IMG/VR virus record: IMGVR_UViG_3300045988_174371
Span: 288,001-352,000 of that record
Origin: a virus
Direction: 5' to 3' (one strand)
DNA: 64,000 bases
The notes under the pieces were generated by a model that saw only the letters and a program-made list of their open reading frames with translations, was not told the origin of the DNA and did not search any database. Shown one piece after another: positions 1 to 64,000 of the stretch (position 1 is its first letter; every line of letters starts with the position of its first letter). Made by a program: the position numbers and the translations under genes.

Positions 1-48
1 GTTATCGTTGCCGGTGTTGAACGAGAATACCGAAGGGGTCTGAGACAT
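1..48 (-). CDS. 5' end of an unknown gene running off the left edge (MSQTPSVFSFNTGNDN...)
   Basis: ATG at 46-48 on the minus strand with a GGAA-type SD a few nt upstream. Only 16 codons are visible. Confidence 0.3.
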   Translation of the reverse strand, partial: MSQTPSVFSFNTGNDN

Positions 49-119
49 TAGCTTATTTCCTTACTGTGGATAAAGGTTGTTAAGTAGTTTCACGAGGGAT
101 AAATACCTGCGATGGTTTT

Positions 120-128
120 ATTGTAGCA
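120..128 (-). promoter_or_regulatory. extended -10 box TGCTACAAT
   Basis: The minus strand reads TGcTACAAT, about 70 nt upstream of the ATG at 48 and just downstream of hairpin 151-192. Confidence 0.4.
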
Positions 129-150
129 CATAATTATATGAGTATTGCAA

Positions 151-192
151 ACGGGGGTGTATATGTGATTAAGACCTCATATACACCCCCGT
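151..192. terminator. hairpin terminator downstream of the zinc-ribbon gene
   Basis: Perfect 15-bp inverted repeat acgggggtgtatatg / catatacacccccgt with a 12-nt loop, 8 nt after the stop at 200. Confidence 0.6.
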
Positions 193-199
193 TCCCGTG

Positions 200-1267
200 C
201 TAGTTATTCGGTGGCTTAGGGAAATGCTCAATCTTCGCCCACGCCTGAGCCTCTATAACGTTCCAATACTTCCAGGTGAAAAGCAGGGCGTGTTCAGGTG
301 AAGGGTATACCTGCGCCCTATTAGATGCCTGAGACTTCGGACGATTCTCCCACCGCTTCCTACATGCCGGGCAACCCCGCATGAAAAGGCTTAGCGGCGC
401 AGGGCACACCCTACCATCAGTAGCTACATGCCCACACTTCACATGTACTTGCTCAATCAAATGCTGGTAATCTAGGTAATCAGCATAAGGAGTCGGTATC
501 CCTCGTAACCACTTGCGAGTATGCCTCTTCTGGCAAGACTCACACCCCTTGGTGAATGAATCCGCGTCTGCTCCGCACTCTTCACATAGGATAGGCTTCC
601 TGTGTTGCGGTCGGTAAGGGGTCGCATCCACTTCAATGGGCGCTACCCCGTCAGTGAGGAACACCTCAGAGTTGAGCGCGGAAATCCTCACCCACACCTG
701 CTTCATGGCAAGAGGAGTGACAACTTTCCCTGTATCCAGTACATACTGGTGGCTCTTAAAGCACGCATTGCATCCTGGCGAGAAAAGAGCTTCGGGCGCG
801 CAACAGACATTGCAGACATTAGTCGTAGCGCCACCCCCGTCCGCATAGTCCAGCATCTCCCTGAAGACGTGGCGGCTCGTACTAAACTTATTGCTATTCA
901 CGATACGCTCATAACATGCTAGACAGCTGGGCGTAGGAATAGACTCATCTGCTGTAGGGCACTCCATGCAGGGGGCATCCTCGCGCTGTTCACGGAAGGA
1001 AACCCATAGGGAGAAGTCGTACCCCTGCATATACCACCAGTAGTGGCGGTATTGGCACGCTTTACAACTCATGTTTAAGTCAAGGTGGTATGTGCCGCAA
1101 GGACAGTTGGAACCCATTGCGTCTCTGTATGCCATTGTTGCAGGGTAATCACTAGAGAGGCCCTTGAAATGAAGCCGTCGGTGTCGCTTAAAGCACTTCT
1201 GGCAGTCTGGGTCGATGGTTGGTGAATCCATAGACCAGCCGCACTCAGTGCAATATCGCTTTCCCAT
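200..1267 (-). CDS. cysteine-rich protein with six tandem zinc-ribbon-like modules
   Basis: Six repeats of C-x2-C ... C-x2-C-[FYQ]-[KE]-R-[HIW]: CTECGW..CQKCFKRH, CPCGTY..CKACQYRH, CMECPT..CLACYERI, CNVCCA..CNACFKSH, CEECGA..CESCQKRH, CGHVAT..CPACRKRW. The ORF is open to 1366, but the palindrome at 1321-1356 and an ATG at 1267 (MGKRYC) preceded by AAAGGGGGAA favour the shorter start. Confidence 0.7.
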   Translation of the reverse strand: MGKRYCTECGWSMDSPTIDPDCQKCFKRHRRLHFKGLSSDYPATMAYRDAMGSNCPCGTYHLDLNMSCKACQYRHYWWYMQGYDFSLWVSFREQREDAPCMECPTADESIPTPSCLACYERIVNSNKFSTSRHVFREMLDYADGGGATTNVCNVCCAPEALFSPGCNACFKSHQYVLDTGKVVTPLAMKQVWVRISALNSEVFLTDGVAPIEVDATPYRPQHRKPILCEECGADADSFTKGCESCQKRHTRKWLRGIPTPYADYLDYQHLIEQVHVKCGHVATDGRVCPAPLSLFMRGCPACRKRWENRPKSQASNRAQVYPSPEHALLFTWKYWNVIEAQAWAKIEHFPKPPNN

Positions 1268-1320
1268 AAAGTGTGCGTTCCCCCTTTCTGAAACTGATAT
1301 TGAAACCTTTAGGGATAGCT

Positions 1321-1356
1321 GGAGGGGGTTACCAGTCATGACTGGTAACCCCCTCC
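1321..1356. other. 36-nt perfect palindrome (stem-loop without U-tract) between secA and the next gene
   Basis: ggagggggttaccagtca|tgactggtaaccccctcc. There is no U-run on either side. It lies downstream of the -10 box at 1381-1389 and upstream of the ATG at 1267. Confidence 0.7.
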
Positions 1357-1380
1357 ACACTAGCACTTCAAGTATACCAC

Positions 1381-1389
1381 CAAAATAGG
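1381..1389 (-). promoter_or_regulatory. extended -10 box TGGTATACT
   Basis: The minus strand reads TGgTATACT. It sits between the secA stop (1406) and the palindrome. Confidence 0.45.
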
Positions 1390-1405
1390 TGGCGTATGAG
1401 CAATC

Positions 1406-4400
1406 CTACTTGCGCTCGCCTAGCAGAATCTTCATGAAAGTGCGCTTCACAAAGACAGTGTTCATCTGGTTATACATGTCGCCAGCTTCAAGCTTATATT
1501 CAATCTTCGGGTCTTTCTGCGCGTAAGCCCTCATCCCGATACCTTCCTTGAGGTAATCCAGCTCTGCGAGGTGTGCAATCCACTCCTCATCAATTGCGGT
1601 CAATGCGGCAAGTCGAGCCGTCGTCGCGGCAAGGTCACGCGCCACCTCAACCCGCATGTCCCACTGTTGCTCGGCGGCTGACACAAGCTCCCTCACCAAC
1701 ACTTCCTGCGTCAGCTCAGTAGCCGTCGGGTACTCCTCCAACAAGTCCTTAGGACTAATCGAAGGCTTCCAATCCAGCTCCTCGTAAAGGTGCTTCCAGA
1801 GCCCCTGCAAGTCCCAGTCATCCAAATGCTGACCATTATCTGCAAGCCACTGCTCTACGGCAACCGTAACGGCTCCTTCCAAGAACCATAGGGTCTGGTC
1901 TAGAGTGAAGTCAGTATCACCATGCAAGAGCTTCTTGCGTTCTGAGTACGTCTTCTCACGCTGTTTCGTGAGTACGTCATCATATTCCAGAGTGCTCTTG
2001 CGCCCTTCCCTGTGCCTGCCATCAATTGCCGCCTGTGCATTCTCAATGGCTTTGGAGAGAACCTTGCCGGAAAGCGGCATGTCAGGGGACTTCGCCATAA
2101 CGCGCCTAATTCCTTCCACCTGTCGCGGGCTGTAAAAGCGTAGCAATTCATCGTCAAGAGAGAGGAAGAACTTACTGCGCCCTGGGTCTCCCTGCCTGCC
2201 GGAACGACCAATAAGCTGGTTGTCGATACGGCGGGAATCGTGCCTTGCGGTACCTATCACATACAAGCCGCCAAGCTCACGTACAAGCTCAGCTTCCTGC
2301 GCCACCTTCTTATCCATGATGGGCTGGATTGCCTGCCGCTGTTCTTCGTAAGCCGTGGGCGTATGCTCAGGGGTTAGCCCCATAATTTGCATCTGCTCTT
2401 CAACTAGCATGTCCGCGCTACCACCCAGTAGAATATCGGTGCCTCGACCTGCCATGTTGGTAGATACGGTGACGGCTCCCAGGCGACCTGCTTGGGCGAT
2501 AATGTGGGCTTCCTGCTCCACGTGTTTTGCGTTCAGGACGTTGTGGTTAATACCAGCGGCGGTTAGCATCCTGGAAAGCTTCTCGGAAGCTGAAACGCTG
2601 GTTGTGCCGATAAGGATAGGCTGTACCATGCGGCGCTTCTCACCATCAGGTGTCGTATAGAACTCGTCAGTGTCCTCATGAAGGGCTTTAATCTCCTGCA
2701 CAACAGCCTGGAACTTCTTAGCCTCAGAAATGTATATTTCATCTGCCAAGTCCACACGTTGCTTCTCCTTGTTCGGGGGAATAGTGCGGACAGCCAGGTT
2801 GTAGGTTGCCGCAAGCTCCGCCGCCTCAGAAGCCGCTGTACCAGTCATCCCAGACATCTTCTCGTAAAGTCGGAAGAAGTTCTGAAGGGTGATGGTCGCT
2901 ACTGTCGGGTTCTCAGGCTGAATCTGAACCTGCATATTGCCGTTACGTCGCTCTTTCGCTTCAAGTGCCTGGTGTAGACCATGACTGTAGCGGCGACCTT
3001 CCATCGCGCGCCCAGTGTGCTCATCGACAATCATCACTTCAGCACCCTGAATAATATAGTCCTTACCCAGAGTGTAGAGAGTTTCCGCTTTGAGGGCGGC
3101 GTTGAGGAAGGTGAGCAATTCGCTGTGGGTGCTAAAAATTGCGTTCTCTTTACCCCCAAGCTGGTTCTCTATCTCGTCGTAACCTGCGTCAAGGAACTCT
3201 GCTGTACGCTTCTTCAAGTCGAAAACGTAATGAACATCCGGCTTGAGGCTACCAACAATACTGGCACTAGCAGTAAACCATTTCTCGGCGGTTGCCGCGT
3301 CTCCTGCCGGGGCGGAGATGATAAGCGGAGTACCTGCCTCATCAATAAGGATTGAATCCAGCTCGTCAATGATGACGTAGTTCAGCTCACGTTGGACAAG
3401 CTCGTTAGGGCTCTTAGCGATATTGTCTCGCAGGTAATCAAAGCCAAACTGGTTATTCGTGCCATACACAATGTCGCGCGCATAGATGCCCTGCCGTTCC
3501 TCAGGCGACATCTGCTCCTGAATAGCCCCATGAGTGAGTCCCAGGAAAGAATAGACGCGACCCATCTGCTCCTCCTGCTCACGGGCAAGGTAGTCATTAG
3601 TGGTCACAAGGTGAGCACCTTTGCCAGTCAAGGCATTAAGGTACATTGGGGCTACCGCCGTAAGCGTGTTATGGGTGACGATATGGTCACCCGCGAGGAA
3701 CAGATGAGTGGGGTGGGTGACAGTGAAGCAAACCTGCTCAGCTGACCTACCTAGGTTCTCTACAGCAATAATACCCACCTTGCTCTTAGGCTTCTTATTG
3801 ATGTCTACAGCCCAAGCCAGTACACCTGATGAGGGATAGACGCAGGCGTGCCACCCCATAGAGCGCGCGACCCATGCAATAGAGTCCGCCGCCGCCTCAG
3901 ACCAGGCGAGCGCAGTCAGCTTATTGGACTCCTGACGGACAGCCAAATGCTTCATAAGGAGCGCAATCTGTTTCTCTGACCCTGAAAGATGATGGGAGCC
4001 GAAAGGCATCGCTGGGTAGATGGTGTTAGCCAGAATATCGTTCAGGTTACAGTCATCCGGCAAAGCCTGCAAAGCGGTGATGTTTACCTGGTAGTGGGTA
4101 CAGCTATTGTCGTAATCCGTGGTTTCAATAATAGCCCCTTCATCGATAAGCTCGCGCAGTTTCGTCCAAGCGGGGCTAGAATCGCCTGTATGCTGGTTTC
4201 TGGAGTAGCCTAGGTAAATAGAGGTGAAGGTCGTTGAGGGGTCTAGAATGGACGATACATGCCCTGACGTTGGCATTTTAGAGGCAGTTGCACCCTGCAT
4301 GGGAATGAAAAGCCTCTCGCCTGCATCCAATCGCTCAATAATCTCACCCGTGGTGACAGTCTCATACGAGTTGTACTTACCACGTACATCCCATAGGTGC

Positions 4401-4909
4401 TCCAGGTTACAGTCAATAAACCTGCCGTCTTCAAAGTGGACACGGTAGACCTGCTGAGAGCCCTGCGGGAACACCCCACTAACCACAGTGAGCTCACCCG
4501 AACCAGCATAGATAGTGTCACCCACGCTAATCTCCCCCGCCGGGATAGCGCCCTCAGGGGTGGGGATGAGCGTATCAGTAGTAACCGCCTTGCCTTCACC
4601 AGTGCCCATTTCTGCGACCTGCCCGAAATGCAGAGCAATTCCACCTAGGAGCTGTACAGGGTACTGCTTCTTGCCAAGAACACGGTTAGATGCTTCGCGA
4701 GCGACGGCAAACGCCTCAGGAAGAAGGATGTCTAGGCTTTCGCCTGCGGTGACCCTATCTTTAAAATCGTCAGTCTGAGAACGCAACTCAGCATCAGACA
4801 TCTCCTCATACACTGGCTCTAGGTCTAGGATGGCTTTCACTAGCTCCTGGGCGCGCTTCTCTTCACGGCGCTCACCAAAACGCAAAGCCTTCTCAATAGG
4901 ATTAACCAA
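1406..4909 (-). CDS. secA: preprotein translocase ATPase SecA, intein-containing precursor (860-aa extein + 307-aa intein)
   Basis: SecA N-terminal signature ([43 protein letters not shown]). After removing the intein the P-loop region reads [32 protein letters not shown]. DEAD-like box [20 protein letters not shown], and [10 protein letters not shown] in motor domain 2. Confidence 0.93.
   Translation of the reverse strand: [1167 protein letters not shown]
3668..4588 (-). mobile_element. intein (307 aa) inserted in the SecA Walker A loop; class-3-like
   Basis: Inserted between GEGK and T. Block A is [13 protein letters not shown] (Ala1). Block B is NLEHLW, with Trp two residues after His. 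Block F is QVCFTV, with Cys at the usual Asp position. Block G is IVTHN followed by +1 Thr. The central ~150 aa look like a degenerate endonuclease region. Confidence 0.85.
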
Positions 4910-4962
4910 TGACGTAAGTCCCTTCCAAAATCATTGCGGTGTTTCCTGCATGTAACTAACCC

Positions 4963-4971
4963 ATTGTACCA
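4963..4971 (-). promoter_or_regulatory. extended -10 box TGGTACAAT upstream of secA
   Basis: The minus strand reads TGgTACAAT, about 55 nt upstream of the secA ATG (4909). Confidence 0.45.
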
Positions 4972-5059
4972 AACTTCCAGAATGAATATATCCCCGAAAT
5001 AAGGGGTTGTTCAGCTATGAGTATAGGAGATTCCCTGTAAGACCAACCTCTAGGTAATA

Positions 5060-5440
5060 ATGATTCGAACTCTCCTTCACAAACTTAACCTGCCCGCCAG
5101 TGAGCTAACCCTGATGACCCTTGGGGCTGTCGCATACATTATTGCCGCCGCATGGCTATCGGTACAGCTGGAAAACCCCGTACTGCCGCTCCTGGCGCTC
5201 GTTGCTGTAGGGGTTACTCTGAGGCAGACACTCAAGGCAGATGATAGCTACATATTCATGCTCATACTTACCTTCTCCGCTTATGGTGGGGTGTCGCTGT
5301 TTGCGGCGGCGGATGGAGCGCGTCGCGGCGACCCGTTCGGCGCGGTTGCAGTGCTTCTTGGTGGCGCTCTTATCCAAGCCGCCGGTAACGCTGTCGCAAC
5401 CCACCCCATGAGCACAGGACACGCTGACCACTCCGAGTAG
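5060..5440 (+). CDS. small integral membrane protein (about 4 TM segments)
   Basis: Four hydrophobic stretches (LMTLGAVAYIIAAAWL, VLPLLALVAVGVTL, IFMLILTFSAYGGVSLFAAA, AVAVLLGGALIQAAG). A perfect terminator follows. The SD is weak. Confidence 0.55.
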   Translation: MIRTLLHKLNLPASELTLMTLGAVAYIIAAAWLSVQLENPVLPLLALVAVGVTLRQTLKADDSYIFMLILTFSAYGGVSLFAAADGARRGDPFGAVAVLLGGALIQAAGNAVATHPMSTGHADHSE

Positions 5441-5441
5441 C

Positions 5442-5492
5442 AATAAGAAGGGAGCCCCTAAAGAATTATCTCTTTAGGGGCTCCCTTCTTAT
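5442..5492. terminator. bidirectional intrinsic terminator
   Basis: 22-bp inverted repeat aataagaagggagcccctaaag / ctttaggggctcccttcttatt with U-rich ends on both strands. It lies between the plus-strand gene and tRNA-Ser. Confidence 0.8.
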
Positions 5493-5584
5493 TGGCGGTG
5501 CCGACAGGATTCGAACCTGCGAGCGCCTTTTACAGCGCTACCTCATTAGCAGTGAGGCTCTTTAAACCACTCAGACACGGCACC
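5493..5584 (-). tRNA. tRNA-Ser(GCU), encoded CCA
   Basis: The reverse complement folds as a cloverleaf: GGTGCCG acceptor, anticodon loop CTGCTAA, long variable arm, T-loop GGTTCGAATCC, 3' GCCA. Confidence 0.9.
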
Positions 5585-5624
5585 AGGCGAAGGTAACTGC
5601 TACCCAGCTACCAACACATTATTC

Positions 5625-5633
5625 AGTATAGCA
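5625..5633 (-). promoter_or_regulatory. extended -10 box TGCTATACT upstream of tRNA-Ser
   Basis: The minus strand reads TGcTATACT, about 40 nt upstream of the mature tRNA 5' end. Confidence 0.5.
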
Positions 5634-5662
5634 GAGTATTGCTACATCTGCAAGTATTGCCA

Positions 5663-6103
5663 TCACGACGGTGAATGCATCAGTATGTTATCTGCAATCG
5701 CATCAGCCAAGCCAGCGTACTCGACTGACAGGGTAAGCAGACCTGCATCATAGAGTACCTTCTCAGGGTTCTCCAAAGCGCCGAAGCTTTGCAGGTCTTC
5801 ATCGGGAACACTGAACCTATCCACACCCTCTTCCAGACCAGGGATGGCGACAGCATTAAGAGCTGACTCTGCGCGAGTATACCACTTGCGAATATCCGCT
5901 TCATTAAGTTCGGCTACCTGGGTGGCGACACTAATCGCTCGCTCCAGCTCTTTAAAAAGCTTGTCCATGTTGGTTTGGAGAAGCTGTTCCTTGATGAACA
6001 GAATGGTATCGCGGTCAATGTTGGAGGTAAGCTCTCGCACGTCCTGCATGGGCTGGAATACGTTTGTGAGGGGTGAATCTGCGAGCTCAAAGACAGTAGT
6101 CAT
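5663..6103 (-). CDS. hypothetical protein (146 aa)
   Basis: Co-directional ORF with no recognisable motif. Confidence 0.6.
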   Translation of the reverse strand: MTTVFELADSPLTNVFQPMQDVRELTSNIDRDTILFIKEQLLQTNMDKLFKELERAISVATQVAELNEADIRKWYTRAESALNAVAIPGLEEGVDRFSVPDEDLQSFGALENPEKVLYDAGLLTLSVEYAGLADAIADNILMHSPS

Positions 6104-6126
6104 GGTGTTCCTTATGATTTGGCAAA

Positions 6127-6516
6127 CTATGCTTTCAACGCCTCTTCCCAGCTAGTAAGCTGAGTGTTCAGGTCTTCGCCCGCGTAACCTTCCATGATGT
6201 CCATGAATGATTCAGCGGGGACGGGGACAATCTTCTTATCCAAGTCGTATACCGAAGAGTATACCACATTTTCTGGCGGCTGACCAGTGGCTCTGATGAT
6301 GACCGCTACACCTGACATGCTGGCGACGCTAGTCACATAAGGTGAAACGACATAATCGTCCGCTAGTGCCACTCCGACGGCATCCTGAATGTACTTGTCG
6401 AGCTTCGAGCTACTATCGCTCGTGAACGCAACGTTAATCTCAGGAGTAATAGCGGCGGGGTCGAGGTTGCGGGTGGATACAGTGCAGATAGCCTTCTTGA
6501 AATGAGTGTCACTCAT
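6127..6516 (-). CDS. hypothetical protein (about 129 aa)
   Basis: ATG at 6516 (MSDTHF) preceded by GAAAGGAAAG. The ORF track start at 6531 has no SD. Confidence 0.6.
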   Translation of the reverse strand: MSDTHFKKAICTVSTRNLDPAAITPEINVAFTSDSSSKLDKYIQDAVGVALADDYVVSPYVTSVASMSGVAVIIRATGQPPENVVYSSVYDLDKKIVPVPAESFMDIMEGYAGEDLNTQLTSWEEALKA

Positions 6517-6538
6517 TATCTTTCCTTTCACAAAGAGG

Positions 6539-6583
6539 TTACCGCAGGTAAGAAGAGAAAGGGTCTCTTGGTACCTGCGGTAA
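6539..6583. terminator. long hairpin downstream of tRNA-Gly
   Basis: ttaccgcaggta ... tacctgcggtaa with an inner aagaga/tctctt sub-stem. Confidence 0.55.
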
Positions 6584-6603
6584 CATGAACTTATATTCTA
6601 GCG

Positions 6604-6674
6604 AGCGGCTGACGGGAATCGAACCCGCGTATCAGGCTTGGGAAGCGTGCGCTCTACCATTGAGCTACAGCCGC
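6604..6674 (-). tRNA. tRNA-Gly(CCC)
   Basis: The reverse complement is GCGGCTGTAGCTCAATGGTAGAGC..TTCCCAA..GCGGGTTCGATTCCCGTCAGCCGCT. There is one C-C mismatch in the anticodon stem and no encoded CCA. Confidence 0.85.
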
Positions 6675-6687
6675 ATTGATAGAATCA

Positions 6688-6696
6688 ACTATAGCA
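6688..6696 (-). promoter_or_regulatory. extended -10 box TGCTATAGT upstream of tRNA-Gly
   Basis: The minus strand reads TGcTATAGT, 14 nt upstream of the mature tRNA 5' end. Confidence 0.5.
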
Positions 6697-6718
6697 CACC
6701 CAAAAAGAAGATGCAAAC

Positions 6719-7948
6719 CTACTTCTTTAAATGCCCCATAAGGCACCCACCAACTAGGAATGCGAGGCGCGGAGGAACAGCATTGCCAACCTGCCGATAC
6801 TGAGCTGTAACACCGCCCTCAAAACGCCAATCATCAGGGAAAGTCTGAACCCTAGCCGCCTCACGAACCGTCAATGGGCGTGTCTCCGTAGGGTGGCAAC
6901 GCTCAGTTCGCCTTTGTGCCGGGGATGCAAGAATTGTGAGACTAGGCTCACCCCAAGCTAGACGCTTAGCTGTCCCTGAGTATGAGCCGTCTACACCGCC
7001 CTTGCCGTTAGTTAGCTCACGCTGTAGCTCTTCTGGCAAGTCCTTCCAGTTGCCGCCCTCAGGAACTTGCCGCATAATTTCATATTTTGCGGGGCTGTAG
7101 GTTACACCCGCCGATTCAGGAACCCCTTCTAGCGCGCTTCTGAGAGGGACAACGCCGCTCTCATATTCGGGAAAAGTGAAACCTGATGGGTTGAGCTGGT
7201 CGTCTCTGATGCCAACAATGATGAGCCTATCACGCTTCTGTGGGATACCCAACCAGTGACTTTTAAGCACCTCGTAATGTATGACGTACTTATGACCTTG
7301 GGGAGTCTCTGCTTCCAGTGCCTCCTTAATGGTTGCCCATGTACGTCCCTTATCGTTAGTCAGCAGTCCGGGGACGTTCTCGGCAATAAATGCCTTTGGC
7401 TCTATCTCGTGGACTGCGCGTAAGTAGTGGTGAAAAAGTGTTCCGCGCGTGTCCGCAAAACCAGCCCTACCCCCGGCGTAGCTGAATGGCTGGCATGGGA
7501 ACCCGCCTTCCAATACGTCTATGCGCCCGCGAAGATGAGTGAAGTCTGTCTGAGTTATATCTGCCTGCGCCACGTCCCAGTGTGGGCGGTTTGCCTGCAA
7601 TGTGGCAGATGCCGCTTTATCCAGTTCGTAACACCCGCTAATGCTGTAGCCCGCTTTCTCTAACCCTAATGCGGAGCCGCCCGCCCCTGCAAAGAGCGAG
7701 CACGCCGTAAAACCATTCACAGGCTCTTGGGGAAGAACTGAGTCGATGTACCTGCGTTTACCCGTTTTCAATTGAGCGTATGAGTTTGCAGAGATTACTT
7801 TTACTCGCTCACCCTCGATAACCTTAGTTTCGGTTACCTTCAGAAGGTCTTTCAGGACTAGGCGGTGGAGCTTCCTCTGCGTCTCGGCAGAGCCTATATC
7901 CAAAGCAATGTTGGGTGGAAGTAGCGCATCAAGGATGTATCGAGTCAT
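6719..7948 (-). CDS. DNA (cytosine-5)-methyltransferase
   Basis: Motif I FAGAGG, motif IV GFPCQPFS, motif VI ENVPGL, motif VIII QKRDR, C-terminal RPLTVREAARVQTFPDDW and GNAVPP. The start is taken at MTRYILD (7948). No SD is present, so the mRNA may be leaderless. Confidence 0.9.
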   Translation of the reverse strand: MTRYILDALLPPNIALDIGSAETQRKLHRLVLKDLLKVTETKVIEGERVKVISANSYAQLKTGKRRYIDSVLPQEPVNGFTACSLFAGAGGSALGLEKAGYSISGCYELDKAASATLQANRPHWDVAQADITQTDFTHLRGRIDVLEGGFPCQPFSYAGGRAGFADTRGTLFHHYLRAVHEIEPKAFIAENVPGLLTNDKGRTWATIKEALEAETPQGHKYVIHYEVLKSHWLGIPQKRDRLIIVGIRDDQLNPSGFTFPEYESGVVPLRSALEGVPESAGVTYSPAKYEIMRQVPEGGNWKDLPEELQRELTNGKGGVDGSYSGTAKRLAWGEPSLTILASPAQRRTERCHPTETRPLTVREAARVQTFPDDWRFEGGVTAQYRQVGNAVPPRLAFLVGGCLMGHLKK

Positions 7949-7987
7949 ACCTATAAAATAGCGGCACAACCCCATTGCAGGCACAAC

Positions 7988-8025
7988 AAAGCCCGCCCCT
8001 CTACTAGCGAGAAGGAGCGGGCTTT
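7988..8025. terminator. hairpin downstream of the membrane-protein ORF
   Basis: aaagcccgc ... gcgggcttt. Confidence 0.5.
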
Positions 8026-8032
8026 AACGGTG

Positions 8033-8362
8033 TTAGCGCCTAATGACGGCGAGAGCCATTGCCGTTGCCGCATCATACAGTAGACGCGAAGTGAGCATAT
8101 AAGCAGGCACGGATACAGCCAAGCCTCCCAAAATCATAAAGGACGCAAGATAAGGGGACATAGCCACCAGCCCCATACCGCCGAGAGCATAAGTCGCAAA
8201 CACAATAATGTATGCGGAAATGAGGACAATCGCCGCAATTGCAACCACACCCACAATATCCTTACCAAGGCACTTGAAGAAACCCTTCAAAGTATCGGTC
8301 GGGTAAGGCTTAAATGCGAGGCGGATAGGGATAGCTAGGGGGAAGTGAATGAGCGCTATCAT
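8033..8362 (-). CDS. membrane protein, possibly the 3' part of a gene split by the TnpB element
   Basis: Multi-TM ORF. The frame stays open with TM-like sequence (ANVAVIVTLIGFYLAIISDILGW) for 48 more codons, up to the tnpB stop at 8507-8509, with no ATG, GTG or TTG in that stretch. Confidence 0.55.
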   Translation of the reverse strand: MIALIHFPLAIPIRLAFKPYPTDTLKGFFKCLGKDIVGVVAIAAIVLISAYIIVFATYALGGMGLVAMSPYLASFMILGGLAVSVPAYMLTSRLLYDAATAMALAVIRR

Positions 8363-8506
8363 GCCAGCGTAACGAGCAACCTCACCTGCAAGCTCCCATC
8401 CTGAAGCTCCCGTAGTAACACGCCACCCCAGGATGTCAGAAATGATAGCCAGATAGAAGCCGATTAGCGTGACGATAACGGCAACATTGGCGCAACGCCT
8501 AGCGTA

Positions 8507-10114
8507 TCAATTTAGACTACATAACCTACATTCGCAGGTTACGTTGCCCAGATTGATAGCCGCCTGTTTGGTCTCCACGGCACCGTATGTGTCGCAGTCC
8601 GCTAGTACGCTGGTCATATTAACCCTAGCGGGGCTAAAAAGAGTTTTCACCCCCTTAGAGATGCGGTTCTTCCTCTTAGGAGTAGAAGCATTCTTAGTCC
8701 TGTCGCGCCCTGGGTGCTTGAGGGATGCCCTAGCAACCGGAGTCTTAAGAGCCGCCTGTGGCTGTAGTGCGCGGTTCTTAGCACGAGTCTTCCTCGCCTT
8801 CTCCACCTTCGGCACGGCGCGGGCGGCAATATTAGCGGCGGCATTAACATCCCTACCCATGTCACCATGCTTGGAGCAAACGGAAACCTTGTGAGTAGGA
8901 TGAGTAATTTTCTCGCCGCACAGGTGGCAGACCTGCGACGTGTTAGCCGCGTTCACTGACACAACCCAGCCGCCATTCTGCGTGACGTAGTGGGTGAGCC
9001 ACTGGGTGAACGCGCCGCGATTCCAGCGCCCGTTCTGCATGGTGTTGCTAATCCAACCAAGGTCTTCCACAGCCACAACCGCATTGCCGTAGAAGTGCGA
9101 CAGGTAAGCAATTTCCTGCGCCGCAACAATCGCCAGCTCCCGTTTCTTCCTAGAAGCGGCTTCACGATGAAGTTGAGCCTCATCAATCGCACACATGTGC
9201 GCCTGGCGGTCATAAAGAAGCTTGTCTGCTTTCTTGTTGAGCGCTCGAACCTGACGCTCAGACGCTTTAATAGAGTTCCACAGGGAATGGACGCGCCGTG
9301 AGAGGGTGGTTTCATGAACCACACGCCCAGTGGTGGAGTTGCGAACCACAACAGTAGCATAATCATTGATACCAACATCCACACCGACAACGTAATCACC
9401 TGAGAACTGCACGATAGGGTTATCAGTAACAATCGTGAAAATGAAGATGGGGTGACCCTTTTCAACCTTGACCAGCGGCAAAGTCACTTTACCCTCAGTG
9501 AAACGCACGTTATCGAAATTAAAGATTAGCCGGCACCACTTGCCCCAAATAATCATTTTCAAGATGATTTCACCATTAACAACAGGGTCATTCTCGATGA
9601 CCGCGTACTGCTTATCTACCGCGCCAAGATTAATGTAGTCCTCGCCATACGACGGCGCAGAAGCGTTCACAGTGCGCTTCCAACCCTGCGAAACGTACTT
9701 ACTGCTCTCGCCGCTTGCCGCCGCAATACGCTCCTGCCAGGCGCGATATTCCGTCACCACGCGATGCCTAAACAGGCGCTCCTTGCGGGACCTGCCCGTC
9801 TTGAGTTTGATAGGCTCACCATTCTTATCTGTGAGTGGATTGCCATCCTCGCCTTTTTTATCAGGCACCAGAAAATCAGGCATAGTGACACCAGCCTGGC
9901 GACCAACCTCAGCAGGCGCAGTAGCAGTAGCGGGCGACAGCTCAGCACCTAGCACCTCATCGTTACGGACAGTATAGGTTGCGTAAGCTGAAAGGTTACG
10001 AACCTCAGATGCAAGCTCAGCCATGATGAGCCTAGTATCAAGTACCTCACCATCCAGGTCTAGGATGTGGGAAGGGCGCGCCACAAAAGCCCTATAGGTT
10101 TGGTTTCTTGCCAA
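8507..10114 (-). CDS. tnpB: TnpB-like RNA-guided endonuclease (IS200/IS605 family accessory protein), no TnpA nearby
   Basis: RuvC-I VVGVDVGINDYATV, RuvC-II VVAVEDLGWI, zinc finger CHLCGEKITHPTHKVSVCSKHG, RuvC-III GRDVNAAANIA. An in-frame TTG at 10114 has AAGGAGG 5 nt upstream and gives the N-terminus ARNQTYRAF. The ORF-track start at 10315 is probably too long. Confidence 0.85.
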   Translation of the reverse strand: MARNQTYRAFVARPSHILDLDGEVLDTRLIMAELASEVRNLSAYATYTVRNDEVLGAELSPATATAPAEVGRQAGVTMPDFLVPDKKGEDGNPLTDKNGEPIKLKTGRSRKERLFRHRVVTEYRAWQERIAAASGESSKYVSQGWKRTVNASAPSYGEDYINLGAVDKQYAVIENDPVVNGEIILKMIIWGKWCRLIFNFDNVRFTEGKVTLPLVKVEKGHPIFIFTIVTDNPIVQFSGDYVVGVDVGINDYATVVVRNSTTGRVVHETTLSRRVHSLWNSIKASERQVRALNKKADKLLYDRQAHMCAIDEAQLHREAASRKKRELAIVAAQEIAYLSHFYGNAVVAVEDLGWISNTMQNGRWNRGAFTQWLTHYVTQNGGWVVSVNAANTSQVCHLCGEKITHPTHKVSVCSKHGDMGRDVNAAANIAARAVPKVEKARKTRAKNRALQPQAALKTPVARASLKHPGRDRTKNASTPKRKNRISKGVKTLFSPARVNMTSVLADCDTYGAVETKQAAINLGNVTCECRLCSLN

Positions 10115-10184
10115 CGCACCCTCCTTTCTGGCATCCTTAGTTACTGTTAATCCATCTAATGTTACCAATATTACCAATATTAAA

Positions 10185-10358
10185 TCATGGGCGCAATACC
10201 AATGAAAGTGGCGACAGTTGTCTAGCCTTAGTATGCCAGGGCTTCCACTCTTCCCACGTCTGCTCCCTCGAATCCTTGAAGAAGGGCTCGATAGCATCAC
10301 GAAGCTCCGCCTCATTGGGGGTGTTATCGGGGATGGGATGGGTCTGGTCTTCGGTCAC
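10185..10358 (-). CDS. short ORF, possibly the 5' fragment of the gene interrupted by tnpB
   Basis: GTG at 10358 (TEDQTHPIPDN...) preceded by AAAGG and by a -10 box at 10397-10405. It ends just before the tnpB upstream region. Confidence 0.35.
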   Translation of the reverse strand: MTEDQTHPIPDNTPNEAELRDAIEPFFKDSREQTWEEWKPWHTKARQLSPLSLVLRP

Positions 10359-10396
10359 GGTGCCGCCTTTCTGCTCTTCGAAACGTTGTGATGTAC

Positions 10397-10405
10397 AGCA
10401 TACCA
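10397..10405 (-). promoter_or_regulatory. extended -10 box TGGTATGCT
   Basis: The minus strand reads TGgTATGCT, directly after terminator 10436-10466. Confidence 0.4.
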
Positions 10406-10435
10406 CAGTATTCACCTGGGGCGCAAATACATGAA

Positions 10436-10466
10436 AAAGGGGCACCTTATTTTCAGGTGCCCCTTT
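10436..10466. terminator. intrinsic terminator
   Basis: aaaggggcacct / aggtgccccttt, with a U-tract on the minus strand. Confidence 0.75.
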
Positions 10467-10477
10467 GTGAAGGAGAG

Positions 10478-11011
10478 CTATTCTGCTACACTCTCTTCCG
10501 CATCTGAATCCTCCACCCAGATAACAGTGTCAGTCAGCATGGGTGCAACATCATAGAGGGAAAGTTGCCAGATGTACGAGATGGCGAGCGCAACGATAGA
10601 CGATAGTGGCAGGAATGCGTCGGTATTCATTGCCAGAGATAGAGATGCGCCGCCTACCGTGAGAATTGGGATGATGATAGTGAAGGCTCTGCCGTAATCC
10701 AGTGAGTTCCAGAACCCAATTCGAGCGGCATACTGCTTGGGGGTAAGCTCTTCATCATGACACCGGACGTATCCCTCCGACTTGGAGTATCTATACCTCA
10801 AGATATTGATTACCACTATAACCAGAATTAGTAGAGCCGTGCTGGACATGAAGTAGTCCACTGGTCGAATAGTCGATGACCTGAGGTTACCCAGTTGTAG
10901 CCATTGAAGGAAATACCAGAACAAAGTGTTCGCTGTCATGTACGCGCCTGCCTTGCGCAGTTTCTTGTTCCGCTCTTCCTTGGTTAGCTGTTTGAAGCTT
11001 GGATGAACCAC
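10478..11011 (-). CDS. membrane protein (start uncertain)
   Basis: Several TM segments. GTG at 11011 is preceded by AAGGAGG (5-nt spacer). The ORF-track start at 11164 lies inside terminator 11122-11166. Confidence 0.6.
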   Translation of the reverse strand: MVHPSFKQLTKEERNKKLRKAGAYMTANTLFWYFLQWLQLGNLRSSTIRPVDYFMSSTALLILVIVVINILRYRYSKSEGYVRCHDEELTPKQYAARIGFWNSLDYGRAFTIIIPILTVGGASLSLAMNTDAFLPLSSIVALAISYIWQLSLYDVAPMLTDTVIWVEDSDAEESVAE

Positions 11012-11108
11012 CGCGCCCTCCTTGAGGGGGATAGCTTCTCCAGTTACAGAGTCGATTACTTCCAAAATGTTCCTTTGTTTGCATGTGAATAAGTCGATAA
11101 CCGTCCTT

Positions 11109-11117
11109 ATCGTACCA
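11109..11117 (-). promoter_or_regulatory. extended -10 box TGGTACGAT
   Basis: The minus strand reads TGgTACGAT and overlaps the U-tract of the preceding terminator. Confidence 0.4.
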
Positions 11118-11121
11118 CAAA

Positions 11122-11166
11122 AGATGCGGCATATAAACTCTTGGGTTGAGCTTATATGCCGCATCT
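11122..11166. terminator. intrinsic terminator
   Basis: 15-bp perfect stem agatgcggcatataa / ttatatgccgcatct, followed by UUUUG on the minus strand. Confidence 0.7.
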
Positions 11167-11178
11167 AAGGGCTCATAT

Positions 11179-11409
11179 TTAGAACTTGATTGGGTCGATA
11201 AGTGTCGCCCCTCCAACGCCAGTACCTCGCGTCTGAGTACGCGCCACATCAAGAGTGTTTAGTCGAATGACGCGAGTATCTACCTGACCTGCTCCACCCT
11301 CTACAAGGGGGACATCCGAGACTGGCTTCGGGTCTTTACTGACCTCCGTAGAATAGCCGCCTTCAGGCTCAGTGGGCTTCTTGAAAATCTTCACTAGTCC
11401 AGAGAACAA
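11179..11409 (-). CDS. small hypothetical protein (76 aa)
   Basis: TTG start at 11409 preceded by AAGGAAAGG, with a -10 box at 11450-11458. Confidence 0.5.
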   Translation of the reverse strand: MFSGLVKIFKKPTEPEGGYSTEVSKDPKPVSDVPLVEGGAGQVDTRVIRLNTLDVARTQTRGTGVGGATLIDPIKF

Positions 11410-11449
11410 AACGGAACCTTTCCTTGGGTGTTTCGTAGCATGTACTACT

Positions 11450-11458
11450 ACTATAGCA
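11450..11458 (-). promoter_or_regulatory. extended -10 box TGCTATAGT
   Basis: The minus strand reads TGcTATAGT, about 40 nt upstream of the start at 11409. Confidence 0.5.
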
Positions 11459-11466
11459 CCACGCTC

Positions 11467-12051
11467 CTAATAGTCGCTAAGCTGTTTCTTTGCAACTTCA
11501 AGCAGGATTGCGTACAGCTTCTCCGTTGCTTCAGGAGTCCCGCCAAGGGAACTGTGGAGCTTGTTGTACAGGTTGATACCTGCCTGCAACATCTCCTCGA
11601 AGGATGCATACTCCTTACCGGACTCGTCAGTCACAGCAACCATACCAATTTCAGCAAAGACGAAAGTGGGGTCTGCGGCAATGCCAAAGTCTCCGCGCTG
11701 AGCATACGCTTCCCGAGCAATATCCTCATAGATGCTTGCCATAGTGTTAGCGTAGGCGTTACCGCCGTGTGCTACCGCCTTGCGGAGGGTATTGGCGTTC
11801 TCCTTGATGATGGAGTCGTTGAGTGCATCTACTGCGTCTGCGGCAACTTCCTCTGAAGCCTGCGGGTAGGTATCCAGGTAACCGTCAATGGTCATAGCTT
11901 CCTGCATGTCAGTGTTCAGGGTGGGTTCGGGTGCGATGGGTAGGCGCATGTCGTTGCTGATTGTCCAGCGGGGGTTCTTGGCGAGGGCTTCCCAGATGCC
12001 AGACTTGGCGGCGGGAGCGATGAAAGCATTTGTAATCGAGTTGGTGTCCAT
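11467..12051 (-). CDS. hypothetical protein (about 194 aa)
   Basis: ATG at 12051 (MDTNSITNAF) preceded by AAGGAG. The longer ORF-track start overlaps the promoter box. Confidence 0.65.
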   Translation of the reverse strand: MDTNSITNAFIAPAAKSGIWEALAKNPRWTISNDMRLPIAPEPTLNTDMQEAMTIDGYLDTYPQASEEVAADAVDALNDSIIKENANTLRKAVAHGGNAYANTMASIYEDIAREAYAQRGDFGIAADPTFVFAEIGMVAVTDESGKEYASFEEMLQAGINLYNKLHSSLGGTPEATEKLYAILLEVAKKQLSDY

Positions 12052-12096
12052 GTAAAACTCCTTAATCGGGGTTACGTAAAAATATCCTCTAGAAAT

Positions 12097-12105
12097 ATTG
12101 TACCA
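12097..12105 (-). promoter_or_regulatory. extended -10 box TGGTACAAT
   Basis: The minus strand reads AAAATGTGTGGTACAAT. Confidence 0.5.
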
Positions 12106-12186
12106 CACATTTTATGCGAGTTGCAGGTGAAATGGTGGTGCAAGTTCATTACGCGCCCCTAGTCATAACCAGGCCCACGTTCACCC

Positions 12187-13047
12187 CTATATACAAGGCT
12201 CACACTTCACCACAAGATTGTACTTATAGCCAAACCCAAACGTATTACCGTATGCTGAAGCCCCATCATCTCCTACCTGTGCTCCAGCGCACGTAACAAG
12301 CCATAGTGACCTTGCGCCATCCCTGCGCCACATATCTTCAATGTCGGTCAGCTGACTCTGAGGAACCGTATACATCTGCGTTACATGCCACTGGGTCACC
12401 TTCCCCCCACCGTCAGTCACGAACACCCGCTCACAGCCCTTCAAGCGATGCAAGTACCCCCACGGGGACAAATAGTAGTTCTGCCTATTGACATGCCCCG
12501 CAAGGATTGTTGAGCCCTCTGCGGCTGAAATCCTATTCGACGGCGAATACCAAATACCGGAACCATCAGTTGTGATAGGTAGAACCATCTTCCCGCTCTG
12601 GACACCACTAGGGGTTAGCCTAGTAGAAACACCTAAGGATGGGATGCTCCACCCAAAGGCGGGGAGTCCCGCCGGAATATTAGCAGTAATCTTGTTGGCG
12701 TCCGCTTCGCAAGTAGGCTCATGCACGGGCTCAGCAGGCTCAGGGGCGTACAAGGTGTAGTCATCTAGCACAGGCATCTTTTCGTCACCCCCCGCATCTG
12801 GCGTAGGCTGATACACCGGCTGACCGGCATCACTCGTCGCAATAGGCGTAGCATCCTGATGTGTAGCCGTGTAAGGCACACGAATAGTGTTGTCTTTGCC
12901 GACATATGGGCGATATGTAGCCATACCCCACCAAGCGCCGCCACCAAGCGCCGCCGCCGCTCCACCAAACACCAGAGCACGCCTAGAAACTAGCGGACTC
13001 GACTTATTAGCTTCACTAGATGTAACATTCTCGCTCTGTTTACGCAT
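12187..13047 (-). CDS. sortase-like transpeptidase (class E/F-like), membrane-anchored
   Basis: N-terminal TM VFGGAAAALGGGAWWGMATY, catalytic-type His in TILAGHVNR, and TLxTC-type Cys in LWLVTCAG. No Arg is visible in the ~30 residues after the Cys; the sequence there is GYKYNLVV. Confidence 0.7.
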   Translation of the reverse strand: MRKQSENVTSSEANKSSPLVSRRALVFGGAAAALGGGAWWGMATYRPYVGKDNTIRVPYTATHQDATPIATSDAGQPVYQPTPDAGGDEKMPVLDDYTLYAPEPAEPVHEPTCEADANKITANIPAGLPAFGWSIPSLGVSTRLTPSGVQSGKMVLPITTDGSGIWYSPSNRISAAEGSTILAGHVNRQNYYLSPWGYLHRLKGCERVFVTDGGGKVTQWHVTQMYTVPQSQLTDIEDMWRRDGARSLWLVTCAGAQVGDDGASAYGNTFGFGYKYNLVVKCEPCI

Positions 13048-13144
13048 ACCACTACCATATCTGATATTCTAATAGGAACAGGTGAACACGAAAGAGTACC
13101 CCAAAGCAGGGGCACCTCACCTCGAATACTACAAAGGATAACAC

Positions 13145-13945
13145 ATGAAGAAGCCCGTGGCTCTAACCCTAATCACCCTAACCTTCGCGCTTTCCGCTTG
13201 CAGTGCACAGCAGGACGCAAGCAACCATACGACGAACAGCCCCAGCGCAATGGCAACCGCCACCGCATCTGCCACCCCGACTGCACCAATTACCGTAGAG
13301 CCCAGCAAGGACGCTGACCACCCTGAGCGCGCCCAGGGCAACGACTACGCCACCGGAATGATTGGCGCAGAGGAGCAGACCCCCGGAACTATCAGCACCG
13401 TAGCTCCTGACGCTACCGCCTCCCCTACCTCGAACGTCGTAGTACCCAACCCCGACCATAACGCTGTTGCAAGCGACGCAGACAAGCAGAAGCTCACTGA
13501 CATGCTGAACGCCCTTGAAGGTTCCCCTGTTATCTCAGGGAGGAATGTCGTCGCCCAGCCTCTACGCGAGTACAAGATTAAGCCCGGCGACAGTAAAGAG
13601 CAGAATGGCGAGCTATCAGCCAACAAGTATGCAGAAATCGTCATCCTAGATGACGTTAGCGAAGGCGGCGAGGAGTACGCCATCGTCTCCCCGCAAATCA
13701 AAGGCAACGAAGCGGACATCCGAGCTAATGGTCTACGCCCCGTCAGCCTCAACACTGCACGCGAAGCCATCAAGAACGACTATAACACTCGAATCCAGGG
13801 CTTCCTGCACTACGAACCGAACGCCACATACACCGGCGAAACCATCCTAGTGCTCCACGTGAAGCAGGCTAACCACGGAGCCTACGTCAAGGGCGGCGCA
13901 ACCGCTGTAGACTCAGCCCCCACCCCCACGAACACCCCTCAGTAA
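13145..13945 (+). CDS. lipoprotein
   Basis: Signal peptide with lipobox MKKPVALTLITLTFALSAC, an Ala/Thr/Pro-rich linker, an SD AAAGGA, and a perfect terminator after the stop. Confidence 0.8.
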   Translation: MKKPVALTLITLTFALSACSAQQDASNHTTNSPSAMATATASATPTAPITVEPSKDADHPERAQGNDYATGMIGAEEQTPGTISTVAPDATASPTSNVVVPNPDHNAVASDADKQKLTDMLNALEGSPVISGRNVVAQPLREYKIKPGDSKEQNGELSANKYAEIVILDDVSEGGEEYAIVSPQIKGNEADIRANGLRPVSLNTAREAIKNDYNTRIQGFLHYEPNATYTGETILVLHVKQANHGAYVKGGATAVDSAPTPTNTPQ

Positions 13946-13965
13946 CCAATAAACCCCATCAACTA

Positions 13966-14003
13966 GAAATGCCCCTCACCTCCGAAGAGGTGAGGGGCAT
14001 TTC
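13966..14003. terminator. bidirectional intrinsic terminator
   Basis: 17-bp perfect stem gaaatgcccctcacctc / gaggtgaggggcatttc with a CGAA tetraloop. Confidence 0.8.
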
Positions 14004-14245
14004 AGCCAGCTACGAGCAAGCACCGCTGGATAGCGAAAGCATTACCAATCACAGACGGCGAGGTTGCAACCCCGGAACTAAGAACTCATTGGTGGGGTAT
14101 ACCATTCCATCCACCTGAGGTGTTCCAAGATGCGACAGATACACCGAATGCACACCAGCAGAAAACTCAAGCAAGGGCTGAAGACCCTACCGTAACCAAT
14201 GCCCTAGCAGGCACTTAACATGGTCGGTAGCTAAAACATCAACCA
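14004..14245 (-). ncRNA. candidate ~250-280-nt orphan transcript (sRNA or very small ORF)
   Basis: Bounded by TGCTATAAT (14252-14260, minus) and terminator 13966-14003. The longest possible ORF is about 43 codons from a TTG with no SD. Confidence 0.3.
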
Positions 14246-14251
14246 TTACTT

Positions 14252-14260
14252 ATTATAGCA
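14252..14260 (-). promoter_or_regulatory. extended -10 box TGCTATAAT
   Basis: Consensus extended -10 on the minus strand, immediately after terminator 14262-14312. Confidence 0.5.
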
Positions 14261-14261
14261 G

Positions 14262-14312
14262 AAGAAATTCTCCCCCTGCAACCAGAAAAGGTTACTAGGG
14301 GGAGAATTTCTT
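14262..14312. terminator. intrinsic terminator of the adhesin gene
   Basis: aagaaattctccccc / gggggagaatttctt, U-rich 3' side on the minus strand. Confidence 0.75.
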
Positions 14313-14409
14313 TGTGGCGCTACAGCCCCATATGCGGCTTTAAACACTCTACTGCGGAGAACTTATGCCCTGCACAGTAGATGGAGCCGCTAAGAAGCTC
14401 CCAGGTGCT

Positions 14410-17118
14410 CTAGGAGGCATCCTCAGCGTTCTTCTTGCGACGCTTCGTGAAGTACACAGCGCCACCCGCAAGAGCCAGAATACCAATACCGCCAGCAACA
14501 GCCACAGTAGTAGCATCCATACCGGTAATACCGTAACCAGTGTCACCAGTCTCAGCCTTAGCCTTCTCAATAGGCTTAGGCTGTTCAGGCTTAGCAGGCT
14601 CAGAAGGCTTCGGGGTCTCGGGGGTTACAGGCGGAGGGGTAACCTTGGTGACAGTCATGTCGCAACCGTCAGTGTCTTCATCCACGGTAGCGTTCACCTG
14701 GCACTCCTTCGGAGGGGTGGTGGGGGTCGGGTCTTCCGGGGTGGGGTTATTCGTTAGCACGATAGTGTTGAGAATACCCTCAGAGGCGACACGAGCCATG
14801 TCAAGGTCGTTCTTGAGAGTGACCTCAACCTCAAACTCGACAGTCTCACCCGCCTTAAGCTCACCAATTTCCCAGACATTGCCGTTTACGACACCGCGAC
14901 CGTTAGTGTTCAGGAACTTCACCGAAGCAACATCGAACTGCGCGTTATCCGGGAACTCGGAGATAACAGCCTTCTCCATGTCAGCACCGGAGGCGTTCTT
15001 AGCCTGAGCCTTCCAACGCAAGGTAGCGCCCGGCTTCACCTCAGATGCAGGAGTCATCAGCTCCTTATTCACCTGACCAGTAATTTCCTTCACACGGTGG
15101 ATGGAAGTGACGATAGGCTTATTATTGATGGTCACAACACCAAGGTCACGCATCTCATCAGCCTTAAAGTCGTTCAGGGACTTAGACTCCACCTTAAGAG
15201 AGTAGGCGGAATTAACAGCCAGCTTACCCGGCTCCTTAGCGGTAGCGGTAACCACGTCAGCAACATGACCGTCAAAGTCGGTGCCAGTACCAGAGACGAG
15301 CTTACCCTTCTCAACCTTGATGTCGAAGAGGTTGGTTACGTCCTTGCCATCAGCGTCCACAACCTTAAGCTTATCCTCAGTAATGGACACCAGAGCACGC
15401 CAATTGCCGTCGCCGTCCTTCGCATACTCCACAAGGTCAGTGATGGAGAACTGCTCAGGTGCCTTCACGCCGGTATTGCCCGTAACGGTCTGAGTCGGCA
15501 AATCGTTACCAGCAGGAATAACAATGTCCTCGTTCGCAACGGTCTTCTCAGGCGCAACATTAGCCAGCTTAATGACCTTCTTGTTCACCTTAACCTCGGG
15601 AACCGGCTTCGGGGCAGGCTTAGCCACCGGAGGAAGCTCAGGGACAGGCTTCAGAGGCTTCAGCTGAGGCTTCACCGGAGCAACAGCGGTAGGCGCAACA
15701 GTGTTAGCGCTCAACATCAAGTGGTTGTAGGAAGCATCAATGGAGTAGTCGCTGTAGCGGGAAGCGCCGGTGTTCTGCGGGTCACCAATAACACCGTCAG
15801 TGCCAGGCACACCCTCATTGCCAGTGGTGCCGAAGAAGAACGTGCCACCATTCTCCATCAGGTAAGTGACACCCAGGTACTTCAACGCATCGTCGTTCTC
15901 ATCAAACACTGCGCCGCCCTGGTTCGAACCAGCCTTGATGTAGAAGCCACGGTCTACCAGCTGAGAAGCAGTACCGTGAACCTTCTGAGCCTCAGGCGCG
16001 ATACGAGAGTCCTTATTCACGAACGTAGCAAGGACACCCTTACCCGGCGCAGTAATCTCGTAACGAACAGCAGACTCAGTACCATTGTTCTCCTGAGCAT
16101 TCAGAGAACCAACAGTGTTGTAAATCTTCTTCTCGTACTTCTCACCAGTATCACCATAGGTGAAGTACAGCTGAACCTCAGAAGCGTAAGACTTCTGCAT
16201 AGCCACAATGTCATTGTAAGAAGAATAGACATCGTACATGTTCTGCCACTTAGGAGAACCATCAGCGCCTACCGGAGAGCCGTTCGGGTTGGATACGAAA
16301 CGAAGAATCTTCACTTCAACATCCAGAGGACGCTTCGTTTCCTTGTCAATCGCCACACCCTTGTACTTCATGGTCAAGTTCGGGTTGTTCGGGTCAAGGT
16401 TAGTGAAACGGTAGGCGTACTCAGACGACCAGCTATCCGGGAAGTCGGTACGGTCAGCGGTTGAGCCAGCCGGTGCCTTGCCGTTGATGGTTGCGAGGTT
16501 ATTCGGGCTATCTACAAGCTCGAAAGGCTGTTCCAGCGCAAGCTTATCAACGTTGTTGATAGCCTTGTACGGGTTAGCGTTGGATACCTGCTCAGCGTAC
16601 AGCTTGTCGTAAGCCGCCTTCGCCTCGTTGTACCGCTTGGTAGCTTCCTCGTTTTCCTTGGTAATCTTCTCGTTCTCAGCCTTGATGTCAGCAATCTGCT
16701 TCTCAATCTGAGAGCGGTCAGCATTAGCCTTCTCAGCCTTCTTAGCGTCAGCCTTATTATCAGCGATGGTCTTTACAGCTTCACGCAACTTGGCAATGGT
16801 GGCAGTACTTTCCTTCTTAGCCTCAGCAACCTTAGCCTCAGCCTCAGCCATAGAAGAAACAGTCACCTCCTGAGTCTCACCAGCAGACACCTTGACACCC
16901 TGCGCCTCAGCCGCCTTCACAGCCTCATCAAGCGCAGAATAATCAACAGGGATGTCCTGCGTGGTCTTACCGTAAGCCTCAGCAGACACAGCACCCTCAT
17001 ACTTGAGGGGCTTCGCCTCATCGGTCGTGATGGCATTAGCCGCACCTGCAACAGAGGTCGTGCCAATAAGTGCAAGACCGACACCAGCGGTCATCTTCTT
17101 CATAGAACTCTTAGACAT
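14410..17118 (-). CDS. cell-wall-anchored surface adhesin with AgI/II-like A-V-P-C layout
   Basis: Signal peptide MSKSSMKKMTAGVGLALIGTTSVAGAANA, followed by an Ala/Lys/Glu-rich coiled coil, a globular region, a Pro-rich stretch (VAPVKPQLKPLKPVPELPPVAKPAPKPVPE) and beta-rich repeats. The C-terminal sorting signal is AKAETG + hydrophobic segment + KRRKK. Confidence 0.85.
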   Translation of the reverse strand: MSKSSMKKMTAGVGLALIGTTSVAGAANAITTDEAKPLKYEGAVSAEAYGKTTQDIPVDYSALDEAVKAAEAQGVKVSAGETQEVTVSSMAEAEAKVAEAKKESTATIAKLREAVKTIADNKADAKKAEKANADRSQIEKQIADIKAENEKITKENEEATKRYNEAKAAYDKLYAEQVSNANPYKAINNVDKLALEQPFELVDSPNNLATINGKAPAGSTADRTDFPDSWSSEYAYRFTNLDPNNPNLTMKYKGVAIDKETKRPLDVEVKILRFVSNPNGSPVGADGSPKWQNMYDVYSSYNDIVAMQKSYASEVQLYFTYGDTGEKYEKKIYNTVGSLNAQENNGTESAVRYEITAPGKGVLATFVNKDSRIAPEAQKVHGTASQLVDRGFYIKAGSNQGGAVFDENDDALKYLGVTYLMENGGTFFFGTTGNEGVPGTDGVIGDPQNTGASRYSDYSIDASYNHLMLSANTVAPTAVAPVKPQLKPLKPVPELPPVAKPAPKPVPEVKVNKKVIKLANVAPEKTVANEDIVIPAGNDLPTQTVTGNTGVKAPEQFSITDLVEYAKDGDGNWRALVSITEDKLKVVDADGKDVTNLFDIKVEKGKLVSGTGTDFDGHVADVVTATAKEPGKLAVNSAYSLKVESKSLNDFKADEMRDLGVVTINNKPIVTSIHRVKEITGQVNKELMTPASEVKPGATLRWKAQAKNASGADMEKAVISEFPDNAQFDVASVKFLNTNGRGVVNGNVWEIGELKAGETVEFEVEVTLKNDLDMARVASEGILNTIVLTNNPTPEDPTPTTPPKECQVNATVDEDTDGCDMTVTKVTPPPVTPETPKPSEPAKPEQPKPIEKAKAETGDTGYGITGMDATTVAVAGGIGILALAGGAVYFTKRRKKNAEDAS

Positions 17119-17243
17119 AGTTCGAATCTCCTCATAGGGGAAGTGTGAATGAACGAGTTATGCCACTGAACCTAAGCGTTGAACCTAGTCAAACACCCCG
17201 GCAGGCAAAGAAACATCACCCCTAGCCAGTGCATATACACAAC

Positions 17244-17252
17244 TATATAGCA
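17244..17252 (-). promoter_or_regulatory. extended -10 box TGCTATATA upstream of the adhesin gene
   Basis: The minus strand reads TGcTATATA, about 125 nt upstream of the ATG at 17118. Confidence 0.4.
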
Positions 17253-17324
17253 TCAGCACCCGCCGTGCATACCCCGAAGGCACAGGGAAAATAAAGAACC
17301 CCCGAAAATGTTCCCAGGGCACAG

Positions 17325-17372
17325 AATGAGTGGGGAGCTAATTCGAACACTCGAACTAACACCCCACTCATT
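17325..17372. terminator. hairpin downstream of tRNA-Thr
   Basis: aatgagtgggg ... ccccactcatt. Confidence 0.5.
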
Positions 17373-17390
17373 GCCATATTGAGTTATGAG

Positions 17391-17462
17391 AGCCGGTTGT
17401 CGGAATCGAACCGACGACTTGCAATTTACGAGATTGCCGCTCTACCACTGAGCTAAACCGGC
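17391..17462 (-). tRNA. tRNA-Thr(CGU)
   Basis: The reverse complement is GCCGGTTTAGCTCAGTGGTAGAGC G GCAAT CTCGTAA ATTGC ... GTCGGTTCGATTCCGAC AACCGGC T. Confidence 0.9.
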
Positions 17463-17561
17463 ATGAACAACGAAAAGAGCGAAAACACACCATTGCTCTA
17501 AGGATAGTACATGCGTACCATCAATACGTGTAATACAAAGGTTAGTACTTCTCGTTGCCCG

Positions 17562-17635
17562 TCGGGATGACAGGATTCGAACCTGTGACCCTCTGCTCCC
17601 AAAGCAGATGCGCTACCAAACTGCGCCACACCCCG
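17562..17635 (-). tRNA. tRNA-Pro(UGG)
   Basis: The reverse complement is CGGGGTGTGGCGCAGTTTGGTAGCGC A TCTGC TTTGGGA GCAGA ... ACAGGTTCGAATCCTGT CATCCCG A. Confidence 0.9.
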
Positions 17636-17785
17636 GAAAGATAAGCTCTAAGACTGAATGATGAACGCATTCGATAGTGTCCAGCATTCTGACTAGCGCT
17701 TACTTTACCAGCTGAAAGCTATGAGGCTCTATCCCGCTAGGGGACGCTAACCTCATAGCCCCAACCGGCTTTGGTCTTAATTATC

Positions 17786-18571
17786 TTACCCCAAGCTTGC
17801 AGACAATTGCAAGTCACGAGACTCACTTTCCCGTATGACATGCATCACACCAGCCCAGTCAAGCCTGAAAGTCTCTACAGTACATAGCAAACTGTCAAGA
17901 GGAATCGGATAGAAGTAAGCCATACAGCACCTCAGGAACTCTGCTACCAGCGGCAAATCGGCGTTAAGGCAGATGTCGAATAGGTCACGGTTCTCGCCCT
18001 CAGCGATGGGTAGGAGCCAGTCGGTTGAGGTGCTCAGGAAGTCCTCGATAACTTTTCGAGCATGTCCTTCAGGCGTATCCGCCTGCAAGTCCACTTCCTT
18101 ATTCTTAATAACCTCAACGTCCCCGAAGTCTGCGCCATTCACTTTAGGGATGACATACAGTTGCAGGAAGTTGTAGATAGGGTTGGAAATCTCTGGTGAT
18201 AGCAGGAGCGCCCGAGCGTCCGCAGGAACATTCCAGCCCGTAGCGTCGATAGTTGCCGCCGCTTTCCCAGAAACACCATCGCCCTTTACCGTGGTACCCT
18301 CCGCATCATCTCCCTCAGAGTCACCTGTAGTCGTGATACCAGCTTCCGCTAGGATGTTAGCGAGTGTAAAGTCCTCCTCTGAGGGGATGTACCCCTCAGG
18401 TCGGGCGCGCCACAAGAAAATGCCTGTAACATCGAGCACTCTATGCCCCGAACTCTCAGCGGAATCTGAAACCGGAGTCATATTCACGATAGGGATACCA
18501 GCCAAATACTGAAAGTCCAGACCAGGCTCTTCGGGCTTCGTCGGACTCAAAGGAGTTGAGTGATTACTCAT
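17786..18571 (-). CDS. hypothetical protein (261 aa)
   Basis: Co-directional ORF. Its start overlaps the upstream stop (TAATG), which suggests translational coupling. Confidence 0.65.
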   Translation of the reverse strand: MSNHSTPLSPTKPEEPGLDFQYLAGIPIVNMTPVSDSAESSGHRVLDVTGIFLWRARPEGYIPSEEDFTLANILAEAGITTTGDSEGDDAEGTTVKGDGVSGKAAATIDATGWNVPADARALLLSPEISNPIYNFLQLYVIPKVNGADFGDVEVIKNKEVDLQADTPEGHARKVIEDFLSTSTDWLLPIAEGENRDLFDICLNADLPLVAEFLRCCMAYFYPIPLDSLLCTVETFRLDWAGVMHVIRESESRDLQLSASLG

Positions 18572-18861
18572 TAGAAGGGTGCCTCCTGACGCGCATCAAC
18601 TAGACCAGCCACATATGAAAGCGCCTCTACAGGGGTAGGAGCCCGGTTAAGGTTCCTTGAATAAGCGATAGCTTCCACAGCAAGCGCCTCAGCTGGAGTG
18701 CCAGAATAATTCCTGCTCCTATATAGCTTCTGCGCCACAGCGGTCAATGCACCACTCTCATCGGCATTCAGGCGAGCCTGCCAGAACCCCACGGTGAGGG
18801 TGGTCATCGGGACACGCCGCAAAGCACCTTGTGTACGGCGAGAAAACTTATGATAAGCCAT
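18571..18861 (-). CDS. hypothetical protein (about 96 aa)
   Basis: ATG at 18861 (MAYHKF) preceded by GGAGG with a 4-nt spacer. The longer ORF-track start lies inside terminator 18957-18999. Confidence 0.6.
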   Translation of the reverse strand: MAYHKFSRRTQGALRRVPMTTLTVGFWQARLNADESGALTAVAQKLYRSRNYSGTPAEALAVEAIAYSRNLNRAPTPVEALSYVAGLVDARQEAPF

Positions 18862-18901
18862 ACATCCTCCAAAGGTAGTAGCGAACCTATTAGCACTAAA
18901 C

Positions 18902-18910
18902 ATGGTACCA
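18902..18910 (-). promoter_or_regulatory. extended -10 box TGGTACCAT
   Basis: The minus strand reads TGgTACCAT, about 40 nt upstream of the ATG at 18861. Confidence 0.4.
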
Positions 18911-18956
18911 CTAAACCCACACCCACGCACCTTAACCGGAAACACCTGAGACAAAA

Positions 18957-18999
18957 AGGATGGGGAACCTAAGCGTGAAAACCTTAGGTTCCCCATCCT
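18957..18999. terminator. intrinsic terminator downstream of paralogue P1
   Basis: 17-bp perfect stem aggatggggaacctaag / cttaggttccccatcct, followed by UUUUUG on the minus strand. Confidence 0.8.
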
Positions 19000-19038
19000 G
19001 TAGTGCCCCTATTCGCTGGCTAGGAGCATCGTCCGAAA

Positions 19039-21551
19039 TTACCAGACTCGAAGCTTATCGCCGTACCTGTTCTTATCAGAGATTGGCTGAACGTTAAGCG
19101 TCTGGTCTTCCATCTCGTAGCGGCGCAACACGTTCTGAATAGCATACTCAGAAGTGGTAGCCTGGAAAGCAGTTGCCCTGCTACCGTCAGGGTCACTCAA
19201 CCTGTCCATCGGCGTAAGGTTCTCACGTATCTGAACCATCAGCCCCTTCTTATCGTCTACAACGACGTAAGTCTCACGAGTGCCATCCTTATCTGGAGCA
19301 TTACCAATAATAAGGTTGCCCTTCTCAGCGTCCTCAATCTTCACAGACTCAGTGTTCCAGTTCACACGCCTAGATGCCACAGGGTTATGCTCCGTGAGCC
19401 TCGGCTCAAACGCGCCCGCGAACTCATCAGCCTGCGCCGTAATCATATCGCGCTTACGTCGAGCACTATTCATGATGGATACACGAGTTTCCGGCGAAAC
19501 GTCAGGGTGCTCACTAAGGATACGCTTCATGTCCTCAGCCTCATTGTACTGTTTCACCGGCTCACGCTTAGAAGCCTTAAACTCCTTCGCGTTAGCGTCA
19601 AACTCCACCTTACCAGCATCAATCTGCTCCTTGAGGTACTTCCTCACCTCACGCTTGAGCGCACCTTCGTTACCTGCCTTGAGCGCATTACTGGACTTAC
19701 TGATGGCGGGCATACCGAACTGCTTGCGGGCAACCTCATAAAGCTTCCCGGCGTCCATAGAGTCCACACCATCCGCAAGCTCCCTATTGCGGCGAGACTG
19801 CTCAGTTAGAGCACTCTCACGTTCCTTAAGGTAGTTCGTCACATTATCAAACATCTCCCCATAGGTTCCACTACCTTCATAGGTGCTCACAATACCAGGG
19901 TCAGCAGAGCTACGCCCAGCACGGAAATGACCGCCGTTATCGAGTGCCGCATACTCGTATAGCTCATCCTCATTAGAGTAAACGCGGGCACCGCCTGAGT
20001 GAAGCAGGTTCGTACCATCAAGGTCATGCATCGCACCAGTCTTCAGGTTCACATGACCCCACAACGCCCCATTAGGCGCACGCAGGGAACCGTCTTCCCC
20101 AATCTTGTAAACGAGAGCGTCTTGGTCGTTTAGCATGACGTAAGCGCCAGGCTTGACCTTTGCCTTCAACTTCGCGCCAGCTTCCTTGTGGTAAGCCTTC
20201 ACAGCTGGCGAAGAATCATGCAGATAGAAGTTCTTACTGATAGGTGAATTTTTCAGCTGGTCAAGGCTGGAAGTATTGGACTTAATACTTGCCTTAATAT
20301 CCTCCAGCTTCGCCGGGCCACTCTTTCGCGCCGCCTCATGCTTTGCATTAGTCGCATCCTTAAGCGCATCACCATACTTCTCAGCGTACAGCTGGTGACG
20401 CAACTTATTCAGCTCAACCTCCGGGTTCAACCCAAGCTTGGACAGCTCATCAGGCGACACATCCCCCATGTAACGCCCCCAAGCCTCACTACTATCAATG
20501 CCGTCATTGTGAATGACATCTGCGTTGATATGGTTATAAGCCGCCTTACGGAAGTATGGGTTAGAGTCCCCGGATACTGAATCATCATATTCTGCATAAT
20601 TGCGTCATTGACTTGGTTGCCATCTTCACCGTAGTCAGTGATAGAACGCCAAGCGCGAGTATCGCGCTCACCAGCAACACCATCATACGCCGCGTCAGCC
20701 GCCTCATTAAGGAGCTTAAACTCATCCTCATAGTTAGAGGCAATAGTCCGCTCCTCAACGTTCAGTTGGTCAGTCTGACCTGTGCGCATAGCCGTCAAAG
20801 CTACCCCAAAGTTATGGTACTCACCTTCCAGAGCCTTGTAGTAATCGCCGCCCCTGTCCCCATAAGAGTAAGAGTACCCTTGCCTGTCCAATGCAGGCGG
20901 AAGCTCCTCAAAGTCGCTCCTAGCAGACATCTTGTAGGTACTGAGAACTTCCTGGAACTTAGCGAAACCCTCTTCCGTTTCCAGGTCAATGTCTTCCGGC
21001 TTAGACCTTTGAACCAGCGGGTGCGTCTCACCTGTCAAAGAGTCTCGCAATGAAGCCTCTCGCTTAGCCATAAATTCGCCAACAGCTTCACTCATTGACG
21101 CGGGAGGCTCATAATCCTCATAATCATCGTCATCCTCCAGGTCACCCAAATTAGCGCTCAGCGCTTCTCGAAGTTCCTTCAACCCATCAGACTCAGCCTC
21201 AACGGTAGGTTCCTCTGCTACGACATCCTTACCTACGTTCTCGCGGGCGTACTTCGGGTCAGTCGGCTCACCAGCCAGTAGGTGAGCAATATCTTCAGGG
21301 AAGCCCATTTCAACCGCTTCATCGAACGGAATTTTCGACTCGCCCATAGCCTGAACGTGAATCTGGTACCCTTCCCTTAGGGTGGGTTCAAGAGACTGGA
21401 AAGCATTAGAAACTTCTTCCAAGTAGTTGTGCGCTTCCGAAGGGTCTGCGAAGTGGTTACCGTAAGGGCAACGTCCCTTATCGGCGCGGCATGTACCGCT
21501 GGTGAGTTCACCCTTCTTATTGAAACCTACGTGAGTTTTCTGTGCTGTCAT
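19039..21551 (-). pseudogene. P-family paralogue P1, disrupted by a 1-nt frameshift near 20600 (ORFs 20427-21551 and 19039-20604)
   Basis: The N-terminal ORF matches the first ~315 aa of P2-P4. The second frame is open from 20604 (RNYAEYDDSVSGDSNPYFRKAAYNHINADVIHNDG...) and matches the remainder. The combined length of ~836 aa equals the intact paralogues. Confidence 0.75.
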
Positions 21552-21584
21552 ATTAGTTATCTATCCTTTTCATTGTTTCAAGTG

Positions 21585-21630
21585 TGCGGTGTGCGCCATG
21601 TAAGCAATAAGCCACATGGCGCACACCGCA
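21585..21630. other. 17-bp perfect stem-loop without U-tract, 33 nt upstream of the P1 start
   Basis: tgcggtgtgcgccatgt / acatggcgcacaccgca. Confidence 0.7.
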
Positions 21631-21658
21631 TATTGCCCTCTATCGGGCGAAAAATGTC

Positions 21659-24187
21659 TTACCAGAGAATAAGGTCGTAATCGTTATCACTCTCGTAAGG
21701 CATATCCAGGACTTCAAGGCTAGTATCGCCCATCTTGTAGCGGTTAAGGATGTCAGTGACCGCATAGTCGGAAGTCATAGACTGATGGCTATCAGGAACC
21801 AATAGACCCTTAGAGTCGCTAGTGCTCTTCGCGTTCCTATGCTGTGAAGTGACCGTATGGAGAGGCACCATGCGCCCCTTCTCGCGGTCTACCACAACAA
21901 ACGTAGGATGCTGGTCTTTCTCCTTATCCACTGAGTTGAACAGAATGTCGCCAGTTCGAGCATACTTAGGTGCCACACGCTTATTGTCCCAGACCCTACG
22001 CCTATGGGCGGATGGGTTGTTCTCAGTGAGCTTAGGCTCAAAAGCTCCCGCAAACTCATCGCCCTGCGTGGTGACACGGTTACGTGAACGCCTTGCCGCA
22101 TTGATGATAGACATCTTCGTGGCTACAGGGGTGGTAGTGCCCAACAAATCAACAAGAGACTTCTTAGGCTTGTAGTCACTCAACGGCTTACGGTTAGCCT
22201 TGACGATACTGCCAGTCTTCGGGTTGTACTTAGCCTTACCGTCATTAAACTGCTTCTCCAAGAAATCCTGAACCATGATTTCTTTCTTAAACTGCCCCTC
22301 AGCACTATTGTCATCAGCAAGTTCCTTGTCGAAGGCGGGCATCCCAAACCTTGACGTAGCAACCTTGTACAGCTCGCTAGTGTCCTTGCCGCTAATTGCA
22401 GTGCTGTACTCCTGACGGATGGTTGAAGCATGGGCTAGAGCTTTCTCTTCACGCTTCAAATACTCCAGAGCACGCGCATATTTCTTCGCGTACTTCGGGT
22501 CGTCCTCGTAGCGGGAGCGGTAGCCAGGGTCGGAAGAAACAATCTCATCGTCAGCCAATCCCGGACGGTCATCAAGCGCCGCATGGCTAATCAGCTCATT
22601 CTCATCAGCGTAAACAGTGACACCGCCACTATCTCGCGTAACGTTCCTACCGTGAGCGTTATACACCTTGCCCGACTTCGTATCCACGTAGCCCCACGTC
22701 TTACCATCAGGAGTAATGAGCGCGCCTTCATCGTCAATCTGGTACACCTCAGCATCGTGCCCGTGAAGCATGACGTATGCGCCTGGCTTCAGCTTCTCCG
22801 CAACACGGCGACCTGACTCCTCATAATAATCGTTCGCAAGGAAATTGTCGTCCCTATATGCGAATGGCTTCTCCAAGATGGAGCTATCTACTGACCTGGG
22901 GATGGTTCCGTAGGCTTCTATGTTCGCCTTAATCTCATCAACGTACAAGCCCTTAGCGGTCGCATTCGCGGACTTCTTCGCGCCTGCGTCCTTAGCGAGC
23001 ATGTCAGTGTACTTATTGATGAACATGCGGTGACGGAACCTATTCATCTCAATGTCTGGCTCGTACCCCATCTCAGTAGGAGCACTTCGCGGTATGCCGT
23101 AGGGTCCAATGACGCGATGCCAGTCAGCATCCCCTGCTACACCGTCATTGTGGATAAGGTCGCCGTTAATAGCTTCATCCGCCTGCCTGCGGAGCGACTT
23201 GTCTTCCCCTTTCATCTTCCTGAAAAGAGTGTCTTGGGTAATCAAGTCGTTAATTTCGTTGCCGAACTCGCCATAGTTTGCCATAGTCCTGAACGCTGGC
23301 GACCCTGGGAGATATATCCCCTGCGCATCATAGGCTTTACCAGCCTCATAATCAGTTTCAATATGGCTCAACAGGACATTGTTAATCATGTCTCGACGGG
23401 CTTTGTCGCGCTCATCCAGTCGCTCAAGGTTCCCGGTACGAAGAGCATTAACTGCTCCTGCGTACCTGTGAAGTTCCTTCTTCATCCGGTCACGGTCGCC
23501 GTTAGGGTCATGCCCCTCATAGATTGCGTCACGCAAGTAAGGGGACATTGCTTCAAACTCTTCCCCGTCCGAAAGCCTATAACTGTCCAGTACCTTACGG
23601 AAAAGGCGATACCCTTCATCTGTATCCAATTCAATCGGAACCATAGGGTACCTATCATGGTCAATCCCTGCGGCACCTATCTCCTCTAGAAGTTTAGCCT
23701 TAGGGTTCGAGGCATCCACGGATGCTACCTTAGGTTCCTCCTGGGGGGGGGTGGGGGCGGCTTCTTTCGACTCAGGTTCAGCTCCCATAGGTGAGCCCTT
23801 AGGCTCCTCAACGGGTTCCTCCTTTACCTCTGACACCTCAGAGACAGGCTCAGTGGGCTCAACGTCCTTGCCGACGTTCTCGCGCGCGTACTTCGGGTCA
23901 GTCGGCTCACCAGCCAGTAGGTGAGCAATATCTTCAGGGAAGCCCATTTCAACCGCTTCATCGAACGGAATTTTCGACTCGCCCATAGCCTGAACGTGAA
24001 TCTGGTACCCTTCCCTTAGGGTGGGTTCAATGCTCTGGAATGCTAGTGAGACCTCCTCAAGGTAGTTATGGGCTTCGGCGGGGTCTGCGAAGTGGTTACC
24101 GTAAGGACAACGACCCTTCTCGGCGCGGCATGTACCGCTGGTGAGTTCACCCTTCTTGTTGAATCCTACGTGGGTTTTCTGTGCCAT
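21659..24187 (-). CDS. P-family paralogue P2 (about 842 aa), N-terminal His/Cys knuckle
   Basis: MAQKTHVGFNKKGELTSGTCRAEKGRCPYGNHFADPAEAHNYLEEV. An acidic/Pro linker is followed by conserved central and C-terminal regions, and the protein ends in ...LILW. Confidence 0.85.
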   Translation of the reverse strand: MAQKTHVGFNKKGELTSGTCRAEKGRCPYGNHFADPAEAHNYLEEVSLAFQSIEPTLREGYQIHVQAMGESKIPFDEAVEMGFPEDIAHLLAGEPTDPKYARENVGKDVEPTEPVSEVSEVKEEPVEEPKGSPMGAEPESKEAAPTPPQEEPKVASVDASNPKAKLLEEIGAAGIDHDRYPMVPIELDTDEGYRLFRKVLDSYRLSDGEEFEAMSPYLRDAIYEGHDPNGDRDRMKKELHRYAGAVNALRTGNLERLDERDKARRDMINNVLLSHIETDYEAGKAYDAQGIYLPGSPAFRTMANYGEFGNEINDLITQDTLFRKMKGEDKSLRRQADEAINGDLIHNDGVAGDADWHRVIGPYGIPRSAPTEMGYEPDIEMNRFRHRMFINKYTDMLAKDAGAKKSANATAKGLYVDEIKANIEAYGTIPRSVDSSILEKPFAYRDDNFLANDYYEESGRRVAEKLKPGAYVMLHGHDAEVYQIDDEGALITPDGKTWGYVDTKSGKVYNAHGRNVTRDSGGVTVYADENELISHAALDDRPGLADDEIVSSDPGYRSRYEDDPKYAKKYARALEYLKREEKALAHASTIRQEYSTAISGKDTSELYKVATSRFGMPAFDKELADDNSAEGQFKKEIMVQDFLEKQFNDGKAKYNPKTGSIVKANRKPLSDYKPKKSLVDLLGTTTPVATKMSIINAARRSRNRVTTQGDEFAGAFEPKLTENNPSAHRRRVWDNKRVAPKYARTGDILFNSVDKEKDQHPTFVVVDREKGRMVPLHTVTSQHRNAKSTSDSKGLLVPDSHQSMTSDYAVTDILNRYKMGDTSLEVLDMPYESDNDYDLILW

Positions 24188-24268
24188 AATGTTATCCAAT
24201 CAAAAGATGCTTTTACTATGGTGTTTGTTATAGGCGGCTTATCGGTCGTTGATTTCCGCTTATAACAC

Positions 24269-24278
24269 CTATATATCA
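24269..24278 (-). promoter_or_regulatory. extended -10 box TGATATATAG upstream of P2
   Basis: The minus strand reads TGaTATATA, directly after hairpin 24277-24339. Confidence 0.4.
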
Positions 24279-24339
24279 GGGGTGGGCGCCTCATTGCTGA
24301 ATAGGAATCCCTACAGCACGTGTGAGGCACCCGCCCCTG
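24277..24339. terminator. imperfect long-loop hairpin downstream of P3
   Basis: caggggtgggcgcctca ... tgaggcacccgcccctg, with one wobble and one mismatch. Confidence 0.45.
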
Positions 24340-24363
24340 GAACTACATCCGTCACCTATCGCG

Positions 24364-26748
24364 CTACCATAGTTCCAAGTCGTCATTATCTTCAAAGGAG
24401 ACGTTCTGCACGTTGAGGGATGAATCCTCTACCTGGTGGCGGTGTTCTATATTCTCAATCGTGTACTCAGAAGCCAGTGCGTTAATTCCGGTTGAGGTGG
24501 GGGTGGTGTCCAGCCTATCCACGGGTATCTTGTTGTTGCGGATAGCCGCGATACTGCCTTTCTCCCTATCAACTACCACGTAGACATCGCGAGTGCCATC
24601 AGGTTTAGCTTTCTTACTGTAGAGCAGATTGCCGTTCTCGGCTTCACGCAGAGACATCTTCTTAGCGTTACCCCAATTCCTGCGCCTATGCGCCGATGGG
24701 TTACTCTCAGAGATTTTCTCCTCAAACATACCAGCAAATCGGTCTGCCTGAGAAGTGACCATATCGCGTTGCCGCCTTGCCGCATTAACAAGAGAAACCT
24801 TCACCTCAATAGGCAAAGACCCGTCTATCGTGTCATAGGGACTCCCTGTGGGGGCGAAGGACTCCACATTCGGTCGCTTCGCGGGAACGATAGTTTGCCT
24901 CTTAGATGAGTAGCGGATAGAGCCCTCGTCAATTTTCTTGTCCAAGTAATTGTGGAGAGCTCTCCTGCCTGGCTCGTCAAGCTTGCCTCTGAGCTTTGCT
25001 ATGGGCGGCATCTCAAACCGCTCCACCGCAAGCTTATACATCGCATCAGGCGTAGGGTGCCCAGCTAGGAGGCTCTTCTCCCTATTGCGGGCGGCACGCT
25101 CCCTCGCGGCACGTTCTTTACGGCGGAAGAAGTTCAATACGCGCTTGAAGGGTCGCTTATACTTTGGCTCTTGCTCATACTTGCTGAAGCGCCCTGGGTC
25201 TGCCGAATCCTTACCTGCCTCGTCGTGAGGTGAATCGTCAAGAGCGGCGTACTGCATCAACTCTGCCTCATTCTCATATACGCGGGCACCACTTGTGGTG
25301 AACACTTCGTGACCGTCCTGCCCAATGATAACGCCGGTTTCGTAGTCCACTCGCCCCCATACACCACCACTGGTTGTTCGCAGGTTACCGTCCTCGTCCA
25401 GGCGGTACACTTCAGCGTCTTGCCCATTAAGCATCACAAAAGCGCCAGGCTTAAGCTTCTCACGGGTGCGCTTAACTGCTGACTGGTAGTACTCTTCGGA
25501 GATAACCCTCTTATCTTTACTTACGTAAGATGGTTCCCATTTAGGGGTTCCAGTGCTTTGGGGAGCCTTAGGGGTAGGCGGTTGGTTCTCAAGCATAGCT
25601 TGTTTCCTGAGGGCGGCTTCTTTCCTGAACTTGCTGTCTTGAAGCTCGCTCAGGTACATCCGTACAGCTCTAGAATGCTTTTCTGTAGCCATAGTGAGCT
25701 CAAGCTGTGCCTGTAGCTTCTCGTCACCGTCTTCCATCTTGCCGATAGCTTTAATGAGCTCATCGTAATTCGGCTTATGTGGGTCTTCTGGTGGTACCCC
25801 ATATTTTGCCCGCAGTGCCGCCGCAAGGCGCTCACTCTGCCCCCTAACTGCTTCACGATGAATGAGTTTACCATTGATTGCCTTACGCGCCTCCAGGAAC
25901 TCGCTATACGTATCGCCATTCGACATCTCCGCAAGCCTATCCTGAATAAGCCTGTCTTCCAGCTCATGACCATCTTCACCGTAATCAGTGACAAATTTCC
26001 ACTTGTCATCATCATCGGTCTTCTTCACAGGTATGCCCTGCTCAGCGGATGCCTGCCTCATGACTTCCTTAAAGTACCTGGCGCGCGCAGTAAGCTCCAC
26101 CACCCGCTCGGCATCAGCCGAAGAAATCTCGTCAGTCAAACCCAAACGCATCTTCGCCAAGGTCTTACCGAACCTACGGTATTCCTCAACGAAATTGTCC
26201 TTCTTCACGTCACCCTCACCCTCCAAGGTTTTAATGTCTTCGAGGATATACGGCGGAGGTGAGTCGAAATCTTCCGGCGCTGACACCTTATAGCCCCGCA
26301 AGATTGTGTACATCTTGCGGACATCATCAGGGTTATCCAAGTCCAGCTTAGGGGCTTTGCCGCTACCCTCCTGAAACTCGCTCTCGCTCTCCACAATGAG
26401 TGGCGCAGACTCACCCTTAACCTCTGCTTCGACGTACTCTCGGGCGTACTTCGGGTCGGTAGGCTCACCTGCAAGAAGCTTCGCAACCTCCTCAGGGAAA
26501 CCCTTAGCTTCAGCAACTTCTAGAGGTATCTTACTGAATCCACCTTCCTGCTTCGCCTGCTCATCGATATAGCCTTTAAGCTCCGGGGACAGAGAATTGA
26601 CAAGCTCTGACGTGCGCTCTAGATAGTCATGAGCATCTGATGGGTCGGAAAAGTGGTTGCCGTAAGGGCAACGACCCTTCTTCGCGTCGCACTTACCGCT
26701 AGTGAGCTCACCCTTCTTATTGAACCCAACGTGAGTTTTGTTTTCCAT
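24364..26748 (-). CDS. P-family paralogue P3 (about 794 aa)
   Basis: MENKTHVGFNKKGELTSGKCDAKKGRCPYGNHFSDPSDAHDYLE. There is an alternative ATG at 26760. The protein ends in ...LELW. Confidence 0.85.
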   Translation of the reverse strand: MENKTHVGFNKKGELTSGKCDAKKGRCPYGNHFSDPSDAHDYLERTSELVNSLSPELKGYIDEQAKQEGGFSKIPLEVAEAKGFPEEVAKLLAGEPTDPKYAREYVEAEVKGESAPLIVESESEFQEGSGKAPKLDLDNPDDVRKMYTILRGYKVSAPEDFDSPPPYILEDIKTLEGEGDVKKDNFVEEYRRFGKTLAKMRLGLTDEISSADAERVVELTARARYFKEVMRQASAEQGIPVKKTDDDDKWKFVTDYGEDGHELEDRLIQDRLAEMSNGDTYSEFLEARKAINGKLIHREAVRGQSERLAAALRAKYGVPPEDPHKPNYDELIKAIGKMEDGDEKLQAQLELTMATEKHSRAVRMYLSELQDSKFRKEAALRKQAMLENQPPTPKAPQSTGTPKWEPSYVSKDKRVISEEYYQSAVKRTREKLKPGAFVMLNGQDAEVYRLDEDGNLRTTSGGVWGRVDYETGVIIGQDGHEVFTTSGARVYENEAELMQYAALDDSPHDEAGKDSADPGRFSKYEQEPKYKRPFKRVLNFFRRKERAARERAARNREKSLLAGHPTPDAMYKLAVERFEMPPIAKLRGKLDEPGRRALHNYLDKKIDEGSIRYSSKRQTIVPAKRPNVESFAPTGSPYDTIDGSLPIEVKVSLVNAARRQRDMVTSQADRFAGMFEEKISESNPSAHRRRNWGNAKKMSLREAENGNLLYSKKAKPDGTRDVYVVVDREKGSIAAIRNNKIPVDRLDTTPTSTGINALASEYTIENIEHRHQVEDSSLNVQNVSFEDNDDLELW

Positions 26749-26779
26749 AGTGTCTTCCATCTTTCAACATGCATTTAGC

Positions 26780-26820
26780 AGTAGTGGGGGTGAAAGTCGA
26801 AAACCTTCACCCCCACTACT
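26780..26820. other. 15-bp perfect stem-loop without U-tract, about 30 nt upstream of the P3 start
   Basis: agtagtgggggtgaa / ttcacccccactact. A TATAGT hexamer abuts it at 26822-26827 (minus strand). Confidence 0.7.
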
Positions 26821-26879
26821 AACTATATATCGCATATAACCAGCGCTATGAAGCACCTACCAGTAAGGTTGTATGTATA

Positions 26880-29333
26880 CTACCAGCGGCGCAACGGTTG
26901 CCGCGCCTTATCGTTCTCTTCATCCGTAGGAATCTGCATCACCGGCAGGTACGGGTCAGCAGACTTGTAACGGTTGATGATGTTCTGAATCGTGTACTCT
27001 GATGCAACAGGGTTCGACAAGCCGGAGCCCGTACCCACAATACGTGGGTCTAGGTTAGCCTGAGGGGTAAGCCCCTCATTCACAGGAACCATCAGACCCT
27101 TATCGCGGTCTACCACAACATATGCGGGGGTAGCGCTCACCATGTCGCCAACATTTTCGACTAGTATCTGCCCGTTGCTCGCGCCGCTAATTCGACTACT
27201 CGCACCATCTGAACGGCGGTGAGTAACAGCCGCATAGTCATTCGGTGGAGCGTCCATACCGCCCGCGAACTGGTCAGCCATTCCAGTCTGAAGCTCACGC
27301 TTACGCCTTGCCGCATTCACAACTGAAACACGCTCAGTGGGCGTAAGGTTCTCGGTGCCTGCCACATACATAGCGTCACCCTCAGGCTTGAACGCATCAA
27401 TGGGCTTACGGTTCGGGTTGTAGAACCCGCCCTTACTTGCGTCATATCCCAGCGTACCCGCCTGAACCTTCTTATCGATGTACTTTCGAGTGTAGCTCTT
27501 GAGCGCACCCAAGGTTCGCGGGTTTGGGTTGGAGTCGTATGCCTGAGACCTGGGCATACCAAGCTCAGCTACCGCACGCTCGTACAAGTCTTCGACATCT
27601 TGCGAATTGACAGCCTTAGTGACCTCATGGGCACGCTTGGAACGCTCAGTGAGGAGAGCTTCCTCCTGCTTCAGATGGTTGTATACATTGGCGAACGCAT
27701 CCGTGTACTTCGGGTCGCTCTCGTAGCGGCTCTTGTAGCCGGGGTCAGCAGACGTAACGCCAGGCTCATTGTGGGAGCCGTTATCAAGGGCGGCGTAGCG
27801 CATCAGCTCAGCACTGTTCGCGTAGACACGTGCACCGCCAGCAGACGAGATGTTCTGACCATCAGCCGTGTACATGTTGCCCGACTCAAAATCAACGTAA
27901 CCCCACAGCTTGCCATCATTAGTGCGAATACCGCCCTCATGGTCAATCTGATAAGCCTCAGCATCCATACCGCCCATCATGACGCAAGCGCCAGGCTTCA
28001 GGATGGACTTAGTGCGCTCTGCCGCACGCTCATAGTACTCCAACTCTGCCGGGGTACTTGCGTGAGCGGTGTTGTCGTAGAACGGTGTGCTGTGGACGAT
28101 GCCTGCGTTGCGCTTCTTAACTGCTTCACGAATCTCTTCAACGCTATTTGGAACCTTGGCATTAGCCGCCGCCTTAGCCTCACGGGTAGCCCTCAGCATG
28201 TCGCTGTATGCGTTGATGTAGTTGTGTTGCTGAAGCTTACGCGCTTCGCTAGGTGCAAACTTTGCATATCCAATGGGGCGCTTAACGTCAGGGGTTTCGC
28301 TCCCCCTATCCTTACCGCCATAAATCTGCACAACCCTGCCATCAATCGCGTTGTACGCCTCCTCACGGTCTTCAGGTAGCTCGCCCTGAACCTTACGTGA
28401 GAGAAGGTCGTGAACAATCTTGTCGTTGAGTTCGTTGCTCTCTTCGCCGTAATGTTTGAGGTCTGAGCGAACCTTAGTCTCCATCTCTTCATCGGAGTAG
28501 TCACCGTTCAGGTCTGCGTCCCTATCAAGCTTCGCCATAGACTCGACAAGGTACCCGAACTGCTCCTGTTCCTCAGGGGGGAGCTGGTCAAGCATATTGA
28601 CGCGGTAAGCGGCTAGGGCTTTACCAAAGTTCTGGTAAGCCTCAAGGGGCGCAGGGTCGCGCTCCTCAGCAGGAGTGAAGATGCCGCCACGTAGAGCCTT
28701 CAACTCATCTGGGAGGTTTCCCTCGCTAAAGTCTGCCGGTGAGGACATCTTGTAGGCGCTCAGAATCTCCTGAAAGCGCTCCATATCCTCAGGAGTATCT
28801 AGTGATGCAGGAGGCTCCACAGCTTCAGGCTTAGGCTTCTCCTGGCGCTTACGTCGGGGCTTCTTCGGCTTCTCCTCAGGAGCAGTCTCCGCCTTTACCT
28901 CTGCGACAGACTCAGGTTCGGCTTCTCCAACCTCTTCCACAGGTTCAGCCTTAGGCTCCTCGGCAGGCTCAGGCGCGACTGGCTCGGGCTTCTCTGCAAC
29001 AGGCTCAATGTCCTTGCCGACGTTCTCGCGCGCGTACTTCGGGTCAGTCGGCTCACCCGCAATAAGGTGTGCAATGTCCTCAGGGAAGCCCATATCAACC
29101 GCCTCATCGAACGGAATCTTTGACTCACCCATCACTTCCACGTGGATTTGGTAACCTTCCACCAGCTCAGGCGGGAGCGACTGGAAAGCCTCCGAGACTT
29201 CCTCCAGATAGTTGTGTGCTTCGTTGGGGTCAGCAAAGTGGTTACCATAAGGGCAACGACCCTTCTTTGCGTCACATTTACCGCTAGTCAGCTGACCATC
29301 CTTATTGAAGCCGACGTGGGTTTTCTGCGTCAT
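26880..29333 (-). CDS. P-family paralogue P4 (817 aa)
   Basis: MTQKTHVGFNKDGQLTSGKCDAKKGRCPYGNHFADPNEAHNYLEEV, with SD AAGGA. The protein ends in ...LRRW. Confidence 0.85.
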   Translation of the reverse strand: MTQKTHVGFNKDGQLTSGKCDAKKGRCPYGNHFADPNEAHNYLEEVSEAFQSLPPELVEGYQIHVEVMGESKIPFDEAVDMGFPEDIAHLIAGEPTDPKYARENVGKDIEPVAEKPEPVAPEPAEEPKAEPVEEVGEAEPESVAEVKAETAPEEKPKKPRRKRQEKPKPEAVEPPASLDTPEDMERFQEILSAYKMSSPADFSEGNLPDELKALRGGIFTPAEERDPAPLEAYQNFGKALAAYRVNMLDQLPPEEQEQFGYLVESMAKLDRDADLNGDYSDEEMETKVRSDLKHYGEESNELNDKIVHDLLSRKVQGELPEDREEAYNAIDGRVVQIYGGKDRGSETPDVKRPIGYAKFAPSEARKLQQHNYINAYSDMLRATREAKAAANAKVPNSVEEIREAVKKRNAGIVHSTPFYDNTAHASTPAELEYYERAAERTKSILKPGACVMMGGMDAEAYQIDHEGGIRTNDGKLWGYVDFESGNMYTADGQNISSAGGARVYANSAELMRYAALDNGSHNEPGVTSADPGYKSRYESDPKYTDAFANVYNHLKQEEALLTERSKRAHEVTKAVNSQDVEDLYERAVAELGMPRSQAYDSNPNPRTLGALKSYTRKYIDKKVQAGTLGYDASKGGFYNPNRKPIDAFKPEGDAMYVAGTENLTPTERVSVVNAARRKRELQTGMADQFAGGMDAPPNDYAAVTHRRSDGASSRISGASNGQILVENVGDMVSATPAYVVVDRDKGLMVPVNEGLTPQANLDPRIVGTGSGLSNPVASEYTIQNIINRYKSADPYLPVMQIPTDEENDKARQPLRRW

Positions 29334-29363
29334 TTTCTATTATCCTTATCTTCATTTAGTTAC

Positions 29364-29400
29364 AGGTGGAGAGGCGAAGCTATTCTACGCCTCTCCACCT
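29364..29400. other. 13-bp perfect stem-loop without U-tract, 31 nt upstream of the P4 start
   Basis: aggtggagaggcg / cgcctctccacct. TGaTATATA (29403-29411, minus strand) abuts it. Confidence 0.7.
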
Positions 29401-29434
29401 CATATATATCAAACAGTCCGCACCACCAGGGAGC

Positions 29435-30856
29435 TTAATGACCGCCGCCGCGTGCGCCGCCGTAAGGGGCATACCTAACACCCGTATCGTAACGTACCCA
29501 TCCACATACAGCTGAACCGTTCACAATGTACGCCTGCATGGAGTGGTCTAGCCCCTCCCATGCGAAGCCTCTTTGTTCGCGAGGGTTCGGGGCGTTATCC
29601 CAAAGCTCCTTACATTCGTCAAATACGAGCATGTCAATCCCCGCATCATGCAGTTTCTTCCAATCGATACTGTATGTGTCTGCCGCTTCATCGTAAGTAA
29701 TGAACCTATCCTCGAAGAACCTTGCCTCAGTTGGGCTTTTGATGTTAAGCACGGTACTGTTGCGGTTAAACACAGGGGCATAGACGTGGGGGGTCTGAAT
29801 GTAGTCGCCGTTTTGGTCATTCACTCGAAGATGGTCAGTAGTGATGGTTGCAGAGTTGTAGTTGTAGAACCCGCCCGTCATCTCAAAAGCACCAGACCTA
29901 TACGCATTGCCGGTGATGCTTTCTCCAGCCTTTCGGCGCGCCGCCCACGCCCGCTCCTTATCGTCAGCATCCTTACGGATAAGAGGGGCACTCAGTACGA
30001 CATCGGGGAAGTCGTAATCTGGGCGGTTCGGTAGCCCGTCCACCTTCGGGTTGTCGGCTAGTGTAGGGGTGAAGTATGGGCGGGCACCCCTGTACCCCTG
30101 AATGTGCTCTACAGACATGCCGGAAAGTATGGGGTTGTTGTAGTCACATTCCACCCGGTCGATACGTGCAGGGTTCGATTCGTAGTCTGCGATGAACAGG
30201 TACTCTTCGTTCTGGTCTAGGTTGAGGATGCCGCCGTGGTTAGCTTGAATGAATGGGTCTCGCGTGTAAATAAACACGTCGTGGCTTGCCATGTCTGTAG
30301 ACGGGGTGCCGGTAATCGCCTGAGATTCGTCTTGGTACTCGTAATCCAACGTGTACGCTTCACGCCCGTTATACTGCGTGATAGTGGGCTGTTGCCTCGT
30401 CTCAATCTCAATCTTCTTCCTAATCCACTTCTCGGAAGCCTGAGGGTATTTCATCCTAAGCTCAGCACGTTCCTGCTCATTCTGGAAACGCGGCATAAAC
30501 TCACCATTTGGTAGCCACGGAGCCCACGGGTCATCATTGGCATACCCTGCGCCTTCCATCTCACGGATAGGTGGATTCGTCTTATCTCTCAGCTTCCGCG
30601 TAAGCCACTCTCGGAACTCTGGAGTGTCCAACTTCTGCCCGCTAGCGGCTAAAGCAGTGCTTTTAGCGGCTATCTCAGCATTCACCGAACCGACGTATTC
30701 CATGACGGAAGTCATGAACGCTAGGTCACCGTGAACCTTAGGGACACCAACGTTTTCACTATTGAGGTGCTTGTAAGGGCACCCTTCAGGTGATGTGCAG
30801 GGGAGCATACGTAGCTCACCCGTCTCTGCGCTAGGGGAAAAATGCATGAAAGCCAT
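29435..30856 (-). CDS. hypothetical protein (473 aa) with N-terminal His/Cys knuckle (Q1)
   Basis: MAFMHFSPSAETGELRMLPCTSPEGCPYKHL. The rest is unrelated to the P-family. Confidence 0.75.
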   Translation of the reverse strand: MAFMHFSPSAETGELRMLPCTSPEGCPYKHLNSENVGVPKVHGDLAFMTSVMEYVGSVNAEIAAKSTALAASGQKLDTPEFREWLTRKLRDKTNPPIREMEGAGYANDDPWAPWLPNGEFMPRFQNEQERAELRMKYPQASEKWIRKKIEIETRQQPTITQYNGREAYTLDYEYQDESQAITGTPSTDMASHDVFIYTRDPFIQANHGGILNLDQNEEYLFIADYESNPARIDRVECDYNNPILSGMSVEHIQGYRGARPYFTPTLADNPKVDGLPNRPDYDFPDVVLSAPLIRKDADDKERAWAARRKAGESITGNAYRSGAFEMTGGFYNYNSATITTDHLRVNDQNGDYIQTPHVYAPVFNRNSTVLNIKSPTEARFFEDRFITYDEAADTYSIDWKKLHDAGIDMLVFDECKELWDNAPNPREQRGFAWEGLDHSMQAYIVNGSAVCGWVRYDTGVRYAPYGGARGGGH

Positions 30857-31085
30857 AAAAGTATACCCGCCGTCATAGGAACTAGTTTAAGGAAACCAGC
30901 ATCCAGCACGGCGGGCACACGAAGCAGAGCTGACCGCCACAAAGCGCCCAACCCTCACCCAAAACAAAGAGACGGATATATAGACCACAGGGAGCTCATG
31001 TATAATAGAGGTTCGAGCAAAATGAGCTCACCTGCGCAACCACACACATCCACCATAACCATAGCAACCACAAGAGAGAAAGCTC

Positions 31086-31370
31086 ATGACCGAAGAAACC
31101 GAGTTCGTAAACATCCAACCTAACGTCTATGCAGTCATCACGGCAGGCGACACTACTCACACCGTCACATACCTGCATCTGACCGGCGAGAAAGAAACGC
31201 TAATCAGCCACCACCCAGTTATCGATGAAGGCATAAACATTGCGCATGAGTATGCTGTAGACGCAACACCTGAAATTGTTGCTGACATCCTGCAAAAGAC
31301 TACCAACGCCATCATTCAGCATTACGCGAACCTAGGCGTAGAAGTAGAAGTCGATTTCCCCAACGAATAA
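31086..31370 (+). CDS. small hypothetical protein (94 aa)
   Basis: Plus-strand ORF with a GAGAGAAAG SD, followed by a 25-bp perfect terminator. Confidence 0.6.
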   Translation: MTEETEFVNIQPNVYAVITAGDTTHTVTYLHLTGEKETLISHHPVIDEGINIAHEYAVDATPEIVADILQKTTNAIIQHYANLGVEVEVDFPNE

Positions 31371-31384
31371 GAGCTACCCCAAAG

Positions 31385-31440
31385 ACATGAAGGAAGCCCC
31401 TCACAGACATCAAATTGTCTGTGAGGGGCTTCCTTCATGT
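31385..31440. terminator. bidirectional terminator
   Basis: 25-bp perfect inverted repeat acatgaaggaagcccctcacagaca / tgtctgtgaggggcttccttcatgt. Confidence 0.8.
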
Positions 31441-31459
31441 TATAGCTGTTTACTCAAGC

Positions 31460-32335
31460 TTAGTTGGACAGCTCACGCTGTTTAGCGGCAAACTCTGCCG
31501 CCGCATCCAACTCCTCAAAGTCAGGCTCCAGCCACTGAGAAACCACATAGCCAAGCAACCTGGAGTACTGGTTACGTTCCTCAGGGGTGGACTTCTCACT
31601 GTCAGGGATAATCACAGAGAACACCTTAACGGCAGAATCCTCATCCACATAGTCCACCTGAGGCTCATACTCCTCAACCATTTCATCAGAGTCACGCTCA
31701 TAAATGCGGACACGACGCTCAGTGGTGCTCAACAGAGTGGAAGTAGCCCAGCACGCCATTGCGCCACGGTCGCTCAACTCATCAACAGGCACAGACCTGA
31801 AGATGAGCGCGCGAATCTCCGCATCAGTACCATCAGGGGTAATGACATGGGAATACAGCACCGTATTACCGTTACCGTGGTCTACAACCGGGGACTCGCC
31901 AAAGCCCTCAGCGGCAAGACTGGTGACCAGCCAATGCGCCTCAAGGTTGTTCATCTCAACATCCATGCCACGCCCCTGAAGGTTCATGGCAAGACCGGGA
32001 CCAATGACAGGTTCCTTAATGTCAGTAACATTCTCAGGGAAACCATCGTAAGGCGTAAGAGCGCTAATGTCAGGAATCTCAATATCCAAGGGTGCCTTCA
32101 GTGCACCCAAGAAGTCGTAAACCTCAGCGACAGAGTGGAAGTCGAAGTCCTCATCCGGTGAATACGAGAGAACGGTGTTGCCAACACGGATAGAGGTAGT
32201 GCCGTCTTCGTCACGAATGGGCACACCCTCAGGCAACAGGTCATCAACAGCGATGCCCTCAACGGGGTTCTGAGGCGCGTTACGCAGTTCCTCAGACACA
32301 GAGTTATCGCGGGGGGAAGTTACGGACTCAGCCAA
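31460..32335 (-). CDS. acidic hypothetical protein (291 aa)
   Basis: Co-directional ORF with a promoter box at 32392-32400. Confidence 0.7.
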   Translation of the reverse strand: MAESVTSPRDNSVSEELRNAPQNPVEGIAVDDLLPEGVPIRDEDGTTSIRVGNTVLSYSPDEDFDFHSVAEVYDFLGALKAPLDIEIPDISALTPYDGFPENVTDIKEPVIGPGLAMNLQGRGMDVEMNNLEAHWLVTSLAAEGFGESPVVDHGNGNTVLYSHVITPDGTDAEIRALIFRSVPVDELSDRGAMACWATSTLLSTTERRVRIYERDSDEMVEEYEPQVDYVDEDSAVKVFSVIIPDSEKSTPEERNQYSRLLGYVVSQWLEPDFEELDAAAEFAAKQRELSN

Positions 32336-32391
32336 GATAGGCTCCTAACGTAAGGTGAAACTAAAACGTGTTGTGTTGTTGCGACATAGAA

Positions 32392-32400
32392 GATATAGCA
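32392..32400 (-). promoter_or_regulatory. extended -10 box TGCTATATC
   Basis: The minus strand reads TGcTATATC, about 55 nt upstream of the ATG at 32335. Confidence 0.45.
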
Positions 32401-32412
32401 GAACAAACAGAG

Positions 32413-32463
32413 AATGGGTGTACCCTCCACTAGTCATAAGCGACCAGCCGGGGTACACCCATT
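32413..32463. terminator. hairpin downstream of Q2
   Basis: aatgggtgtaccc ... gggtacacccatt. Confidence 0.6.
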
Positions 32464-32512
32464 TTCAAATACACAACACGAATCAGGTTACGTCATAACC
32501 AGAGGGGCGACG

Positions 32513-34216
32513 CTACTTCTTCTCAGCTTCACCCTTATCCTTGTTCTTCTTGTGCGGTGAGACACTGATAGAAGCCTTAGTGTAGGTGAGGTCAGCCAGC
32601 TCTTCAGGACTGAACTCCATCTCCATTAGCTCGTAGCTGTATGCGGCGCTTCGAGTACCGTAGGTGCGTATCAGCGAATCAAACCTGGGACCCAGCACTT
32701 CCTTCTGCACAGCCTTAGGTGCAGACTGTTGCCTTGAAGACTGGACAATGTTCGTGCCAATGTCACCGCTATCAGTGCCCATAATGACGTTCATGTTCGG
32801 GGCATACTCTTTCGCCAAGTGCCCCTTAATGGCAGTTGAACCAGCGCGAACTTCCTTCTCCAAGTCAGCCACAGTCCTACCGCCGGTCTTCTCCTCGAAG
32901 TGCTTCGTGGCAGTAGCCAAGTCTCGACACGCATCGTTCAAGGTGGAGCGGACATCCTTAACCCTGTTGGTAGAGCGGTTTGCAGACGGAGGCGTGAACT
33001 TGATGCCAATCTCATTCTCTGCCTGAGCTGATAGGTTCGGAGACAGGTAGTTAATCTCGCTCACGTTGCGGGTGACCTGCTGGAACTCTTCCTCGGTGAT
33101 GTCGCCGTTATCCCTAGCCGCACGCCAGCCATCAATAGTGATGGAAACCGTGTGAGGCGCGGTAATCCTGTCGCGGACTTCCTTAGGAAGCTTATCAACC
33201 TTAGCGGTATCAATCGCGTTGTAATCAAACTGCACCTCGACAAGCTTGTCATCGTGAACAACAGCAATGTGCTCACCGATACCAGTACCGTTCTTAACGG
33301 ACGGGTTGCCGGAAATGCTCATGATGTACTGAAGGCGCTTGACGGTTGCCTCCTCATTAGCCTTCTGAGCTTCTAGAAGAGCCTTCGTCTCGGAAAGCTC
33401 CTGGAAGTCTACGACCTTCTCCGTGCCGCCCTTACCCTTTGCGGTAACGGAGGTTACAGGGAGGTATACTGAGCCGCGAACCTTGTCGCGCATGTACTCC
33501 TTGCCCCTCTTCTTGGGGACAAGGTTGCGCATCTCTCGGTACAGACCATTGAGCTCTTCACGGCTTGCACCTTCCTCCTTGCGCTTCTGGTACTCAGCCT
33601 CAAGCTCCTTGTACTTCGCTTCCTTCTCTTCACGAATCTTAGCGCGGTCACGCTCATCCTTCTCATTAACAGACCTGCTGTTACTCGGAGCGAGCTGACG
33701 GCGCAGGTATTCGTCTGCGGCGAGCTTACGTGCGTTCTCTTCCTCCAGGTTGCCCCTACGCTCCTGGATGAATGCCTTGTAGCGCTTCGCACCTTCCTCA
33801 GGCCCGTGAGCTTCCATATAGCTCTTGGAGTATGCGAGGGTCTTGCCACCGGCGAGAGCACGCATGACCTTGATGGTTTCACGACCCTCAATCGTCTTTG
33901 CGCGGCGGCGGCTACCAGAAACGGACTTGGAAATGTAGTTACGCAAGATACGCGGCGCAACTGCGTCAGTCTGGAACTTCATCAGCATACGGGTACCAGC
34001 GGTAGCCTTCGCGTTTTCCAGAGCCTTATTGATGGCACTCTTGGGCGGGTAGACGGGCGGGTCGCCTAGGAGCTGTTCCTGCATCTCAGGCGGCAGGTAC
34101 TCGGTGACGATGTGCATATCCATACCACCGTAGGGGCAGGTGTCTGCGCCTGCCGCCTTACAGCGACCTACGCCGGGGAACGGGGGGAGGAAGGGGCTAA
34201 AGTGTAGACCAGCCAT
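32513..34216 (-). CDS. hypothetical protein (567 aa) with N-terminal His/Cys knuckle (Q2) and a Lys/Glu-rich coiled coil
   Basis: MAGLHFSPFLPPFPGVGRCKAAGADTCPYGGMDMHIV, with a central KE-rich helical segment. Confidence 0.75.
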   Translation of the reverse strand: MAGLHFSPFLPPFPGVGRCKAAGADTCPYGGMDMHIVTEYLPPEMQEQLLGDPPVYPPKSAINKALENAKATAGTRMLMKFQTDAVAPRILRNYISKSVSGSRRRAKTIEGRETIKVMRALAGGKTLAYSKSYMEAHGPEEGAKRYKAFIQERRGNLEEENARKLAADEYLRRQLAPSNSRSVNEKDERDRAKIREEKEAKYKELEAEYQKRKEEGASREELNGLYREMRNLVPKKRGKEYMRDKVRGSVYLPVTSVTAKGKGGTEKVVDFQELSETKALLEAQKANEEATVKRLQYIMSISGNPSVKNGTGIGEHIAVVHDDKLVEVQFDYNAIDTAKVDKLPKEVRDRITAPHTVSITIDGWRAARDNGDITEEEFQQVTRNVSEINYLSPNLSAQAENEIGIKFTPPSANRSTNRVKDVRSTLNDACRDLATATKHFEEKTGGRTVADLEKEVRAGSTAIKGHLAKEYAPNMNVIMGTDSGDIGTNIVQSSRQQSAPKAVQKEVLGPRFDSLIRTYGTRSAAYSYELMEMEFSPEELADLTYTKASISVSPHKKNKDKGEAEKK

Positions 34217-34371
34217 AGTTATTTTTCTCCATCTTCATATAATATGCCGTGAACCCCTAGTGTGGCTTGCGCCACATCATTCCATTGCGGGGTTCATGTC
34301 GAAACTTATCCATATAACACATTCCGTTTCAAACTTAGGGGTTCTAGTGGTGCAATGGAACTGACGTATAC

Positions 34372-34380
34372 TATATAGCA
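34372..34380 (-). promoter_or_regulatory. extended -10 box TGCTATATA upstream of Q2
   Basis: The minus strand reads TGcTATATA. It would give a ~150-nt structured leader. Confidence 0.4.
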
Positions 34381-34477
34381 GACAGGAAGGGGGTTCGCCC
34401 CAAAATGGAGTGAAGCCCCACTTTTCCGGTGCCAGAGTAATGGCGGGGAAATGTGGGGCTTCTATAGCTAGAGGCAC

Positions 34478-36961
34478 TTACAGTAGCGAGCCTAGACCGA
34501 CGCTATCGACAATAATAGCTTCCTGGGTCTTACCCAAAGCCTCAGCAATAAGCGACAGCGGGACACTCTGTAGGTTCAGCCCAGCGTTAGCGCTAATGAG
34601 TGTCTTCATGGCTTCCTGCATCGTGACACCTGCAAGCTGGGGTACGGCGGAGAAAGGAATGTTCGGGTCAATCCTCTTCACAAAAGTGCTGAACATCGTG
34701 TCCGGGTGAAGACTTACCAGCGCCGCCAGACCCTCAATTGCAGAGTCCCACCCATGCTCACGGGTAAGAACCGTAACGACATCCATTGCGGAGATGTTCA
34801 ACATCTGCGCCACTACACTCAGCGGGGCGTTGAGCACCTTCTCCTCGTTCGCTTCAATGATGCGTTGCATCACCGTGGGTACAGCTCGTGAAGTCTTCAC
34901 CGAAACGTCGCCAAGAGTAGGACCCGTGTGCTTCGGCGGGGCAGGTAGCGGCGGGAACGGCGTAGCGCGGGCTACACGTTCTTCCTCCTGCTGGGCGCGG
35001 CTGAGTGCTCCGTGGTCGGTATGCTCCTGAATCTCTGGCAGGGCGAAGTTGATAGCCAGCTTGCTATCGCCAGGGAGCGGCTTGTACACGGTAATCGACT
35101 CGTTAAATAGCGACTGCTGACCATCAGCTACGCAATTCTTAGCCGATAGACTGTTCGCCATTTTCGGCTTCGGTTTTGCGACACGCGGAGTCTCCTGCTT
35201 CTTTCCCTGAGTCACCTCAGAAACTTCTTTCTGCGTAGGGAGGTTCGCGGTGGTGTTCTCCTGCTGGGGTGCTTCCTGCGGGGGTGCTGAAACTCCCTTG
35301 AGCACCGTCACCTTCGCGGGCTTCTTCGTGACTAGTCTAACCATAGACTCCATAAACTCATCCTTTGTGGCGGCAGGTTTAGCCACCTCATCTACCTGCT
35401 GTGAGGAAGTCTCTACAGTCGCTTCCTCATCGTTCTTCACCGGCGGCTCTTCTTGTTCAGTCTCGACCGTTAGCGGGGCTTCCTCAGGCGTGGGCTTACC
35501 CGCCGTGAATGCGGCGTGGAAGTCCCAATCGGTATTGATAGCAGAGCCGCCCAGAGCGTTTAGGTGCTCATAGTACAAGACGGTCTCAGTTGAGGGGTCA
35601 TACACTGCTTCAAAGGGCACGGGGTAAGGGCACGGCTCAGTAACACACTCCATCTCCTCAGGAGTTCGCTTAGCCTTATCCAGGTAATCCTCGACGGTTA
35701 CACCTCTGGTAAACCCATTAAAGTCCTTGCTGGGGGTGTATAGCGCCACGTAGCGGGCAACTTCACGGGCAGGGTAGTTGAGGCTCAACATCTCTAGGTA
35801 CCTGCGCTCATTCAGGGATACGCCGGTGTAGCGCTGGGTAACGTTCTCCCACGGTTTGATGGTGTACGACTTGCCGTTACGACCAGTGAAAGAGATGGTC
35901 GGCTTGTAGTATACGTTCGGGTGGTATGCCGTGAGTGGTGCCTTCGAATCAGGTGAGATGTAAGACACTGGCTGTGGCGCGCCCATTCCACCATCACGCC
36001 TCGTCTTCACCGTATCGGTCAGCATCTTATTGACATTAGTCAAGGCAATGCCAAATGAAGCGCCCACCACTTTCTGCGTATACTCTCTCGAAGCGCCACA
36101 CCAAACCATAGACAGCGTAAGGCTCTGCGGAGTTACCGTATGCCCTGCGTCGTTAGACAGCTTCTCAGTGTCGATACAGGGGTGCTCCATGCCTTCCATG
36201 CGGGAGAGCGCGCTCAGCGCGTGCTCATCCGCTGAGATAGGGAGAGGGTTATAGAGGTAGGTCGGGTTAATCGCGGTGAACCTGCGGCTAAGCCCAGCCT
36301 GCACATAGTCACCATAGGAGAGGACATAAGGGCAGGGCACAGGCGAGTCATAGTGCTTTTTCGCGCCGCTCTTGACACGAGCATAAGCACGGACACATGA
36401 CCGCGTTTCCATCGGCGTAAACAGGATGTAATACGCGAGCAAGTCGGCAGGCATTGACTTGCCAGAGTATTCACTGGAGATGTAGTCCAGGTACGCGAGG
36501 TCTTCATCACGCCAGGTACTCCAGCTCATATCCGTATCGATACCAAGGTCGTAGAGCGCACCGTGGGAACGGTTCTCTCTGCGCGTCGGGTCATCCGCGC
36601 TACGCCTATCATCGGTGTAAGGATAAGGCGGTGGAGCCTGAATACTGTTCTTGTACTCGATACGCATCTCCACCACAGCATTCTGAGACTCGGCGGACTC
36701 CTGAATAGCGCGAACCACCTCAGGGCTACAAAGACCATTGAGCGATTCAGAGATAACCTCAACCGGCAAGCCAATGTAAGTGAAGAAGTCAATCCAACGC
36801 TTCTCAAGGAGCGTGCGATTACCCTCCGGGACGTTCTGTGCGACTGCCTGCGACACAGCAGTCTGCGCCATAACACTGAAGACAGACTCGGAACTGGGTG
36901 AGCCCCAAAGGTTCTTGATGTGCTCACCGTACCTCTGCTGAGGTTCATAAGTGGGGGACAT
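34478..36961 (-). CDS. large hypothetical protein (827 aa)
   Basis: Long co-directional ORF with two internal PCPY motifs (SPVPCPYVLSYGDY and VTEPCPYPVPFEAVY) and a Pro/Glu/Lys-rich linker. Confidence 0.8.
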   Translation of the reverse strand: MSPTYEPQQRYGEHIKNLWGSPSSESVFSVMAQTAVSQAVAQNVPEGNRTLLEKRWIDFFTYIGLPVEVISESLNGLCSPEVVRAIQESAESQNAVVEMRIEYKNSIQAPPPYPYTDDRRSADDPTRRENRSHGALYDLGIDTDMSWSTWRDEDLAYLDYISSEYSGKSMPADLLAYYILFTPMETRSCVRAYARVKSGAKKHYDSPVPCPYVLSYGDYVQAGLSRRFTAINPTYLYNPLPISADEHALSALSRMEGMEHPCIDTEKLSNDAGHTVTPQSLTLSMVWCGASREYTQKVVGASFGIALTNVNKMLTDTVKTRRDGGMGAPQPVSYISPDSKAPLTAYHPNVYYKPTISFTGRNGKSYTIKPWENVTQRYTGVSLNERRYLEMLSLNYPAREVARYVALYTPSKDFNGFTRGVTVEDYLDKAKRTPEEMECVTEPCPYPVPFEAVYDPSTETVLYYEHLNALGGSAINTDWDFHAAFTAGKPTPEEAPLTVETEQEEPPVKNDEEATVETSSQQVDEVAKPAATKDEFMESMVRLVTKKPAKVTVLKGVSAPPQEAPQQENTTANLPTQKEVSEVTQGKKQETPRVAKPKPKMANSLSAKNCVADGQQSLFNESITVYKPLPGDSKLAINFALPEIQEHTDHGALSRAQQEEERVARATPFPPLPAPPKHTGPTLGDVSVKTSRAVPTVMQRIIEANEEKVLNAPLSVVAQMLNISAMDVVTVLTREHGWDSAIEGLAALVSLHPDTMFSTFVKRIDPNIPFSAVPQLAGVTMQEAMKTLISANAGLNLQSVPLSLIAEALGKTQEAIIVDSVGLGSLL

Positions 36962-37040
36962 ATATAGTTACCATCCTAAAACTTGTAGTACAGGCGGGCT
37001 TCCTACCAACATGCGGCATACGGCACCGACCTACTGACAC

Positions 37041-37049
37041 ATTCTACCA
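37041..37049 (-). promoter_or_regulatory. extended -10 box TGGTAGAAT
   Basis: The minus strand reads TGgTAGAAT, about 80 nt upstream of the ATG at 36961. Confidence 0.4.
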
Positions 37050-37165
37050 CAGTTTACGGATGTACTACGGAGTGAACTACCGGCACCACTCACTAAATGT
37101 GTGGTAGGCGTATCTAACTGCTTCGATGGGTGCCTAAATGGGCGACCAAAAGCGGGATGAAGTAA

Positions 37166-37220
37166 CAGAAGCGTGGCGGTGAGCTCAAGTAACCATAATG
37201 AGCTCACCGCCACGCTTCTG
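37166..37220. terminator. terminator downstream of the tRNA cluster
   Basis: 22-bp perfect stem cagaagcgtggcggtgagctca / tgagctcaccgccacgcttctg. Confidence 0.8.
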
Positions 37221-37272
37221 TGAAAATAAATGCGGAACCCCTAACAAGCAGGGGTGGTATTCAGTTGTGAAG

Positions 37273-37361
37273 CGGATAGAGCGGGATTCGAACCCGCGGG
37301 GCACCGCTAAGCACCCTCTGGTTTTCAAGACCAGTGCCTTCAGCCACTCAGCCACCTATCC
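37273..37361 (-). tRNA. tRNA-Ser(UGA)
   Basis: The reverse complement is GGATAGGTGGCTGAGTGG...CTGGT CTTGAAA ACCAG, a long variable arm, then GCGGGTTCGAATCCCGC TCTATCC G. Confidence 0.9.
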
Positions 37362-37390
37362 AAATACAGCTAAACTGGGTTTAGCTGACG

Positions 37391-37462
37391 CTGAGGCGCT
37401 AGGACTCGAACCTAGAACTTCGGCTTCAGAGACCGACGTGTTGCCAATTACACCACGCCTCA
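37391..37462 (-). tRNA. tRNA-Gln(CUG)
   Basis: The reverse complement is TGAGGCGTGGTGTAATTGGCAACAC G TCGGT CTCTGAA GCCGA ... CTAGGTTCGAGTCCTAG CGCCTCA G. It has the U1-A72 pair typical of bacterial tRNA-Gln. Confidence 0.88.
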
Positions 37463-37486
37463 TTAAACCCATATTCAATTATGGTG

Positions 37487-37559
37487 CTGGGGTAACAGGG
37501 TTCGAACCTGTAACTTCCGCGTTCAAAGCACGGGGTGTTGCCAGTTACACCATACCCCA
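37487..37559 (-). tRNA. tRNA-Gln(UUG)
   Basis: The reverse complement is TGGGGTATGGTGTAACTGGCAACAC C CCGTG CTTTGAA CGCGG ... ACAGGTTCGAACCCTGT TACCCCA G. Confidence 0.88.
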
Positions 37560-37647
37560 TAGGGGGCTGGCTACTCTGCTCGGCTTGAGAGCACCCAGCC
37601 CCACAGTAAGGAATCGTAAGGAAACCTTGGGAAGAATCGCAATATCT

Positions 37648-37656
37648 ACTATAGCA
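37648..37656 (-). promoter_or_regulatory. extended -10 box TGCTATAGT for the tRNA cluster, framed by an 8-bp inverted repeat
   Basis: The minus strand reads TGcTATAGT. It is flanked by gcaatatc (37639-37646) and gatattgc (37659-37666). Confidence 0.5.
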
Positions 37657-37687
37657 GGGATATTGCCAAGATGCAACTCCAGGAGTG

Positions 37688-38101
37688 TTACTTTCGGGAG
37701 GTGCTTCTTACTGGTTCCAAGGAACCATCATACACTAGTCGGGCGCGCTGGCAAATCTCCTTCAAAGTCATCTCAGCAACTTCCACGCTTTCACTAGTGC
37801 ACAGCTCTGAGACTGTCTCTAGGTCGTCGTCGGCTAGGACGACGATACGCCACAGCTCGGGCTTACTGCGAACGTTTGGGTTAGTGCATACATCCTCCAG
37901 CGTCCGATAGAGTGAATCCCTATCTGGTGTTGCGCGTTCTCGCATCTTGAACATGATGCGGGCTCTTCCTGCAACCGCCTCTAGGGGGATGTCGCCTGTT
38001 TCGGACTGTACGGTCACTCCTGGCGCGACAATAACTCTATATGTTCCAGTTCGCCTATTCTCGTAGGTGAGGGTGATGACGGGGTATGTGTGGCGTGCCA
38101 T
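37688..38101 (-). CDS. hypothetical protein (137 aa)
   Basis: Co-directional ORF. Confidence 0.65.
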   Translation of the reverse strand: MARHTYPVITLTYENRRTGTYRVIVAPGVTVQSETGDIPLEAVAGRARIMFKMRERATPDRDSLYRTLEDVCTNPNVRSKPELWRIVVLADDDLETVSELCTSESVEVAEMTLKEICQRARLVYDGSLEPVRSTSRK

Positions 38102-38153
38102 TTCGCGTAATTATTCCTTCTTTCGAATACTTATGGTATCTGTATAGCTCACG

Positions 38154-39503
38154 TTAGGTGACTTTAAGCCATCGGTCTTGGAAGCGGATACCTGATTCCT
38201 TGGGGAACTGATTGACGGGCTTCCAGTAGGCAGTGACTACCTGTTGCTGTGGCGGGTCGATACTGAGCACCAGAATAAGGTTGCATTCCTCAGGTGGGGC
38301 ACCTTTCTCGGGTGCCACGACTCGGCTGTATTCTGATGAGCGGATACTAATGGAACGCCCCGACTTGCGCTTATCATCATACTCAGTCACGGAGTACGTT
38401 CCAGGGGTGTATGACTGTAGCGTGAAGTAGACATCTTCAGCGGTGAGCTCTGCAAGCTTTCCGCTATTCAGCTTCTCATACACGTGCCCACTGAACTCTA
38501 GGCTCACTGGGTTGATAGCCTTCACGTGCTGATGGAAGCGTTCAATGGACGCTTCGTCCATCTGTGCGTAGGTGATTTGGCGCTGACCCTTAGTGAGGCG
38601 GGGCCAGTGAGCTCGCGTACCCTTTTTGCGTGCTGTTTTCTGCTTGAAAGCCCAGAGAGCTCGAATCTGAGGGACATCCCACAGTACACCGTTCTTCTCT
38701 GCCTGAGCTTTCTCTCGCTCAATCTCGCGGTTAAGCTTGCGTGCCACATGCGGTGGTGTCTTCGAGTTGCGTATCTTTTCGTCGCGCTCGGTAATGTACC
38801 GTGCGCGGTCAAGGTAGATGCGCTGTTTCTCAAGCTCAATAAGGTACTCTTCCTCAGTCTCAGGGACACGTTCCTTTGGTGACGGGAGGATGTAGGTGCG
38901 ACCATTTAGCCCGGAAACCCTAATGTCGCCAGGCTGGAGCGGCGCATCTTCCACAGACTTGACGCTCGGAAGTGTGCGCGGCTTCGGTGGAGGCACTGCG
39001 CTAGGGCGAGGCGCGCTTGGCTTCGGGGCGGCTGGCTTCGGAGAACTTGGCGTAGGTGATGGATTTGGGGTGTTGCCGGAAGTAGGCTTCGGCGGCTGAG
39101 GCTCCCTCTTCTGTTCTTGCTCTTTGAGGGATGCCGCTTCGCGGCGTGCTTTCTGTCTAGCTTCCTTTGGTGTGGTGTACCTATTCTTGGCGCGAGATTC
39201 GCTCTCGTCGCTAATGTTCTTAGGGGTTGAAGGCTTCGGCGTGCCAGTTTGAGGCTCGTTGCCGTTCTTCTGTGCTTTTCGGCGTGCGGCTTTCTCGCGG
39301 CGCGCTTTCTGCTTCGCGTACTTTGGGGCGTACTTGGCTTCAGAGCGTTCCTCGACTACATCGCAGACATGCTCTAGGGAGCCGTGCGGCTCATCGCAGA
39401 AGGGGCAGTCTGCTGGGTCTTTCGCGGAGCATTTACCGTATTCGTCTTGTTTATTGACATGGTACTTGACCGTAGGTGGTCTTACGTTTGCCGTGGTAGA
39501 CAT
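38154..39503 (-). CDS. hypothetical protein (449 aa) with N-terminal His/Cys knuckle (Q3) and a basic Pro-rich low-complexity region
   Basis: VKYHVNKQDEYGKCSAKDPADCPFCDEPHGSLEHV, followed by a KPxxP-rich region (PKPTSGNTPNPSPTPSSPKPAAPKPSAPRPSAVPPPKP). Confidence 0.75.
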   Translation of the reverse strand: MSTTANVRPPTVKYHVNKQDEYGKCSAKDPADCPFCDEPHGSLEHVCDVVEERSEAKYAPKYAKQKARREKAARRKAQKNGNEPQTGTPKPSTPKNISDESESRAKNRYTTPKEARQKARREAASLKEQEQKREPQPPKPTSGNTPNPSPTPSSPKPAAPKPSAPRPSAVPPPKPRTLPSVKSVEDAPLQPGDIRVSGLNGRTYILPSPKERVPETEEEYLIELEKQRIYLDRARYITERDEKIRNSKTPPHVARKLNREIEREKAQAEKNGVLWDVPQIRALWAFKQKTARKKGTRAHWPRLTKGQRQITYAQMDEASIERFHQHVKAINPVSLEFSGHVYEKLNSGKLAELTAEDVYFTLQSYTPGTYSVTEYDDKRKSGRSISIRSSEYSRVVAPEKGAPPEECNLILVLSIDPPQQQVVTAYWKPVNQFPKESGIRFQDRWLKVT

Positions 39504-39571
39504 TTGGGCAGTTATTCTTTCTGTGCTTCATGTATGGCTACATTGTGAGTGTAGTTGCTCTGTACATAGCA

Positions 39572-39613
39572 AAAATGGGAACCCTTGCTGGTGAGGCTAA
39601 GGGTTCCCATTTT
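39572..39613. terminator. bidirectional intrinsic terminator
   Basis: 15-bp perfect stem aaaatgggaaccctt / aagggttcccatttt with U-tracts on both strands. Confidence 0.75.
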
Positions 39614-39801
39614 ATTAGCGGGGCGGTACCGACACCTGGGTATTCGGGATGGGGTGCGGGTACCGCTTGAGCACTAGCGTCTCGCTGGCTTGGGGTGGGC
39701 GAGAAGGGGTGGCTAGTGCTCCAGGTGTGTAGAGGTGGTAGGCTCTACATATGCCCACGGGTTGAGTGGGCTTCGGGCGACGGTGTTAGTTTCGCCCGTT
39801 G
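39614..39801 (-). ncRNA. candidate ~190-230-nt structured ncRNA (five consecutive stem-loops, C-rich loops on the minus strand)
   Basis: Stems are at 39623-30/39659-66, 39669-78/39712-21 (10 bp), 39728-34/39743-49, 39753-58/39766-71 and 39774-80/39792-98. The region is bounded by TGCTATACT (39808-39816, minus) and terminator 39572-39613, and has no plausible ORF. Confidence 0.45.
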
Positions 39802-39807
39802 ATAACC

Positions 39808-39816
39808 AGTATAGCA
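39808..39816 (-). promoter_or_regulatory. extended -10 box TGCTATACT
   Basis: The minus strand reads TGcTATACT, about 10 nt upstream of the first stem-loop. Confidence 0.45.
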
Positions 39817-39996
39817 GTTCCTACCCGTTTAGCAAACTCGACCGTAAGGTTTTTCGGGTGGTATGCATCACAGCTGTTGGCATGGGTGTTTCGCTTGCCT
39901 GGAAGGGGTACTACATCGTATGCTTGTTCTAGAAGTTCAATGTAAGGCGGCAATGTTACCCAGCTCGGGGAGGTTGCCGCCTTACGTGTCTGAGCG

Positions 39997-40005
39997 TGGT
40001 ATAAT
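39997..40005 (+). promoter_or_regulatory. extended -10 box TGGTATAAT for the plus-strand pair 40037-41666
   Basis: The plus strand reads TGgTATAAT, about 30 nt upstream of the ATG at 40037. A TTGCCG 20 nt upstream is too far away to be a good -35. Confidence 0.55.
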
Positions 40006-40036
40006 GTGTGAAATAATAGTATTTCGAAAGGAAGTA

Positions 40037-40807
40037 ATGGCTGTTCACTCACGCAAACCGTTTACGGCAGATGAGCCAATGGAGTTTAACTTCGATAATG
40101 GTAATTCACTGCTTGTCTCCCCTGCGGGTGGTAATGTGCATGGCGCGTTCCTAGAGGCAGTTCAGGTCGCCCATCTTGAAGATGAGGATGAGGTGAGCTT
40201 TAAGTCTGCTCATATTGTGCTTAGTCCCGTTCAGATTATCGCTTTTTTCGCATCAGTTATACGTATGACGGGTTATTCTGAGCCTCAGCTTCGCGAGCTT
40301 GCCTTTGAGCGTGGGCTTATTGAAGACCCTGACGCGGTAAAGGAACGTCTCCGCACCTCGCCGCGAAGGAAAGCACCCAAGCCAGGTCGCCCGAAGGATA
40401 ATTTCTGCAAGTTTACAGACCAGTATGGAGATGTTCTACTGGCTAAGCCTGTTGCTAATGTGCCAGGTCTTGTAGAGTTTACGTTTAGCGTTGATGGTGA
40501 GGATGCTACCTTGATTATCCCTCCAGATATGATAGTCATCCTCTTCGCGACATGTTGCCGGGTGGTGAACTACACCCCCGAAGAAATGCGTGAGCTTGCT
40601 ACCCGTGAGGGCTACGTGAAGGTGGACACTCGAAGTGTTCCGGTTGGGCGTAAGGAAAAGCGCCGCAATGCCCAGCAGTCAAAGAAACAGCCGCAACCTG
40701 CTACTGCGTCACCGTCTCTCGCAAGTCTTGTTGCCGGGCGAACAGCTGAACTAGGTATCACCTCTAGCAAGCCGTCTATGCCTGTGCGCTCGACGTTCAG
40801 CAAATAA
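40037..40807 (+). CDS. hypothetical protein (256 aa) with an internal tandem domain duplication
   Basis: ATG at 40037 preceded by GAAAGGAAG. The two halves align: ...IVLSPVQIIAFFASVIRMTGYSEPQLRELAFERGLI and ...LIIPPDMIVILFATCCRVVNYTPEEMRELATREGYV. Confidence 0.7.
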   Translation: MAVHSRKPFTADEPMEFNFDNGNSLLVSPAGGNVHGAFLEAVQVAHLEDEDEVSFKSAHIVLSPVQIIAFFASVIRMTGYSEPQLRELAFERGLIEDPDAVKERLRTSPRRKAPKPGRPKDNFCKFTDQYGDVLLAKPVANVPGLVEFTFSVDGEDATLIIPPDMIVILFATCCRVVNYTPEEMRELATREGYVKVDTRSVPVGRKEKRRNAQQSKKQPQPATASPSLASLVAGRTAELGITSSKPSMPVRSTFSK

Positions 40808-40856
40808 CTCGCTACACCACAGCACACTTAACACATAAGCAAGAAGGGAAGTAAAC

Positions 40857-41666
40857 ATGCAACAGAACATTGATGGCGTTGAACCTGTACGCCTCACATC
40901 CCCTGACTTTGAGAAGTTCACCCAATACATCTTGAAGGACTGCGCAAGCACCCCCTGGGACTCTTATATGCGCCGCGTCTATCGCCTACTCGGATTCCCG
41001 GAAGATATGAGCATCCCCCCGGCTCCTGTAAGTCGCTTCGGTAAGTATGGTATGTCTCCGGGCATGTGGCATAAGGCGGCTTTGGTGGCGGGCTCATACA
41101 GTGTGGCGCTCGAATCTTTGGGTGTAGCAGATGCGTTTAATGTTGATGCGGGTGTGGAAGCGCTAAAGGAGCTTTCTTTTGCCGCTCACAGTCACCCCCT
41201 AGCGCCCGTATTTACTCACGGTGTCCGCAAGTTCACTGCTGAACAGCAGGCTACCTTAAACCTTATGGTTTCACCTCACATGCAGAAACTCGTGGAGACT
41301 GTCGGCATTAGCGCTCTTCTCGGGTTCTTGCCCGCTGTAGAGTTTATGGATGGTTACGACTATGCAGACTTGGCTCGCCTCATTGAGGCAGATGGTATTG
41401 AGTCTGTAGTTCCTCTGAAGCCGTCTCAGGTTGCAGACTCGCCGCTAGGTCGGGTACTTGCGGGAGCTTTCGACCGTATGGACTCAGTGTTGGCTGAAAT
41501 GCTGAGTATGCCTGAGACTGTCGCCCGTGCTGGGTGGCTCCTCACTCATGACTCAGGGGAATGGTCTAGCCTGGATGCGCCTATCACTGTCCGAAAAGTC
41601 CTGCCCGGTAGTGAGCTTACAGAAGCTCCTGTAGCCGCACATTTTGTAGACATGGCATTGTTCTAG
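40857..41666 (+). CDS. hypothetical protein (269 aa)
   Basis: SD AGAAGGGAAG, with a terminator after the stop. Confidence 0.7.
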   Translation: MQQNIDGVEPVRLTSPDFEKFTQYILKDCASTPWDSYMRRVYRLLGFPEDMSIPPAPVSRFGKYGMSPGMWHKAALVAGSYSVALESLGVADAFNVDAGVEALKELSFAAHSHPLAPVFTHGVRKFTAEQQATLNLMVSPHMQKLVETVGISALLGFLPAVEFMDGYDYADLARLIEADGIESVVPLKPSQVADSPLGRVLAGAFDRMDSVLAEMLSMPETVARAGWLLTHDSGEWSSLDAPITVRKVLPGSELTEAPVAAHFVDMALF

Positions 41667-41686
41667 CAAAATCCTCGCCAAGCGCG

Positions 41687-41737
41687 GCAGAAGCCCCTTA
41701 GAACCTTATCTGTGGGTTCTAGGGGGCTTCTTTCTGC
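41687..41737. terminator. bidirectional terminator between convergent genes
   Basis: gcagaagcccc..tagaacc / ggttcta..ggggcttc..ctgc. Confidence 0.65.
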
Positions 41738-41746
41738 TCGTCAATC

Positions 41747-42295
41747 TTAAAGTGATGGTGATGGTTGGCTTTCGTGTCCTGCGCTCAAGTCAGACAAGGC
41801 AGGGATGTCAATGTCCACCTGCGTGCCAGCCAAGGGGTAGGCAAACTGGATTCGGTTATATTCAGGCTGGTACATTGCCCAGTAGAAGTTCTCGTAAATC
41901 CATGCGTGCCCAGAAATTTCTGAGGTGTGGGCATGGATGCTGTGAGCTACTGCACGCGGAATAATAGGCTTCACATTGAGGGTGTGTAGGTAGCCGTCTA
42001 GGTTCTCGATGGAGTCGCCGGTTGCGTTGTTCGTCACGTCACACTTCATACGGTAAGAGTCATCCTCGGTGAGCTCTTCCTCAATACTGGAAATGTTTAT
42101 CAGTGGGCGAATGAGAGAATTGGGTTCCAGCCCTAGCTCAAACGGGAGGTTGCTAGGTAGCTCGATGGTTGCATACAGATACTTGGGCGCATCAATGAGG
42201 GCGAGGCGAAGCTCCGCCTCGGAGAATGGAAGCTCTTCGTTCAAATCATCTTCGTACTCATATTCGAACTCATAGTCGGTGTGGTTTGCTGACAT
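41747..42295 (-). CDS. acidic hypothetical protein (182 aa)
   Basis: SD AGAAGGG upstream of the ATG at 42295. Confidence 0.65.
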   Translation of the reverse strand: MSANHTDYEFEYEYEDDLNEELPFSEAELRLALIDAPKYLYATIELPSNLPFELGLEPNSLIRPLINISSIEEELTEDDSYRMKCDVTNNATGDSIENLDGYLHTLNVKPIIPRAVAHSIHAHTSEISGHAWIYENFYWAMYQPEYNRIQFAYPLAGTQVDIDIPALSDLSAGHESQPSPSL

Positions 42296-42406
42296 TGGTT
42301 AGCGCCCTTCTGGTCTATACGCAAAAACTTAGGGAAGCTACCAAGAGAGCTTGTAGGTGCTCAAATTGATAACTTCCCTAAGTTTATAGCGTCCGGCTAG
42401 GGGCTT

Positions 42407-43174
42407 CTAAGCGGTGTAGATGCTCTGGGTTGCAACCCAGCCGTTCAGAGCGTGCATACGTCGCCATTCCAGCGGCGTAATGAAGTTCGAGACGTTGTGC
42501 AGGCAGGTGAAGCCACTGTCGCGGAACTCATCGATAGTCGGCTTGTCCTGCTCGCGCGGCTCTTCTGCTCGGAGGACTCGGAAGGTTCGGGTACCGAAGT
42601 TATGCAGGTCGCTGTACGGCTGGATGCGGAGCGGGTTACCACTGAAGCCGTTCTGTCGAGACTGCCACTCTTCAACGTCCATAAGGTTCAGGTTGCCCGG
42701 CTCGTAGGAGATGACGGGCATCAGCTGAACCTCATTGTCTTCAATCTTGTAGACAATAGCCTCAACAGTGGTATCCCAGTCGTCGTCCTCATGCCAGTGC
42801 TGGTCATCTGCCGGGTACACCTTTACGGTGACCTTACCGCCGATGGTATAGGTTCGACCGCCCATGCGGGTGGTATAGAAACCGGCACCAATGCGCTTGG
42901 TGTGAACCTTGCGGATTGCAGATTCGATGTGCAGGGGGTGAACGTCCAGCGGGAAGTCGAAGTCTTCACTGAGAAGGTCTTCGGTGCTCATACCTAGGTG
43001 CGCGGCGATTTCCTCTGCCGTGATACCCATGTCCTTGAGGGTTTCAAGGGTGGTTTCCTTGGTGATATTGTCGGACTCGCGGACAATAGTCAGGGCTTCG
43101 ATAAGGTCCTGCGGGCTGTCCGGGGTGATATTGGTCGGCAGGGTGATGCGGGGTACGTCAATGCTCTTATGCAT
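42407..43174 (-). CDS. hypothetical protein (255 aa)
   Basis: SD GAAAGGAA upstream of the ATG at 43174. Confidence 0.65.
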   Translation of the reverse strand: MHKSIDVPRITLPTNITPDSPQDLIEALTIVRESDNITKETTLETLKDMGITAEEIAAHLGMSTEDLLSEDFDFPLDVHPLHIESAIRKVHTKRIGAGFYTTRMGGRTYTIGGKVTVKVYPADDQHWHEDDDWDTTVEAIVYKIEDNEVQLMPVISYEPGNLNLMDVEEWQSRQNGFSGNPLRIQPYSDLHNFGTRTFRVLRAEEPREQDKPTIDEFRDSGFTCLHNVSNFITPLEWRRMHALNGWVATQSIYTA

Positions 43175-43280
43175 GTGAAAGAGTAGTTCCTTTCAAAGAT
43201 AGTGTTTAGTTAAGTAGTGAATGAAACTCAAAGGCACTCGTAACTAAGTGTATGGGTGCTCTTTCGAGAGTCATACGATA

Positions 43281-43289
43281 AGTGTAACA
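43281..43289 (-). promoter_or_regulatory. extended -10 box TGTTACACT
   Basis: The minus strand reads CATTATGTGTTACACT, in the divergent region. Confidence 0.4.
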
Positions 43290-43407
43290 CATAATGCAAT
43301 ATTCTGCAAAGAAGTGTACTAGTGCGTTCGGCGCTCTTCGCCAGTTGCGCCTGCATCCTGTACAATGGCTCTGAATAAACCAGTACACCATTAGAAAGGA
43401 TTTCATT

Positions 43408-44025
43408 ATGCAGGAACTATCTGGCAACATGACCATCTCAACTTTCATTGAGGCTACCATTATACCACATACTAAGACCGCAGGCGGCTCAACTAGCCCT
43501 GCCCGATACTACAGGGCAATGACACTCAGTGAAGCGCCAGCAAGCCTAAAGCCTTCACAGTTGCCTGCAACCGCCTCTCAGTCCTTTTACCTTAGCACAC
43601 ACAGCAGTTCAGGTGAGGAGATGGGCATTACAGGGCGCGTCATCACCAAAGTAGTCCACAACGAACACCTTGAACACTACCTGAGAGCCGTATTCAATCG
43701 GACAGTAGACGACGACCAGCGACTACTAGCTCTCTACCACCAAGCGAACCCATCCAATGTTCACGTAGTCAAGGAAGTATACACCCTACCTACCGGCGTA
43801 ACCCCTCATGATGCCGTATGCGCATTCCTTAACGAAACCGCCAACACAGAGTCTCCTACCCCGGCAACATGGGCGGAGCTAGTGAGGAAATTTCATGACC
43901 TCCTCAGCCCCGCCGCCGTCAAGAGTGTTGAGTGCCCCGGTCTACTGGAACGAGTATGTCACGACCCCGCTTATGACCATGTGCCAGGCATGTTAGGCAT
44001 GTGCCCCTGGCTGGATGACAAGTAG
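43408..44025 (+). CDS. hypothetical protein (205 aa)
   Basis: SD AAAGGA, with a 20-bp perfect terminator after the stop. Confidence 0.65.
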   Translation: MQELSGNMTISTFIEATIIPHTKTAGGSTSPARYYRAMTLSEAPASLKPSQLPATASQSFYLSTHSSSGEEMGITGRVITKVVHNEHLEHYLRAVFNRTVDDDQRLLALYHQANPSNVHVVKEVYTLPTGVTPHDAVCAFLNETANTESPTPATWAELVRKFHDLLSPAAVKSVECPGLLERVCHDPAYDHVPGMLGMCPWLDDK

Positions 44026-44034
44026 CAGAGCCGA

Positions 44035-44088
44035 CGCAAAGAGAAAGCACCCCGAACCATTGGTTTTGCGGGGTGCTTTCTCTTTGCG
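44035..44088. terminator. bidirectional terminator
   Basis: 20-bp perfect stem cgcaaagagaaagcaccccg / cggggtgctttctctttgcg. Confidence 0.8.
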
Positions 44089-44109
44089 CTCTACGCAATT
44101 CAGTTACGG

Positions 44110-44709
44110 TCAGTTGGAGGTCTCATTCAATTCTGGGCGGACGGATGAGACGTACTTCGTGACAAGGCTGTCTGCAAGGTTGGACTGAACCTGCAAGCTG
44201 GTCAGAAACGCGGTCTGGACATTCTCGGAGAGAACGGAGATGCCGGTTACCTGATGTGCGCGCTGAAGCTTCTCGCTATTATCCTTTGCCCATCCTCGAC
44301 TTGCAGAGATGAGGTGGCTCAGTTCTGCCTGATGTGTGTTCACGAAGTCCTGAACGAATTTAAGGACGGCGGAGCTGTCGGTAATCCAGAGGCTTGCCGC
44401 CGTACCACTATGCATACCTCCGTCAAGTAGACCGTCAGCGCCGCCGCGTCGCTCCTGCGGTTCGCTCTTGAAGAGAATAAAAGTCTTCTTGTAGCCAATG
44501 GTGCCGTAAGAGAATGTGTTCGTCACTTGGTATGAGCGTGGCTTGAAGGTGAACTCGGTGCCGTTAATCAGGCTCGGTATCAGGTTATTGCCTTCTGGGG
44601 TTACTGTAACTCGGTCAGTTACCAGCACGCTAACAGATGCTTCTTTGTCTGAGCTGTCTGCTGGATGGGTTTGCGTAACGGTGTAAACGAACTGGGTGTC
44701 TTGAGCCAT
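44110..44709 (-). CDS. hypothetical protein (about 199 aa)
   Basis: ATG at 44709 (MAQDTQF) preceded by GGAGAA. Confidence 0.65.
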   Translation of the reverse strand: MAQDTQFVYTVTQTHPADSSDKEASVSVLVTDRVTVTPEGNNLIPSLINGTEFTFKPRSYQVTNTFSYGTIGYKKTFILFKSEPQERRGGADGLLDGGMHSGTAASLWITDSSAVLKFVQDFVNTHQAELSHLISASRGWAKDNSEKLQRAHQVTGISVLSENVQTAFLTSLQVQSNLADSLVTKYVSSVRPELNETSN

Positions 44710-44805
44710 ATTTCTGTTCTCCTTATTGGTAGAGTGAATTTCGATGCGCCGCATGGCATGAAACTATGAATGATTGCACACCTCTTCTTTTCTGAGGTAA
44801 ACACA

Positions 44806-44814
44806 AGTATACCA
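44806..44814 (-). promoter_or_regulatory. extended -10 box TGGTATACT
   Basis: The minus strand reads TGgTATACT, directly after hairpin 44829-44867. Confidence 0.4.
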
Positions 44815-44828
44815 GAGGCACCTATAGC

Positions 44829-44867
44829 GCCCTAGTGGGAGGACTGTGATAATCCTCCCACTAGGGC
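44829..44867. terminator. hairpin
   Basis: 15-bp perfect stem gccctagtgggagga / tcctcccactagggc. Confidence 0.6.
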
Positions 44868-44992
44868 AGATGGCTGTAGATGTCTCTTACGCGCTGACGA
44901 TGACGTAGGTCATACAGGGGCGTTCTACGAAGACCATCAGGGCTTCATTGAGGCTGTTTCCCTGAGCGGTTCACCCCTTATGCATGGTCGGC

Positions 44993-45151
44993 TTAGTGGT
45001 TCCAGATGCCTTCCAGCGCCCAGCGCCCAGTGCCGGGTCGTAGGGCGGATTCCTTATTGCGTTTAATAACGCCTACCATGTTGCCGTTCTCGTCAATGAT
45101 TCGGTACATGTTCTTCTGAATGAGCTTGATGCTGTAGCCGTTGAACTTCAT
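44993..45151 (-). CDS. possible small protein (52 aa; below the ORF-track cutoff)
   Basis: ATG at 45151 preceded by AAGGAG. It translates as MKFNGYSIKLIQKNMYRIIDENGNMVGVIKRNKESALRPGTGRWALEGIWNH. Confidence 0.4.
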   Translation of the reverse strand: MKFNGYSIKLIQKNMYRIIDENGNMVGVIKRNKESALRPGTGRWALEGIWNH

Positions 45152-45215
45152 GGTGTGAGCTCCTTCTTTGGCTTGAGTGATGATTGATGGGTCCTGGGTG
45201 ACTAGTGGGCTGTGC

Positions 45216-45539
45216 TTAGTTGCCCGCTTGCTTGATGGTGTAGGGGGTGATGAACTCTCGGTAGTTCTGGTAAAGCTCCTTGAGGGTGGTTGCGTGCTGT
45301 TCTGCGCGTGCCTTAGCGTCCTGGAGGCGATTCATTGCCTTTTCGTATGCGGTACGGGCAAGCGCGAGTGCGCGGACACCGATTTCCTGTACGGATTCTA
45401 GGGCGGCGTGGTAGGCGCTTTCGGCTTCCTGAAACTTTGCAGTCCAGTGGGTGACCCAGCCTACGGCTACCTGGAGCAAGCTCTCTTCTTTGGAGACTTC
45501 GTTATTCAGTTCTGCTTCGGTTGCGTAGGTTGCGTTCAC
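45216..45539 (-). CDS. small coiled-coil protein (107 aa)
   Basis: GTG start preceded by GGAAGGGG. The sequence is helical and Ala/Glu-rich. Confidence 0.6.
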   Translation of the reverse strand: MNATYATEAELNNEVSKEESLLQVAVGWVTHWTAKFQEAESAYHAALESVQEIGVRALALARTAYEKAMNRLQDAKARAEQHATTLKELYQNYREFITPYTIKQAGN

Positions 45540-45581
45540 GATGCCGCCCCTTCCATAGGTCTAAATCATTGCTACATAAAT

Positions 45582-45590
45582 AGTGTACCA
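45582..45590 (-). promoter_or_regulatory. extended -10 box TGGTACACT
   Basis: The minus strand reads AAAATATGTGGTACACT, about 40 nt upstream of the start at 45539. Confidence 0.5.
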
Positions 45591-45635
45591 CATATTTTAA
45601 GAGCTATGCAAGCGATATGTTTGTGGCGCAAAGAA

Positions 45636-45675
45636 ACCCCCTGCTTGCAACGACTAACAGTTGCAAGCAGGGGGT
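45636..45675. terminator. intrinsic terminator downstream of B1
   Basis: 16-bp perfect stem accccctgcttgcaac / gttgcaagcagggggt with a U-rich tail. Confidence 0.8.
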
Positions 45676-45690
45676 AATACTCAAGCCCTA

Positions 45691-46860
45691 TTAGCTATCC
45701 ATTTCCAAGGAAGCCCAGAACCTCTCCTTGGAAAGTTCAACATCTCCAAAGGAGCTGAAATCTTCCAACCCACAGAACTCGGTAATACGGCTACAAATAG
45801 ACTCAGGACTCAATCGCGCCCTATCCCACGAAATAGCTGTCACATAGTCACCAGTAAGCATGTATGTGCCACCGAACGTGCGCTCAGTACGTTCAGCAAC
45901 AAGCCTACGCAAACCATCCTCAATTTGGCGCACAGAAAGGAACCTATACGCAGTTGGGATAGCCGACCTAAGACCAGCCTGCCACAAGAAGTAGACAATA
46001 GCCAGCGGGTCACCACCAATAAGGAACGGGTAATACAGTCCACACCGACAACCATCCTCAAGATGCACACTAGGCGCAATGCAGAACTCTTGAATATGCG
46101 CCCCAGTAGCCAGTAGCGATGCGGAGCGAATCAAAGTCCGCGCAATGTTGCTAGATAGCAAATCATCAATGCGCTTACCCGCAGTACCCACCCTCAGCTC
46201 CTCATCTGACATGGACAGAAACGCAGAGGGCACATACCAGACTTCACCCGAAGTTCCTACGGTAGCAGGCTTAACACCGCCACCAAACACGCTATCTCCA
46301 GCCCGGAAATAATCCGCCGGGTCATCAATCTTAAACGAGCCTTCCCCTACAAAGGTTGCCCTGAGGAGTGAGAAATTGCCAGAGAGCGTGAACTCGCTCT
46401 TTGGGCTGACCTTACAGGAGTCAAGCTGAACATCCCCAAAGGTACTAAGGCTCGAATTGTCCATCAAGGTCACCTTGTGCGCATCCCCACCAAAGCCGCT
46501 ATAGGTAGCGCCACTATGCAGTGTCAGCGATTCAACATTCGAGTTATGTAGTGTTAGCTTCACACCGTCATGCACGGTCACACCTGAGGCGTTACTATTT
46601 TTCAGGTCGAGGGTGATTCCTGAACCTTCTGCTGTGGCATCAGAGACAATCTGGACACCATCAACGCTACTATCTTCAATATGCACATCAACTGCCCCCT
46701 GAAAATTGCCAGGCTGAGAAACCTTATCCAAAGAGCTGTTGATGATTTCTCCTGAGCAGTGAAGCTGAACATCGTCACCAAACGAACAGCCACTCACCAC
46801 CACATCTCCAGTTAGCAGATTACCGTCATGTAGCCCACTCGGTTTTTCATGCGTAGCCAT
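45691..46860 (-). CDS. B-family paralogue B1 (beta-helix-like N-terminus + CHCC/YPL C-terminal module)
   Basis: The C-terminal module is QEFCIAPSVHLEDGCRCGLYYPFLIGGDPLAIVYFLWQAGL. The N-terminal half has repeats rich in [DGS]xx[VL]. ATG at 46860 follows AAAGG. Confidence 0.8.
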   Translation of the reverse strand: MATHEKPSGLHDGNLLTGDVVVSGCSFGDDVQLHCSGEIINSSLDKVSQPGNFQGAVDVHIEDSSVDGVQIVSDATAEGSGITLDLKNSNASGVTVHDGVKLTLHNSNVESLTLHSGATYSGFGGDAHKVTLMDNSSLSTFGDVQLDSCKVSPKSEFTLSGNFSLLRATFVGEGSFKIDDPADYFRAGDSVFGGGVKPATVGTSGEVWYVPSAFLSMSDEELRVGTAGKRIDDLLSSNIARTLIRSASLLATGAHIQEFCIAPSVHLEDGCRCGLYYPFLIGGDPLAIVYFLWQAGLRSAIPTAYRFLSVRQIEDGLRRLVAERTERTFGGTYMLTGDYVTAISWDRARLSPESICSRITEFCGLEDFSSFGDVELSKERFWASLEMDS

Positions 46861-46879
46861 AAACACCTTTCAGTAGCGA

Positions 46880-48439
46880 TTAGTCCTCAGAGCCCAGGAA
46901 CCCCTTGTCGGGTGCACTGAGATACTGGGCGGGAGTGGAATCCGTGAGAGAGCCAGCGAATCGCTCAAAATCACTCACGCCGCAGAACTCGAAGATGCGC
47001 TCCCTCACGGAGGTGAAGTTACACTCATCCGTCCAGTAAAGCTCAGTGAGACTCCATAGGTCGTAAATGTTCGATGCGCTCAAAATGGCTTCCTTCACCA
47101 TATGGGTAAGCTCAGCGTCGCTGTAGGCGTTATGTTCATCCGACGCAGAGCTTGACATACCGGCGGCTCGCAAGAAGTACAGGATGCCCACTGAATGACC
47201 AGCAAGTAGCAGGGGGTACGCAAGACCGCAGACACAGCCACTATTGGCGTGAATATCGGGCGCAACACAGAACTTGTGTACCGTTGCGCCAACACTCAAC
47301 AAACGCGCGCTGAGACGGTACGCGTCGTTGGCGGTCTGGCGGATAATCTCACCCTGCTCAGCGGAGGTTAGAGATTCCCCTGGATGGTGCTTGAGGATGC
47401 GCGAAAGGGTGTAGGGGATACGGGCTTGGGTGTTGATGGTCATTACCTTACCCTCTGCCTTACCCCACCATGCGGCAACCAAATCGTCTAGGCACATGCT
47501 GTGGTGAACATCTAGCGACATTGCGCCTACAAAGCTACTTGCACTAATGGAGAGCTTGCCTCGAATGTCGAAAGTGCCAGAATTAAACACGGACTTGAAG
47601 ATAGCTACCGACCCATCAACCTTAACCGAAGCGCCATTGCGGACATATGCCGTATCAATGCTAGGCTTAGTGCCCTTCGCTTCCAGCTTGCCACCCTGCA
47701 AGTATAGGTGGTTGATTTTAGTATTCTCGCAAACGAGGGCATTGGGTAGCTCATGAGAAGACGCGCCCAGGTAGCAAAGCTTACTGTTACGCGCATCCAG
47801 CGTACTGAAATGCTCTAGTGTGTAGCTATTCCGCACGTCAGTGTTCTGGACAGTAATCTCCTGCTTGCCCATTGCGGGTGAGCTCTGGAATCCAGACCCG
47901 TTCAATCGAGAGTTCTTGAAGTGCCCGCTGTAGAGGTTAATGCCGTAGTCCATCTTTACAGTGGACGGGTCTACCACAGCGTTACCTGCAATGACGTTGC
48001 CACCAAGAAGATTGTGAGCCTTCTTCGCAGGGACGATAAGCACATCCTCCACACCATCAATGGGTGAAAAGGAATCCAACAGAGTAGGTACGTTTACCTG
48101 AACGTCCTCAATGAGAGTGGGGGCATCTTCTTGCAAGGTTCGCTCAACGCCTGCAACAATATCCCTCTCCCACTTGCGCAAAGGCTGGGTAGCATCGTTC
48201 AGGTGGTTATTCCAGCCGCGATACAGCACATACTGGAACTTGTTACCATGTTCGCGGATAAACTCATGCATATTAGAGGGGAAAGCGTTACGCACCTTAG
48301 CTGGGTGGGTTCGCCAAAGAAGCTCGCCGTCGGGGGATAGGCGGGGCGTAGGTAGTCGCGTATCGAGGTTTACGCCGTCGGTCTTGTAGAGTAGGTAGAA
48401 GCGCTCCTTGGGCTCCTGCCAAATGTTCTTGTGGGTCAT
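46880..48439 (-). CDS. B-family paralogue B2 (519 aa)
   Basis: HKFCVAPDIHANSGCVCGLAYPLLLAGHSVGILYFLRAAGM. The C-terminal tail ERIFEFCGVSDFERF resembles B1 RITEFCGLEDFSSF. Confidence 0.8.
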   Translation of the reverse strand: MTHKNIWQEPKERFYLLYKTDGVNLDTRLPTPRLSPDGELLWRTHPAKVRNAFPSNMHEFIREHGNKFQYVLYRGWNNHLNDATQPLRKWERDIVAGVERTLQEDAPTLIEDVQVNVPTLLDSFSPIDGVEDVLIVPAKKAHNLLGGNVIAGNAVVDPSTVKMDYGINLYSGHFKNSRLNGSGFQSSPAMGKQEITVQNTDVRNSYTLEHFSTLDARNSKLCYLGASSHELPNALVCENTKINHLYLQGGKLEAKGTKPSIDTAYVRNGASVKVDGSVAIFKSVFNSGTFDIRGKLSISASSFVGAMSLDVHHSMCLDDLVAAWWGKAEGKVMTINTQARIPYTLSRILKHHPGESLTSAEQGEIIRQTANDAYRLSARLLSVGATVHKFCVAPDIHANSGCVCGLAYPLLLAGHSVGILYFLRAAGMSSSASDEHNAYSDAELTHMVKEAILSASNIYDLWSLTELYWTDECNFTSVRERIFEFCGVSDFERFAGSLTDSTPAQYLSAPDKGFLGSED

Positions 48440-48462
48440 GATTTACTTTCTCTTAGGGTGCG

Positions 48463-48508
48463 GGGTGGGGCGCTCCGCCGTATTGGTATCGGTCAGAGCG
48501 CCCCACCC
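48463..48508. other. 13-bp GC-rich stem-loop without U-tract, 23 nt upstream of the B2 start
   Basis: gggtggggcgctc / gagcgccccaccc. A TATAGT hexamer (48512-48517, minus strand) abuts it. Confidence 0.65.
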
Positions 48509-48525
48509 TCAACTATAGGTTGTGC

Positions 48526-50067
48526 TTAGCGGATGCCCAGAAGGTCAGCCGGGGCAACATGGTACTTGGAGGCAATGTGCTCGTTCCATGCTTCGTGGTC
48601 GTAGATGTCGTTTCGCTCCTGCCAGATGGTGTAGTGTGCGGCGCTTCCACCACGTGCAAGGCGGCTACCAAGCTCGGCGGTCTCATGGTTGAGAACCTGT
48701 TCCAGCTCAACCCAGCTCTTGCCCTTGTGCTCCTCTGGGATGTGGTTCTCCAGCCCGTTTGCCTTGAGGTAGTAGGTTACCGCAAGCGGGTTGCCGAACA
48801 GTAGCACGGGATAGTAGAGTGCGCAGAGGCAATTGTCTCGCTTGTGAACCTTCGGCAAGGCACAGAATCGCTCCATCTTAAAGCCGCCCTCAATCATCTT
48901 ACTGCTGGTGATAAGGGTGCTGTCTGCGCTTTCCGTGAAGTCCACATTCTCCACCTTACCGTGGTTCTTCCGTACTCGGTACTCGAACTTCGGCTTGAGC
49001 AGGAGAGGAAGCAGGTAGAAGCCGGTAAGGTCAGACATAGGGGTATGTGATTCTAGTGCTTTGAGGTCGAACCAGCCACCAAAGTTGCTGTCCTTAATGT
49101 GTGCATCACCGCTAATGGAGATGTCGCCGCCACTGAAGAATACCTTGTCTAGTAGAACATTTCCACTGAGGTTTAGGTTGGCTCCCATGCGAACATGGAC
49201 GTTGGTCAGCTCGCCGCCAGTAACAGAAATATTCGGAGAATCTGCCTTGCGGTGAACGCCAGTAAATTCACTGTGACTAACGGTGGTGTCGCGCAGGGTA
49301 AGGTTCAGTTCGCCAGTGGTGAAGACACCCTCGATGGTGCTGTCTTCTACTAGGGTGTTGCCAGTCAGTTCCGCCGTGTGGTAGATGCCGCTATTGCGAA
49401 CGGTGGTGTCACCTGCAATGATGATGCGACTTTCGCCCTCGTGTGAAGAGTGAGTCAGCTTATGACCCTCAGTGGGCATATGCTCCTTGGTGATAAGACC
49501 ACTTTCGACATTCGCGGAGCCAGAGATACGACACTCTGCATCTCGCATGTCCACATGGCGAGGGTCTACAGTTGCGTAGTCGAAAATGTGATTACCACCC
49601 AGAAGGTTCTCAGCACATTCCGGGAGTGCGTACACGCTATCGTACTTGTAGAGCACGCTCTGCATCTCACCGAAGATGGTTGGGATGTTGAGCTCGGGGA
49701 ACTGGATGAAAGTCTTCTTCGGCTGACTCTTATCCATCTCAATCTTGCCAGTCTCGCGGTTGAAGACTCCTGAGGTGCTGTAAAGTACGGAGCTGTAAGG
49801 AACCTTCCTACTGCCGAAGGGGTCGTTCTCACCCCAATTGTTCGACTTCGGGTATTTGAAAGCACTGTACCACTTCTCCCAAAGAGCTCCGTTAAGGGGG
49901 ACGCGCCACACGCTATCGAGGGTTCGCTGGTTTCGAGTGGTCTTCTTGGGGAGAGAGACGCTATTGGAGTCATGTACCCAGATGGGGACGGTGGTTGCAG
50001 GGGTGATGTATTCAGGGGTGTTGAGGTGCTTGAGAAGCACACTGACATTCTGTGGCTTGTCGGTCAT
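48526..50067 (-). CDS. B-family paralogue B3 (about 513 aa)
   Basis: ERFCALPKVHKRDNCLCALYYPVLLFGNPLAVTYYLKANGL. ATG at 50067 (MTDKPQ) follows GAAAGG. The longer ORF-track start overlaps the promoter box. Confidence 0.8.
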   Translation of the reverse strand: MTDKPQNVSVLLKHLNTPEYITPATTVPIWVHDSNSVSLPKKTTRNQRTLDSVWRVPLNGALWEKWYSAFKYPKSNNWGENDPFGSRKVPYSSVLYSTSGVFNRETGKIEMDKSQPKKTFIQFPELNIPTIFGEMQSVLYKYDSVYALPECAENLLGGNHIFDYATVDPRHVDMRDAECRISGSANVESGLITKEHMPTEGHKLTHSSHEGESRIIIAGDTTVRNSGIYHTAELTGNTLVEDSTIEGVFTTGELNLTLRDTTVSHSEFTGVHRKADSPNISVTGGELTNVHVRMGANLNLSGNVLLDKVFFSGGDISISGDAHIKDSNFGGWFDLKALESHTPMSDLTGFYLLPLLLKPKFEYRVRKNHGKVENVDFTESADSTLITSSKMIEGGFKMERFCALPKVHKRDNCLCALYYPVLLFGNPLAVTYYLKANGLENHIPEEHKGKSWVELEQVLNHETAELGSRLARGGSAAHYTIWQERNDIYDHEAWNEHIASKYHVAPADLLGIR

Positions 50068-50103
50068 GATGGTTGCCTTTCTATAGCTAAAATATCTACA
50101 AAA

Positions 50104-50112
50104 AGTGTACCA
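50104..50112 (-). promoter_or_regulatory. extended -10 box TGGTACACT
   Basis: The minus strand reads ATTATGTGGTACACT. Confidence 0.5.
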
Positions 50113-50184
50113 CATAATCTGTGGGTATTGCAATGCCCCGACACGCGAAGGGAAAACGCTTGCCAGGGGCATTGCTTTCAGTGG

Positions 50185-51180
50185 TTATGGCGTGGGGTCT
50201 TGCCCGGTCAGTCTCCTGTAGTGAGCCAGCCAACTCTCAGGTAGTTGTCTAATATACTTCTCCCACGTCAGATGGTCTTCCGGCTTGAAGTCTTCCTTAA
50301 CCATATGGAATACCTCAGATGAGCTAATGTATACCGGCTGTATATGCTGAGTGAACTCAAGAATGATGTTATTGACCCACTTCAAAGGCTCCCCCTCCCT
50401 CCGATATTCAGCATGGTAAACACCCCAGGGGTGAAGCTCCCTATTCCGGGATGCCAACTCGTTGTACGGGGACTCAATGAGTGACCTCACCTTCCCTGCA
50501 AGCGCATTCTCTAGCATTGTCCAGCTGAGCGTGCTGAGCGGGTTGCGGACAGTCCCATCTAGTGCTGGATAGTCTGAATTGCGAATACCTGACTGAATAA
50601 GTCCCTCTACTCTGAAGAGGTAATGTAGGGCTACAGGATTACCTGTAAGCATTAGAGGGTACCAAAGGAGACAATGGCAGTGCGGGTTTACTTGCAGGTG
50701 GGTGGAAGCCTTGAGACACATGGTGGAGTCGCGCCAGGCAGGGTGCTTAATGAGCCCATAGGTAGCTACGGCAGTACGCAGTATTCCCGCGCTTGGAGAC
50801 ACGAAGCTACTGTCACTCACCGTGTCTGGGTATTCAGGATGCGGCATGATGTCATAGAAGGCGTAGCGCAGGGATTCGCAATCCCCAGCCTCAGTGTCAA
50901 TAACGGCAGAAAGCGCCATAGGCGGCTCTAAGTCATTAGGTACATCAATTAGCACGCCTCCATCAAGTGAGACTTTCTGGAGGCGTATAGAGCCTCTTAC
51001 GGTGGCGTTGCCACGCATCTTTAGACGGTAACTCCACGAGTTGCCAGCAATAACAGTATCATCACCAGCGTCTAGGTAGTGATGCTGTCCACCCAATATT
51101 TGCGCGTTCCCCTTGAGTGACTTGAGCCCAGACAGCTCAACTTTCTCACCAATAATAACGCCTGACGCTTCGCCCTGCAT
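50185..51180 (-). CDS. B-family paralogue B4 (331 aa)
   Basis: MCLKASTHLQVNPHCHCLLWYPLMLTGNPVALHYLFRVEGL. A strong SD GGAAGGAG overlaps the B5 stop. Confidence 0.8.
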   Translation of the reverse strand: MQGEASGVIIGEKVELSGLKSLKGNAQILGGQHHYLDAGDDTVIAGNSWSYRLKMRGNATVRGSIRLQKVSLDGGVLIDVPNDLEPPMALSAVIDTEAGDCESLRYAFYDIMPHPEYPDTVSDSSFVSPSAGILRTAVATYGLIKHPAWRDSTMCLKASTHLQVNPHCHCLLWYPLMLTGNPVALHYLFRVEGLIQSGIRNSDYPALDGTVRNPLSTLSWTMLENALAGKVRSLIESPYNELASRNRELHPWGVYHAEYRREGEPLKWVNNIILEFTQHIQPVYISSSEVFHMVKEDFKPEDHLTWEKYIRQLPESWLAHYRRLTGQDPTP

Positions 51181-51195
51181 AGCTAAAACTCCTTC

Positions 51196-51912
51196 CTAAT
51201 TGGGTGTGGCGATATTTAGGCACAAGTCAGTCTGACCAGTCACCCGGCACCAATGGTTATACCAGATAGTGCGAGATAGCGGGACAGGGATATTGTCATC
51301 TCGCGGGATGTAGGACTTAATCTCGCTCTCCCACTTGCGGTAGTTCAGCTTCGCAAAGCCGCCACGATACTCAGGAAGATAGCTCTTGGCATCAGCATAG
51401 CCGTCAGTGAATACTTCAACGATTCGCTGACGCATACTCTCCTCCAGAACAGATAGGGATAGTATTGAGTATGGGTTTCGCGGCGACTTTTCCAGGTGAA
51501 TAGTAGGCGCTTTACCTAGAGGCTGTAGAAGCCCCTCTGCGCGGAAGAAGTAGTGCATTGCAATAGGGTTCCCCATGAGGTACAGCGGATACCAGAGAAG
51601 GCAACGGCAGGTATGCATTGTCCCACGATGCTTCTCATAGTCCAGGCACCACGTGCCAGTCATGGCGGCAGAATCTTCCAACACCTGCATGGTTAGTTTA
51701 GCCATTGCAAACAAACTGTCCCGACGAAAAGATTTCCCGTCGTTAAAGAACTTCTTTGTCTTCAGATTCGGCTTCGTTTCGCGCATATTATAGACAAGAC
51801 TAGCACCGCCCACATTAAGCATGAGTGGTGTTTCTCGTTCAGGAATGATGATGCGGGCTTCTTTCCCCAGCTTAGCGCTATTGATGGTCACGCTATCTGT
51901 ACTATAGTTCAT
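51196..51912 (-). CDS. B-family paralogue B5 (238 aa, short N-terminus)
   Basis: WCLDYEKHRGTMHTCRCLLWYPLYLMGNPIAMHYFFRAEGL, with SD GGAGAG. Confidence 0.8.
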   Translation of the reverse strand: MNYSTDSVTINSAKLGKEARIIIPERETPLMLNVGGASLVYNMRETKPNLKTKKFFNDGKSFRRDSLFAMAKLTMQVLEDSAAMTGTWCLDYEKHRGTMHTCRCLLWYPLYLMGNPIAMHYFFRAEGLLQPLGKAPTIHLEKSPRNPYSILSLSVLEESMRQRIVEVFTDGYADAKSYLPEYRGGFAKLNYRKWESEIKSYIPRDDNIPVPLSRTIWYNHWCRVTGQTDLCLNIATPN

Positions 51913-51941
51913 GATTCTCTCCTAAATAAGTAAGTAAAATC

Positions 51942-51950
51942 AGTGTACCA
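51942..51950 (-). promoter_or_regulatory. extended -10 box TGGTACACT
   Basis: The minus strand reads ATTTTGTGTGGTACACT, about 30 nt upstream of the B5 start. Confidence 0.5.
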
Positions 51951-51981
51951 CACAAAATAGCTACTATGTAGTTCCAGTGCA

Positions 51982-52845
51982 TCACCTCCCCATGTACGGG
52001 GTTCCTAGAGCCCGCTCAAGGAAGCAATGCCAGTCGCTCAGCTGATACTCTTTGCTGGTCTCTTCCTTACTAAAAAGCTCTTCGATGCCGTGGCTAGAAC
52101 AGTTTGCTTGAAGGATTTTGCGGGGTGCCAGCCAGTAGTCCTTGAGAATCTTGTCCAGTGATACGCGCATCAGTTTTTCAAGGCGGGTGGCGCTAAATGC
52201 GTAGTAGGGATTACGGAGGGTGCCTTCGGCATAGATGCTTCGATGCGTATCACCGTGCGGCTTGAGTCTCCCCTCTGCGCGTAGGAAGTAAAATGTGGCG
52301 GCAGGGTCGCCTAGGAGGATAAGCGGGAGCCAGAGGGCGCAACGACAGCGCGGCATATTCTGCGAGTGAACTTCACCGTTGAGACAGAAGCGAATATTGA
52401 CATACTCGGGGTGCTTATCCATGAGGTTTGCGGCGAATGTAGCTACCGACTGGAATGTCTGATTGGTGATAGCCGTATCTTCGGTGATGAGTCGAGAGAT
52501 GTCAGTCATGATGGGGGTGTTCCAGTAGCTATTGATGCTTACTGTCTCCGGCAGGGCGTTGAAGTCGTGGAGCTCAAATTTTCCGCCGTATTCGCCGCCA
52601 ATGATATGGAAATTACCCTTCACGGTAGCGTTGCCGGTAAAGGTTGCAGTAAGGTCGGTTTCTCGGCAGGCGACATGGGCATTGTCAGATGCTCGCAGTA
52701 TGTAGTGCGTTCCACCTTCAACGTATGCGTTATCGCGAACCTCGCAGGCGGTTAGTTCCGCGTCGTGGACACGGGCGTTGTCGCTGATGCGGTTCATGTC
52801 GCCATGAAGGACGCTGTTTCCGGTCACGTTATCGACATTTTTCAC
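51982..52845 (-). CDS. B-family paralogue B6 (287 aa)
   Basis: The N-terminus has DNA[RYH]V / GNxxV repeats every ~17-18 aa. The C-terminal module is RFCLNGEVHSQNMPRCRCALWLPLILLGDPAATFYFLRAEG. GTG start after AGGAAG. Confidence 0.78.
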   Translation of the reverse strand: MKNVDNVTGNSVLHGDMNRISDNARVHDAELTACEVRDNAYVEGGTHYILRASDNAHVACRETDLTATFTGNATVKGNFHIIGGEYGGKFELHDFNALPETVSINSYWNTPIMTDISRLITEDTAITNQTFQSVATFAANLMDKHPEYVNIRFCLNGEVHSQNMPRCRCALWLPLILLGDPAATFYFLRAEGRLKPHGDTHRSIYAEGTLRNPYYAFSATRLEKLMRVSLDKILKDYWLAPRKILQANCSSHGIEELFSKEETSKEYQLSDWHCFLERALGTPYMGR

Positions 52846-52896
52846 GGGTTTCTTCCTGAGTGTGAGTAGTGCATGATTTTCATTAAGATTTAGGGG

Positions 52897-52957
52897 TAAA
52901 ACCGTACCAATTTAAGGGTTTTCACTTAGTGTTTTGCCTTAAATTGGTACGGTTTTA
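52897..52957. terminator. terminator of the VWA-MoxR operon
   Basis: 21-bp perfect stem taaaaccgtaccaatttaagg / ccttaaattggtacggtttta. Confidence 0.75.
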
Positions 52958-52973
52958 GGGGTGATGGTGGCGG

Positions 52974-54539
52974 CTACATTTCGTTGTTGCCTACCGCGAA
53001 GAGCGCGGGGTAGAGTCGGGCACTTAGAGCACCTGCAATGGTTAGCGGGTTGTGCTCCAAAGACTCAAGGTGGCTATCCAACTTTTCCTGCTGGCTACTA
53101 GTGGTAGGATGCAGGTTAATCGACTTAGGCAGACCCAGCTCTTCAGTAGAGAACGCCTTCAGTAGACCCTCGCTGTGGCTCTTGGAGAGCATCTTGTGAG
53201 GAACCATAACCATAGGGTCATCCACACCACCGCCCGTAATGTCGGTACGGTTAGTGATGCTGTTGATAAGGTACTCCAGGACTGCGTGTAGCGGCGCGCG
53301 GAACACGCGGTTGCAATACGGCGACTCTTCATCCACTAACTCCGAAATAAGGTTCGTCACATTGACGATACCTTCCAGCAGGCGCGCCTTAGCTTCCTCA
53401 TCAGGGGCAGTATCGGACTTCTCTGGGAGGAAGTCATCAATATAGGTGTTTAGGCGCTCTGCAAGGCGGGAGGCATTGTCCTGGTCGTTCTCTGCGGTAG
53501 TTCGAGAGACCTTCTCAGGGTTCTCGAAAATTTCCGTAAGCGACATGGTTGCAATGGCAGAACCGCCGCCGGTAAGGGAGTCCGCATAGTTCTTGAGTGC
53601 GTCAGCAAAGGCGTTGTATCCGTCAAAGCCGATGGTCATCTGGGTAAAGTGAATCGCCAGGTCGTAGAACTTCTTCGGTTCTTCGGTGGGAAGCGAAGCA
53701 AGAAGGTCTGCGAGGTTTTCCCAGCTTCGCGGGGAGCGCCATGCGTAAGTTGCCGCGTCACGGCAGTTCTCATCCATGCTCTCTGCGAAGCGTTCAATGC
53801 GGGCATCACGGTTCATCTCATACAGGGTTCTGTCAGTGCGCTTGTCGAGATAGGTCGCAATCATCTCTCGGATGCGGCGCTCGTTATCAGTCATAGGCTT
53901 ACCCCAGGCGACCTTGAAGCCTTCCAGCCAGTCACCAATCGGCTGGTGGACAGGAATCCAGGTGACGCGGTTCTGCGTGGGCGGCGCAATGGGAGTGGGG
54001 TTCACGGAACTAGCCATTGAGTTAGTTGCCAAGACGATAACCGTCTCAGTAGGGATGGGGGTGCCATCAGGGAAGCGGCGCTCGTTAAAGATGTACAGCA
54101 TAGCCGCCTGAACGCTCTCGTTCGAGTTGCTGTATTCATCCAGCAGGAGAATGACCTTGCGGTGCTTGAGGATGCGTACCTGGAACGGTTCGTTGAGGTA
54201 GGTCGTAGACGGAACCTCGGTGAAGTTACCTTCTTCGTCAATGATGGTGGTAGAGCCTACGGAAGGGATACCCCCGATGGATTCAGGGGAAAGCTGAGCG
54301 CCAACAAGCACTTCTACGCTGTGGTAACCCATTTCGTCCTTGAGGGCGTGGATGGATGCGGTCTTGCCGATGCCGGGGCTACCGATGAGTCCGATAGATT
54401 TGCCGGGCTTCAGCTCACCGTTTGCGCCCATATGGGGGAATGCGCCGTACTTCACTAGTTCCATTGCGGTACTCAGAGATACGGGGGTGACGTTAATTGC
54501 GCCGGTGGGCTTTTCGTCTGTCATTACTGCATTAGACAT
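52974..54539 (-). CDS. MoxR/CobS-like AAA+ ATPase (521 aa)
   Basis: Walker A GSPGIGKT, Walker B VILLLDEYSNS, sensor-1-like VIVLATN, and SD AAGGAG. The C-terminal ~300 aa are unassigned. Confidence 0.85.
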   Translation of the reverse strand: MSNAVMTDEKPTGAINVTPVSLSTAMELVKYGAFPHMGANGELKPGKSIGLIGSPGIGKTASIHALKDEMGYHSVEVLVGAQLSPESIGGIPSVGSTTIIDEEGNFTEVPSTTYLNEPFQVRILKHRKVILLLDEYSNSNESVQAAMLYIFNERRFPDGTPIPTETVIVLATNSMASSVNPTPIAPPTQNRVTWIPVHQPIGDWLEGFKVAWGKPMTDNERRIREMIATYLDKRTDRTLYEMNRDARIERFAESMDENCRDAATYAWRSPRSWENLADLLASLPTEEPKKFYDLAIHFTQMTIGFDGYNAFADALKNYADSLTGGGSAIATMSLTEIFENPEKVSRTTAENDQDNASRLAERLNTYIDDFLPEKSDTAPDEEAKARLLEGIVNVTNLISELVDEESPYCNRVFRAPLHAVLEYLINSITNRTDITGGGVDDPMVMVPHKMLSKSHSEGLLKAFSTEELGLPKSINLHPTTSSQQEKLDSHLESLEHNPLTIAGALSARLYPALFAVGNNEM

Positions 54540-54578
54540 GGTGGTTAGTCTCCTTCTTAGGTGGTGTAGAGATGTTGC

Positions 54579-56366
54579 TTAGTGTGCAACTCGGATGATG
54601 GTTGGTTTGTAGTTTGCTGGTAGCGACTTGAAATATTCATGCATATGCAGGATGTCCTTGTCGCTATGCTTGGAGGTTAGAACGATAGCCAGCCCGTAGT
54701 TATGCTTGCACTTAAGGGCGTTGGCTACGTTCTGCCAGTCGATGTATCCGTCGGTAATGAGGATGCCCAGTGCGGCGGGAGGGTTCTTCTTCTCTCGGCT
54801 CGTCTCATACTCGTTGAGAGCGTTGATGAAAGGAGTCATGGCGGTACCGCCGCCACCCTTAAACACCACGTCAGATAGTTTCTTCACCGGCTGGAAATCG
54901 CCTAGAACAGTGTCAATAGCGCTAATGCGTAGGTCTGCTCGGTTCTTGAAACTATCAATAATGCGCTCAATATTACCTAGCACACGCCCACTATCTTCCC
55001 TGGTATGCATGGAGCCAGAGGTATCCACTCCAATGTACACGGTCGGCTTGACTGCATAACGAGTTGGAAGTAGCACTCGCTTATCTGGCAGGGCGGCGTT
55101 TAGTCGGTTGAACCTACGGAAGGTGCGGTGAGTACTGCCGGTGGTTCGGTGAGAAGACGCAATAGTGAGAACCTTCTTGAGCTGTGTAGACCATACGACA
55201 TAGTTGCCTGCGTCAATCTTGAGCACCCAGTTAAGAATGTTGTCCAGGTGGGTGTTGCCGATAGACTTACGCATCTGCTCTGCACGTACTAGGGCGAGCA
55301 TGTCGTTACGGCTTTCACGTTTGATAAGCTCGTCAGCCGCCTGGATACCCAGCGCGTCCATGAGGCTCTGAAGCATTTCAGCAGTAACAAACTGGTCGGT
55401 CATCTCGGTAAACTTCCCCTGCTGGGTATTGCTCTCGGGGGAACCTGCTTCGCCGGGGGTGCCACCATTGCCGCCAGAAGCTCCCTTATCGCTGTCACTA
55501 GTGCTATTGCCCTGCTGGTCACCATTGCTGGGATTTGCGCCGCTATTGGAGCCGCTGGTGTCGCTATCAGAGTTACCACTGGAGGTATCGCTGGAGCCGG
55601 TATCCTCATTATTGGTATTAGAGGTGCCGTCACCTTCTTCACTGTTCTTATCGTCGCTACCGCCATCATTACTGAGGCTTGAGCGCTGAGAGGCACCATT
55701 ATTCGATTTAACATCAGAGCTATTATCCCCCTGCGGTTCGCCGGTAGGCGAAGCAGACTCATTGCTCTGCGGCTTACTTTCAGCAGAGCCGCTACCTCCA
55801 CCAGAGCCTTGCTGTCCTAGGGCTTCTGCGTCATCCCTAAGCGCGTTGTGGAACTCCTCTGCGATGCCGCTGGCGGGGAGGTTGTAGTCTGCGGGAACAA
55901 AGTCAATGCCGGGAGTGAGGCGGAAGCGACCGGAGATGCCACTGATGCGCTGGTTAATTTCAAGGTCGAATGCCAGGCGGGTAATCTCGTCATCTTTGTA
56001 GCCTCGGGTAGCAACGCGCTTATCCTGTAGGATGATGATTCGCAAAATTTCACGGAGCGCCACCTTGAGGGTTTCCGCGTTGCGATAGGTGTCTAGAGAG
56101 CCCTCAGGGAGGCTGATGCGCCAGTCCTTGTCGATGCTTGCCTGCTTGGAGTTGATGATTGCAGGGCGCACCTGTCGAATGATGGGTGCAAAGTATGGTG
56201 AGATGCTTGTCAGCTCGTCCGTGAGGTGAATGAACACGTCAAGCTCTTTAGGGGTGAGCTTACGTAGCATGATGGGCACTTTCTTAGGGCTATTTGCCGG
56301 TAGCCCAGTAATGCTGTTTACAGCGGGCGCGCCGGGCGGCGGTGCCATCTGAATAATAGGGAGCAT
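54579..56366 (-). CDS. VWA-domain protein with a DUF2201-like N-terminal domain (degenerate metallopeptidase motif) and a Ser/Gly/Asn/Asp-rich linker
   Basis: MIDAS motif VYIGVDTSGSM ... GGGTAM ... ILITDGY. The N-terminal region has ALREILRII where HExxH is expected, followed by AFDLEINQRI. ATG at 56366 (MLPIIQ) follows GGAGGG. Confidence 0.8.
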   Translation of the reverse strand: MLPIIQMAPPPGAPAVNSITGLPANSPKKVPIMLRKLTPKELDVFIHLTDELTSISPYFAPIIRQVRPAIINSKQASIDKDWRISLPEGSLDTYRNAETLKVALREILRIIILQDKRVATRGYKDDEITRLAFDLEINQRISGISGRFRLTPGIDFVPADYNLPASGIAEEFHNALRDDAEALGQQGSGGGSGSAESKPQSNESASPTGEPQGDNSSDVKSNNGASQRSSLSNDGGSDDKNSEEGDGTSNTNNEDTGSSDTSSGNSDSDTSGSNSGANPSNGDQQGNSTSDSDKGASGGNGGTPGEAGSPESNTQQGKFTEMTDQFVTAEMLQSLMDALGIQAADELIKRESRNDMLALVRAEQMRKSIGNTHLDNILNWVLKIDAGNYVVWSTQLKKVLTIASSHRTTGSTHRTFRRFNRLNAALPDKRVLLPTRYAVKPTVYIGVDTSGSMHTREDSGRVLGNIERIIDSFKNRADLRISAIDTVLGDFQPVKKLSDVVFKGGGGTAMTPFINALNEYETSREKKNPPAALGILITDGYIDWQNVANALKCKHNYGLAIVLTSKHSDKDILHMHEYFKSLPANYKPTIIRVAH

Positions 56367-56395
56367 ACAGCAACCCCTCCTTTCTTTCAAAGAAT

Positions 56396-56404
56396 AGTGT
56401 ATCA
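56396..56404 (-). promoter_or_regulatory. extended -10 box TGATACACT for the VWA-MoxR operon
   Basis: The minus strand reads AATATATGTGATACACT, about 30 nt upstream of the ATG at 56366. Confidence 0.5.
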
Positions 56405-56456
56405 CATATATTGCAGGCTAACAAGAACCTGCAACATTTTCTCCACAATAAGAGAA

Positions 56457-56510
56457 AACACCTGAGGTGCATGTTGGTCATAGCCTTAACCAACATGCAC
56501 CTCAGGTGTT
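56457..56510. terminator. intrinsic terminator
   Basis: 21-bp perfect stem aacacctgaggtgcatgttgg / ccaacatgcacctcaggtgtt with a U-tract on the minus strand. Confidence 0.8.
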
Positions 56511-56522
56511 GAGCGCTAATCG

Positions 56523-56786
56523 TTATTCGCCGCTGAAGCCACAGTCCGAAGAGCCAGAATCCGACGAAGAGTAAGAAGAAGAGGAGCAAGAATCGCTGTA
56601 GCTACTGCTCGAAGAATAGCTATCTGAACTGCTACTCGTAGAGTAGTCGTAACCGCTGTCTACGTCGCGTGCGTCGTCAAAAACAGTAGAGTTGCTAGTG
56701 CTTGACGAAGTGCCTACACCCGCCGATGCGCTCGAACGACGCAGGGATTCCTTCTTCTTTGCGCGAAGCTTGCCAAAAGAAAACAT
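56523..56786 (-). CDS. small Ser/Asp/Tyr-rich low-complexity protein (87 aa)
   Basis: A basic N-terminus MFSFGKLRAKKKESLRR is followed by ...SSSSDSYSSSSSYSDSCSSSSYSSSDSGSSDCGFSGE. Confidence 0.5.
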   Translation of the reverse strand: MFSFGKLRAKKKESLRRSSASAGVGTSSSTSNSTVFDDARDVDSGYDYSTSSSSDSYSSSSSYSDSCSSSSYSSSDSGSSDCGFSGE

Positions 56787-56808
56787 GTAAGGTCCTAACT
56801 AGGTATAC

Positions 56809-57171
56809 CTACGGTGAGGTAGTGTTCAAATCTTCGTACAGCAGAAACCCGCAATACCTAGAGTAGGTCACCCCAAGGCTACGGCTCTCCGTGTAGGGAA
56901 TCGATTGAGATACCCGATGCCCAACACTCTTATATCTTACCTTCCCAGGCGCAGGGTAGGCAACCCAGCTCTCCTTCTTACTCCTAGAGTTCTTACGCAT
57001 AATGTGCGCCACTGGCTTAGGTGGCTCTACTGACCTATTAACCACTGTATAGATTTTCGGGTTGCCGGTAGTCATTAGCGCTGTGTTAGTTTCGTAGTTC
57101 GTGGCGACCGCCTGCCATTCAGACGCACCCATAACAATATGGTCTACATCCTCAGCTTTCATAGTACCCAT
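56809..57171 (-). CDS. hypothetical protein (120 aa)
   Basis: Co-directional ORF, tightly packed with its neighbours. Confidence 0.6.
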   Translation of the reverse strand: MGTMKAEDVDHIVMGASEWQAVATNYETNTALMTTGNPKIYTVVNRSVEPPKPVAHIMRKNSRSKKESWVAYPAPGKVRYKSVGHRVSQSIPYTESRSLGVTYSRYCGFLLYEDLNTTSP

Positions 57172-57179
57172 AACAGCCC

Positions 57180-57629
57180 CTAACGCCTATTACCAGTAGC
57201 GATAAGGTTATATGCCTGCAACATGCAGTCCTTACCGCCATCTTGAGCCTCTGCAATAGAGGCGAACATGGCAACTTTCATGCCGCGCTGGTGTGCTTCT
57301 CGCGCGAAGTTAGCCGCACCTACTCCTACAGATACCGCAAGGGATAGCCCGCTATCCTGCAACTCTGCCAATACCGACGGGTGGGGGATGGCAACAATCG
57401 TATCTGGCAAACCAGGTTCCATAGGCATAACCGTAAATAGAGAGGGGGCTTTACTGTGCATGGCTGAGGATAGTTCCTCAATGGTGGTTGCATGACGGAA
57501 TGGCTCCAGTATGGGCTCTGTGCGATGCAGGTCATACTGTGAGGCACTAATGAAGAACGGTAAGTAGCTGTCCTCCAGGCGGTATGTCTGGACGGGTGTC
57601 CAGTTCGGGTTGTTTTCAAAACGGGGCAT
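57180..57629 (-). CDS. hypothetical protein (about 149 aa)
   Basis: ATG at 57629 (MPRFENN). The longer ORF-track start would overlap B7. Confidence 0.6.
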   Translation of the reverse strand: MPRFENNPNWTPVQTYRLEDSYLPFFISASQYDLHRTEPILEPFRHATTIEELSSAMHSKAPSLFTVMPMEPGLPDTIVAIPHPSVLAELQDSGLSLAVSVGVGAANFAREAHQRGMKVAMFASIAEAQDGGKDCMLQAYNLIATGNRR

Positions 57630-57640
57630 GGGTCGTACCT

Positions 57641-58813
57641 TTATGCATGGTCTGGTTTGATGTTGGTAAGTCGAAGAATCTTGTTCACCCATTCCTCTTT
57701 GCTGGCGGGAATGTCGTGAAGGGATGAATGTTCTTCCCATGTTTTGCGAAGCTCAGCTTTGAGGGCGACTTCAAGCTGAGGAATCGTTAGGAAGTTGTAG
57801 GGGTGCCCTGCGGGAAGTTTAGAGACCCTGCTTCCCGATAGCGCCATATACTGCACCGCCGCCGGAGTCCCCATGATGTAGAGCGGGAAATAGAGTGCAC
57901 AGCGGCAGGGACGGCGATGGCGGGTGGAATCGAGGCAGAACTCCCATTCTCCTGTGCTCCAACCCAATGCCTCACAGCTTATCTCTAGAAGATGCTGAAT
58001 GGAACTGGGTTGAATTAGGGTTTCACCGTTCAGGTGGTTGATAAAGTCGGAAACGTAGTATGCATCATCAACACAGACTTTCGTCTCATCGCTTGAGGCG
58101 ACTTCATGCAGGGCATTGAAGTTCCCGCTCATGAAAACGTCGCCTTCAAGGGTGACGTTTCTTAGCATTGCGAAATGCACAGAGATATTTCCTCCCAAGT
58201 GGCACCCTGCAAGATATGAATCATCTCCAACGTATATGTCTCCGCCATGTAGCGTAGTATTACTGACGGTTGCGTAGCCAATGTCTACCTTACCACTGGT
58301 GAACACGCCGCCTTCAATTAGTGCGCCATCATGTACGTGCGTGTCATCACGAAGGATGCACTCAGGGGTTCCCTCGTTGCCGCTATCTGTATGAGTGATA
58401 GCGCGTGGCGGTTTGAATGACCTTGGGGACTCAATACAGCTTCGGTCAAGCACTAGCACCGTGGGCGACTGCCAGCCAGTAGAGGTTATTTCTACAGTTT
58501 CGCTTACTTCCGCTTCCCCTTCCTGAATTTTTCCAGGTTCCTTAGGGTGTGTCGCGTCTGCTTCATCCATTGTTAGCCAAGGTGCCTGCCATTCAGGGTC
58601 ACTGTATAGGGCGCAATGAATTTTCTTTGCGCGCTTACCTGTGCGCTTATCCAGCTGTTCGTGGGTCAGATAGGTGAGGTTTACCTTTTTGTCTGCTAGA
58701 GCGTACAGTTCTTCCTTAATCCTGTCGCCGGGGAAAGTGTAGGTGTTGAGGATATGTCGGGCGGTTGCCACCGTATATGTGGTTTTCTGCTCGATACTGG
58801 GGGTGAACGCCAT
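57641..58813 (-). CDS. B-family paralogue B7 (390 aa)
   Basis: EFCLDSTRHRRPCRCALYFPLYIMGTPAAVQYMALSGS, with beta-helix-like repeats (GGVFTSGKVDIGYATVSNTTLHGGDIYVGDDSYLAGCHLGGNISV) and SD AAGGAG. Confidence 0.8.
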   Translation of the reverse strand: MAFTPSIEQKTTYTVATARHILNTYTFPGDRIKEELYALADKKVNLTYLTHEQLDKRTGKRAKKIHCALYSDPEWQAPWLTMDEADATHPKEPGKIQEGEAEVSETVEITSTGWQSPTVLVLDRSCIESPRSFKPPRAITHTDSGNEGTPECILRDDTHVHDGALIEGGVFTSGKVDIGYATVSNTTLHGGDIYVGDDSYLAGCHLGGNISVHFAMLRNVTLEGDVFMSGNFNALHEVASSDETKVCVDDAYYVSDFINHLNGETLIQPSSIQHLLEISCEALGWSTGEWEFCLDSTRHRRPCRCALYFPLYIMGTPAAVQYMALSGSRVSKLPAGHPYNFLTIPQLEVALKAELRKTWEEHSSLHDIPASKEEWVNKILRLTNIKPDHA

Positions 58814-58839
58814 GATGATACTCCTTGTAGGGCGCTAGG

Positions 58840-58968
58840 TTAGGTGCCTAGTTCGTGGACGGTTAGGATAGCTAATGTGGCGATAATAATGAATGCTACG
58901 TAGTGGTGGTGGCGGTGGTGTTTGCTTTCTGAATGGGGCTCTTCTCGGGTGTACCTATTGTTAAGCAT
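58840..58968 (-). CDS. possible small His-rich membrane peptide (42 aa)
   Basis: ATG at 58968 follows GAAGG. It translates as MLNNRYTREEPHSESKHHRHHHYVAFIIIATLAILTVHELGT. The longer ORF-track version overlaps tRNA-Met. Confidence 0.35.
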   Translation of the reverse strand: MLNNRYTREEPHSESKHHRHHHYVAFIIIATLAILTVHELGT

Positions 58969-59075
58969 GTATTTACCTTCTTGGTGTTGGGTTAGTGCGA
59001 GCCGCCCCTCAGCCCCCGTCTTTAATGATGTAGGGGTTGAGGGGCGGCTCATGTAGAGTATTTGGTTCTTGTGTG

Positions 59076-59149
59076 TACGCCGTGTGGGGATTGAACCCAC
59101 GACCTAGGGATTATGAGTCCCTTGCTCTAACCTGCTGAGCTAACGGCGC
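59076..59149 (-). tRNA. tRNA with CAU anticodon (Met, or Ile2 if lysidinylated)
   Basis: The reverse complement is GCGCCGTTAGCTCAGCAGGTTAGAGC A AGGGA CTCATAA TCCCT AGGTC GTGGGTTCAATCCCCAC ACGGCGT A, with a G1-U72 wobble. Confidence 0.85.
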
Positions 59150-59179
59150 ATATGCGGCGGAGTGTCCGTCACATGTACC

Positions 59180-59188
59180 ACTTTACCA
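59180..59188 (-). promoter_or_regulatory. extended -10 box TGGTAAAGT (overlapping a second TGGTACATG) upstream of tRNA-Met
   Basis: The minus strand reads ATATGTGGTAAAGTGGTACATG at 59172-59193. Confidence 0.4.
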
Positions 59189-59215
59189 CATATCGACTGG
59201 CGGCGCAAAACGCAC

Positions 59216-59737
59216 TTACTGGTGGGTGTAGTAGGCGCTCTGGGTTACGGGCTCATCAGAGGCATACAGAGGGTTTTCCGTGTAGGTGCCTGCCGAAATG
59301 GTGATGTCGCGGATGTCGCGGTATGTGCCGCTAACCATAGCGCCGCCCGTAATGTGCGTGTAGCCGCCTAGCGAACTGTTGCCGCCGGTCTGACTGTACC
59401 CATACTGCTGAGCCTCACCAGTCAGAGTGGAGCTTCCTCGGTGAACTGCATATTCATATAGCATTGCGTTGCCGGTAACAAGGGCGTTTACCATGCATAC
59501 AGCATTGTCGAATACCTTACCTTCGCCTGCTACCCAAGCATTATTTCCCTGCGTAAGGTTGTGTTCAGATTCAATCCATCCGCCTAGCTGACCTGCAATG
59601 ACATTATGCTCGGGAATGTCGCGGGTCGCCTTGATGCGGTGTACGGTAACTTCCCGTCCTTGCCAGCGGGGGTGGGGGAAAGTCGCCGTCTTATCGGTGA
59701 GTACGTACTTGCGGTTCTTATTGAAAGTATTGCTCAT
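59216..59737 (-). CDS. beta-helix-repeat protein (about 173 aa) related to the B-family N-termini but lacking the CHCC module
   Basis: ATG at 59737 (MSNTFNK). The repeats are NNAWVAG, DNAVCMV, GNAMLYE, GSSTLTG, GNSSLGG and GGAMVSG. Confidence 0.65.
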   Translation of the reverse strand: MSNTFNKNRKYVLTDKTATFPHPRWQGREVTVHRIKATRDIPEHNVIAGQLGGWIESEHNLTQGNNAWVAGEGKVFDNAVCMVNALVTGNAMLYEYAVHRGSSTLTGEAQQYGYSQTGGNSSLGGYTHITGGAMVSGTYRDIRDITISAGTYTENPLYASDEPVTQSAYYTHQ

Positions 59738-59790
59738 TCTATGGTTCTTTCTGGAAATATTCTGCACCCAAAAAGCTGGGCTTGATGGTA

Positions 59791-59799
59791 AGTGTACCA
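59791..59799 (-). promoter_or_regulatory. extended -10 box TGGTACACT
   Basis: The minus strand reads ATCTATGGTACACT, about 55 nt upstream of the ATG at 59737. Confidence 0.45.
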
Positions 59800-59880
59800 T
59801 AGATTTAAGGCGGCTTTTGCACCCCATCAGGGGCATGGTAAACTTAAACTCCCAAGCGAAACAACCTATTGAAAGGAAAT

Positions 59881-60243
59881 ATGAACCCCCAAAAGAAACA
59901 CATGAAGAAACACCTGACCACTGCCGCGCTCGCACTTGGCTTCAATTTGCCGGGCATCATGTTCGCCGCATACCTCATCCTCGCCAACTCTCTGCGCTCA
60001 GTCCCCGGAGACATACACCTAATCACCACCGCCACAGGTCAGGACATCAATCTTATCGCCCTAGGAGCCGCATGGTTCATTGGAGAGAGTATTGCGGCAG
60101 TCATCGCCGTAGTAGCAATCACTGCAAAGGAAGCCGCCGTCATCGCCTATGGCAAGTCCCGACAGGCGCTTACTATCACCAAGAGAGCCCTTGTACGCTT
60201 CCTTGGGGTTGAAGTACACGAGAACCCACTGAGGAGCCGATAA
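59881..60243 (+). CDS. small membrane protein (120 aa)
   Basis: ATG at 59881 follows AAAGGAAAT. It has two or three TM segments and a terminator after the stop. Confidence 0.6.
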   Translation: MNPQKKHMKKHLTTAALALGFNLPGIMFAAYLILANSLRSVPGDIHLITTATGQDINLIALGAAWFIGESIAAVIAVVAITAKEAAVIAYGKSRQALTITKRALVRFLGVEVHENPLRSR

Positions 60244-60304
60244 GCACTCAGAGGGGCTATAGAAGCCCGCACAGTAGTAAAAGCTTACCCATGTAAGACA
60301 TGGA

Positions 60305-60343
60305 AGAGGGGCGGAGGTGTAGTCGATACACCTCCGCCCCTCT
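60305..60343. terminator. bidirectional terminator
   Basis: 16-bp perfect stem agaggggcggaggtgt / acacctccgcccctct. Confidence 0.8.
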
Positions 60344-60361
60344 CTTTAGACACATATAGAG

Positions 60362-61321
60362 CTACAAACCAAACATGAACCTAAAGAACTTAGAGCCAAA
60401 CGACTCTTTCTGCTCCTCAACCTCAATCGCATCTTCAGTCTCTTCAGTCATCAATTCCACCTCCTCACTGAACTGCGTAGGCGACACATCGCCGTGTGTT
60501 TCCATTGCCCGCTCCTCCATATCCCAAAACCACTTTTCTAGCATGGGATAGCGCCCATGCGTTACATCTTCTCTCTGGAACACCCTTGGAATATGGTCTG
60601 ACAAACCCATAGGTGGAAGCATCTTATACCGTCTACCCGAAGTATCCATCCGCTCTAAGATGCGCTCCCGCACATCCGCCATATACGACAGATACGGAAT
60701 AGTAATTGTCACCACAGGTTTCTCACCGAACAGTATCGCCGGAGTACGCCCCGTCAAGGCATCTATCGCAACACAGTAGCCCAGCTTTTCCAACCTGCGA
60801 CTCAATGCGTCCATCTCAGCATAGTTATCCCGCGCCACAACCATAGGGACATCGAACCCGTCACCCGTCCCAGCCCGCGCCTCCACCTCAGGATACTCAA
60901 GATGCTTAAATAGAAGTAGGTCACCGTCAGTACCGTAAGCATCCTCACGCGGCGGCTTACCAAGCAGATATGCCGACGCATCTAACCCCGACACCTCAAT
61001 CACACAATGCGTATAGCTCTTCCAAAGAAGTATGCACGTATCGCACTCCTGTGATGCGCAGGTATGCGCCTGTAACTGCAAAGATACTTGCGCGCTCTGC
61101 TTTTCGAGCTTGTCGAAAGTCCTCCGGGATAAGTACTGATTGGGGAGGTGACGTTTCTTCTCCTTGCTCTCCTGCGTGGCAACGTGGAGAAAACCGTCTT
61201 TAGAGTGGGCTTCATTAGCGGCACTCACCCATTCCCAATGATTCAGCATCATCTCAAGGGAATCAAGCATCCGCATGTAGTCGGTCATACTGTTCGGTGT
61301 CATAGCTCGTTCATCATGCAT
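60362..61321 (-). CDS. hypothetical protein (319 aa)
   Basis: Co-directional ORF. GGTAGAAT lies about 8 nt upstream of the ATG, so the mRNA may be leaderless. Confidence 0.65.
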   Translation of the reverse strand: MHDERAMTPNSMTDYMRMLDSLEMMLNHWEWVSAANEAHSKDGFLHVATQESKEKKRHLPNQYLSRRTFDKLEKQSAQVSLQLQAHTCASQECDTCILLWKSYTHCVIEVSGLDASAYLLGKPPREDAYGTDGDLLLFKHLEYPEVEARAGTGDGFDVPMVVARDNYAEMDALSRRLEKLGYCVAIDALTGRTPAILFGEKPVVTITIPYLSYMADVRERILERMDTSGRRYKMLPPMGLSDHIPRVFQREDVTHGRYPMLEKWFWDMEERAMETHGDVSPTQFSEEVELMTEETEDAIEVEEQKESFGSKFFRFMFGL

Positions 61322-61359
61322 GAGAAGATTCTACCGCATTTGATGGCATATACGGAAAC

Positions 61360-61405
61360 GTGGCATGGACACTAGAGGTTCTTATATCTCTAGTGCCCAT
61401 GCCAC
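61360..61405. terminator. hairpin
   Basis: gtggcatggacactagag / ctctagtgcccatgccac, with one mismatch. Confidence 0.6.
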
Positions 61406-61420
61406 ATCTGTCTATGCGTG

Positions 61421-62200
61421 TTATGCGTCAGTGCGGCGCGAGAGAGTCACCCACACAGGGTAAGCGAGAACCGTGCCGTCGTCGTAACTCTGAACCTCAA
61501 AGCCTTCTTCGTGGTTGGCGGCTACGCTACTGAAATGAGTCCCTGCGGCGAAGGGGTTGCTACCCTTCACATCCTCAATTTCCTGTGCGTGGACAAGTTC
61601 GCGGAGCTTACCTGCATCGTCAAAGAGCGCTCGGTGAGGTAGGCTGTTCGTAATGCGAATAATTGGGCTGTGGATTGCTCCACCAGCGGCGGGCGGCGCA
61701 CCCAAAGCCACAAAAGTATTATGAGTGTCTTTCTGCTCGGTGTCACAAACAACCCAGCCAGATAGAGTGAGTGCATCCTTCTTTACGTAAGGGGCTACAG
61801 TGACCTTCACAGGGGTGATGAACACCAAGTCGCCTTCGCGGTAGAACTTCTCATTGATGGTTACGGAACCTGTCGTGTCAAGAGGTCGCGGGTCATAGGA
61901 ACCTACGACGCGGGCGACGACGGAAGCGCCAGAATGGATGATGCCGCCCGTGGAGAAGGTAATCGTCTTTACGATTCGCTTAATCTGCTCTTCCAGGTCG
62001 TCGTTGCTGTCCATCCTGCCTGCCTGCAACATCATGCCCGTGGGACGGATAGGTGCAATGACTGAAGCGTTACTATCTGCCGCATCAGGAAGTGCTAGAA
62101 GGTGTTTCTTCACAACATACCCTACACCAATCTCTTTCGGGGTGATTACGGTGAGAACGGCGGCTTCCTTGGGAGAAATAGTCTCAATTTCGAAACTCAT
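61421..62200 (-). CDS. hypothetical protein (259 aa)
   Basis: Co-directional ORF, 2 nt from the upstream gene. Confidence 0.7.
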   Translation of the reverse strand: MSFEIETISPKEAAVLTVITPKEIGVGYVVKKHLLALPDAADSNASVIAPIRPTGMMLQAGRMDSNDDLEEQIKRIVKTITFSTGGIIHSGASVVARVVGSYDPRPLDTTGSVTINEKFYREGDLVFITPVKVTVAPYVKKDALTLSGWVVCDTEQKDTHNTFVALGAPPAAGGAIHSPIIRITNSLPHRALFDDAGKLRELVHAQEIEDVKGSNPFAAGTHFSSVAANHEEGFEVQSYDDGTVLAYPVWVTLSRRTDA

Positions 62201-62202
62201 GG

Positions 62203-62850
62203 CTAGTTACCTGCTTCCTGCTCGTCAAAGTACTTGTTCATGGCGGCTACTAGTTCCTTAGTGATGACCAGTGCGTCGCTCCATTCCTTATGGAAGCCGT
62301 ACACAGGCTCAAGACCTAGGTCTGCTCTGACCTTCCCCGCGTAAGAAACGCCTTCAAGGACATCATCGACGCGGTACAGTGAGCCTGCTAGACCCTGTGC
62401 GCCAATCTTGCAGTACACAGGGTGAAGGTTCATCGATTCCCACATCCTTGAACGGTAATTGTTCGTGGAGTCCTTCGGCGGGTAAGAAATATAGTTGTTG
62501 CTCAGGGCAGTAGGAACGACAAGTAGCTCAGGCTCCTTACCAGCACTCGAAGGTAGTGGCTTAGGGTATGCCTGAGCGATAGCTTTAGCGGTGTCCTCAG
62601 ACCATAGCATCGGAGGCATGGTTCGTTTATTGCCTCTGCTCATGCGTAGGGTAACTGCGTCTGGTCGGTAGGTTGCTGAGAGACTGTCTGCGGTTAGGTT
62701 GGTGTCGCCGCGCAAGTCTTCACGTTTGTCCTTAATGTAGTCTACAAGACCCTTAGGGTTGTACATCTTGGGTAGCGCCGCAATCTTGTCGCGGTCTACG
62801 GGTGGCTTGCGGTTCGGCGGGGTGGTGACGTTCTCGTCTAGGAAACCCAT
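62203..62850 (-). CDS. hypothetical protein (215 aa)
   Basis: Co-directional ORF in a tightly packed operon. Confidence 0.7.
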   Translation of the reverse strand: MGFLDENVTTPPNRKPPVDRDKIAALPKMYNPKGLVDYIKDKREDLRGDTNLTADSLSATYRPDAVTLRMSRGNKRTMPPMLWSEDTAKAIAQAYPKPLPSSAGKEPELLVVPTALSNNYISYPPKDSTNNYRSRMWESMNLHPVYCKIGAQGLAGSLYRVDDVLEGVSYAGKVRADLGLEPVYGFHKEWSDALVITKELVAAMNKYFDEQEAGN

Positions 62851-62866
62851 TTGTTCTCCTTCGTGC

Positions 62867-63142
62867 TTATTTCTTAGTGGGGTGGGTTACGGTCTTGTTG
62901 GGCAGAGGGGCGAAGCAGAACTCTGCCATGTCCTCGTAGACATATTCGGCTACTCGGTTGAGGCTATCTTCAACGGCTTTAGCGGCTACTGAAATTTGGT
63001 GCTCAACTGGCTTATTGACGTTTATGCGTTTTAGCTGTTGAGCAAGTAACGGTGCGGACTTCTTGCAATCCAGGATGTAATGGTGGCGTATAGTTGCCGC
63101 GCGGAGAGTGTGCTCCACGTTGCTGACGTTATTCTCAGTCAT
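62867..63142 (-). CDS. hypothetical protein (91 aa)
   Basis: Its start overlaps the upstream stop by 1 nt. Confidence 0.6.
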   Translation of the reverse strand: MTENNVSNVEHTLRAATIRHHYILDCKKSAPLLAQQLKRINVNKPVEHQISVAAKAVEDSLNRVAEYVYEDMAEFCFAPLPNKTVTHPTKK

Positions 63143-63510
63143 TAGGACACTGCACCTTCCTGCGTGGAGGCTACTTCAAAGAGTACTCGGTGGTGAGTCT
63201 CGCCACCTGCCCCAGCTTTCTCCTGGTGGTATACGGGGGTCATCTTATACTTCCCCCCAGTTTTCACACTGAAAGCGTCAGTGAGCTCATGTACGGTGTA
63301 GTCGAAATTGTAGCTAGGTGCCTCAGTCCCTACCGACCACGTGCCTTTGAATGCGCTGTATGCTTCTGCGTAGACTTCGCGGGGTAGCTTTGAAGTGACA
63401 CCAGCGGTAGGGGCGCATTCTTCGAAGCGGGCACTCTTAACATACATGTGTGAGCCTACGATGCATTCTGCTACAACGTAGTTGATGAAGTTGATTTTAC
63501 TGGTTGCCAT
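63142..63510 (-). CDS. hypothetical protein (122 aa)
   Basis: Overlaps the upstream gene by 14 nt, which suggests an operon. Confidence 0.6.
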   Translation of the reverse strand: MATSKINFINYVVAECIVGSHMYVKSARFEECAPTAGVTSKLPREVYAEAYSAFKGTWSVGTEAPSYNFDYTVHELTDAFSVKTGGKYKMTPVYHQEKAGAGGETHHRVLFEVASTQEGAVS

Positions 63511-64000
63511 TGTGGGTTTCCTCCTTAACCTTCTTCCAGGTCTCCCTTGCGGCTTCAGTTTGAGCCTTCAATACCGCAGACGCATTGACTACAGCTTCAC
63601 GGAGTACCTTCTCTGCGGCAATCAAGCCCTCAGTAGTGTTTCCGGTATGCACCGCCTCAGCGATAAGGGACTCAATATTCTTCGTCTCCTCGCGGGTTAC
63701 ACCTCGCTCCTGTAGAGCTACAGCTCGGGAGCGCCAGGTGGCGAGGCGGTTCTGAACGACAAGTTCTGAGATGCACTTATCTAGTAGAGCGATACACTCC
63801 TCCACGGTCTCGGTTTCGAAGACATAAGTGGTCAGGATAGTGGTTTCACTCTCCGGGTTGGACGTTCGGAACAGCAGGAAGTAATTGCCGTTACGTTCCT
63901 TCTTCGTCGCCAAAGTTCCAACCACTTCACCGTCGTCAGTTGTCTGCACGGTAGTGCCATCAGGGGTGTATAGTAGCGTAGGGTAGCGCTCCTTCCCTGA
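63497..64000 (-). CDS. hypothetical protein, probably 5'-truncated by the window edge
   Basis: The frame stays open from 63949 to 64000 (SGKERYPTLLYTPDGTT-VQTTDDGE...). The GTG at 63949 has no SD. Confidence 0.55.
   Translation of the reverse strand, partial: SGKERYPTLLYTPDGTTVQTTDDGEVVGTLATKKERNGNYFLLFRTSNPESETTILTTYVFETETVEECIALLDKCISELVVQNRLATWRSRAVALQERGVTREETKNIESLIAEAVHTGNTTEGLIAAEKVLREAVVNASAVLKAQTEAARETWKKVKEETHNGNQ

Follow-up and report, generated by a model that had tools for sequence, protein, structure and literature searches.

A lineage-restricted family of solenoid-headed proteins with a putative metal-binding helical domain: candidate clients or adaptors of a MoxR–VWA pair

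Seven minus-strand ORFs, B1 to B7, lie in the 64 kb window (the whole stretch of DNA analysed) of a giant uncultivated mobile element, either a huge phage or a megaplasmid, and all were recovered at the positions given in the initial annotation. They are real, expressed-type genes that form a lineage-restricted, previously undescribed multigene family. Their products are best explained, at a probability of roughly 0.38, as metal-stapled solenoid proteins that serve as clients or adaptors of the MoxR–VWA chaperone pair encoded among them. The members are as follows.

B1, 45691..46860, minus strand: 389 aa, subfamily II, N-terminal solenoid and C-terminal EFCGLEDF tail, CHCC core at 45991-46083.
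B2, 46880..48439, minus strand: 519 aa, subfamily II, CHCC core at 47213-47269, off-consensus after CxC.
B3, 48526..50067, minus strand: 513 aa, subfamily II, CHCC core at 48772-48864.
B4, 50185..51180, minus strand: 331 aa, subfamily I, CHCC core at 50620-50718, RNPLSTLSWTMLE.
B5, 51196..51912, minus strand: 238 aa, subfamily I, hardly any solenoid, CHCC core at 51550-51648.
B6, 51982..52845, minus strand: 287 aa, GTG start, subfamily I, CHCC core at 52288-52386.
B7, 57641..58813, minus strand: 390 aa, gene 5' of the chaperone genes, N-terminus formed by a conserved domain of its own, CHCC core at 57848-57937.

In each of the seven (7/7), C-x5-H-x(3-6)-C-x-C leads into L-x-[YLF]-P-[LFV]-x-[LI]-x-G, and a six-frame scan of the 64 kb with this extended motif returned B1-B7 only. 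The window holds 10 matches to the bare core C-x5-H-x(3-8)-C-x-C, as against 0-2 in 20 shuffles; the three surplus matches are noise, being out of frame and interrupted by stop codons. The full regular expression originally proposed for all members fits six of them and fails for B2, which has LAYP in place of [WY], G-H-S in place of G-x-P, and V-G-I-L-Y in place of x-A. The block RNP[YL]S..S...LE, formerly attributed to most members, is exact in B4 and B5 only, with the variants RNPYY..S...LE in B6 and HPYNFLT...LE in B7; because it is missing from B1-B3, it is a marker of one subfamily. The EFCG..DF tail shared by B1 and B2, and the gaps of 15 nt between B5 and B4 and of 19 nt between B2 and B1, were as first described, and an additional N-terminal domain of ~130 aa is common to B2 and B3. 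That the motif arose by chance, or that the ORFs were mis-called, is extremely improbable: seven in-frame copies stand against 0-2 in shuffles, dozens of contigs hold homologues with identical invariant residues, purifying selection acts on all seven genes (dN/dS 0.12-0.24; 0.12-0.15 for B1), and the structure model is confident. These four lines of evidence rule this explanation out, and no point in its favour was found.

When 1.84 billion proteins were searched exhaustively with HMMER, the family was recovered as 50 clusters only, with the module C-terminal in every one. Among 47 diverse members, the Cys, His, Cys and Cys positions are invariant (47/47), as is one Tyr, while one Ala is nearly invariant and the Glu of L-E is kept in 38. 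The module had no match in Pfam, NCBIfam, PHROGs or PADLOC, and none among PDB sequences by profile at E<=10. Neither reference bacterial genomes nor deposited phages and plasmids yielded any relatives; all of them lie on metagenomic contigs of 270-375 kb.

The ATPase and VWA genes are located between B6 and B7, so that the main array lies directly 3' of the pair, with a promoter type common to both. The features of this neighbourhood are listed below.

45582-45592, 50104-50114 and 51942-51952, minus strand: further TGTGATACACT sites, 5' of the gene after B1, of B3 and of B5, respectively.
45636..45675, minus strand: terminator-like GC-rich 16-bp hairpin and T-run, 15 nt past the B1 stop codon.
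52846..52973, minus strand: MoxR–B6 spacer, in which a 16-bp hairpin, CCGTACCAATTTAAGG...CCTTAAATTGGTACGG, followed by TTTT, was read from the sequence.
52974..54539, minus strand: MoxR-type AAA+ ATPase, 521 aa; Pfam AAA_5, 28.6 bits (cut-off 22); phrog_1297, E=1e-22.
54579..56366, minus strand: VWA protein, 595 aa, ATG at 56366; DUF2201, 25.9 bits (cut-off 26.4); phrog_1314, E=3e-16.
56396..56406, minus strand: TGTGATACACT, extended -10-like motif, 5' of the VWA gene.
56460..56507, minus strand: terminator-like 20-bp hairpin and T-run, ending the B7 unit just 5' of the VWA gene.
56523..57629, minus strand: three small conserved ORFs of the B7–VWA interval, namely a Ser-rich ORF of 87 aa (56523-56786) and ORFs of 120 aa (56809-57171) and 149 aa (57180-57629), the latter two with syntenic orthologues in L001, L005, L016 and L025.
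59216..59737, minus strand: stand-alone YdcK-like beta-solenoid, ~173 aa; phrog_5070, E=1.5e-24; NF040481, E=1e-10.

Terminator-like hairpins thus bracket the segment from the VWA gene to B1. The TGTGATACACT-type motif has eight copies in the window where 1.9 are expected, each of them on the minus strand; they are spread across the window and are not specific to the cluster. The three small ORFs matched no family, and the YdcK-like gene, which is without the module, is syntenic in L001, L005 and L015. The VWA protein consists of an N-domain, a linker of ~150 aa rich in Ser, Gly, Asn and Asp, and a C-terminal VWA domain whose MIDAS residues (DTSGS...T...D) are intact in an alignment of three lineages. 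In all three, RExLR replaces the HExxH expected from PF13203 in the peptidase-like N-domain, which is probably inactive.

The order VWA–MoxR–array between fixed flanking genes is kept in three diverged lineages, in which the MoxR-type ATPase is 98% (L001), 52% (L005) and 46% (L010) identical to that of the window; module-bearing members there number 6, 7 and 16. Both genes also adjoin the array in 15 of the 28 metagenome loci that were independently fetched, one more being cut inside the ATPase gene, and every array with at least five members and enough upstream DNA adjoins the pair. In line with a link to the pair, L011, the lineage with no recognisable VWA, has no more than two members. B7 has orthologues at the equivalent position in L001, L005, L015, L020 and L025, and B3 is 42% identical to its orthologue (a6 of L005). 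Family members are also found at loci with no MoxR/VWA within 10 kb (L004, L013, L018, L019, L035 and L040-L042), and extra family copies occur elsewhere in the genomes of array-bearing lineages. Since the adjacency is inherited synteny in one clade, it amounts to about one evolutionary observation and not to independent co-occurrence. The initial annotation had assigned the module to no known family and pointed to its Cys/His positions and to its neighbourhood with MoxR/VWA; as neither sequence profiles nor Foldseek yielded a characterised domain, the positions proved conserved and co-localisation recurs in other genomes, its interpretation is supported.

The family proteins appear to combine a variable head with a constant C-terminal part. 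B6 was taken for structure modelling, and its C-domain AlphaFold model (pLDDT 87.7, pTM 0.86) is all-helical, with eight helices. With a threshold of E<=0.001 for PDB and BFVD matches, Foldseek found no neighbour for this domain in the PDB (best E=5.4, TM<=0.22) and none for full-length B6 in BFVD. The predicted domain, of ~150 residues, looks like a new fold. The full-length model has a strand ladder at the N-terminus, and its weak Foldseek matches are solenoid proteins, e.g., SV2A, NleL, Qnr and CAP. Together with sub-threshold matches to bactofilin, LbH and YdcK that recur among family members, the model backs the beta-helix first suggested for the N-termini and supports a variable, short, triangular beta-solenoid with ~17 residues per coil. 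A repeat period of ~17-18 aa had been reported for all members; it is clear in B4 (18, 16, 17 and 17 residues) and B6 (16, 16 and 17), but less regular in the others, and B5, with ~63-88 residues ahead of the module, has essentially no solenoid. A paralogue-specific domain sometimes precedes the solenoid.

The heads resemble the bactofilin, LbH and YdcK families (PF04519, PF18836, NF040481; phrog_5070, phrog_7964) in their ~16-18 residues per coil, small polar or Gly-Asn turns, hydrophobic periodicity of ~6 and predicted strand ladder; the weak matches recur to exactly these families, and a bona fide YdcK-like gene lies in the neighbourhood. Nevertheless, all matches fall below curated cut-offs, and therefore membership is not established; moreover, known members are without a CHCC helical domain, whereas the B-family solenoids are short, of a length that varies by paralogue, and essentially missing from B5. 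In the C-domain, the Cys-x5-His of a short helix and the Cys-x-Cys of the next loop are most likely the ligands of one structural metal ion, for which Zn2+ is our default guess, although Fe–S or Cu could take its place. Such a site would staple the hydrophobic core L-[YW]-Y-P-L-x-L-x-G-x-P-x-A-x-x-Y. Anti-sigma domains of the ZAS type are helical and have H-x3-C-x2-C with an upstream Cys/His, in the order C...H...C...C, while the SWIM finger is C-x-C-xn-C-x-H. The family has four ligands of the same kinds as both, sharing with ZAS their order and the helical setting and with SWIM the CxC pair, but its spacing, C-x5-H-x(3-8)-C-x-C, differs from that of ZAS and its ligand order is the reverse of that of SWIM. 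No zinc-finger or anti-sigma Pfam family matched at E<=1, and no ZAS- or SWIM-type structure was among the Foldseek matches.

Among the other explanations, it is possible, but less probable than the client reading, that the proteins are adaptors or decoys directed against the host, whose variable heads would bind different host proteins of defence or housekeeping while the constant C-domain docks onto MoxR–VWA or a host factor. The lineage-specific copy number, which ranges over 2-16 while the flanks stay fixed, is in its favour, as are the faster divergence of family orthologues (30-47% identical, against 46-62% for neighbouring genes), a setting that looks accessory (tRNAs, TnpB, numerous orphan ORFs), the location of stand-alone YdcK-like genes of known Gram-positive phages in early/replication regions and not in structural modules, and the weak Foldseek match to NleL, a solenoid joined to a catalytic domain. 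By analogy, the architecture may be likened to bacterial solenoid–HECT effectors and to the poxvirus ankyrin-PRANC/F-box proteins, which likewise form tandem, lineage-specifically expanded paralogue arrays with a variable N-terminal repeat fold and a small conserved helical C-terminal domain; with the latter, however, there is no sequence or fold kinship, and repeat type, host kingdom and partner machine differ. Against this, both comparisons gave dN/dS values clearly under 1 and the N- and C-parts of orthologues diverge similarly, so the heads show no concentrated arms-race signal; PADLOC and anti-defence families gave no match, and not all heads are acidic in net charge, which speaks against DNA mimicry. 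It is doubtful that the members are autonomous Fe–S or Cu-binding sensors or regulators, comparable to zinc-containing anti-sigma domains or WhiB-like proteins, for which the MoxR–VWA adjacency would be mere inherited order. Three Cys and one His with a CxC are indeed also found in Fe–S, Cu(I) and redox-switch zinc sites, members are present at loci without a nearby MoxR/VWA, and the L011 lineage retains two members only, with no recognisable VWA gene. Yet profile and fold similarity to such families is absent, none of 58 members (0/58) is fused to a DNA-binding or sigma-binding domain, sensing hardly explains 7-20 solenoid-headed paralogues, and the array position right behind the pair is kept across deep divergence.

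As a special case of the client reading, the proteins could be fibre, decoration or internal virion proteins of a huge phage, made with the assistance of MoxR–VWA, which we regard as unlikely. Phage fibres commonly use solenoid folds, the contigs measure 270-375 kb, two of them being listed in IMG/VR, and there are many scattered tRNAs; the precedents are a proposal for jumbo phages (Iyer et al. 2021, PMC7824862) and a demonstrated case in the archaeal virus ATV (PMC4124505). On the other hand, neither the window nor any fetched locus showed a recognisable capsid, portal, terminase or tail gene, the solenoids, of 4-10 coils, are short and unlike tail-spike helices, and the N-termini, the usual anchors of fibres, are not conserved between paralogues. 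Comparable human-gut "huge phage" contigs of >300 kb are conjugative megaplasmids (2026 preprint, PMC12934698), and therefore the element may make no virions. Like these "Hodor" megaplasmids, it is uncultivated, exceeds 300 kb, was filed in huge-phage/viral collections, carries TnpB insertions as well as genes for sortase and surface proteins, and implies a Gram-positive host; its GC differs, at 48-52% in the loci analysed here against 44.6-47.1% in Hodor. The preprint does not mention MoxR, VWA, SecA or tRNAs, and this window showed none of the Hodor traits Rep_3, ParABM, T4SS, SecYEG and giant surface proteins.

The client or adaptor reading has its precedent in known MoxR–VWA chaperone pairs. 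These pairs remodel dedicated clients or load them with metal, as in CbbQ–CbbO with Rubisco, NorQ–NorD with NO reductase, RavA–ViaA and ATV p618–p892, and several such systems act in metal-centre maturation, a role that the putative metal site of the candidate clients fits. As in those systems, an AAA_5-type ATPase gene adjoins a VWA gene whose MIDAS residues are intact, and the genes of the candidate clients follow immediately downstream in the same orientation. Unlike them, this pair would have as its clients an array of 6-16 paralogues from an undescribed family and not a single enzyme complex, and the ATPase, of 521 aa, has a C-terminal region of ~350 aa of no recognised type. Counting against this reading, some members lie away from the pair, B7 belongs to a separate unit closed by a strong hairpin, and a hairpin with a T-run separates the MoxR gene from B6. 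Virion, cytoskeletal or other assembly genes were not recognised near the cluster. An assembly role has been proposed for jumbo-phage MoxR–vWA (Iyer et al. 2021, PMC7824862), in which a DUF2201-type metallopeptidase domain sits where the VWA protein here has its N-domain, and ATV p618/p892, with the filament-forming p800, ties such a pair to virus assembly (PMC4124505).

We infer that family proteins interact physically with the VWA/MoxR pair, the VWA protein binding them through the constant C-domain as a handle, and that a conserved acidic residue, e.g., the Glu in the L-E-[DE] helix, may complete the VWA MIDAS. Remodelling, metal loading or assembly of the bound proteins would then fall to the ATPase, and their solenoid heads may offer surfaces that differ by paralogue, or units from which a larger assembly is built. 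Placed as its arrays are behind the MoxR–VWA pair, the family provides the best client candidates so far.

Our preferred description of the locus is a MoxR-VWA system joined by a novel and expanded family of candidate clients, the seven minus-strand genes B1-B7 (45691-58813), each with a variable N-terminal head and a C-terminal CHCC module (C-x5-H-x(3-8)-C-x-C). All seven ORFs were recovered on the minus strand with the coordinates, gene order, EFCG..DF tails (B1 and B2) and intergenic spacers (15 nt between B5 and B4, 19 nt between B2 and B1) of the initial annotation. Along that strand lie, in order, a YdcK-like gene, B7, three small ORFs, a 20-bp hairpin, the VWA gene, the MoxR-type ATPase gene, B6 to B1 and a 16-bp hairpin, and both bracketing hairpins are terminator-like. 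The accompanying features are:

59216-59935, minus strand, stand-alone gene for a YdcK-like beta-solenoid (phrog_5070, E=1.5e-24)
54579-56366, minus strand, VWA/DUF2201 protein
52974-54539, minus strand, MoxR/AAA_5-type ATPase
6258, 12097, 43281, 45582, 50104, 51942, 56396 and 59791, minus strand, copies of the -10-like 11-mer TGTG[GA]TACACT

The window has eight copies of the extended -10-like motif TGTGGTACACT, all of them on the minus strand, compared with an expectation of 1.9; copies stand before the VWA gene, B5, B3 and the gene that follows B1. Scanned as the 11-mer with one mismatch allowed, its copies always fall on the coding strand, mostly 25-40 nt 5' of ribosome-binding sites, and likely represent an extended -10 promoter class of the element. 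Further hairpins follow the ATPase gene, B4 and B3, and since motif and hairpins both recur within the array, we regard it as a series of short units of one promoter class, in agreement with the packing into short operons first proposed. The motif also bears on two gene starts: ATG 56366 is favored for the VWA gene over the GTG of the longer ORF (54579-56405), because the copy at 56396-56406 overlaps that GTG, and the YdcK-like gene probably starts at ATG 59737, because its long GTG-start ORF holds the promoter-like motif at 59791-59801.

In a six-frame scan, the seven B genes were the sole sites in the window for C-x5-H-x(3-6)-C-x-C-x-L-x-x-P. The four-ligand core alone has 10 matches in the window, compared with 0-2 in each of 20 shuffled versions, and the three surplus matches are out-of-frame, with stop codons inside. 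Apart from the start Met, eight residues (C, H, C, C, L, P, G and Y) are invariant in a full-length alignment of B1-B7. The longer expression initially offered for all seven fits six of them, B2 differing at three positions, and the RNP...LE block ascribed to most members is present in B4-B6 and, more loosely, in B7 but missing from B1-B3. Measured against two close relatives (L001 and L022), the dN/dS of B1-B7 is 0.12-0.24, compared with 0.15-0.17 for the VWA gene and 0.06 for the ATPase; the values resemble those of the VWA gene, exceed that of the ATPase and mark B1-B7 as functional coding sequences.

The family is small and confined. An exhaustive HMMER profile search of 1.84 billion representative proteins returned only 50 clusters at E<=0.001, all of them proteins of 200-570 residues with the module at the C-terminus; exhaustive searching was needed, since a word-indexed protein search gave 8-10 close relatives only, even with a 47-sequence profile. 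Deposited phages and plasmids contained no match to the region (megablast) or to B3, B5 and B6 (tblastn), and no family member was found among 185,579 bacterial and archaeal species, one genome each. The only hit of that scan, 10 residues long and lying in a non-coding frame within an Acutalibacteraceae MAG, was put down to chance, and there is therefore no evidence for a cellular origin of the family. A neighbor-joining tree of the modules resolves two old subfamilies, the B4-B7 type (subfamily I) and the B1-B3 type (subfamily II), with one-to-one orthologues between the window and the L005 lineage and lineage-specific bursts in the largest arrays. One member from a 308-kb relative (L004 9323-10600) is broken by an in-frame TAG at 9941, and several relatives' database gene calls begin within the module; these could be pseudogenes, cases of read-through or gene-calling artefacts.

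Conservation within the module is concentrated in the putative ligands. All four Cys/His positions are invariant in 47 diverse module sequences (Cys25, His31, Cys38 and Cys40 in B6 module numbering, equivalent to Cys154, His160, Cys167 and Cys169 of B6), as is Tyr57, while Ala54 is kept in 44/47 and the Glu of the L-E-[DE] helix in 38/47. This invariance, together with the spacing, suggests that the four ligands would meet in space. The pattern C-x5-H-x(3-8)-C-x-C, found in 47/47 sequences, is neither that of the ZAS anti-sigma zinc domain (H-x3-C-x2-C) nor that of the SWIM finger (C-x-C-xn-C-x-H), and neither domain gave a Pfam match among family members. The initial failure to assign the module to a known family was borne out: B1-B7 had no profile match to it in Pfam-A, NCBIfam, PHROGs or PADLOC, its profile found no PDB sequence at E<=10, the C-domains of 58 family members had no Pfam match at E<=1, and a 'Rosetta stone' search found a known domain fused to none of the 58. 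An AlphaFold2 model built on the 47-sequence alignment is all-helical, with eight helices (pLDDT 87.7, pTM 0.86), and places the first Cys just before a short His-bearing helix and the CxC in the next loop. With Foldseek E<=0.001 or TM>0.5 taken as a fold match, the best hit of this model in the PDB reached E=5.4, with TM<=0.22, and full-length B6 had none at E<=0.001 in the PDB or BFVD (best E=0.018, solenoid-driven). Unlike the chaperone pair and the solenoid fold, the C-terminal domain is of no known kind and, as confidently modelled, apparently adopts a new fold. The hydrophobic stretch after the CxC was considered as a membrane anchor, for which the criteria were an unbroken helix and a Kyte-Doolittle mean, taken over 19 residues, above about 1.6-2. 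It was rejected as such, because peak means are 0.83-1.71 in B1-B7, far below the 2.8-2.9 of true membrane proteins in locus L008, and L-W-L-P-L-I-L-L-G-D-P-A-A-T-F-Y-F-L is modelled as two short helices inside a globular domain (pLDDT 90-97); we therefore read it as buried core.

The N-termini have the two defining traits of a beta-solenoid, a regular coil repeat and a stacked ladder of short strands, the latter spanning residues 6-83 of the B6 model (pLDDT 74-86, DSSP). The beta-helix first proposed for all heads is thus borne out by the ladder in B6 and by the repeat in B4 and B6, but there is hardly any solenoid in B5, and the periodicity given as about 17-18 residues is clean, at 16-18 residues, in B4 and B6 only. 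The weak top Foldseek matches of full-length B6 (SV2A luminal domain, NleL, Qnr and CAP) are all solenoid proteins, owing to this ladder. Among the 58 members, the recurring sub-threshold Pfam matches were likewise to solenoids (bactofilin, LbH, YdcK and FapA). YdcK (PF18836/NF040481) stayed below cut-off, at 14.2 bits against 30 for B6 and 14 bits against 350 for B3, with weak matches in 4/58 members; bactofilin (PF04519, cut-off 27.9 bits) matched none of B1-B7 and reached sub-threshold matches in 4/58 members (best E=7.7e-4). The B family has no defining feature of the bactofilin, YdcK, zinc-finger or anti-sigma families. The stand-alone YdcK-like protein shows marginal similarity to the family heads (best E=0.003, in a 34-sequence database), and its homologues are common in Gram-positive phages and multi-copy in Lactobacillus phage LfeInf.

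Both genes of the neighboring pair could be assigned. The ATPase matches AAA_5 with 28.6 bits (cut-off 22) and phrog_1297 (E=1e-22) and has the Walker A sequence GSPGIGKT, while the VWA protein of the window reaches 25.9 bits against the DUF2201 cut-off of 26.4, its L010 orthologue having a precomputed DUF2201 match at E<=1e-5. The MIDAS residues are intact, DTSGS, GGGGT and ITDG being invariant in the three lineages compared. At the place of the N-domain that would correspond to the HExxH zinc-binding motif of DUF2201_N-type metallopeptidases, these lineages have REILR, REALR and REVLR, and the domain, which has no Pfam match at E<=1, was accordingly not classed as such a peptidase. The VWA domain itself spans residues ~440-595. 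The linker of about 150 residues is a Ser/Gly/Asn/Asp-rich low-complexity segment whose length and sequence differ between lineages.

The association of the pair with the family recurs elsewhere. The same layout, with the same flanking genes, is found in lineages whose ATPases are 98%, 52% and 46% identical and whose arrays hold 6, 7 and 16 module-bearing members, respectively. Among the metagenome loci, retrieved with the subfamily-I core alignment as query, the VWA and MoxR genes both adjoin the array in 15/28, and in a further contig the cut falls within the ATPase gene. In the remaining fetched loci, either the contig stops short of the upstream region or the sequence is a conserved secondary locus that holds two long-tailed members. 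This secondary locus (L035, L040, L041, L042 and L013) lies in the same genomes as the main array, roughly 100 kb or more away, and its two longer members are of about 470-530 aa. One of them continues at its C-terminus in a long, conserved extension (...NEALWYLNYL...GITPEEF...), and the locus has neither a MoxR nor a VWA gene within 10 kb. Single members without the pair nearby were seen in L018 and L019. The more distant lineage L011 has a diverged ATPase, no recognisable VWA and two members only; profile comparison rejected the 219-aa protein at its VWA position as a VWA protein. In the most expanded lineage, the array of 16 members is interrupted midway by two multi-pass membrane proteins without the module (L008 4792-5691 and 5704-6792). 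The contig of a distant relative encodes a protein with TROVE (Ro-like) and VWA parts (L019 2961-4562), a few kb away from a YdcK-like gene and a single member of the family, and in Vibrio phage phiKT1024 (L050) a TROVE protein lies about 6 kb upstream of a MoxR-like gene.

All relatives come from contigs that reach 270-375 kb. Two are listed in IMG/VR, and the contig name of one relative carries a Human Microbiome Project-style sample identifier. Terminase, portal, capsid and tail genes were not recognised in the 64 kb window or the fetched loci, and Pfam and PHROG scans of some 40 window ORFs found no phage or plasmid hallmark. Outside the array, the window holds:

1406-4909, minus strand, SecA homologue (SecA_DEAD, E=4e-104)
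6719-7984, minus strand, C5 cytosine DNA methyltransferase
8507-10315, minus strand, TnpB/Cas12f-like protein
12187-13047, minus strand, sortase-domain protein
14410-17118, minus strand, secreted adhesin-like protein of 902 aa (signal peptide, Adhesin_P1_N and DUF11 matches)
5493-59149, minus strand, eight scattered tRNA genes (Ser x2, Gly, Thr, Pro, Gln x2, Met)

A run of large minus-strand ORFs (19039-36961; 476, 374, 846, 798, 817, 473, 567 and 827 aa) has no Pfam or PHROGs match, and its four largest have no PDB sequence match. An insert of about 310 residues interrupts the Walker-A loop of SecA (MGTGEGK / AVTTDTL...IVTHN / TLTAV), and residues ~100-200 have PHROG matches to intein-bearing terminase, primase and helicase families; we take the insert for a probable intein, here in a SecA that a mobile element carries. 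The adhesin-like protein ends in KAETG...TM...KRRKK, without a canonical LPXTG, and together with the sortase and SecA it resembles a set for surface display that the element encodes; a Gram-positive host is indicated by the sortase and by this tail, which is cell-wall-sorting-like. Comparable contigs above 300 kb in human gut 'huge phage' collections have been shown to be conjugative megaplasmids, named Hodor, with sortases and TnpB (2026 preprint, PMC12934698). The window shows a sortase, an adhesin-like protein, SecA and TnpB only; the Hodor markers Rep_3, ParA/B/M, T4SS, SecYEG with trigger factor and giant surface proteins were not found in the 64 kb. Hodor elements also have a lower GC content than this family's loci, and the preprint makes no mention of MoxR/VWA. 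The element studied here may be either a huge phage or a Hodor-like megaplasmid.

MoxR-type ATPases work with VWA partners whose MIDAS engages an acidic residue on a dedicated client, which the ATPase then remodels, often inserting or repairing a metal center, as in CbbQO, NorQD and CoxDE. In the archaeal virus ATV, such a pair binds virion proteins, including a filament former (PMC4124505), and in jumbo phages a MoxR-vWA pair has been proposed to aid virion assembly (PMC7824862); the jumbo-phage pair has an N-terminal peptidase domain. In the three lineages studied here the MIDAS is intact, and RExLR occupies the peptidase-like site. The simplest fit to our data, to which we give a probability of roughly 40%, is that the constant metal-stapled domain would be the handle recognised by the VWA protein, that the ATPase would load or assemble the B-family proteins, and that the solenoid heads would be their variable working parts. 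A bolder version is unlikely, namely that the module is a new metal-cofactor domain and fold matured by MoxR-VWA, as by NorQD or CoxDE, and that 7-20 paralogues per genome co-assemble through bactofilin-like solenoids into an undescribed filament or scaffold, made by giant mobile elements that would form a new class and belong to Gram-positive bacteria of the gut.

The B proteins could instead be virion components, a narrower version of the handle reading that the ATV and jumbo-phage precedents bring to mind. We rank it lower because the phage homologues of the YdcK-like gene lie in early/replication regions and not in structural modules, and because no structural genes were recognised here. 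Another rival makes them autonomous metal or redox proteins, merely syntenic with the VWA-MoxR genes. They might also act as a family of adaptors or decoys directed at host proteins, for which variable heads could serve. Two other ideas found no support: DNA mimicry, since the heads have net charges between -18 and +8 and are not uniformly acidic, and membership of a defence system, since PADLOC gave no match.

MoxR-VWA pairs have a wide distribution that takes in bacteria and archaea as well as jumbo phages and other large mobile elements, and to our knowledge their clients have been established in a handful of cases only, none of them in a bacteriophage. A conserved paralogue array directly behind the pair, with an invariant four-ligand, putatively metal-binding site, therefore provides concrete, clonable candidate clients. 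The family is restricted to uncultivated elements of 270-375 kb, in which up to about 20 copies of roughly 1.1 kb may fill around 5% of the genome, and it is a specific marker for following this clade of giant elements in metagenomes.
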